Below, piece after piece: positions 1 to 31,488 of a stretch of 31,488 nucleotides of DNA. The DNA comes from a virus. Its lineage: Duplodnaviria > Caudoviricetes. Position numbers and translations under genes: made by a program. Numbering within the stretch: the stretch's first letter is position 1; each line of letters begins with the position of its first letter. The stretch is from positions 1 to 31,488 of IMG/VR virus record IMGVR_UViG_3300037424_000332; one strand, 5' to 3'. The notes beneath the pieces were generated by a model. It saw only the letters and a list, made by a program, of their open reading frames with translations, made no database searches and had not been told where the DNA came from.

Positions 1-312
1 CCAGCGGTTATCAGAAATATGAGTAGCGAAATAATCTTTAAGTATTTCCACTGTATCTACTTTCTGCAAAACAGTATCTACATAAATGATAGTATCGGTA
101 TGGTTAATGTAGTGCGGGTAAGTGCTTGTAATAGTATGAATCACAGTGTCGGTAACGTGTACTATGTTTGTAATAACATCTGGGCATTTCTTATGTGCTT
201 TCCCATAGCTGCACCCCTTCATAAATACTATCAGCAAAACGCAAAGGAACGCTAAAATACCATATATGTATTTTTGTACCGAAATTAGCCATGCGAGTAG
301 TTTTGCTTTCAT
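1..312 (-). CDS. Membrane-anchored spanin-like lysis accessory protein, 3'-truncated by the window edge (not in ORF track)
   Basis: Hand translation gives MKAKLLAWLISVQKYIYGILAFLCVLLIVFMKGCSYG...VTDTVIH..HTDTIIYVDTVLQKVDTVEILKDYFA, open to base 1. It has an N-terminal TM segment and DT-rich repeats, its ATG overlaps the holin stop (ATGA 309-312), and it follows endolysin and holin. Confidence 0.65.
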   Translation of the reverse strand, partial: MKAKLLAWLISVQKYIYGILAFLCVLLIVFMKGCSYGKAHKKCPDVITNIVHVTDTVIHTITSTYPHYINHTDTIIYVDTVLQKVDTVEILKDYFATHISDNRW

Positions 313-602
313 AATGAAATAATTGTATCGGTTTTACTGTCAAATATTGCAGATAACTTTTTAATCAACGCCTGCCCTGACACTCCCAGCATCAGTGCTG
401 AAACGAATGTTATAGGATAGATGTTTACCATATCATCTTTAGCATAGACAAGAATACAACCGATGATAAGATTTAGGATTGTTGGAATCCAGTTATTCCG
501 CACATAAGTTTTCCATCTGAATTTAGGGTCATTATAAACTCCGTTCAATTGTAAAAGGATGTAGATTAAACACCCGCCGATAACTGCAAAGTAAAATTCC
601 AT
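309..602 (-). CDS. Putative holin
   Basis: About 97 aa from MEFYFAV (likely start at 602, not 656), with about three hydrophobic segments and a charged C-terminus. Lies directly downstream of the endolysin. Confidence 0.65.
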   Translation of the reverse strand: MEFYFAVIGGCLIYILLQLNGVYNDPKFRWKTYVRNNWIPTILNLIIGCILVYAKDDMVNIYPITFVSALMLGVSGQALIKKLSAIFDSKTDTIISL

Positions 603-613
603 AGTTCTAAATA

Positions 614-1045
614 TTAAATGTCTCGTTCGTTTGGTATTAATTCGTAATGGGGACAATCGGAAAACTTTTCATCATTAATATCATTATCCATTGAGAAATC
701 AGCACCGAGCCTTATTTTATGAGAAATAACGCCAGTCCTATAAAGTCTATCAGCTACCCCTTTAACATAGCCTGCAAAGAATAATAACTGTTCCCTGGAC
801 CAGTCAATATGATTCACTTCATACGGTGCAGCATCAACTGCCATTGAAGGATCAGAATTATGTTTTGATTGTGGATATTGAAGTTTTGATTTACCCTCTG
901 CAAATGCTTTGTCCTGTTCCGGCTTATCCCTGTGACCGCAAACAATAGTACAATCCATTTCCTGCACAACATGTGCAAAGAGTGTCTGTAAATCCCTATG
1001 ACAGGTCTTTAACTTTGCTTTTGATGTTTCGCTAAATGTATTCAT
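614..1045 (-). CDS. Endolysin, peptidase M15 family (L-Ala-D-Glu peptidase-like)
   Basis: Motifs CGHRDKPEQ, SKHN, AVDAAP and DCPHYEL (His/Asp/His zinc ligands), typical of M15 phage endolysins. Confidence 0.88.
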   Translation of the reverse strand: MNTFSETSKAKLKTCHRDLQTLFAHVVQEMDCTIVCGHRDKPEQDKAFAEGKSKLQYPQSKHNSDPSMAVDAAPYEVNHIDWSREQLLFFAGYVKGVADRLYRTGVISHKIRLGADFSMDNDINDEKFSDCPHYELIPNERDI

Positions 1046-1543
1046 TTACTTTATTTTTACCGAATCCTGTAATCCGGCATCATTGTATTTTACCCAGCCT
1101 CTTGATACTTTTGATATTCCCTCCTGTGACCTGATTTCTTTTGTCAGAGTGTCTGCCGGTTTGCCTATCTTTCTATCACTGCTATAACTGAAATATGCTG
1201 TTAAAAGTAAAGATATTGCACCGATTATAAATGATGCTGTTTTGATCCATACTGTTATTCTTGCTCGTTTTTCCTCTCTTAATTCCTTATCTGTTTTTAT
1301 TACAGCTTTTTTACCTATTGATTCATTATGTAACTCTTTTACAATACCTGATATGCCTGTGAGCTTACTATTAATATCATTTACTGCCTTCCCCATCTCC
1401 ACAACTTTGAATATATACCCATCCTCTGGATGACCATTCCCGACAAGCAGAAGTTCTATTCTTTCAAGTCGATTCTTTTCGGTGCAATTATGAAGTATTG
1501 CAACTCTCTCTTTCGGCACTCGTTTTATCGGGGACTTATTCAT
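1046..1543 (-). CDS. Coiled-coil protein with a single TM helix, lysis-region hypothetical
   Basis: 165 aa ORF with TM segment ASFIIGAISLLLTAYF, abutting the endolysin start. Confidence 0.6.
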   Translation of the reverse strand: MNKSPIKRVPKERVAILHNCTEKNRLERIELLLVGNGHPEDGYIFKVVEMGKAVNDINSKLTGISGIVKELHNESIGKKAVIKTDKELREEKRARITVWIKTASFIIGAISLLLTAYFSYSSDRKIGKPADTLTKEIRSQEGISKVSRGWVKYNDAGLQDSVKIK

Positions 1544-1558
1544 AATTAATGTACTGGT

Positions 1559-4009
1559 TTATTCCTCTACTATCTTTAACATTATTGTCTGTCCCTGATA
1601 AGGATTAGCCCATGTTTCTCCATCGGCCGCAATATCTCCCCTCATATATCCATTTACATTAGGAGGATCAAATCCAAAATACTCTCCTTCAAAGGCAGCC
1701 GGATCAGGGCCACCAAGTATCTTAAATGGATAGAAGTTTAATCCATCATTGCTGATATATAATATTCTTTCTGTCATTTCCGCACAAATCATTATTTTCC
1801 CATGAGCTATAAAATAACCAGCACCTGTTCCTGTACGATTTAATTTAACAAGTTTTTTAAATATTGTTTTATCACTAAAATCAGCACTCAATAATGCTCT
1901 ATAAACCCCTGCTGATCCTGTTAAGAAAACATCTTCTTTTGCCATATAAAAATAACTACCATAATAACCATGTCCAACAAAGTGGTAATCCCCAGGGTTC
2001 TCATGATCGTCTCCAGCAACAGTGTTTATTTTCGTAGGGGCACTCCAAGTATCGGTAGCTTTTGTATAAGTAAAATTTAATAGATTTACTTTCCCATCAT
2101 CATTATCTCCGGTAGTAACTCTGAATAACGTTTCATCAACAGAATCCTGAGAAACCTCTTCAGTGTGTTTTGCAAGTATAACCCCATTATAACGATAGAA
2201 ACATTTAACCGTCACACCACTATCGACAGTGTACCACAATCTTGCATTCAATTCATCAGTAGAGGGAACAATAGAATAATTACCCCAGACAAATATCTCT
2301 GTCCCTTCAACTGACATATACTTAATCGGATTAAAGCACATAAAGTTCTGTGATGCTCCAGGTGTATAGGCTCCACCACCTACATCAGTAACAGTCGTTT
2401 CAGCAATATTAGTAAGATTATCTGTGGATAGATACATCTTTACCTTACTGGCAATAAGAATATTGCCATTCTCAAAAATATATGTAAACTCACAAGGACC
2501 GGCAAATCCTACAATTTGTTTCGATATAGGATAAGTTCCACCCCCATCAAGACTTAATGAAAAAGTATCAGTCCCATCAAAAGCTAACATCTTATTCCCC
2601 CTTGCACACCGATATTCTAATCCAACTTCACTGAAATAATAACTTATGTCCCATGAATGCCCATGATCACCTGTGTAAGTAATTGCCTTTGTATAGTCTG
2701 ATCCTGTTTTGTTTGTAGCATAACTAAATATCTCGGTTAAAACCTGCCTGTCATCAATAGAGTTATTGGTAATCTTCGGGAATAATATTCCTTTATAAGC
2801 AGTATTAAAGAATGTATTAAGTTTAACTCTGTTAAGCTCTGATATGTGCCATACCTTCGGAGTTCCAGAGACATACCAACTGCCGTCACCATCTACCATT
2901 AAGGTCTGACGTGCCATATCTCCGTAAATAGTGGCATTGTCTCTGCTCCAGTTATCACCAACAAATGTTAATTTGCTATCTGCAAGATTATGAGTTGTCA
3001 AACTTCCAGCATGATCCAATTCTTTAGTATATCCGGCAGGAAGCGAAGGAGTCGCCAAGGGAACATCACCGTTGTATCCAACAAATATATTTCTTAAAAT
3101 AGAACTGCCTGAATATTTGTAAAGAGAATAACCTTTGTCTAAAAGATACCTCGATCCTCCGCTATCATAAACTATGCTTGTATTGCTTGCTCCTGAATTA
3201 GTAGCCATATGATAACCATTACCAGATAAGTCTCTTGGAGTAATATTATCGGTTATCCAATGACCTTTTAGATTTGTTAAATCAGCAAGATGACCATAAT
3301 TCGTTATTGTTGTTTTCTCTGTTGGTGTGAGTTTGCGATTTAATACCCACGCCTCAGAATATATTGCATTGATAGTATAATTAAAAGCATTACCAGCTTG
3401 GTTATTGGATATACCTAATAGAAACTCATACTGATTTGCCATTGCTGGCCATGTTCCTGTATATGCTACATCTGCACCAACTTGTGAACCATTAATAAAA
3501 AACCTGCCTACTGAAGCCGTTTTATCTATCTCAATAATAAGTAAAACCCATCCAGCGGCAGTAAAATCCACATTTGTAAGAGTATCTTTTGCAGCGCCAG
3601 TTCCTTTTATTACCCACCTTAAATAACCTGTAGTTATGTTCTGATATATGTAATACATCCCATCAAGAGATCCGTCTATCCCTTTTCCACCAATAGTAGG
3701 ATAAGATGTTTTTACTGCTGAATTACTCTTACATCTTACGGCAAACGTAAAGTCCCCCGCTGCAGCACCAACATCTAATCCCCCATTATCAACTACTATC
3801 AATGGATTATTTGACTGTTGTAATGAAGGTAATGTTATTACAGGATTATTAGCAGGATTGACAGTATCAACAAGTGCAAGTCCGCTTCGTGAAGTTGTCC
3901 AAAGATCAGGTGTCTCCCCTCCGAGTGGTAAAGCCGGAGTCCATGAAGACCCTGAGCCTGAAGAGGAGGAACCAATCTTTAAACCGCCGATTCGTATTCG
4001 TATGCCCAT
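1559..4009 (-). CDS. Receptor-binding/appendage protein: LamG (ConA-like) domain plus Asp-box (BNR) beta-propeller
   Basis: LamG-like motifs FTFAVRCK, FFINGSQVG, AWVLNRKLTPTE, LKGHW and DLSGNGYH. Asp-box-like repeats SLDGGGTY, STDNLTNI, TVDSGVTV and SNDGLNF. Gly/Ser-rich N-terminus. Confidence 0.7.
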   Translation of the reverse strand: MGIRIRIGGLKIGSSSSGSGSSWTPALPLGGETPDLWTTSRSGLALVDTVNPANNPVITLPSLQQSNNPLIVVDNGGLDVGAAAGDFTFAVRCKSNSAVKTSYPTIGGKGIDGSLDGMYYIYQNITTGYLRWVIKGTGAAKDTLTNVDFTAAGWVLLIIEIDKTASVGRFFINGSQVGADVAYTGTWPAMANQYEFLLGISNNQAGNAFNYTINAIYSEAWVLNRKLTPTEKTTITNYGHLADLTNLKGHWITDNITPRDLSGNGYHMATNSGASNTSIVYDSGGSRYLLDKGYSLYKYSGSSILRNIFVGYNGDVPLATPSLPAGYTKELDHAGSLTTHNLADSKLTFVGDNWSRDNATIYGDMARQTLMVDGDGSWYVSGTPKVWHISELNRVKLNTFFNTAYKGILFPKITNNSIDDRQVLTEIFSYATNKTGSDYTKAITYTGDHGHSWDISYYFSEVGLEYRCARGNKMLAFDGTDTFSLSLDGGGTYPISKQIVGFAGPCEFTYIFENGNILIASKVKMYLSTDNLTNIAETTVTDVGGGAYTPGASQNFMCFNPIKYMSVEGTEIFVWGNYSIVPSTDELNARLWYTVDSGVTVKCFYRYNGVILAKHTEEVSQDSVDETLFRVTTGDNDDGKVNLLNFTYTKATDTWSAPTKINTVAGDDHENPGDYHFVGHGYYGSYFYMAKEDVFLTGSAGVYRALLSADFSDKTIFKKLVKLNRTGTGAGYFIAHGKIMICAEMTERILYISNDGLNFYPFKILGGPDPAAFEGEYFGFDPPNVNGYMRGDIAADGETWANPYQGQTIMLKIVEE

Positions 4010-4020
4010 AGCATTTAATT

Positions 4021-4278
4021 TTAAACGCCATAGCCAATTACTATACTTGTCGCAGTCGTCCCGGAACTAAATATCTTACGGCAAATAACAGGATCAACAA
4101 ATAAGGCTGAGGCATCAACAGTTTTAGTTATCGCTTCAGCATCTGACTTATTTCCAATAGGACAGTATTTAATATTTCCTGCACCGCTGCGAATGAAAAA
4201 ACCTGCTTCGTCGGTAAAGTCAACAGCAGCAACATCTACTGGTACTTCCCTTGTTATGTTTCCCATACTTGTATTCAT
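4021..4278 (-). CDS. Small putative virion structural protein
   Basis: 85 aa beta-rich ORF ending CRKIFSSGTTATSIVIGY, located between the adaptor and the RBP. Confidence 0.6.
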   Translation of the reverse strand: MNTSMGNITREVPVDVAAVDFTDEAGFFIRSGAGNIKYCPIGNKSDAEAITKTVDASALFVDPVICRKIFSSGTTATSIVIGYGV

Positions 4279-4293
4279 ATTCTTAATTTTAAA

Positions 4294-4827
4294 TTAATCA
4301 CCAATAGTTTTGAAAATCCCTCGGTTATCTCTGCACTTCAGACCGCCACAGCCAAAATCGGACCACAATGGATAAAGAAGATAATTCCTATTCAGGTACA
4401 AAATAACCTCACACATTATAGCATCAGCCGTCAGACGTGCCTCGGTCTCCAGTCGTTGAATATCCTTTGTTGTGGCTGGTGTCGATAAGTCACTATCCTT
4501 AACTGTTATCCCGGCTGCTGTATAATTAAACGGTGTGCGGTTTGTAAAGCGTGCAAAAGCATAATAAGCAATAGCAGTCCTTAGTCCCTGAAATAAATAA
4601 GTATAAGTATTATAAACATAAGACCCCCCATTCAGAAGTATTGCGTTCTCAATTGAGAATACCGGATATTGAGTAATCAGTTCATTCAAGAGTGCATCAC
4701 CGATCTGCGACTTGACATCCAACTGTTGAGCCTCGGAAACAAACTGCGGCCATGCTACATTGTTTTTCACTGAGTCAACAATATACTTTAAATCCTGAAT
4801 ATCTGTCAGAGCAACTAAACTTATCAT
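4294..4827 (-). CDS. Putative head-tail adaptor/connector
   Basis: Follows the portal with an ATGA overlap. Motifs EAQQLDVK..IGDAL, GLRTAIAYYAFAR and YLNRNYLLYPLW resemble connector proteins next to portals in Bacteroidota phages. Confidence 0.6.
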   Translation of the reverse strand: MISLVALTDIQDLKYIVDSVKNNVAWPQFVSEAQQLDVKSQIGDALLNELITQYPVFSIENAILLNGGSYVYNTYTYLFQGLRTAIAYYAFARFTNRTPFNYTAAGITVKDSDLSTPATTKDIQRLETEARLTADAIMCEVILYLNRNYLLYPLWSDFGCGGLKCRDNRGIFKTIGD

Positions 4828-5963
4828 ATCGTTGGTATATAAGTTATTGGCTTAATAGAATAATCCACAAATTGCATCGGATAATTAGAGAATAAATCTT
4901 TAAATACATTCTCTAAATCTTTCCGTTCGTCACCTGTCACAGAGTTCATAAAGGAATAAGCATTGGTTAAGAGGTCGGCACCAAAACCGGCACCGATATC
5001 AACGCCCCTTAAGATTGGAGGCATCATAAACATTCTACCGATATTCTCCTGTACTGTCTTTTCAGTTACCTCGTATTGACGATCATAATTCTTTGCAGTG
5101 AAATCAATGAACTCAGGTTTTTCCTCGTCTGAATCAATATCCACTACCCATATTTTCGAGGTGTTCATGTCGCCCTGCATACGCTTAATCTCGTTGGCGC
5201 TATTCACCTGCTCGGTGTTATAGCGATCCGTTGGATCAACCGACCCATCAGTAAGTAACTTTGGTTTGATACCTTTGCGAACTAGCACCCCGGAAGGAAG
5301 GAAATTAAATTTTGCGTTACGATGCTTAACCGTTGATACACTCTCTTCAGTAAGCATATCCGTTATGATAGGATCAAAAGGCGAAGTAGGATATTCAAAG
5401 TCCCCGTCAGCGGTGTAGTAATAAACCTGTCCCAGGTAATTATCCGGGCCGCCGACTTCGGCAATCTCCACAGCAACTGTCAGAGGGTTGAAACGATTAA
5501 TGAACTTGACGTCTCCCATCCGAAATGTCCTGCCCGTGAGGTTTGTCCAGTCCGGGTGGATTGCTATTTTACCAGTGTAGTCTCCTGCTGTGTTAATCTC
5601 AATCCGGCATTGTTCAAATGGGATATTATAATAAGCATAAGGGACGGCATTATAATCGTACTTGACCAGACAGGCAAATCCGTTAAAACTCTTTAGGTCT
5701 TTAGCAAACTTACTTAGTAGAGAACTCGCACGCTCGTTACGATCGTTGATGATAGAATCAGAAAGTATCTGATCGGTGAATCCTGCTCCCCGGACAAACT
5801 TAACATAGATATCAAAGCAAGTCTTTCCGGTTCCGGAACTTGCGATTATCTCTAATACTTTCTGAGGATAGTCGTTACCGTCACCGTATCCCTTGATTCG
5901 TTTACTCCTGAGAAATACGTTCCGCTCTACCCTCGGTGCTGTTTTGGTGGCGGATACTCGCAT
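4824..5963 (-). CDS. Portal protein
   Basis: 379 aa with YGDGNDYPQ..EIIASSGTGKTC, GAGF, F(N)GFACLV, NFLPSG and MPPILRG, a portal-like pattern in head-module context. Confidence 0.75.
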   Translation of the reverse strand: MRVSATKTAPRVERNVFLRSKRIKGYGDGNDYPQKVLEIIASSGTGKTCFDIYVKFVRGAGFTDQILSDSIINDRNERASSLLSKFAKDLKSFNGFACLVKYDYNAVPYAYYNIPFEQCRIEINTAGDYTGKIAIHPDWTNLTGRTFRMGDVKFINRFNPLTVAVEIAEVGGPDNYLGQVYYYTADGDFEYPTSPFDPIITDMLTEESVSTVKHRNAKFNFLPSGVLVRKGIKPKLLTDGSVDPTDRYNTEQVNSANEIKRMQGDMNTSKIWVVDIDSDEEKPEFIDFTAKNYDRQYEVTEKTVQENIGRMFMMPPILRGVDIGAGFGADLLTNAYSFMNSVTGDERKDLENVFKDLFSNYPMQFVDYSIKPITYIPTI

Positions 5964-6469
5964 TATTTTTTCTGTTTACCAACTTTCTTAACTTTTGGCT
6001 CAATAACTACCGGCTCGGTTTTCACTTCAGCTTTCACCGGCTCAACAATGACAGTCTGTTTACCAACTTTCTTAACTTTTGGCTCAATAACTACCGGCTC
6101 GGTTTTCACTTCAGCTTTCACCGGCTCAACAACTACCGGCTCGGTTTTCACTTCAGCTTTCACCGGCTCAACAACTACCGGCTCGGTTTTCACTTCAGCT
6201 TTTACCGGCTCAACAATCACAGTAGGAATTACCGGCTTCTCCGGTGGAACTATCAGTGTCGGTTGTGGCTTTCTCGGTGGTACCGGTACATTAACCGGAG
6301 CTGTACGCCCGGGAATAACCTCAAAATATTTCTCCACTCCGGGTTGATTAGCCAGATACCACTCGGCCAGAGCATCAGTGAAATGTGGTGAATCATTAGT
6401 AACAGTCTTCGATGCGTCACCAAAAGCCTGAAGAAGTACACCTTTTTTTAATCTATAATTTTGTGCCAT
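5963..6469 (-). CDS. Low-complexity P/V/E/K-rich protein with tandem repeats
   Basis: Globular N-terminus (TDALAEWYLANQPG) followed by VEPVKAEVKTEPVV repeats. TAATG overlap with the portal start. Confidence 0.7.
   Translation of the reverse strand: MAQNYRLKKGVLLQAFGDASKTVTNDSPHFTDALAEWYLANQPGVEKYFEVIPGRTAPVNVPVPPRKPQPTLIVPPEKPVIPTVIVEPVKAEVKTEPVVVEPVKAEVKTEPVVVEPVKAEVKTEPVVIEPKVKKVGKQTVIVEPVKAEVKTEPVVIEPKVKKVGKQKK
5971..6222. repeat. Intragenic 42-bp-module repeat array
   Basis: The unit aactaccggctcggttttcacttcagctttcaccggctcaac starts at 6005, 6089, 6131 and 6173 (one mismatch in the last). A second unit (tctgtttaccaactttcttaacttttggctcaat) starts at 5971 and 6055. Confidence 0.95.
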
Positions 6470-6481
6470 AATTTTAAATTT

Positions 6482-6509
6482 AAAAGAAGAGGCTCGAAAG
6501 CCTCCCCTT
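6482..6509 (-). terminator. Intrinsic terminator after the capsid and tail tube genes
   Basis: Minus strand reads AAGGGGAGGCT-TTCG-AGCCTCTTCTTTT, immediately after the stop at 6512. Confidence 0.75.
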
Positions 6510-6511
6510 GT

Positions 6512-7132
6512 TTATTCACAGCATGGAGCCAATAAAGAATCCAATGCAATACGTGTTAATGCCAAAGTACCTCCTACAAAATATGTACGGGGTAACAGGG
6601 ATTCTTTAAGTGAATCCGAACATCCGGCAGTCAGGACATAACCTCCGAGCATCTCTGCATCATTGACGTTACGTTCGACAGCATTCAGCTCCAGTCCAAA
6701 ATCCCATCCCAGCACTTCAAAGACGGTCCTTCCGGCAACAGTGACACCATCATCTTTATTGTAGTTATTCTCGATGATCACCATGAACCGGCTATCCTTT
6801 GCATTTTCGATCCAGAGCTTATCTTCCGGTGTATTATCGAAGATACGAAATACAAACCCATGCTCCCAGGTCTTTTGATATTTAGACTTTACCATCGCTA
6901 TCGTGTGTTCATTGGATACGTTATACCCTTCGACACAGTAAGCATAGCAAGGCGGAGACGTGGTTTTTAGAACCAGTTGAGTAAGCAGTAGAGAGTTAGT
7001 AGGATCAAATGTGCTTAAATCTTTATCAACACAATCGTAGTTGATAAAATATGCCTTATCCTTTATACCTGGAACGAGGTTTGCGCAGTTCTTCAGGATA
7101 CAGGCAACTATTTCATTGCAGCCTATTGTCAT
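6512..7132 (-). CDS. Putative major tail (tube) protein
   Basis: 206 aa immediately after the capsid gene and co-terminated with it. Beta-rich, with FEVLGWDFGLE and PGIKDKAYFIN motifs. Confidence 0.55.
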   Translation of the reverse strand: MTIGCNEIVACILKNCANLVPGIKDKAYFINYDCVDKDLSTFDPTNSLLLTQLVLKTTSPPCYAYCVEGYNVSNEHTIAMVKSKYQKTWEHGFVFRIFDNTPEDKLWIENAKDSRFMVIIENNYNKDDGVTVAGRTVFEVLGWDFGLELNAVERNVNDAEMLGGYVLTAGCSDSLKESLLPRTYFVGGTLALTRIALDSLLAPCCE

Positions 7133-7135
7133 AAC

Positions 7136-8224
7136 TTACCTCCCGACCATAAAGAGACGATCGTCAATTATCTTAGCATCGAAAGCATCAACAGCCTCGA
7201 TCCTGTTGATACGGCTCCTTTGATCATAAAATGTATTTACATTATCAAACAATGTGGTACACATCATACCGATGACCAGGTTTGAAACAGTAGTGTAAAC
7301 TACCCTGTGAGGATCGTTCCATGAAGTAAGGTTATTCTCATAAGCCCTTATCCACTGATCCCACAACGGGATAGATACGATCTTGATACCGTCCCATGTA
7401 GCAAACTCAAGGCCGTTGACCATCAGTTTGTAGTCCTGAAATGCTGTACCGAGTGCCTGTAGTTGTCTGCGAAGTCTGTCCATCACCGAGCGGGTGACAA
7501 GAATAATCCTGTCAGGCTGTGCAGCCAGTTCAGAGATTGCATTGTCGATCAGTGTATTGACAGCATTGTAGGTCAATAGCGGTGTAGCCACTGACTGCTG
7601 AAGTGCGTATGTTACCTGTGTATTGCCGGGCATTGCATTCAACTGTAAAGGATTAACAGCATAGACAGCGGCCATCTGTTGAAAGAATCCATTAATGACA
7701 TTGAAATATCCAACGTCATAACCCGGCGTGATAACTCCTACCGGGAAGTTAGCAGCGGCCGTGTCGCCGAACCATACATGGCGAAGGATCATCTTCTCGA
7801 TGTCTTTTACCAGTATGTCGAGAATGAAAGCAAATATCTCAGTTTTGGTAAGATCATAAACCTCGACACCGCATTTCGTGGCCAGTGTCATCAGAGTGTC
7901 GTGAAGCTCGTCCACGCACATATCAATTATGATCTCCAAATATTTTGGTTCCCAGGTCTTTTCGACTGCTGGGTTTTCGAGGCACTGAGCCTCAGGATTA
8001 CAGGACTGAGCGGCTTTTCCTACCAGGCCAAATGTGCCGGGGATGATCCCAATCCTTTTGTCATTCTTGATCCCGGTTTTAATCGTATGAAATGCGGTTA
8101 TCCCTGGTGATTCAAGAACAGCGGTTACTACAAGTTCATTCAGCGAGCGGAGTTCATCAGCCGTGAAATGAAGTGCATCCAGATTGATTGTGTGCAAACA
8201 TGCTGGAGATGATTCGTGTGCCAT
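7136..8224 (-). CDS. Major capsid protein
   Basis: 362 aa directly after the Clp protease/scaffold. Motifs KTGIKN, VEKTWEPK, HVWFGD and INGFFQQ. A terminator lies one gene downstream. Confidence 0.8.
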   Translation of the reverse strand: MAHESSPACLHTINLDALHFTADELRSLNELVVTAVLESPGITAFHTIKTGIKNDKRIGIIPGTFGLVGKAAQSCNPEAQCLENPAVEKTWEPKYLEIIIDMCVDELHDTLMTLATKCGVEVYDLTKTEIFAFILDILVKDIEKMILRHVWFGDTAAANFPVGVITPGYDVGYFNVINGFFQQMAAVYAVNPLQLNAMPGNTQVTYALQQSVATPLLTYNAVNTLIDNAISELAAQPDRIILVTRSVMDRLRRQLQALGTAFQDYKLMVNGLEFATWDGIKIVSIPLWDQWIRAYENNLTSWNDPHRVVYTTVSNLVIGMMCTTLFDNVNTFYDQRSRINRIEAVDAFDAKIIDDRLFMVGR

Positions 8225-8226
8225 AA

Positions 8227-9360
8227 TTATTCTTTTTTAGATTTGATTTTTTCACCTATCTCTTTTGCTTTGGTAAGATCCACGTCACCGACCTTTTCCA
8301 AATTACCGAAGTTCTTTTGACGTGATGTCGGAACCCATGAGTTCTTTAGGTTCGTCAGCTCGGTTACAATACTCTGAGCGGCAACCTTAACTTTTTCGGC
8401 TTCTTCTTTAGCTACCTGAGCTTCTGTCTTAGCCGTTTCGGCTTCTGCTTTTGCGGTTTCAGCCAAAGCAACTTTAGCCTCCAGCTCGGCAATCTTTTCG
8501 TTAGCCAGTTCAAGTTCTGTTTTAGCGGCGGTAGGCTCTTTAACTTCCGTTACCACACCGCCAGTAATGACAATTGTTTTACCATCTGTCATTGTGAATG
8601 TTCCATCCGGAGCAGCTTTATCGCCGACTGCCGGAGCGCCAGATTCCTTTTCGAGCTTAAATTCATTGCCGTCTTTATCTTTCAGCGTCTGATCTTTAAT
8701 CCTCGAAAAATTTCCAATTTTGGCAATGGCACTGTCAAGTGTCGAGCCAAGTTTTTCAAAGAATGCTTTTTCGTCCATTTTAAAATTATTTTTGCGTTTA
8801 ATATAAGCATAAGCCACAACCGGCTCAATCACTTTAGTAGCAAATCCGAGAGATAGCATATCTTCAGCGGATAGTTTAGTATCTTCTTTCATGTATTCTG
8901 CCAGCCTGGATTTATCAGCCCCGGTCTTCTCGGCATAGAATTCAAGTATCTTTTCTTCTTCCTGTTTGAGGCTCTCGGCAAGTCTTACCAAGTCGCCGGA
9001 CTCATATTTATCGGCAAGGGTATAAGGCGGAATAAATGGATTATGAATCAGTCCATCGGCATTTTTCATCATCTCCCGTTCCGTGCCTGCCAGGAATACA
9101 ATAGTTGCTATTGAATAAACTTTTGATTCACCGATTGTCTTAATCTTTTTTCCGGAGTTAGTCAGCAGGTCATAAATTGCCCACCCCTCCTGCACGTCAC
9201 CACCTCTGGAATTTATCCGAACCGTTATGTCGGTTGCATCTTTATTCTCATCAAGAAACTCCGAGACGATCTTTGCAGAGATAGTATCAGAACCCTCTCC
9301 CATAAATGATTCAGGAAGAGATTCGCCAATATCGCCGTATATTTTAAGCACTGCTGCCAT
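8227..9360 (-). CDS. ClpP-like (S14) prohead protease with C-terminal scaffold-like coiled coil
   Basis: IYGDIG, RINSRGGDV.EG.AIY, YSIAT (catalytic Ser), LIHNP (His) and A...LSLGFA, then an Ala/Glu/Lys coiled coil. Start moved to ATG at 9360 (TAATG overlap with the upstream ORF). Confidence 0.9.
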   Translation of the reverse strand: MAAVLKIYGDIGESLPESFMGEGSDTISAKIVSEFLDENKDATDITVRINSRGGDVQEGWAIYDLLTNSGKKIKTIGESKVYSIATIVFLAGTEREMMKNADGLIHNPFIPPYTLADKYESGDLVRLAESLKQEEEKILEFYAEKTGADKSRLAEYMKEDTKLSAEDMLSLGFATKVIEPVVAYAYIKRKNNFKMDEKAFFEKLGSTLDSAIAKIGNFSRIKDQTLKDKDGNEFKLEKESGAPAVGDKAAPDGTFTMTDGKTIVITGGVVTEVKEPTAAKTELELANEKIAELEAKVALAETAKAEAETAKTEAQVAKEEAEKVKVAAQSIVTELTNLKNSWVPTSRQKNFGNLEKVGDVDLTKAKEIGEKIKSKKE

Positions 9361-9512
9361 TAGGGCATCCCTCCGCACTCAAAGAGTTGGTAGTAAAGCA
9401 TGTTATCGACTGCATGGTCTTCGTTATACATATAATACTCATCGTGGTATAAGAACTGTTCCATTTGAATTGTCGAAAGATTATTGTACGCAAAACACAG
9501 TGTCTCACTCAT
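9360..9512 (-). CDS. 50-aa acidic Tyr-rich hypothetical protein (not in ORF track)
   Basis: MSETLCFAYNNLSTIQMEQFLYHDEYYMYNEDHAVDNMLYYQLFECGGMP*. A-rich upstream region, and the stop overlaps the protease ATG (TAATG). Confidence 0.6.
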   Translation of the reverse strand: MSETLCFAYNNLSTIQMEQFLYHDEYYMYNEDHAVDNMLYYQLFECGGMP

Positions 9513-9530
9513 AGCTTTTAATTTAAACTA

Positions 9531-9582
9531 TAAAATTAAATATGTTTGATGGATAGTTTACTAACACTAATTAGTTAGTAAA
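9531..9582 (-). promoter_or_regulatory. Inverted repeat plus degenerate -7 box upstream of the head operon
   Basis: TTTACTAAC (9557-9565)-N8-GTTAGTAAA (9574-9582), with minus-strand TAATTTTA at 9531-9538. Confidence 0.4.
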
Positions 9583-9611
9583 TAAAAAAGCCCCGGATTT
9601 CTCCGAGGCTT
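9581..9611 (-). terminator. Intrinsic terminator
   Basis: Minus strand reads AAGCCTCGGA-GAAA-TCCGGGGCTT-TTTTATT. Confidence 0.85.
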
Positions 9612-9666
9612 ACTTGACTTGACTTGCTATGACCTGACGAATCGAGTCATGCCATGATACGCCGAA
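9612..9666. repeat. Degenerate pentamer-periodic tract
   Basis: acttg acttg acttg ctatg acctg acgaa tcgag tcatg ccatg atacg ccgaa: 11 units, with position 2 always a pyrimidine and position 5 G in 9 of 11. Confidence 0.65.
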
Positions 9667-9676
9667 ATTTTAACTT

Positions 9677-10543
9677 TCAAGATATTTTATGAATATTAAA
9701 AAATAACATTTCATTAAAATGCTTATATGGATTTATTTCGCAATTTATAACATCTCCACTCTTTGCATTAAATTTATGTCGCAATAATTCGCTTAATGCT
9801 TTATTAGCTACAGTTGGACTCTTATGTTTTGCATCACCTTTTCCTACACTATATTTAAAAAAAGGAACTCCTGGTTTGGGATTAAATACTATATATGGCG
9901 TTTCATTTCCTGTTAAATTAACGAATGCCACATTTAATATTCCATTGATACAAGATAATCCATATTCTTGCATAAATTGCCATCCAATACACGATGTATA
10001 GGATTTTGTATTAGCTCTAAAATCTGATGTTAAATTCCTGCCTATTTTACCTTCAGGAATCGTCCAATTAAATAACTGATCTTTTTGATGTAACATAGTT
10101 TCTGTTTTTATAGGTTTATTTCTTCTCGGCATTTTTGCTGCCATTTCAATTAATTCATCGTCTGTTAATTCATCTTTATGGCTATGATATTCCTTTAGTT
10201 TACGTTTCTCATCCATAAAAAATGGATGCTTAGATAGTTTTAAAGCATTTTTCGCCTGATCGCTATATAGATCATCGTTATTAAATACAGGATAATCTTT
10301 AATTAATTCTACTGCCATCCAATAGTCGGGTTCTTTCATACAAAAATTCCATCTATAAGTTGGTTTAGAGACCCATCCTGTTCTTTCAATTAAAGAGCAA
10401 TTTATTAATTTACGCCATAATTTACTATCTACACCTGATTCTTTTTGTAAGGAAGAGGCCGTTGCCTGCACTCCTGTATCTAATAATAGATATAGATACT
10501 CAAGCGATCCAAGTAATTTTCTTACTTCATCTGGTATTTTCAT
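9677..10543 (-). CDS. AT-rich hypothetical protein, moron-like independent transcription unit
   Basis: Long ORF with probable start MKIPDEV at 10543 (the TTG at 10585 lies inside a leader hairpin). It has its own promoter and terminator and a possible N-terminal winged-helix-like segment. Confidence 0.7.
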   Translation of the reverse strand: MKIPDEVRKLLGSLEYLYLLLDTGVQATASSLQKESGVDSKLWRKLINCSLIERTGWVSKPTYRWNFCMKEPDYWMAVELIKDYPVFNNDDLYSDQAKNALKLSKHPFFMDEKRKLKEYHSHKDELTDDELIEMAAKMPRRNKPIKTETMLHQKDQLFNWTIPEGKIGRNLTSDFRANTKSYTSCIGWQFMQEYGLSCINGILNVAFVNLTGNETPYIVFNPKPGVPFFKYSVGKGDAKHKSPTVANKALSELLRHKFNAKSGDVINCEINPYKHFNEMLFFNIHKIS

Positions 10544-10556
10544 ATCCTTATAATTT

Positions 10557-10636
10557 AAAACCCCCTCAAGTTCTGCGAGAAACAAGAGGGGATTTATGGT
10601 TTAAACCGAATTTCTTATATATGTCCTCGCAGAAAC
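10557..10636 (-). promoter_or_regulatory. Structured 5' leader, attenuator/antisense-switch-like
   Basis: Hairpin CCCCTC/GAGGGG (10586-10591 with 10562-10567) followed by TTTT. Its loop contains CTCGCAGAA (10571-10579), perfectly complementary to TTCTGCGAG (10626-10634) at the transcript 5' end. Confidence 0.6.
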
Positions 10637-10642
10637 ACGATA

Positions 10643-10672
10643 CAAATATAAACAATTTATTTAATAAACAAA
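10643..10672 (-). promoter_or_regulatory. Bacteroidota-type primary-sigma promoter (-33/-7)
   Basis: Minus strand TTTG (10669-10672)-N18-TATATTTG (10643-10650). Confidence 0.65.
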
Positions 10673-10679
10673 TAATTTC

Positions 10680-11192
10680 TTATAAATCTTTTAAAATTCC
10701 TTCGCCGTGAATTACTAATTTACACCCTTTTGCTGTTAATGCTGTCTTCAAATGTCGAAAATGCGTCTTAATCTTTGCACAAAGTTTATGATCTAAATGC
10801 TTATGATTAGTCAAATCCACTCCATATAAATGAATCTCATCAGCTCCGTAAACCCTCCAAGCGATCTGGCAAGCCACAAAGGGACTGCAATAAGATTTAT
10901 TATATTGTGGCAAATCCAAATTACAAAACTGATCCGGGTAGTTATGCAAAAACTCAATCTTCTGGAATTCCGGCCTTGAATCCCAATTAACTATCTGTGA
11001 ATAGAAAGCTATCGGACGACTATTCTCAATAGTTATAAGTCGTTCCCCGGCAAAGACACTCCGCTTATCTAAGCAAACAATGACATCCGATTTATAGTAA
11101 CGCCAAATATCATTTACTCCTATTGAAAGATCGTACCCGTCAGGATTAAATAGTGAAATTGACGGGCCGAGGCCAAGTACTGCAACTCTCAT
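10680..11192 (-). CDS. MAF_flag10/DUF115-like (MptE-like, GT29/GT42-related fold) protein
   Basis: VAVLGLGPSI, IGVND, VCLD, S...A.QIA...GADEIHLYGVDL. Confidence 0.7.
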   Translation of the reverse strand: MRVAVLGLGPSISLFNPDGYDLSIGVNDIWRYYKSDVIVCLDKRSVFAGERLITIENSRPIAFYSQIVNWDSRPEFQKIEFLHNYPDQFCNLDLPQYNKSYCSPFVACQIAWRVYGADEIHLYGVDLTNHKHLDHKLCAKIKTHFRHLKTALTAKGCKLVIHGEGILKDL

Positions 11193-11872
11193 AATCTTCT
11201 TAGTCCACGATTCCAGTTACCCTCTATCTCCGGCAGTCCACGCCTGCGCCTGTCGCTCCGAGTGCCTGCCGCATTATGAACTATGAACCCGCCCGGCTCA
11301 CCTTCGTTATTAACGATACTTAGTCCCGAATATTCAATAAGTATATCCAGTCCCTGCTGTTTTATTGCGTTCATTGCCTGAAAGCATGGAGATCCGTGAT
11401 GGATATACGGCGGGAACTTAAAATAATTAGCCACATTGATAAGTTGAAAAAATGGATGTAGGTATTTCACTGCTGCATCCCTCCACTCCTGCGAGTGGTT
11501 AGTCTTACCAAATCCCCTGTTATCGACATAATCAAATGCACCTACACCGTAAGTCTCTTCATTCATCCTGCTTAACATATCTTCGACAGGGCTTTTAAGC
11601 ATGACAATATCTGAATCAAAAATCAGAGCGTATTTTGTTTTTACCAGCCTTATCCCTGCGTCCATGCCGTTGCCGTGTCCGATGTTATATCTATACACCC
11701 CGACAGTAGTTATATCAGAAGCGAGGCTTAGAACATAATGATAGCACGGATCAGTTACCTTTGAACCATCGATAATAATAATTCTCATGTCAGGATGAAA
11801 TCTTCGGACTGATTCATAAGCACGCTGTACCAGTTCTTTTGTATTTGAGCAGACGCATACCCCGGTTATCAT
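11189..11872 (-). CDS. Glycosyltransferase, GT-A fold (GT2-like)
   Basis: IIIIDGS, NIGHGNGMDAGI, DxD in IFDSDI, YLHPFFQLIN. Confidence 0.85.
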   Translation of the reverse strand: MITGVCVCSNTKELVQRAYESVRRFHPDMRIIIIDGSKVTDPCYHYVLSLASDITTVGVYRYNIGHGNGMDAGIRLVKTKYALIFDSDIVMLKSPVEDMLSRMNEETYGVGAFDYVDNRGFGKTNHSQEWRDAAVKYLHPFFQLINVANYFKFPPYIHHGSPCFQAMNAIKQQGLDILIEYSGLSIVNNEGEPGGFIVHNAAGTRSDRRRRGLPEIEGNWNRGLRRL

Positions 11873-12636
11873 CTTCGTCTCTGATTAAGTAATCCATGCC
11901 GCTGCACCCCGGCACCGCCGTAAAATCTCTCATAAAGGTTTTTATCTTCACCAATCAGCGCACTAAGAATATTCATATTAAAATCCTGTTTCATGTTCAT
12001 TGCACGACCATGACCCGCCCCGATCCCGGCTCTCCCCGGTAGTCCTTTTATACCTATCGATAATCGGTTCTCATCAAACAGGTTCACCCCCTGCCGATTA
12101 GCCAGCATAAAGAAATGTGCATCAATAAACTTTGCCGGAAAGCACTCCCGGAACATTGGTATTGCCTCAGGCGTGAATGCTATCTGAAACAGGCTGGCAT
12201 GGCAGTTATTGTTGTTATTAAAATACCTGCGAAAAAACACATTATAATAAATAGTATTTATCTCACCGACTAATCTGAAGTTACGCATCTGATACATCAT
12301 CCGCTCTAGATAAATAGACCTGTAATAATCATCGTCCTCAATAATAAATATCGCCTCAATATCTTCCTCCCTATAATTTTTTAAGAGGGTGTTTATTCCT
12401 ACCGACAGGTTTCGTCCCTGTGTATTTAGTCCGGGGTTCCATAGCGGGATAGGATAGCATTTTATTATTGTCCAGTTCTCACGAAAGTTATCATTTATAA
12501 CATCCGTTGTACGAGGGTAACAATCATCAATAATTATCCATACTACTTTCCCTGTGTATGTCTGACGTTTCATAAATAGAGAACACAGGTTAATTTGTGC
12601 CTGTCGCCCGCCTGTTGGTGTAATCAAAACTATCAT
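11869..12636 (-). CDS. Glycosyltransferase, GT-A fold (GT2-like)
   Basis: LITPTGGR, WIIIDD, IIEDDDYY...YL. Start at 12636 by ATGA overlap. Confidence 0.8.
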   Translation of the reverse strand: MIVLITPTGGRQAQINLCSLFMKRQTYTGKVVWIIIDDCYPRTTDVINDNFRENWTIIKCYPIPLWNPGLNTQGRNLSVGINTLLKNYREEDIEAIFIIEDDDYYRSIYLERMMYQMRNFRLVGEINTIYYNVFFRRYFNNNNNCHASLFQIAFTPEAIPMFRECFPAKFIDAHFFMLANRQGVNLFDENRLSIGIKGLPGRAGIGAGHGRAMNMKQDFNMNILSALIGEDKNLYERFYGGAGVQRHGLLNQRRR

Positions 12637-13367
12637 TGCCAAGTATAAATTAAATTTCCTTCGCCTGTTAAGGGTCTTTCTTCGTAAACCGTGAAGTTAG
12701 GCTTGAGGTTTAATATTTCATCTTTCGTAAGATTCTCCGGCGCAATAAAGTTACAAGTCAAATAACCCATAGCAGATTTATTAATAACATTTTCTATATA
12801 GATATTCTGGTAGTTCCTGCCAACTTCTGAAAAAGCATAATTACTGATACAAAGATCATACTTCCCTCTTTCTAGCTTGTCAGGAGAATTATATTGAACA
12901 TTAGTAATATAAAGCCTATTAAGATATTTTTCAGTAAGCGCAAGAACTTCCGGTAAGTCGATTATCTTATAAGAACGAGGTTTAAATATATCACATATAA
13001 TCTTACACTGCCCTCCGTATCCACCGCCTATCTCAACTATATCTAAGTCATTCAGACTGCCGAACCAAAGCACTAAGTCCCCCAAAACCTTAATATACCG
13101 GAGCGTAGTCGGTGACATATCCTGCATAATACCTGGATAAAACCTTTTATGAGGTTTGCCAACGAGATCATTAGTCACAAACTTATCCATACTATTTAAG
13201 AGTACAGGGGCATTTCGCTGTATCTGCTCAATATATCCCATCCCTTGTTCATAGGATACGTGTTCGAGAATCGGGGTGTAATCCGGGTGACGTTTGAATG
13301 TCTCAAATACTAAATCATTCTCTGCTGCCTGCTGGCAGATTCTTAAATAAGCACTGTAATCTATCAT
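12633..13367 (-). CDS. Putative sugar O-methyltransferase (class I SAM-dependent)
   Basis: IVEIGGGYGG, IIDLPEV, YDLCISNYAFSE. Start MIDYS at 13367 by ATGA overlap. Confidence 0.8.
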   Translation of the reverse strand: MIDYSAYLRICQQAAENDLVFETFKRHPDYTPILEHVSYEQGMGYIEQIQRNAPVLLNSMDKFVTNDLVGKPHKRFYPGIMQDMSPTTLRYIKVLGDLVLWFGSLNDLDIVEIGGGYGGQCKIICDIFKPRSYKIIDLPEVLALTEKYLNRLYITNVQYNSPDKLERGKYDLCISNYAFSEVGRNYQNIYIENVINKSAMGYLTCNFIAPENLTKDEILNLKPNFTVYEERPLTGEGNLIYTWQ

Positions 13368-14137
13368 ATCTTTATCCAGTTTTGACAATAAACATCCTGC
13401 CAATCATCCGTAACAGCCGGGCCAAACCACCGGGCAGGGGCATAAACTATTTTATCTCTTTGATTAAGATAAGCACCCCACCACGAAAATGACGAATTAG
13501 CAATTATATGATGTGTACATTTTGCCATAGTGTATAAGTCCTCGTAGTCCTCCTGCCCTTCAATGAAGATAACTCTTTCGCCTTTTATAGTCTCTTTGCA
13601 CCAGCCTATATCATCAGAGAAAACGAGTATGTGATCTATCTTTACCTTAGTTTCTAAATCATCTAAGGCGGTTTTATAATATTCATACGGCAAGGCCGGA
13701 AGAAACTGACACATAAATTCGTTAAGATAGTCACCCCGCCGGACATGGATCGAGACGCTATTTTCAAATTCATACTTCCTCTTTGATCTGTTCTCGAATA
13801 GCTTTATGACTTCTTTTTTATGATTTGCAAAATATTTCTCACTCTGGAAGAATCCCTGTAATACCATCCCTTCACGGTACGGCACTGGATCAAAGTTGAA
13901 TCTCGGTTCCATGTATCTTATCTGTTCATAGTCGGGTCGTTCGACCATGTTTTCACATAATACATTTAGATTACTAAATACATTACTTATATAATGACTT
14001 GATCCATGACCCTGATTGATATTAGGATTACCCATAAAGAAAGCGCACTTATCATTATTGTCAAGTGCCAGTGAGTATGTCGCTGCAATCTGAAACATCT
14101 GATTGCCGAGGCCTCCTTTTAAATGTGCTGTTATCAT
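13364..14137 (-). CDS. Alpha-1,2-fucosyltransferase, GT11 family
   Basis: GGLGNQMFQ, GFFQSEKYF, HVRRGDY (GDP-fucose motif), VFSDD and NSSFSWWGAYL. Confidence 0.92.
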   Translation of the reverse strand: MITAHLKGGLGNQMFQIAATYSLALDNNDKCAFFMGNPNINQGHGSSHYISNVFSNLNVLCENMVERPDYEQIRYMEPRFNFDPVPYREGMVLQGFFQSEKYFANHKKEVIKLFENRSKRKYEFENSVSIHVRRGDYLNEFMCQFLPALPYEYYKTALDDLETKVKIDHILVFSDDIGWCKETIKGERVIFIEGQEDYEDLYTMAKCTHHIIANSSFSWWGAYLNQRDKIVYAPARWFGPAVTDDWQDVYCQNWIKI

Positions 14138-14634
14138 ATCCTTGCTGTTAATATGTCCTCTGCCTGAAAACCATACTCAAAACAAAATTTATATTCCGGA
14201 TTAATTTTAAGTAACTTCGATCTGATTGTTTCAACATCAAACCCAAATATCCCAAAGCATCGTATATCATCTATCAATATAGTATGAGTTTTAATCTTAT
14301 GCTTACCAATTATATCCAGCTCTTTCATCAGAGGCGATTCGTTTTTCTTTAGCGTACTCGACCCGTGAGCATCAAGCCAAAATGTGGCAGGCTCTTTTAT
14401 CATTCTCAAAAGATCACCGAGTACCTCACTTGAATCACCCAGAATAAGATGAACATTATCGTGGTTTGCGAATCGCTTAACACACATATTGTACAGTTCT
14501 TTAGATAGTTCTATTGAAAAGACTGTCTTAAACCCTGCATCCAAAGCGTACTGAATACCGTCCCCGACCAGCGTACCAGTCTCAATAAAAATATTATTCG
14601 GGTATTTCTTAAATACTTCTTTACCTGTTGGCAT
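14134..14634 (-). CDS. Class I SAM-dependent methyltransferase-like protein
   Basis: FIETGT..GDG, SIELS, GDSS, FWLDAH, ILIDD. Confidence 0.75.
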   Translation of the reverse strand: MPTGKEVFKKYPNNIFIETGTLVGDGIQYALDAGFKTVFSIELSKELYNMCVKRFANHDNVHLILGDSSEVLGDLLRMIKEPATFWLDAHGSSTLKKNESPLMKELDIIGKHKIKTHTILIDDIRCFGIFGFDVETIRSKLLKINPEYKFCFEYGFQAEDILTARI

Positions 14635-15242
14635 TATCTGGGGTGTGAATTAAATATACGTTGAACATTACTTACATAAGGCTCGTAATCATTGACCTTC
14701 AATTCAATGTCAGAATATGTCACGCTTTGAGTAGCGCAAATAGGATCAGTTATAAAACAGTTAAATCGTTCCTGTACCTCGACTACATAAAAAACATCTA
14801 TCACAGGCCGATGATCCGTTCCTTCACAGCTCTGCATAAATTTATTATAATTATGCTGAATATAATTAACTACTTCCCATGTATTAAAAATAATCGCATG
14901 GGCGCAATACGCTCCCTTCATCCGAAATAGATTAGCGGAATACCGTTGTACCTCCCTCACGTTGGTAGCTCCGAGCCAAAGCATATCCCAATTCTTTGGT
15001 AGTTGTGACATTGCCTGCTCGACCACGCTCCACGATTGCAGCAGTACACAGTCATCCTCAAAGATCACAAACGGCAGCTCTGTTTGTTTTCTTATCGCTG
15101 CAAGGTGCGAGGCGGAGCAGCCAAACCATCCCGGAGTAGTCTTTATTGCATTGAACCTCTCGACTTCAAAAGGAAAGTTATTGAGCCGAAAGTCATCCAT
15201 TCGCTCCGGCCTGTCTTTCAGGTTAATTACTGTTGCCTTCAT
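14634..15242 (-). CDS. Glycosyltransferase, GT25 family
   Basis: VINLKDRPER, RFNAI, GCSASH, IFEDD, WDMLWLG and AHA. Confidence 0.85.
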   Translation of the reverse strand: MKATVINLKDRPERMDDFRLNNFPFEVERFNAIKTTPGWFGCSASHLAAIRKQTELPFVIFEDDCVLLQSWSVVEQAMSQLPKNWDMLWLGATNVREVQRYSANLFRMKGAYCAHAIIFNTWEVVNYIQHNYNKFMQSCEGTDHRPVIDVFYVVEVQERFNCFITDPICATQSVTYSDIELKVNDYEPYVSNVQRIFNSHPR

Positions 15243-15858
15243 ATAATTGTAATTTACTTTCGGGATACTTGTCTGTAAAACTTGTTATAAGATAAGATGT
15301 GACCTTAGATAATAATTCAAATCCTTTATCAACTTTTTTACGAATCATTATGCCAGTCCAGGTCTTTGTGCTTAGTAAGGTGTAAATATTAAAGCCTTTG
15401 AAATCAATTATGTCATAGGAGTATTCCTTTATCCCTTCGCTGTCGTGATAGATGATAATATCAAACCTATCCTTTAAAGCATTTATTGATAGTGACCTGT
15501 TGCATGTCCACGAATCAACGAATAGTAGATTAGGCCGATCCGAGGGTAACTCCAGTCGCTTATAATAGTCTGATATTTCATCCTTCTGCTCCTGCAATAA
15601 TTCGTGAAATGAAGTACCTATATCTACCCCGGTCATCTGATGATAGATAAATCTCGCCGTGACCTTATCCCGCATAATATCTACCCATTCCATACTGTTT
15701 TCAATACCTATGTATTTAGTTTTATATTCCAGGATGACAGGTGTTGAGTGTATTCCTATCCCTAACTCCAGAGTGAATTTCGGGGCATAAGCACCCATCG
15801 CCGCCCGGATTGCCGGGATATGTGTCTTGACTTCCCAGTCACAGATTACCCAGGTCAT
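15223..15858 (-). CDS. Methyltransferase-like protein (class I SAM fold)
   Basis: LELGIGIHSTP, GIEN..EW, LLFVD, IIYHDSE. Confidence 0.6.
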   Translation of the reverse strand: MTWVICDWEVKTHIPAIRAAMGAYAPKFTLELGIGIHSTPVILEYKTKYIGIENSMEWVDIMRDKVTARFIYHQMTGVDIGTSFHELLQEQKDEISDYYKRLELPSDRPNLLFVDSWTCNRSLSINALKDRFDIIIYHDSEGIKEYSYDIIDFKGFNIYTLLSTKTWTGIMIRKKVDKGFELLSKVTSYLITSFTDKYPESKLQLYEGNSN

Positions 15859-16490
15859 ACGCCACCCCTTCCCAGCCGGTGCAGTGTGCCGCCCCAGTGA
15901 TGCTTAACGTAATGAATACCATTATACCAGGGATCGTTCTCGTTCGGCCCGCCGGAATAGTCATCATGTACCCAAGGCTCATCCTGAATAATAAGTATCC
16001 CTCTCTCGTGCATAAACCGCATAGGAGCCATCATCGGGGACTGATAGAAATTAGGCATCGGGTATTGTAAGGCTATCTTACGATTAATTAATGCACAAGC
16101 TGGGTGAAGATAGTTGATCCCTTCCGTGTCATTATCTTTTCTGTTACCCATATACACCGCTCCAATACCGTAACTCTCCGGACGGAGCTTACTCTGTAAG
16201 TCCTCAATGAATCCTGGGTTATAGATAATAAGATCAGAGTCGAGAAGCATAATCTGATCCGTTTCTATATGCTGAAAACCATAAGCCATCCCCGGCCCGT
16301 GATGTATGTTATAATCAAAATGAGTTATTGTCACGTTGTACTTATCTGCAAATCCTTTTATCTGCTCAAAATGCGCTGTGTCTGATCCATCGATAACCCA
16401 GTAAGGAATATCGTAATACTTTCGAAAACCAGAAAGCAGTCTTTCTAATAAATCAGGTGTATTGTAATGAACTGTTAATGCTGTTACCAT
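15855..16490 (-). CDS. Glycosyltransferase, GT-A fold (GT2-like), paralog of 11189..11872
   Basis: YNTPDLL, VIDGS, NIHHGPGM, LLDSDL, YGIG, YLHPACALIN and HHWGGT. Confidence 0.85.
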   Translation of the reverse strand: MVTALTVHYNTPDLLERLLSGFRKYYDIPYWVIDGSDTAHFEQIKGFADKYNVTITHFDYNIHHGPGMAYGFQHIETDQIMLLDSDLIIYNPGFIEDLQSKLRPESYGIGAVYMGNRKDNDTEGINYLHPACALINRKIALQYPMPNFYQSPMMAPMRFMHERGILIIQDEPWVHDDYSGGPNENDPWYNGIHYVKHHWGGTLHRLGRGGV

Positions 16491-17140
16491 CTGTTTGGAT
16501 TTACGTTAATATTTGAATTATGACATACATAGTAAAGTGGAATTGTTATCTTTTTTCTCTTTTCGAGAGGCAGTAAATATTTCTCAATCATATACCAGTC
16601 GTGTCCGTACTTATTTCCCCATTTGACTTTTACCTTCTTTCGGTGAGAAATTGTGCTGGTACCTATCATACAAATTATAGGCTGTACTTCACGAGGCAGG
16701 ACGACCTCACCATCGGCAATATAGTCATCATAATAAATCCAGTCCAGAGCATAGGTATTGAAATTATCACTAATGATCTTCAGGTGGTCATTGCCGAACA
16801 TATCGTCGTGGTCGAGGTAACAGATTATCTCACCTTTTGCCATCTTCAGCCCGGTATTACGTACCACCCCGCTATAATGATCCTGCTTCGGGATGAGTTT
16901 AAAATGAATATTAGCGATGTCTTTATAGTACTGCTCATATATTTCCTTTGCTCTCTCGCTGCCGTCTGCAATTATTATAAGCTCGCAGTCCTTAAATGTC
17001 TGATAACAGAATGAATCCACTGCACGGATAAACTTTCGCTCCGGGTCGGGTGCGCTCTTAATTACGAACTGATCTGTATTTGGCTCCGGGACTGTCTCAT
17101 AGGGAGTTAAACAGACTGGCATGATAACCGATATTCTCAT
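16484..17140 (-). CDS. Glycosyltransferase family 2
   Basis: ISVIMP, RAVDS...QT..ELIIIADGS, RNTGL..AKGEIICYLDHDD. Confidence 0.9.
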   Translation of the reverse strand: MRISVIMPVCLTPYETVPEPNTDQFVIKSAPDPERKFIRAVDSFCYQTFKDCELIIIADGSERAKEIYEQYYKDIANIHFKLIPKQDHYSGVVRNTGLKMAKGEIICYLDHDDMFGNDHLKIISDNFNTYALDWIYYDDYIADGEVVLPREVQPIICMIGTSTISHRKKVKVKWGNKYGHDWYMIEKYLLPLEKRKKITIPLYYVCHNSNINVNPNRW

Positions 17141-17361
17141 AGATTCATAGATTTTATTATTCGATGTACTGTCATTTCACTTATATTGAAGTCCTCGCTG
17201 GTATAAAATACTGAAGTAGTGACATTATTATTTTGTTTACGATAAGCATCATACCTGCAATAGATGGCGTAATGCCTCAAAATACTTATCGGAATAAATC
17301 CCATCTTTGTTTCTTCTTTTACCGTCTGAAGATTATTATTTATATACTCAAAGCGTGTCAT
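17137..17361 (-). CDS. Small HTH protein, Mor-like regulator candidate
   Basis: C-terminal SEDFNISEMTVHRII recognition-helix pattern. Confidence 0.6.
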   Translation of the reverse strand: MTRFEYINNNLQTVKEETKMGFIPISILRHYAIYCRYDAYRKQNNNVTTSVFYTSEDFNISEMTVHRIIKSMNL

Positions 17362-17380
17362 TCAAAAATAATAAATTTAA

Positions 17381-19417
17381 TTAGATTGTAGCACGAACTT
17401 TTATTTTATTTACACTATCTGTCCGGACATTTATATCCTCAACGGTTACTATCGGGGCTGGCATCTTCGCTAATGCCCTTGCAATATCATCAGCCGTTAA
17501 TAGATTCTGATTTGGTATTGCGTTTAGTTGTGACTGACTTAGTTGCGGTTGTGTCAGGATTGATGACCCTGCCGATTGTGCGAATGTCCTCTGCGCCGGG
17601 GCTGATGCGGAAATAGCAGTCGGAGTCGAACCGCCTCCACTACCGCCAGGAACCTTTACGGCAATTATCCTTTTTACATTCGCTAGTCCTGCTGCCACCG
17701 CTGCCGCTGCCGCTGCCGCACCAAGTATCGGGCCTACTCCCGGAACGCCTGCAAGAGCTTTATAAGCTGCTGTTGCTGCTGCATACGTGTTAATTGTCGT
17801 TTCTGCTATTGCAGCCGCCTTTCCGATTGCTGTATTCTCTCCAAAGATAGTAGCTAAGTTACCTGCAAAGTTTGCACCCAGAGCTAATTTTTCCTCACTT
17901 GTTAGTTTCGCAATCTCTAGTTCTACTGCTGCATATTTTTCCTGAATACCAGCAACAGCCATACCCGTCTCTTCTGCAACCCTGATTTCTTCATTCTTTT
18001 TTACATTTAATAAACTGCGTAAATATTCAACGTCCGCCGTTGTTTTGTCTTTTAATATCTGCAAGTCCGCCGCTGCTTTCTCTTTGGCTGCATCCTCATC
18101 ATTAGTACCGCCCTTAGAAGTAGAGGTTTTTGCTAATCTATTTATTTTTATCTGATCGCTGTAATACTCTTTAGTAATAGTATTTCTTTCTTTTAGTAAT
18201 CCATTTAGTTTATCTTCTACAACTTCCTGTGTAGCTGTCATGGTAGATATTGCTATAAGGTTATCAATTTCCTTATTGACTGATATAATTTTTTCAGATG
18301 CCAATTTATTCGCAATTTCATCAGCGGCAATAGCAGCGTTTTTTATCTCTAATGCAGTCGCTCCCTGCTTTCCTGCTATTGCACGTTGCTCTGTTAACTT
18401 AGCTTCTAACCCTTCCCATTCAGTCTCTTTTGCAAGCTTCTCGTCAGATATAGCCTCTGATTCTTGGAGGAGTTTATTATATTCTAATGTCCATTTCACT
18501 TTATCCTTATAGCCTTTAAGACTTTCTAATAAGGCATTATTGTCTTTAATCATTAATATAGATGACTTCTTCTGTTCTTCATAATATGCTCTTTGTTCAT
18601 CTGTTAAGCCGCCAAAAGCTAAATATCTTTCCGCTTCAGCCCTATTAGCCGCTCCAGTGTTAACACCACCTAAAGCTCGTTTTATTGCATCTTTACGAGC
18701 TTCTTCTGCATCTTTAGAATATCCCGCAAATCCGTATTTTAATTTATCAGCTGACTTAAGAAATAAATCCATATTCTCTTTTGCATCCTTCCATACTTTT
18801 GCAATCACAGCAATGGCAGCAGTCACTAATCCCATAACTCCACCACCCTTAACTAATGACATAAGTCCATCAGATAACTGATTAACACCTTCTGTTACTT
18901 TTCCAAATGTACCGCCGGCGACACTGCCAATCTGACTAAATGCAGAGCTCACAGCCTCTCCGTAATTTCCTACATTTAAACGGTTATCATGTATCCCTTT
19001 ACCAAAAGCATCAAGCCCTTTTTTAGCTTCATCAACCCCTTTTGAAAGTTTAATATATTTATCAGTCAAAGTATAAGTGCCATCGGCATTTTTTACCATC
19101 ATACCACCTTCCAATTTTAAGGCAGTTTGCATTAACTGATGCTGCCGTAAAAGTTGTTCGTATGATCCTGACTTAGCTTTATTCGCTTTCGTTGCTAAAT
19201 CAACTAATTTTGTAGCATCACTGACCGCTTTTTTTGAATCCCGATATGCTTTGTTGGTTAATTCAATCTCCTCACGGGATTTAAATTGACCCTTTTTAAG
19301 TTCATCAACTGCTAATTTTGCATCTTCATTGGCTTTTTTGGCCTCTATTAACAGGTCAATATACTCTTTGAGATTGCTCTCAATATCTATTATATACTTC
19401 TTTGTCTCGTCTGCCAT
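17381..19417 (-). CDS. Tail tape measure protein
   Basis: 678 aa, helical and Ala/Lys/Glu-rich. Motifs GSYEQL and RLNVGNY, and a C-terminal GKAAAIAETTINTY..GPILGAAAAAAAVAAGLANVKRI. Confidence 0.85.
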   Translation of the reverse strand: MADETKKYIIDIESNLKEYIDLLIEAKKANEDAKLAVDELKKGQFKSREEIELTNKAYRDSKKAVSDATKLVDLATKANKAKSGSYEQLLRQHQLMQTALKLEGGMMVKNADGTYTLTDKYIKLSKGVDEAKKGLDAFGKGIHDNRLNVGNYGEAVSSAFSQIGSVAGGTFGKVTEGVNQLSDGLMSLVKGGGVMGLVTAAIAVIAKVWKDAKENMDLFLKSADKLKYGFAGYSKDAEEARKDAIKRALGGVNTGAANRAEAERYLAFGGLTDEQRAYYEEQKKSSILMIKDNNALLESLKGYKDKVKWTLEYNKLLQESEAISDEKLAKETEWEGLEAKLTEQRAIAGKQGATALEIKNAAIAADEIANKLASEKIISVNKEIDNLIAISTMTATQEVVEDKLNGLLKERNTITKEYYSDQIKINRLAKTSTSKGGTNDEDAAKEKAAADLQILKDKTTADVEYLRSLLNVKKNEEIRVAEETGMAVAGIQEKYAAVELEIAKLTSEEKLALGANFAGNLATIFGENTAIGKAAAIAETTINTYAAATAAYKALAGVPGVGPILGAAAAAAAVAAGLANVKRIIAVKVPGGSGGGSTPTAISASAPAQRTFAQSAGSSILTQPQLSQSQLNAIPNQNLLTADDIARALAKMPAPIVTVEDINVRTDSVNKIKVRATI

Positions 19418-19422
19418 GATTT

Positions 19423-19701
19423 CTAATTATAAACTACCAATGTACCTACTGTTACCCATTCTGTCCCAGTCCATCGCTTTAACTTACTTTCAGGAGCAAT
19501 GATAGCAACACCCGGAAGTATTCTTGTTACAACAATATCAGTTTCATCAGCACCAGCTTGTGCCTGTCCTTCCGTAGCCCAAAGAATTATTGTTGTCTCT
19601 TGTGCTATCGCTGGAAATGCTAATGAATAATCAGGGGCGATGTATAACACAACATCTGCCGGAGTAACTTCCCCCGCTCTGATAATTGTGTCGGCTATCA
19701 T
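19423..19701 (-). CDS. Hypothetical tail-region protein
   Basis: 92 aa with LKRWTGTEWV C-terminal motif. ATGA-coupled, and the only called gene here that ends in TAG. Confidence 0.6.
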   Translation of the reverse strand: MIADTIIRAGEVTPADVVLYIAPDYSLAFPAIAQETTIILWATEGQAQAGADETDIVVTRILPGVAIIAPESKLKRWTGTEWVTVGTLVVYN

Positions 19702-20186
19702 GCTCCTGTAAGTATTGCAGAAATACCCTGTAATGGCGGTGCAACCTGTAATACAATTACTCGGTATTGCGTAACAGTATCGGCAACCTCAAAAGCGTAA
19801 ATGCCTATGTCGTTGGTCATTGTTTCGGCAATTTTAACCTCATCGGATAGCCTTTGCAGTATTGCCCTGCATCCAGCCTTTGGTAATCCTCCAGCATCTT
19901 TGGCTACTCCCATGATCTTATACGGAAGAGAACCACCACCATCCTCTACATAGACCTTTTGATACCATCGTTTGCCTATCATAAAAGATAAGCCAGTTAA
20001 TGGATCACCAAAATCGAATATTTCAGAATCATTCTCAATTGGATTATCCATGACATAAGGATGGAGTAAGATCAAATCAGTGCTTACCTCATCCTCCCAT
20101 ATAGCAACTAAGTCTTTATTTGCTTTCTGACAAGACCAACTATTTGTCGCTGCTTGAGCGAACATCGGAAGGTTATGACCAGCCAT
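19698..20186 (-). CDS. Hypothetical protein with C-terminal prealbumin/carboxypeptidase-regulatory-like domain
   Basis: IMGVAKDAGGLPKAGCRAIL...TNDIGIYAF. Start MAGHNL at 20186 is preceded by TAAGGAGGT. Confidence 0.65.
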   Translation of the reverse strand: MAGHNLPMFAQAATNSWSCQKANKDLVAIWEDEVSTDLILLHPYVMDNPIENDSEIFDFGDPLTGLSFMIGKRWYQKVYVEDGGGSLPYKIMGVAKDAGGLPKAGCRAILQRLSDEVKIAETMTNDIGIYAFEVADTVTQYRVIVLQVAPPLQGISAILTGA

Positions 20187-20196
20187 CTTTACCTCC

Positions 20197-20625
20197 TTAT
20201 TCCTCGCACACAACATCAATATCTGTCACCCCATTAGTCCCGAGATTCCAGATGACGAGTGACTTGTTTGCAGCAAGAACCCTGCCTCTTGGGAATGTGA
20301 TAACTCTTCCTGCTCCGATTGTTGCAGGTAAGTTCACTCTCCTGTGGAAGAATAACGGAATTGTTGGAGGAGTACTCCACGCAAGAGCCGTCTGGCTTTG
20401 TCCTACCCCTTCGGCAGTATCTTCCGGGATTACTGTTACCGGAGTGGTTGGTGTCCCCCCTTGCGCCTGAGCTTCACCAATACCAAACAGACTTGCCGTA
20501 GCAGCAGCCATTGTTATGGTGATTTCGAGAATCTTTGTCCTTTTTGCGGAAGGAGACCGGAACTCTAATGTAGCCACACCTGACGTGACGTTAGTGGTTC
20601 TGTTTGAAATTGAATAAATTGCCAT
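20197..20625 (-). CDS. Hypothetical beta-rich structural protein
   Basis: 142 aa Thr/Ala/Gly-rich ORF in the tail module. Confidence 0.65.
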   Translation of the reverse strand: MAIYSISNRTTNVTSGVATLEFRSPSAKRTKILEITITMAAATASLFGIGEAQAQGGTPTTPVTVIPEDTAEGVGQSQTALAWSTPPTIPLFFHRRVNLPATIGAGRVITFPRGRVLAANKSLVIWNLGTNGVTDIDVVCEE

Positions 20626-20650
20626 TTTACTTTTGTTTTAGTGAATATTA

Positions 20651-20980
20651 TTAATTTGTGTCAATCCATAAATCCCCCGCTGCCGGATTTTCCGGTTCAA
20701 TTGCGCTAACTGTTATCTTTGGCATACCTGCCAATTTTGTAATCTCAGTATCCGTAACAAGCGAACTGCCAGTCACTTTATCTACCTTGCCAGACAAGTC
20801 GATATTTTCCAAGACATCAGCAGTTATTGCATCAAGTTGCTCCTGTGTTAATTCGCCACCAGTAACATTAGCCAGTCGTTCAATTTCTGTATCAGCGATC
20901 AATGATTTGCCCTCTACCTTTTGAACTAATTTTATTAATTCAAAATCTGGAATAATCCCCATTATTGTTACTTCTGGCAT
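20651..20980 (-). CDS. Short fibre-like protein
   Basis: Two KVxKVxGxSLxxDxEIxxLA repeats and C-terminal SAIEPENPAAGDLWIDT, motifs common in phage fibre proteins. Confidence 0.65.
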   Translation of the reverse strand: MPEVTIMGIIPDFELIKLVQKVEGKSLIADTEIERLANVTGGELTQEQLDAITADVLENIDLSGKVDKVTGSSLVTDTEITKLAGMPKITVSAIEPENPAAGDLWIDTN

Positions 20981-20982
20981 GA

Positions 20983-23307
20983 TTAAAGTTTTATAAGTTC
21001 AATAATACACAATTTTCCCGGTACATAGTTATTAATCTTATTAACATAAAAATAAGCCTTATATTGACTTAGATAAATAGGTATGTAATGTTTTAGACTT
21101 GCAACCTCATAAACTGGCAAGTTAAATTTTGCCCTGCGAAGATTAGTCTTCGACAGCATCCGTGATAAGCCTGCATAATTAGTGACGAGACTGGTAAAAG
21201 CAATATTCGCCGAAGTAGCGATCTTACAATTAGCCACGTCTGAATGTCCCCCAATACCATCATATATCTTAAATGTTATCCCTGTGGCCTCCTTAACATA
21301 AACTACCCTCGGATCAATCGATTTACGGCTTTTATAAATGACAGATGGAGCAGCGGCAGCCGATGCCTCTGCATCATATTCATTAAAACCAATCCGGGAA
21401 ATAGTAATCGGGTTAGTAGTCGGTGCAATTATCTCGTCACATGTAGATATATTAAGTTCAAGCATGTCCTTTTCTTTTGGCCTTGTCTCATCATTCAGTT
21501 GCATAATACCTGTACCATTACCCTTGATAACATCTTCTGATTCTTTATATTTGAGATAATTGATTTGCGCATAGTCGCCATACTTAAATTCAATTTCATC
21601 TTCTCGTTCAGACAGGTAGGCACTCCAATCCCTTGCGATAGGTATATTATTATACAGATCATTATAGCTCCAGAAATATATCTCTTTATCCCTTGCAGTG
21701 ACATCGGGTATTAATCCAAACATATTACAGATCATCTTTATAAATTCAACCTGTGTCATATCCGGTAAATTAATTTCAGGAGTTACCACATTACCATAAA
21801 CGGTTGCTACTGATGGGATAATTTCAATAATCGCATTATAATAATAACGTACTGCCACAGGCGACCCAATAAATACCTGTAAGCCATCTCCAGCAGTAGC
21901 AGTATATTCAACCTCATAGTGATTCATATAAAAAAACAGTGACAAATATTCAAAACTAGAAGATATTAAAGTGAATGTTGCTACTAAACCTGCAATACTA
22001 TCATAGAGATATAAAGGTAATGTTCCCGGAGCAGGACTGATTAGACTGACCCAAACTTCTATTTTATATTTTGCTGTAAATGGTGCTATGTAGGTTCCTG
22101 CTAAGTAGGTTGCATCCCCGACTATAAGATTATTTCCGGATAGCATTGTAGTCACGTAATAATTTTCATATCCTCGCCATGATAAAGAATATAATTTAGT
22201 GTTAAATGATGCATGCGGCGGTTCCAGGTTTGCTATTGGCATAAATAATTTCAGGAATGTATCATCGGTCAATATAGCACCCGACACATAATATTTAAGA
22301 CCTGTCTTTGGATTATCAAATATCTCATCCCAGATAGCCTTAACCTTAATAAACGGCCAAATCAATCCTCCATACATACTAACTGTATTACCGACAACCA
22401 GTGGGGCAACTAACCCGGCATCATCCGATGGCTCACAGAGAGGGTAAAGATAATCGCCCCCGGCATGGCTGGCTGCCTGCGTCACCCTGTTCCACGTGTG
22501 AACAGTTGAAGCAAGTGACAAATCAACTAATTTAAGCTCTTCAATCTCCTTAAAAAAGTTAAGATTACCGGAATATATTGATACGTGATAATACTGATCG
22601 TCCACATTGTCGAGCATCATTATCCCGCCGGTTATCATCTCAATTCCGTTCTGTACTAATCGGCAGGATTGCTTTTCATACGGGAAGTTAGTACTCGCCC
22701 CGACCTCCCCGGATAACTCAAACAGCCCTTGCATGGCTCTTGTCTTTCGTATTCTGAACTGTGCCGTATAGTCCGATTGTCTATCCTGCATCTCTGCAAT
22801 ATCATTGACCTGCTTATTAATCGGCACTACTTCGTCGTCATCCAAATCGCAGAGCGTGTCACCAAGATACAACTTGATTGACTTCTGATAGACTGCCGGG
22901 GTGTTTGGTAGCTCTTTGCGTGTAATCTCAAAATTCAGAATATAAGACTGCGTATCGGTATTTTTTATCAGGTGATCGCCTCTGGTAATATCTACCTCCC
23001 GCCATACGAGGTCTTCGTATTGTTCTACTTTTTCTGCCAGTAGTAACCCGGTGAATCCGAGAATATTTGCCGGGGTGATCCCTTCCAAAGTTACCTGATA
23101 TGAATAGTCTGCTTTTATCTTAGTGGCGTGTTCAACTTTTGAGATCCGTGAGAATAGTCTTGTCACATGAGTGTCAAGGCTCTCGGTCTGCATCTGCACA
23201 TCATAACCGTTGCTAAAGAGAAAGTAATGCCAGCCATTGAACCACCAACGTAGGTAGATTCCTGCGGTACAGTTAGAAACAGCTAATGTTATCTCACCTA
23301 TCTTCAT
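20983..23307 (-). CDS. Minor tail/tail-tip protein
   Basis: 774 aa. LCDLD..INKQVNDIAEMQDRQSDYT, LPDMTQVEFIKMICNMFGL, DWSAYL and IYLSQYKAYFYVNKINNY..ELIKL resemble Bacteroidota siphophage tail proteins. N-terminal YLRW domain. Confidence 0.75.
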   Translation of the reverse strand: MKIGEITLAVSNCTAGIYLRWWFNGWHYFLFSNGYDVQMQTESLDTHVTRLFSRISKVEHATKIKADYSYQVTLEGITPANILGFTGLLLAEKVEQYEDLVWREVDITRGDHLIKNTDTQSYILNFEITRKELPNTPAVYQKSIKLYLGDTLCDLDDDEVVPINKQVNDIAEMQDRQSDYTAQFRIRKTRAMQGLFELSGEVGASTNFPYEKQSCRLVQNGIEMITGGIMMLDNVDDQYYHVSIYSGNLNFFKEIEELKLVDLSLASTVHTWNRVTQAASHAGGDYLYPLCEPSDDAGLVAPLVVGNTVSMYGGLIWPFIKVKAIWDEIFDNPKTGLKYYVSGAILTDDTFLKLFMPIANLEPPHASFNTKLYSLSWRGYENYYVTTMLSGNNLIVGDATYLAGTYIAPFTAKYKIEVWVSLISPAPGTLPLYLYDSIAGLVATFTLISSSFEYLSLFFYMNHYEVEYTATAGDGLQVFIGSPVAVRYYYNAIIEIIPSVATVYGNVVTPEINLPDMTQVEFIKMICNMFGLIPDVTARDKEIYFWSYNDLYNNIPIARDWSAYLSEREDEIEFKYGDYAQINYLKYKESEDVIKGNGTGIMQLNDETRPKEKDMLELNISTCDEIIAPTTNPITISRIGFNEYDAEASAAAAPSVIYKSRKSIDPRVVYVKEATGITFKIYDGIGGHSDVANCKIATSANIAFTSLVTNYAGLSRMLSKTNLRRAKFNLPVYEVASLKHYIPIYLSQYKAYFYVNKINNYVPGKLCIIELIKL

Positions 23308-23578
23308 CTAAATAAGTATAAATTAGGTTGTAAAACATTGAGGCAAATATCCCGGCAGAAACAAAAAACAGAAGTTCAATAATATCAAAAGGCTTAGTAA
23401 ATAGAAAATACCACAGCATCACTTGGCCGGTAAAACATTTATAGCATCCCCCTAATGGTTTACATAACCAGTCCGGCAGCTTGCATATCTGTTTCTGATA
23501 CCATTCAAATATCATCCCTTCTTCACCGAGGGCGCAAAACATATAAGTGATTAAGGATATTTTGAGTATGTCTATCAT
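23294..23578 (-). CDS. Small membrane protein with a CxxC motif
   Basis: Hydrophobic 94 aa with KPLGGCYKCFTGQV. Confidence 0.65.
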   Translation of the reverse strand: MIDILKISLITYMFCALGEEGMIFEWYQKQICKLPDWLCKPLGGCYKCFTGQVMLWYFLFTKPFDIIELLFFVSAGIFASMFYNLIYTYLDEDR

Positions 23579-25401
23579 GGATAAGTTATTACCAAATCAT
23601 CACAGAGCTTCGCTGCACTTGTAGTATGTCCTACCTGCCCGATTATTGCAGTTGTGTTCGCCTGCCCTGTGCCTATCGCTGTGCCGGTAGTACCTATTGC
23701 CACATTATTAATATTACTCCAAACCGAATTTGCACAATCTACTGGTGCTGCTTCTAAATAATCATCGCCATTTATGTAGAATATCAAACCTCCCGCCGGG
23801 CCAATACCTCTTAAAGAATAAACTGTTGTAGTCGTAAATGCACGGCAAGCACGTACGTATTGACTTAAAGATTTAGCATAAGGGCCAAAGAAACCAGCAG
23901 GGAAATTAATACCATCTGCCTGCGTATCAGGACTACCAAAATAAGAATCTTCTGTTGAACTTTTATATACTGCTCCAGTAAAACCACCAACACCAAATAG
24001 ATATAATTCATCATACATAGCCCTTAATTCATCCTTTGAAGGAAGGAACCAGTCATCAAAAATATGTTGAACGGGCGGTGCAGAAACGTTTTTCAAAAGT
24101 CTGACTGAATGATACATACTCTTATCTGCGGATAACATCTCGGCATTTGTCCAATGTGATCCTAGCCGTACATAATATGCTTCACTACCAATACAGAATG
24201 ATTCATAGTATTCACTTTCAGAACTTGTCCAGAACTTACCATAATATTTTTGATATAAGAATAGTCCCAACTGCCACCAATCCTCCGGGGCAGGAGGGGC
24301 ACAAGGATAGCCAAAATACTCACCGCCGCCAAGAGCTGTAAATCCAGTCACATTATTTGCAGCATCAAAATCCCAGTGAACCGTTCCATCTTCCTTTAGC
24401 TTTTCCCCAGCAACAGAATCGCCACCAATATAGTCTATCAATGCCTGCCATTCATCTTTTGTGGGAACATGCCACCCGGAAGGGCAGAAGCCGGAAGCGA
24501 TAACCTGATTATATGTATAAAGTCCTCCATAGATTGCACGATTTGCCTCATTATCATAAACCTTTGATCCCGGATAACTCGAAGCGTAGTTTTTACACAT
24601 CCAAATCTGCGTACCGATAACCACTTCACAGGTGGTTAATGGGTTGCCTGTAAGATCAAGGATAACAAGCGGAACCGTATCAGGTATCTCCGGGCTGTCT
24701 GTAATCTCATTATTAGGTAGTATCAACTCTTCCAGGTTAATAGCTGTCGGAGGGATAGTTATTTCAGTTATGTGCTGCCCGTCAGCTTCAAGTGTAATGA
24801 TATTCTCTTCGCCTTCAATTACTATCTCATGCTCCCCGGTAGTGCCTGTATAGTCATGCGTGATAACATCGTCACCCCCTGTCAGAACGATTGTCTCCGG
24901 CGGAGTACCGTCACCCCAGTCGATAATAATAGTTGATCCTGGTATCCCGGATATTGTCATCGTGAACACCCCGACGTTATGATGCGTGATAACTATTGCA
25001 TGTTGATTAACTGTTGTGGTAGGTACTTCAGCAACAGGGCTGTAATACCCCTCACGGCTGCCGAGCATAGCCACAAACTCAAACTCATAACCATTGATGT
25101 AATTATTTTTAACGGTTACTGATCCCGGCTCAATACGGACATTCATCCATCCATCAGCAGTGAGCATATGTATCTCTCTACTATTCCTGATTGTCCTTAA
25201 TGCGTTTATTTGTTCATAAGTAACCTGACCCGATCCCATTGATATTTTCCGGGAGCCTATTGTATCATAATTTTCTCCTTCGGTATTCATTACTATCTCA
25301 CCGGGAAGGAAAAACCAATAGTGCCAGCCATTATAATACCAACGAAGATAGTAACCCTGACATGGTCGTTTGATAGGTATATTTACTTCACCTATCTTCA
25401 T
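23575..25401 (-). CDS. Mosaic tail protein: YLRW domain, PKD-like, LRR-like, Fib_succ_major-like and permuted DUF1566-like lectin domains
   Basis: IDWGDG..THDY; LEELILPNNEI/LDLTGNPL; IGTQIWMCKN, YGGLYT, CPSGWHVPTKDEW, GFTALGGG, FWTSS and SVRLLK; DWFLPSKDEL, SSTE and VRACRAF, followed by GPAGGLIFY, YLEAAP, GTGQANT and AAKLC. Confidence 0.8.
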   Translation of the reverse strand: MKIGEVNIPIKRPCQGYYLRWYYNGWHYWFFLPGEIVMNTEGENYDTIGSRKISMGSGQVTYEQINALRTIRNSREIHMLTADGWMNVRIEPGSVTVKNNYINGYEFEFVAMLGSREGYYSPVAEVPTTTVNQHAIVITHHNVGVFTMTISGIPGSTIIIDWGDGTPPETIVLTGGDDVITHDYTGTTGEHEIVIEGEENIITLEADGQHITEITIPPTAINLEELILPNNEITDSPEIPDTVPLVILDLTGNPLTTCEVVIGTQIWMCKNYASSYPGSKVYDNEANRAIYGGLYTYNQVIASGFCPSGWHVPTKDEWQALIDYIGGDSVAGEKLKEDGTVHWDFDAANNVTGFTALGGGEYFGYPCAPPAPEDWWQLGLFLYQKYYGKFWTSSESEYYESFCIGSEAYYVRLGSHWTNAEMLSADKSMYHSVRLLKNVSAPPVQHIFDDWFLPSKDELRAMYDELYLFGVGGFTGAVYKSSTEDSYFGSPDTQADGINFPAGFFGPYAKSLSQYVRACRAFTTTTVYSLRGIGPAGGLIFYINGDDYLEAAPVDCANSVWSNINNVAIGTTGTAIGTGQANTTAIIGQVGHTTSAAKLCDDLVITYP

Positions 25402-26405
25402 GGTATAGCTACTTCAATAGTAAGATGATCGGCAGTATCAGGAATGGAAGCCGGGTCTATTTTAAGCGAGTTGATGAATCCTTCCAGCGCATCAGCAGGG
25501 ACATACGTTATAATATCGACACCGAGCTGTGTATTAGCAATGTTGTATATCTTCATAGTGACAATAAGTTCCGTTACGGGGGATACTTCCGAGAGTTCTG
25601 GCAGGATAAATGAGAGATCAAAAGGTAATCCAAGAAATAGTATCGGCCTGTCAAATGAATTTAGGAACGGTGCATCCCTCATAGCATTAACGACATACTC
25701 ATAAAGGTTCGACCCCTGCTCTTCGCTCCTGACACACTCGCCATAGTACCAAAGTATCTCATCCGAGGGTGGAGATACACTCCCGCCTTCAGGTATCCAC
25801 GACTCGGAACTACCGTACCAGCAACCCCGATATTCAAATGAGAACTTACCGCTCTTGGTAGTCTCCTTCATTATGATTGCTGAATAGTCGCCTATCTTAC
25901 CAAGTGCAGTATGTATCCTCAGCACCCCGGAGACATCCAAATCGGCAAACCCAAACGAATCCGGTGAAGCGATAATAGTAAATGATTCCAGAATACCATT
26001 GACAGTAAGTCTCCCTTCGAAATAATACCCTCCAAACTCAGTATTGTCATTAAGGTAAGCATCCTGATTCAAAGGATTCAACTCAACGTCACCAGGATTA
26101 AATCCAGCGATATAATCTAAATCAGTATAAATTATCGTTGTGGTTGATCCTGCCTGTACCTCACCGACAAATATAGTATCCAGTGTCTTATTATATACCG
26201 AGATAATATTTGCCGCTGCCCCAGTGTAAGTCCCGGCAGCAACAGTTATTGCCAGCAGTCCGGCTCCGTATGAAGCAGCCGAGACAATAAGATAATCCCT
26301 TCGCTGTAATCGGAAGTTATTAGCTGATTCCGTTGCAACCCACCGACTTATGATTGTAGGATCAAGCGGCTCAGGATGTTCAGGAGTGGATATTAGTCTT
26401 ATCAT
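25398..26405 (-). CDS. Putative tail structural protein
   Basis: 335 aa acidic beta-rich ORF with PDSFGFADLDVSGVL and FLGLPFDLSFI, coupled to the next tail gene. Confidence 0.65.
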   Translation of the reverse strand: MIRLISTPEHPEPLDPTIISRWVATESANNFRLQRRDYLIVSAASYGAGLLAITVAAGTYTGAAANIISVYNKTLDTIFVGEVQAGSTTTIIYTDLDYIAGFNPGDVELNPLNQDAYLNDNTEFGGYYFEGRLTVNGILESFTIIASPDSFGFADLDVSGVLRIHTALGKIGDYSAIIMKETTKSGKFSFEYRGCWYGSSESWIPEGGSVSPPSDEILWYYGECVRSEEQGSNLYEYVVNAMRDAPFLNSFDRPILFLGLPFDLSFILPELSEVSPVTELIVTMKIYNIANTQLGVDIITYVPADALEGFINSLKIDPASIPDTADHLTIEVAIP

Positions 26406-26514
26406 TGCGTATTATTTTAATAGTCTTTAGCCTTGCTTTCAACTTAGCCAGAAATTGAGGGCTTCGCTGGCTCATTAACTTCCTTATCTCAGATTTTATA
26501 TTGTCCGGTATCAT
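26380..26514 (-). CDS. Possible 44-aa basic protein (not in ORF track)
   Basis: MIPDNIKSEIRKLMSQRSPQFLAKLKARLKTIKIIRNDKTNIHS*. ATGA overlap with the upstream stop, and it fills the intergenic gap. Confidence 0.4.
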   Translation of the reverse strand: MIPDNIKSEIRKLMSQRSPQFLAKLKARLKTIKIIRNDKTNIHS

Positions 26515-26957
26515 ATTACCTCCATTGTTATCTTACCTATTACACCCTCGAATTTCTTATTGATCTTTTCAATAGTCTGCTTCCTGACAGTCGTATAAAC
26601 ATCGACAAAAGTCTTATTCCTGAATTGCTGATTGCCATATTTGTTAATGTACCATGTCATTGACTTTGCTTCTGATAGTTTACCTTCCGGGGTTTTTGAT
26701 TTAAACATATTGCGCTTCTCCATCCATCGGTAAATCTTTTTATACAGATCAGATGATTTATTGCTTTTCCTCGGCCCTCGACCATGTTCCAAAACTCCCA
26801 GCCAGTATGGAACTAGAATACCATCATGCAAGTCATTTATCTCAACCGTAAACATCTTCATTATAGAAGGTGAAATTTTATTCCCTGAATAAGAGTTCCT
26901 GTCTCCTATCAGCTTAATCATCTCTTCGAGTTCCGGTTTTAAGTCAATGCCTATCAT
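26511..26957 (-). CDS. Putative neck/tail-completion protein
   Basis: Basic 148 aa with LEHGRGPRK and IYRWMEKR motifs, in morphogenesis context. Confidence 0.55.
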   Translation of the reverse strand: MIGIDLKPELEEMIKLIGDRNSYSGNKISPSIMKMFTVEINDLHDGILVPYWLGVLEHGRGPRKSNKSSDLYKKIYRWMEKRNMFKSKTPEGKLSEAKSMTWYINKYGNQQFRNKTFVDVYTTVRKQTIEKINKKFEGVIGKITMEVI

Positions 26958-27037
26958 AAGCAGAATATTAATATCAGCGCAATTAATACACCAATTACGA
27001 TATAAGGAATCGATTTAAGTATTGTACCTCTTTTCAT
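26954..27037 (-). CDS. 27-aa single-TM peptide (not in ORF track)
   Basis: MKRGTILKSIPYIVIGVLIALILIFCL*. The stop overlaps the next ATG (ATGA). Confidence 0.5.
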   Translation of the reverse strand: MKRGTILKSIPYIVIGVLIALILIFCL

Positions 27038-27107
27038 TTTTGTTTCATACTGTGTAACTTTCTGACTAACTATTTAATTATTAACTGTTTGTAAATTTAC
27101 GTTTTTT

Positions 27108-27584
27108 TCATTCAACAGGCACATAAACCCCCTCGCCCGGACTTACAATCACGCATTTGTCCTCATTCGTTATCAGCACCCAATTAATGGGGATTGACCA
27201 GCCGATAAGATTAGCATCGTACTTTGATTCTTTAACCTTAGTAATCGTTACATCGGTTATCTTCTGAAATATTTGAGCTGCAATAGCCTTGTAGATAAAC
27301 ACCTTGACAATTTCGAGTAAGTCCTGGAGGGTATGTTCATTGTTATAAACAAGGTCTTCCGGTCTTACCTGCTGAAGTATCTCTACTGTCAGGATAGGAC
27401 GTTCTGTGATTGCATTTGCTTTTACTTGCAGGAGTACCTCATTCGGCTGCACTATGACCCCGACAATATCAGTGGCGTTGCTCTCATCGGTGCGAATATT
27501 AGACAGGTTATCCGTCTCATAGACGACCAGCGTGCAACCGGAGTTAATCAGTAATGCCTCAATATTATGGATCAGTGCGTTCAT
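27108..27584 (-). CDS. Putative tail terminator-like protein
   Basis: 158 aa acidic ORF with KYDANLIGW, assigned by position and size only. Confidence 0.5.
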   Translation of the reverse strand: MNALIHNIEALLINSGCTLVVYETDNLSNIRTDESNATDIVGVIVQPNEVLLQVKANAITERPILTVEILQQVRPEDLVYNNEHTLQDLLEIVKVFIYKAIAAQIFQKITDVTITKVKESKYDANLIGWSIPINWVLITNEDKCVIVSPGEGVYVPVE

Positions 27585-28216
27585 TTGCGTTTTGGTTTTG
27601 GTTCACTTGCTGTCTTTAAGAGATCAAAGTATTTCTCCTGAAAGTCCGCTGTCTCCTTCGCTAACATGAAACGTACAAGACATTCATTATAAGGAGTAAG
27701 GAGTACTTCCGGCACGGTTATCTTCATCACATCACGAAGGAAATCCAGGGAGGTTAATTCAGAAAATACGTTGAGGCGATCTATCCCGGCTGCGACCTCC
27801 AGCTTAGAAGGCTCCCTGTGAAGGAGTGTCCGTTCCTGCTCAATCATCTCGCCAACAAAGGTAATCAGTTGCATAGCGACCGGGTATAAATCTATCGCCT
27901 GTAAAGTTAATATATATTTTCCAAATAACAACGCCTTTTCTTCATCCCATTTATCACCAGTTACTAAAGAGTAGTAATAACCATCCATAACCCTGAGTAT
28001 CAAACCAAAATCATTCTCTTCTTTTCTGGCAATAAACAGCCGCTGACCGTAACACAGGCTCTTATTGAACTCTTCCACGCTTTGAGGCACTCTGTATTTC
28101 TTTCTTCTTATCCGTATCACATTAGGCACTGGGAGCTGAATAAGGCCGTCCGGCAGCCCGGAATATATCTCCGGGTCGTATATCATATCCCGAAGCGTGA
28201 GTCGTTCTAAGGCCAT
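27581..28216 (-). CDS. Hypothetical protein, tail-assembly-chaperone-like
   Basis: LCYGQR, AAGIDRLNVF and EVLLTPY. Start at 28216 by TAATG overlap with the TerL stop. Confidence 0.6.
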   Translation of the reverse strand: MALERLTLRDMIYDPEIYSGLPDGLIQLPVPNVIRIRRKKYRVPQSVEEFNKSLCYGQRLFIARKEENDFGLILRVMDGYYYSLVTGDKWDEEKALLFGKYILTLQAIDLYPVAMQLITFVGEMIEQERTLLHREPSKLEVAAGIDRLNVFSELTSLDFLRDVMKITVPEVLLTPYNECLVRFMLAKETADFQEKYFDLLKTASEPKPKRK

Positions 28217-29532
28217 TATCCGTACCATTGCTGACCCCCTGTTGAAATATGAGCGACTTCAAAATACATACGCATAATAAATACATCCAGCCAGTCTGGA
28301 CTTCTTCCGATATGCTCTTTTATCTTTTCTTTTGGCATAATTCTTAATTTACCGTCTTTATCGCTATCGTAAGTTTTTAACATACCCAACTCCTGCCGTA
28401 TCATTTCTATTTCTCTATCAGGTAAATCGCAGGAAATATATATCTTATCCGCTAATTCTGCTAATTTATAACCACATTCTGATTTAAGATTTTGATAATT
28501 AGAATTTTCAGCTTTGGAATTATTAACGAATCCTTTACACCTCAACCCATCAACTACACCTCCACCAACCCCGTCTTCATCACAAACAATATCGTATAAT
28601 TGAACTTTATGATTAATCCTTTTTGCATTGATAGCATTTTTAATATCTTCAGTAGATGAAATATCAAATGCAGTATATTCTATCATTTGCCATCCCTCCC
28701 ATACTGTTATGATTGCTCTATCAGATCCGTAACGTGCAATATCAGCGACTATCTTCTTTCTTCCCTTATCAGCATATATATTTGAAAACATATTACTAAT
28801 CATATCAGCATCAATCATTGTGTTAGGATCGCTGTCATATTCCCAATTCCCTAATTTTAATCTTTCCTTTTCATTTTGCGGCAACCTGTCAAGAGCCTTA
28901 AGATAATCATCTGTCAGGTATTTGTTATCAGTTGGTAATGATTGAATGAATTTTCTATATGCAGGTAATGTCCCATTCTTTTGAGGTAGATAAAAGTTAT
29001 TATACGCATATCCTTTATTTGGATTGCAAGTCATTAATATTTTACGCTTCAAATTATAGTCTGTATTTTTCCACCGGCCTACTGATACTGCCAGGTTTGT
29101 TATTGCTAAAGAACTAATTTGTCCTATCTCTTCAAACCAACCACGTGTAAATTGAAGCGAACCAAAGCGATGATATTCAGGATCAGAAGGTAAATATTTG
29201 CAGTCAATGTAAAAGACCTTTGAATTATTGTACAGTTGGAAGTAATTGTTTTGTCCGTTATATGTTACATATTTCTCAAACGGCAACCCCATAAATGTAA
29301 ACACCTCAATTATAGAGGGAGTTGTAAACTTTGTAAGATCATTCAGATTCTGCCTTGCTATGAAATAATGAGTACCGGAATAAATCAAAGCATCTGAAAA
29401 TATCAAAGCGGAACCAGTAAATGACTTAGTTCCGCCCTTTGCGCCTCCGAAAAGTATCTCTTCAGTTATATCATCACACCAATATTCAGCTGCCGTAATT
29501 TGCTTGGGCTGCAATTTTAGTACTGGTATCAT
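28216..29532 (-). CDS. terL: Terminase large subunit
   Basis: LQPKQ Q-motif, Walker A GGAKGGTKS, Walker B GWFEE, TCNP, RLKLGNW; nuclease motifs ADIARYGSD, DEDGVGGGVVD and SPDWLD. Confidence 0.93.
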   Translation of the reverse strand: MIPVLKLQPKQITAAEYWCDDITEEILFGGAKGGTKSFTGSALIFSDALIYSGTHYFIARQNLNDLTKFTTPSIIEVFTFMGLPFEKYVTYNGQNNYFQLYNNSKVFYIDCKYLPSDPEYHRFGSLQFTRGWFEEIGQISSLAITNLAVSVGRWKNTDYNLKRKILMTCNPNKGYAYNNFYLPQKNGTLPAYRKFIQSLPTDNKYLTDDYLKALDRLPQNEKERLKLGNWEYDSDPNTMIDADMISNMFSNIYADKGRKKIVADIARYGSDRAIITVWEGWQMIEYTAFDISSTEDIKNAINAKRINHKVQLYDIVCDEDGVGGGVVDGLRCKGFVNNSKAENSNYQNLKSECGYKLAELADKIYISCDLPDREIEMIRQELGMLKTYDSDKDGKLRIMPKEKIKEHIGRSPDWLDVFIMRMYFEVAHISTGGQQWYG

Positions 29533-29957
29533 TCATCCTTTATTATTTTCATTCCAGTAACAGGTTCCGCAAACTTTATATTTTGTTCAACTTCTACCTT
29601 ATCCCCGTATTTTTTAGGCTGCAGTTTTGCTAATAACCATTTTCGAGAATCAACCCTTAACCGATCACGATTAACAACGGCATGATCTATAACTTCTCTG
29701 CCGTCTTCTGTCATGGTTATGTCGTGCTCATAATTATCCGCAATTTCAAGCATCTCATGGGCCATTTGCTCAGCCCTCATTTCGGTCGCGCGCGCGTATC
29801 TTTTTGACTTTTCAGTATCTTCAAGTAACACATAAAACGTTTGAGTTGACATTCGACCTTTTAAAGCCCCAATAGCAGATTTCCCATTCTCTGCTATATC
29901 GGTTATTATTTCATCAAATAACTTATTGAGCTCCTTTTCTCCTTTTGGCGCTGCCAT
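29529..29957 (-). CDS. terS: Terminase small subunit, Sf6 gp1-like
   Basis: YARATEMRAE...LEIAD and RLRVDSRKWLLAKLQPKKYGDK, immediately upstream of terL. Confidence 0.9.
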   Translation of the reverse strand: MAAPKGEKELNKLFDEIITDIAENGKSAIGALKGRMSTQTFYVLLEDTEKSKRYARATEMRAEQMAHEMLEIADNYEHDITMTEDGREVIDHAVVNRDRLRVDSRKWLLAKLQPKKYGDKVEVEQNIKFAEPVTGMKIIKDE

Positions 29958-30628
29958 TATTGGTTTTTATAAGGTAGTTTTCTATTATGTACCCGGTTTA
30001 ATCTATATATAGTATCTAAACATACATTATATTCTGCCGCTAATTCACGGTATTTATAATTATAAGTTAGGCATTTACCTAATATTTCATCTATCTGTAT
30101 TTGACTTAATTTTGCATTAGGATTATTTTCTCCTTTAAGTCGTACAGCGTTTTTACCTCTATTAATAAATTGATTTTTTCTTGCCCTCTCCCGTCTCTCA
30201 TCTGTCCATGCTAATTTCATTTTTATCTTAGTTTCTTCAGTATGATGTTTATGATAAAAACCATTCTTTTCACATTTTGAATTTGCTTTTCGGTATTCAC
30301 TAAATCGTTTTCTTGTTTCTTCGCTCCAAATTCCTTTTATGCCAAGTGTATTTCCAGCTATTTTACAAATATTAAAAAATGGATCAAGAGCATCTATATA
30401 TGATTGTTCATGAATTAATAAATTTTCTTTTGGACATTCTAATATTGCTGTGAATATTAAATCAAACTCTCCGTATTTATTGTAATGGTTTTGTAGCTTA
30501 ATAGAATGATGTTTATTTCTTCGCAGTTTTTTTAAATGTTCATACCACCTATTGTTGATATTTATGGCACTACCAACATATATTCTATCTGGATGAATAA
30601 CTGACTATATTTTATAAATACCAGTCAT
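29957..30628 (-). pseudogene. GIY-YIG homing endonuclease with NUMOD3-like and HTH domains, interrupted by TAG at codon 8
   Basis: Hand translation MTGIYKI*SVIHPDRIYVGSAININNRWYEH...HSIKLQNHYNKYG..EQSYID..FNICKIAG..FYHKHHTEETKIKM continues in frame into track ORF 29957..30220. The TAG is at 30605-30607. Confidence 0.88.
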
Positions 30629-30666
30629 TATTTTTTCGGAGGTCTTTTCTTTCCGCAGTTACACAT
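30628..30666 (-). CDS. Possible 12-aa Cys/Lys peptide MCNCGKKRPPKK
   Basis: Overlaps the upstream small ORF's stop, and its TAA overlaps the endonuclease ATG (TAATG). Confidence 0.35.
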   Translation of the reverse strand: MCNCGKKRPPKK

Positions 30667-30748
30667 GATCTTTCTTTTTTTGTTCAGGCCATATCAGAAC
30701 AATAATCAGCGCCAGAACGATTAACCCCATTATAATGTACCCATCCAT
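30659..30748 (-). CDS. 29-aa single-TM peptide, possibly leaderless (not in ORF track)
   Basis: MDGYIIMGLIVLALIIVLIWPEQKKKDHV*. The ATG is 4 nt after the -7 box. Confidence 0.5.
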   Translation of the reverse strand: MDGYIIMGLIVLALIIVLIWPEQKKKDHV

Positions 30749-30752
30749 TTTG

Positions 30753-30784
30753 CAAATTTAAACCTTTAATCTGAATTAAACAAA
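30753..30784 (-). promoter_or_regulatory. Consensus Bacteroidota promoter upstream of the packaging genes
   Basis: TTTG (30781-30784)-N20-TAAATTTG (30753-30760). Confidence 0.7.
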
Positions 30785-30970
30785 TTTACTTTCGGTGGTC
30801 ATCAAATACACCCTGTCGGCGTTCAATTGCTTCTTCAGTGCAGCTACCATTTCATCGTATCCCTTTTTGTTGATTACCTTTCCTATTCCTATACAGAAAT
30901 ATCTACAATCTTTAAATACTCGTGCGCTCTCAACGTATATCTCACCGGGCTTTAGTTCGGGTAAATCCAT
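30776..30970 (-). CDS. Hypothetical protein
   Basis: 64 aa ORF abutting the upstream stop. Confidence 0.55.
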   Translation of the reverse strand: MDLPELKPGEIYVESARVFKDCRYFCIGIGKVINKKGYDEMVAALKKQLNADRVYLMTTESKFV

Positions 30971-31240
30971 TTACTTCTTCTTTGTGAAAATATAAACAGT
31001 ATCGGTTGCTGTTACAACGCCATTAACCTTAGTCTCTACAATCTCTATTTTAAGGGTATTTTTAGAGAGAGCTTTTTTACGTGGCGCTGTATCAACAATA
31101 GTAACTATTATTAAAGTTAATACAAGGCAAGCAAAACCAGTAAGAAGCGCAGTCAGTCCGGCTTCATCTTCAGAAATAAAATAAACAAGTCCTGATATAA
31201 TTGCAATCAGTAATGCTACATAAAAAATCATTTCCCCCAT
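30971..31240 (-). CDS. Small two-TM membrane protein
   Basis: Two hydrophobic helices followed by a basic tail, with an A-rich start context. Confidence 0.65.
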   Translation of the reverse strand: MGEMIFYVALLIAIISGLVYFISEDEAGLTALLTGFACLVLTLIIVTIVDTAPRKKALSKNTLKIEIVETKVNGVVTATDTVYIFTKKK

Positions 31241-31257
31241 AGTTTTAAGTTTTAAGT

Positions 31258-31488
31258 TTATAATAATAGTTTTTGAATTTTAGCATAGTACTTATTCTTT
31301 TTTGATATTCCGTTCCATACTTGACAACCCTTTTTAATCTCATTAGCCGGGTTCCAGTAATTTTGAACAATCCAAAACATCTCAATTGACTTGAGAGAAT
31401 CTAGGCAGTCTTTAACGGTGTATTTCTCATAACCGACCAGCCTATTCACCTCTTTAAGCATAATTTCTCTAATCTGCAGAAGACCTAC
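31258..31488 (-). CDS. Lysozyme-like/lytic transglycosylase-fold protein, 5'-truncated
   Basis: The frame is open to the window edge: VGLLQIREIMLKEVNR..KSIEMF..YWNP..VWNG. GLLQI and WNG are SLT/lysozyme-family motifs. Confidence 0.7.
   Translation of the reverse strand, partial: VGLLQIREIMLKEVNRLVGYEKYTVKDCLDSLKSIEMFWIVQNYWNPANEIKKGCQVWNGISKKNKYYAKIQKLLL

Follow-up and report, generated by a model that had tools for sequence, protein, structure and literature searches.

The virion operon of this tailed phage contains a ten-gene island which, in our reading (probability roughly 0.6), directs late cytoplasmic glycosylation of virion proteins with a strain-specific sugar chain, yielding a variable glyco-serotype. 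The window analysed is a stretch of 31,488 nucleotides (positions 1 to 31,488 of IMG/VR record IMGVR_UViG_3300037424_000332). Virion glycosylation had been proposed in the first-pass annotation, and the proposal gains from a lineage-wide core, from near-complete relatives in which neither lysogeny genes nor initiator genes for DNA modification were found, and from the Maf-like fold of one core protein, while modification of host glycans remains the main rival. The single ten-gene pathway of that annotation did not survive the comparison of synteny among relatives, which resolves the island into a fixed core of two or three genes and a swappable cassette.

The interval 10680-17140 is filled by ten minus-strand ORFs (Table 1), which follow the tape-measure and HTH genes; the core (C, B and A) lies directly before the protease-capsid genes, and the cassette upstream of the core. 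If two starts are moved to in-frame ATGs (12633-13403 to 13367 for D, giving an ATGA overlap, and 11869-12642 to 12636 for C), which are the likely starts of these genes, overlaps are found at 10/10 junctions between consecutive genes, the HTH gene and all ten island genes included (seven ATGA, one TAATG, one of 7 nt and one of 20 nt), as had been claimed, and they couple the island to the terminase-tail transcription unit. The location between the HTH and protease/capsid genes was also right, but orf302 and a terminator-like hairpin, which separate the island from the protease gene, had been missed. The orf302 product has no family match in Pfam, PHROGs or NCBIfam, and BLAST against the 76 listed capsid-selected loci gave none either.

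Table 1. Features of the island and of its flanks (all on the minus strand).
Feature	Position	Strand	Evidence
Tape measure protein, upstream island boundary	17381..19417	-	phrog_9483 E 6e-14; 19 nt to HTH gene
Small HTH-like gene, tape measure/cassette junction	17137..17361	-	weak HTH match; ATGA overlap with first cassette gene
J, GT2 glycosyltransferase, often first cassette gene	16484..17140	-	PF00535 E 8e-14
I, GT2 glycosyltransferase, paralogue of core gene B	15855..16490	-	PF00535 E 3e-8
H, predicted class I SAM methyltransferase, mostly viral family	15223..15858	-	ESM Atlas
G, GT25-like glycosyltransferase	14634..15242	-	PF01755 E 4e-4, below cut-off; phrog_2835 (glucosyltransferase) E 2e-7
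F, predicted class I SAM methyltransferase, mostly viral family	14134..14634	-	ESM Atlas
E, GT11 (alpha-1,2-fucosyltransferase family)	13364..14137	-	PF01531 E 5e-31; phrog_2644 E 3e-49
D, NanM-type putative sugar O-methyltransferase	12633..13367	-	TIGR04371 82.8 bits, cut-off 44
C, core GT-A fold glycosyltransferase (predicted)	11869..12636	-	model pLDDT 89; GT-A matches Z 17.4-16.7
B, near-core GT2 glycosyltransferase	11189..11872	-	PF00535 E 2e-13
A, core minimal Maf/CstII-fold protein, 170 aa	10680..11192	-	model pLDDT 94.8
orf302, AT-rich 302-aa ORF, inserted 3' of island, outside it	9677..10585	-	GC 0.305, GC3 0.19
Terminator-like hairpin, putative end of terminase-tail-island transcription unit	9611-9588	-	10-pair stem and T run; consensus match
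ClpP-type head maturation protease, downstream boundary	8227..9378	-	PF00574 E 2e-24
Major capsid protein, candidate glycan acceptor	7136..8224	-	28% to capsid gene of Bacteroides phage BS-TP3
Conserved virion protein after capsid gene, candidate acceptor and putative tail tube	6512..7132	-	phrog_21217, weak 'virion structural protein'

The expected lack of transmembrane helices was confirmed for all ten island proteins (0/10 with a Kyte-Doolittle 19-mer of at least 1.8; maximum 1.19), and a Pfam scan of the window's 40 ORFs turned up no flippase, polymerase, GtrA or nucleotide-sugar synthase gene, likewise as expected. One PHROGs match of the soluble GT2 protein J is labelled 'GtrB-like', because the GT2 domain is common to both.

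Gene A, previously described as MAF/DUF115-like, reaches only E 0.099 against PF01973 in sequence; it has no PDB sequence match and no HMM match above cut-off, its weak Pfam match being MptE-like (12.9 bits versus a cut-off of 34.6). Its predicted fold, however, is Maf/CstII-like. The best structural match is Maf 5mu5 (Z 13.0, rmsd 3.1, 160 of 170 residues aligned), the top Foldseek matches are CstII, and a CMP-ulosonate (e.g. Kdo) transferase is predicted. Residues S103, D126, H130 and H144 are invariant in 120/120 sequences, and position 42 is D in 103 and N in 17 of them. The D/N42-S103-D126 spacing (61/23) resembles that of D272-S334-D357 in Maf (62/23), the two being matched by spacing only; these three residues are essential in a tested Maf, and Maf is reported to transfer Kdo onto Ser/Thr in E. 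coli. It should be stressed that the fold of A is no proof of a protein acceptor, because the additional Maf domains are absent and HPPK and the lipooligosaccharide sialyltransferase CstI follow closely (HPPK/MptE Z 11.2 with 132 residues aligned, CstI Z 9.6, thiamine pyrophosphokinase Z 8.2). The pyrophosphokinases among these folds, like the MptE-like Pfam match, speak for a different function, in which A is a pyrophosphokinase or the island modifies a host protein or small molecule, such as a defence protein or a metabolite. This seems improbable to us: A invariably has glycosyltransferase domains next to it, in two cases within one fused protein, and a hypervariable multi-sugar cassette is hard to reconcile with a fixed intracellular target.

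Three of the four genes annotated as GT2-like (B, I and J) exceed the Pfam cut-off; the fourth, C, matches GT2 weakly in sequence (E 0.013) and is assigned to the GT-A fold from its predicted structure, whose best matches are enzymes acting on glycans, e.g. teichoic acid or polysaccharide, a point against the virion-protein reading. The acidic motif of C at residues 102-105 is invariant among homologues, and in one relative (L166) B is fused to C. As for the cassette, the family of J occurs in 9/31 cassettes, its own included, and I shares 27% identity and invariant columns with B. The GT11 call for E is firmly borne out, whereas that of GT25 for G relies on a Pfam match below cut-off and on a PHROG glucosyltransferase. 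Among the three methyltransferase-like genes, D scores above its family cut-off, and H and F rest on look-alikes in the ESM Atlas, neither having a substantial Pfam, PHROG or NCBIfam match: the nearest clusters of H are 94-100% viral and its structure gives TM 0.61 to Methyltransf_24, while F scores 0.97 in features against a cluster of class I SAM methyltransferases and matches part of an FkbM protein at TM 0.87.

Relatives were collected as 76 capsid-selected loci, 22 of them with a complete HTH-to-protease interval and near-duplicate genomes included. All 22 complete intervals contain the HTH-like gene, C and A, and 21/22 contain B, which is present in 28/31 distinct phages. With mean pairwise identities of 55% for A, 58% for B and 53% for C, versus 58% for the protease and 68% for the capsid protein, the core is kept as tightly as virion genes. 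The arrangement is more than chance, because it is kept across dozens of relatives; position alone is weak evidence, since unrelated morons enter the same slot, namely orf302 in this phage, endonucleases in its relatives and a SusD-like gene in BS-TP3. Similarly, A tracks the capsid better than C does (rho 0.63 versus 0.19), which linkage alone could explain.

The cassettes comprise 64 families among 140 genes, the 31 phages carrying 28 distinct sets; in 313 of the 465 pairs no family is common to both members, and cassette likeness shows a correlation of -0.04 with capsid identity. Their content across relatives is glycan chemistry, sometimes including epimerase/dehydratase, RmlD-like, DegT-like, PglD-like and sugar C-methyltransferase genes. 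The methylated, fucosylated glycan originally envisaged must be restricted, the GT11 gene (fucose) and the three methyltransferases being strain-specific rather than lineage-wide; likewise, the idea that the phage draws on nucleotide sugars of its host applies to this window, but not to relatives with nucleotide-sugar genes in the slot. No multi-pass membrane protein was found among 252 distinct island-interval proteins, of which two reach one marginal hydrophobic segment, and no Wzx/Wzy or ABC export genes were found in the window or in the relatives' cassettes.

The C gene and the Maf-like gene also recur inside virion operons of unrelated phages. In a second lineage they lie between capsid and neck genes in all 15 loci long enough (19 in total), and in L091 and L093 they are located 3' of the terminase gene, so that the core occupies three different virion-operon positions across unrelated virion lineages. 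Their domains are fused in P0159 and L086, and some cassette genes are common to different lineages. A tblastn search with C and A returned no match in 50,697 phage records, and for this reason no homology link to the proven mycobacteriophage enzymes can be drawn.

Many O-antigen and core glycosyltransferases are soluble. The absence of helices is thus compatible with remodelling of the host surface during a long lytic or carrier infection, in which soluble enzymes, working at the inner membrane face, would modify lipid-linked units of the host's LPS core, O-antigen or capsule and so hide receptors, either to block superinfection or to keep progeny from re-adsorbing to debris. The resemblance of the cassette families to O-antigen loci is in keeping with this, as are the sharing of A's fold with CstI/CstII, which modify lipooligosaccharide, and a C homologue (50%) found among housekeeping genes of a Bacteroidales bin (L083), which looks cellular. 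Relatives' receptor-binding proteins carry BNR and pectate-lyase-like domains, suggesting that the receptors are glycans. A precedent is the host-surface role hypothesized by Benler et al. for a late-module Gratiaviridae glycosyltransferase (PMC8008677); that case and GtrABC serotype conversion resemble the island in their phage-borne glycosyltransferases, and Gratiaviridae also in the late module and the Bacteroidota host, but the island phages lack integrase, repressor and membrane component, and their enzyme set is far larger and variable. We regard host-surface remodelling as rather unlikely. Late-gene coupling leaves little time for surface renewal, no cassette provides a membrane partner, and lysogeny genes are missing from 11/11 near-complete genomes, as detailed below; moreover, host glycans vary between hosts while the core does not, and a universal core at three operon positions in unrelated virion lineages fits a phage-made acceptor better.

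Lifestyle was assessed on the 11 own-lineage genomes at least 90% complete. Tyrosine integrase (PF00589), serine recombinase (PF07508) and S24 repressor (PF00717) were found in 0/11, with positive controls, and a thymidylate-synthase homologue in 0/11, with a control positive in 10/14. The lack of integrase and thymidylate-synthase homologues in these 11 relatives argues against both lysogenic conversion and DNA glycosylation. Serotype conversion of the GtrABC type is disfavoured by the missing integrase and repressor (11/11) and the missing multi-pass membrane protein (252 proteins). Hypermodification of DNA, with sugars added to modified bases before packaging, has a precedent in phage GT-A enzymes that build DNA oligosaccharides and are sometimes encoded in clusters close to structural genes (bioRxiv 2023.12.21.572611), and a TET-associated glycosyltransferase (TAGT) occurs in 2/15 records tested. 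Nevertheless, we consider it very improbable. The established routes start from a hydroxylated base, which either a thymidylate-synthase homologue or a dioxygenase has to supply, and 2OG oxygenase PF13640 was found in 0/13 genomes and a C5 methylase in only 3/13; Tet_JBP dioxygenase PF12851 was found in 0/11, but the control of that search was silent too, and a divergent dioxygenase may have escaped it. The TAGT genes are located elsewhere than in the island and occur in a minority of genomes, and no DNA polymerase was detected among 134 ORFs scanned from five genomes.

If virion proteins are indeed the target, the island would work late in lytic infection, in the host cytoplasm. Using a CMP donor, A would transfer an ulosonic acid to a Ser/Thr residue of some virion protein; CMP-Kdo is the likeliest donor, being made by diderm hosts and accepted by Maf enzymes. 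C and B would then add conserved inner sugars, and J, I, G and E, together with the methyltransferases H, F and D, would add and cap the outer ones, the cassette enzymes thereby conferring a glyco-serotype particular to each phage. The opposite order, in which C primes and A caps, is nearly as possible. The capsid protein and the protein encoded after it (which has no PDB sequence relative) would be abundant candidate acceptors. Their sequences, however, yielded no acceptor, which speaks against the virion reading: Ser/Thr-rich C-terminal tails are absent from capsid and tube of the own lineage, although the tubes of the second lineage end Ser/Gly-rich, and an N-terminal [ST]PxC motif, present in 67/74 capsid proteins, is missing in basal members still carrying the island. 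The host is likely one of the Bacteroidota, as suggested at the outset, the support being indirect.

O-antigen and capsule loci and flagellin glycosylation islands combine a conserved core with hypervariable glycosyltransferase, methyltransferase and sugar-modifying cassette genes. The island resembles O-antigen/capsule loci in its variable glycosyltransferase, methyltransferase and (in relatives) nucleotide-sugar genes, but it has no flippase, polymerase or lipid-carrier initiator, is placed in a phage virion operon, and its methyltransferase families are mostly viral. With the Maf flagellin transferases of Magnetospirillum (5mu5), Geobacillus and Clostridium (bioRxiv 2020.06.03.131540; PMC11339370), A shares the central catalytic fold and the acidic-Ser-acidic spacing, as well as the proposed cytoplasmic action without export machinery; unlike Maf, which is 632 aa long and has three domains according to PMC11339370, it consists of one domain of 170 aa without the N- and C-terminal parts of Maf, is not associated with flagellin, and is coupled to chain-extending glycosyltransferases. 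Giant viruses (chloroviruses, Mimiviridae), described as glycosylating autonomously (PMC4691112), similarly encode glycosyltransferases and, like the relatives, nucleotide-sugar enzymes for a surface glycan, but they are eukaryotic Nucleocytoviricota and not tailed phages of 43-48 kb.

The closest functional parallel is found in mycobacteriophages, which, according to PMC12363180 and PMC12619734, use enzymes of their own to glycosylate the capsid and the tail tube; in a system of that type Ser/Thr acceptors would be expected at the C-termini of these two proteins. The cases are Che8 gp110, Corndog gp38 and Myrna (Freeman et al., 2023, via PMC12363180, PMC12619734, PMC12894461 and PMC12582341). 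Both are tailed phages with their own soluble glycosyltransferases, and capsid and tube, acceptors there, are candidates here. The present system differs in its likely diderm Bacteroidota host, its Maf-fold core enzyme, its island of 3-10 genes with a swappable cassette, and its capsid and tube without Ser/Thr C-terminal tails; its glycan is a predicted one.

Among the papers found, a few mycobacteriophages are the only bacterial viruses for which glycosylation of the virion has been demonstrated, and in them it was linked to antibody evasion. As a tentative extension that may well fail, we propose a mobile virion-protein glycosylation system common to tailed phages, in which a minimal Maf-like Kdo/ulosonate transferase and the GT-A enzyme C prime the glycan, cassettes are interchangeable across lineages, O-antigen-like glyco-serotypes arise outside animal hosts, and A would be the smallest protein O-glycosyltransferase of its fold. 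In E. coli, three small genes for soluble proteins would suffice to make the question testable. If the virion reading is true, sugar coats would be a general and diversifying phage trait, with a fixed core and a serotype-like cassette that an entire lineage of environmental phages retains and exchanges with unrelated ones, and selected by something other than antibodies, perhaps proteases, particle adsorption, grazers or host recognition. Many 'auxiliary metabolic' glycosyltransferases would then be reclassified as virion-maturation genes, and compact enzymes would become available for glyco-engineering.

The island is a real feature of this 31.5-kb piece of a tailed phage, all genes of which lie on the minus strand. 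Its ten open reading frames are real, as the first-pass annotation had claimed, and every junction from the HTH gene onward (10 of 10) is an overlap: seven of the ATGA type, one TAATG, one of 7 nt and one of 20 nt. The absence of transmembrane helices also held, in that none of the ten proteins contains a hydrophobic helix. Between the island and the protease gene lie an AT-rich ORF (GC3 0.19), for which no family match was found, and a terminator-like hairpin; the island therefore appears to close the terminase-tail transcription unit, and this coupling suggests late expression. The promoter scan of the window gave a chance-level result (41 vs. 40.7). In relatives, the slot of the orphan ORF is occupied by other unrelated genes (endonuclease VII, GIY-YIG, HTH). 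Relatives differ strongly in the region of the tail protein listed in the table and in the receptor-binding genes that follow the portal, with BNR and pectate-lyase-like domains among them.

The family assignments proposed earlier for the island genes were borne out in part. Among the four genes described as GT2-like, J, I and B exceed the Pfam GT2 cut-off, and C is GT-A by its predicted fold. E is indeed a GT11; the match of G to GT25 is weak. As for the three supposed methyltransferases, D exceeds the cut-off for NanM-type sugar O-methyltransferases; H and F gave no useful HMM match, and their neighbours in the ESM Atlas are clusters, mostly viral, that have the shape of class I methyltransferases.

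Order and coordinates of the features discussed
Record	Position	Strand	Feature
Window		-	Small and large terminase, then tail genes
Window	23575-25401	-	Tail-region protein with Fib_succ_major, LRR and Lcl-like domains
Window	17381-19417	-	Tape measure
Window		-	Small HTH gene
Window	17140-10680	-	Island (J, I, H, G, F, E, D, C, B, A)
Window	9677-10585	-	302-aa orphan ORF
Window	9611-9588		Terminator-like hairpin
Window		-	ClpP-type protease
Window	7136-8224	-	Capsid
Window		-	After the capsid: conserved virion gene, portal, receptor-binding protein, lysis genes
Window	6512-7132	-	Tube-like protein (putative tail tube), product of the conserved virion gene
Window	5963-6469	-	Pro/Lys/Glu-rich protein, between tube-like gene and portal
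L081, L148, L156, L164, L170-L174, L179-L189 (second lineage)			Capsid, small acidic protein, phrog_4603 'sialyltransferase', variable genes, C, sulfotransferase-like gene, neck genes
L166 (G028; third lineage)	6294-10825		Four cassette families and B-C fusion
L083 (Bacteroidales bin)	5899-6591		Lone C homologue
L071; L047	4300-4918; 1763-2884		Aspartate-decarboxylase-like gene and B12 radical SAM enzyme in cassettes
L109 (G005)	7314-10934	-	TAGT (PF20691)
G027	37743-38402	-	TAGT (PF20691)

With the capsid protein as query, 76 loci were found in IMG/VR, chosen regardless of the island. In the 22 complete HTH-to-protease intervals that they contain, some of them near-duplicates, C and A are always present and B is present in 21, so that the comparison of synteny with related phages suggested earlier supports a fixed core. 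The picture is the same in the 30 loci whose sequence reaches 2,800 nt or more ahead of the protease: all have A and C, and 29 have B. With the threshold lowered to 1,200 nt, 48 of 50 loci have A; the two without it, L010 and L065, contain other ORFs until the sequence ends. Clustering at 90% identity divides the A family into 540 clusters; its best 120 matches lie on contigs of up to 47.5 kb.

The cassette between the tape measure and C is, on the other hand, hypervariable. When loci found with C were added, 51 loci were dereplicated by C sequence to 30, or 31 with the window. Their cassettes are one to seven genes long and hold 140 genes in 64 BLAST families, a division at 35% identity that may inflate the counts. 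On this basis 28 of the 31 cassettes are different, 313 of 465 pairs have no family in common, and cassette overlap is unrelated to capsid identity (Spearman -0.04). The closest cassette, that of L038, has the gene order of the window minus H. Pfam analysis of 57 cassette representatives (21 without a match at E 0.01) revealed transferases (GT2, GT8-like, GT11, GT92, GT4-like, MUCI70-like), many methyltransferases, a sugar C-methyltransferase, epimerase/dehydratases, RmlD-like, DegT-like and PglD-like enzymes, a GNAT, an aspartate-decarboxylase-like gene and a B12 radical SAM enzyme. The last two suggest that the product may carry C-methyl groups or substituents other than sugars.

The core also occurs outside this lineage. 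Among the best 80 of 221 viral matches of C, 65 new loci were found: 45 in the window's own lineage, 19 in a second and one in a third. The second-lineage capsid is unrelated to that of the window, and the variable genes belong to own-lineage families, mostly at 49-76% identity. A sialyltransferase-like gene, with a weak PF01973 match, is present in all 15 loci that reach that far. The putative kinship of A with this phrog_4603 family rests on a common motif order and on two sequences matched by both profiles; direct profile-profile comparison was not significant (probability 2.6%). The tail tubes of the second lineage end in Ser/Gly-rich sequence and are better acceptor candidates than any window protein. 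In the third-lineage locus, L166, own-lineage cassette families and a B-C fusion stand directly before the terminase. Its terminase, portal and capsid genes, which we take to be crAss-like, have PHROG labels that carry no taxon. Its C nests among own-lineage sequences (quick tree, support 92), and a transfer of the cassette between unrelated phages is probable.

Fourteen more distant matches of C came from genome bins, with readable context except in L088, L089, L092, L095 and L096. In L091 and L093 a terminase is followed by A, C and further glycosyltransferases; in L086 and in protein P0159, C is fused, in opposite orders, to a PF01973-like domain; in L087 and L090, phrog_4603 is the partner of C. 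L084 has C near a terminase, and in L094 the cluster of C and the myovirus genes lie on opposite strands. L083, discussed below, is also among the fourteen.

The model of C (pLDDT 89) has a GT-A fold whose best structural matches, WrtF, TarS, CgT and SpsA, are all tied (Z 17.4-16.7); this predicted fold gives neither donor nor acceptor. Acidic residues 102-105 are invariant among homologues. For A, the Maf-like assignment stood as regards the catalytic domain. The model (pLDDT 94.8) matches best that domain of the Maf flagellin glycosyltransferase (Z 13.0, rmsd 3.1, 160 of 170 residues), ahead of HPPK (Z 11.2) and CstI (Z 9.6), whereas Foldseek ranks CstII first; no PDB entry matched A by sequence. 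S103, D126, H130 and H144 do not vary in any of the 120 homologues, and at position 42 either D or N occurs. The correspondence with a tested Maf is one of spacing (61/23 for 42-S103-D126, 62/23 in that enzyme), and such spacing is probably common to related folds. According to the study of that Maf (bioRxiv 2020.06.03.131540), its D272-S334-D357 are essential, and Maf is reported there to produce Ser/Thr-O-Kdo in E. coli. The two outer domains of Maf, as described in PMC11339370, are both absent from A.

We consider it probable (about 0.6) that the island glycosylates virion proteins. Late in infection, A would use CMP-Kdo or another CMP-ulosonate as donor to prime Ser/Thr of a virion protein, C and B would extend the primed sugar, and the cassette would supply strain-specific outer sugars and methyl caps. 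The correlation with the capsid is stronger for A (rho 0.63) and B (0.57) than for C (0.19), which is expected if A faces the acceptor, and genetic linkage explains it equally well. A less probable alternative is that the enzymes remodel the host surface during infection. In its favour, lipid-linked glycans are accessible to soluble enzymes, and Benler et al. (PMC8008677) argued the same for a glycosyltransferase expressed from the late module of Gratiaviridae. The lone C homologue of L083 (50% identity) has housekeeping genes as neighbours (glutamyl-tRNA synthetase, aminotransferase, ribonucleotide reductase) and counts against a virion-only role; it is possibly a captured phage gene or one with a cellular role.

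Glycosylation of DNA is very improbable as the function of the island. It requires, according to the literature, a hydroxylated base; thymidylate synthase is found in none of 11 near-complete own-lineage genomes, C5 methylase in only 3 of 13 genomes and PF13640 in none of 13. The Tet_JBP search was empty, but its control was silent too. A TET-associated glycosyltransferase (TAGT) is present in 2 of 15 records, G005 and G027, in both cases outside the island; in G005, a pair of radical SAM genes accompanies it immediately ahead of the terminase. These genes may form a DNA-modification module; neither TET nor C5 methylase was found alongside them.

No acceptor site was found among the virion proteins examined. 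The N-terminal [ST]PxC motif, present in 67 of 74 capsids and absent from the temperate Bacteroides phage BS-TP3, which has no island, was rejected as a required site on two grounds: it is missing in the island-bearing basal loci L068, L129, L155, L167, L168 and L178, and it co-varies with the terminal cysteines of the tube-like protein. The capsid motif and the C-terminal Cys-Cys of the tube-like protein, for which no PDB sequence match was found, are mostly gained and lost together across the lineage, a hint that disulfide bonds or metal ions may cross-link virion proteins. The Pro/Lys/Glu-rich protein was discarded as acceptor in view of its Ser/Thr-poor tail and its homologue in BS-TP3. 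Its sequence contains tandem repeats of Val/Glu/Pro/Lys/Thr and ends Lys-rich; in most relatives an additional CxxC domain, missing from the window ORF, stands at the N-terminus. The Bacteroidota sequon D[ST][AILVMT] occurs 0-3 times per virion protein and is uninformative.

Of the 148 phage-record matches of the portal, 145 are named after Bacteroides, Phocaeicola, Parabacteroides, Cellulophaga or Tenacibaculum. BS-TP3 shares the virion gene order of the window, has a SusD-like gene in the slot, and contains no island homologue. In a scan of 49 of 64 parts, six own-lineage contigs were binned, four in three Bacteroidales or Rikenellaceae bins, one in Proteobacteria and one in Clostridia; the three long ones, as far as they were read, showed phage-type genes with no identifiable flanking host sequence, so the bins are weak evidence for the host. 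One phage genome, represented by L116-L117 (G020) and L038 (G004), was found both in IMG/VR and in a Bacteroidales bin containing three different own-lineage members. Expression confined to lysogeny, raised earlier as an objection, finds no support: tyrosine integrase, serine recombinase and S24 repressor are absent from all 11 own-lineage genomes with a completeness of 90% or more, three of which have terminal repeats, and the controls of these searches responded. The whole window is contained in one sequencing run, a sediment metagenome (X1) that is possibly its source; there was no RNA run among the matches listed, and four matches of small share were left out.

The island is proposed to work like the virion glycosylation of mycobacteriophages (Freeman et al. 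2023, via citing papers) and the autonomous glycosylation of giant viruses (PMC4691112). As a member of the mycobacteriophage system it is a candidate at most: C and A had no match in 50,697 phage records, and C-terminal acceptors are absent from the window lineage. Virion glycosylation is not universal, since staining of ten other phages detected no glycoprotein (PMC12894461); a salt-marsh study (PMC13477221) mentions phage glycosyltransferases in general terms. A literature search, with most subscription papers outside its reach, returned neither a description of the window lineage nor a virion operon with a Maf-like phage enzyme, and among bacterial viruses it found virion glycosylation shown for mycobacteriophages alone. 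The new elements are the core-plus-cassette design, the minimal Maf-like enzyme and the exchange of cassettes between unrelated phages, with a predicted target.
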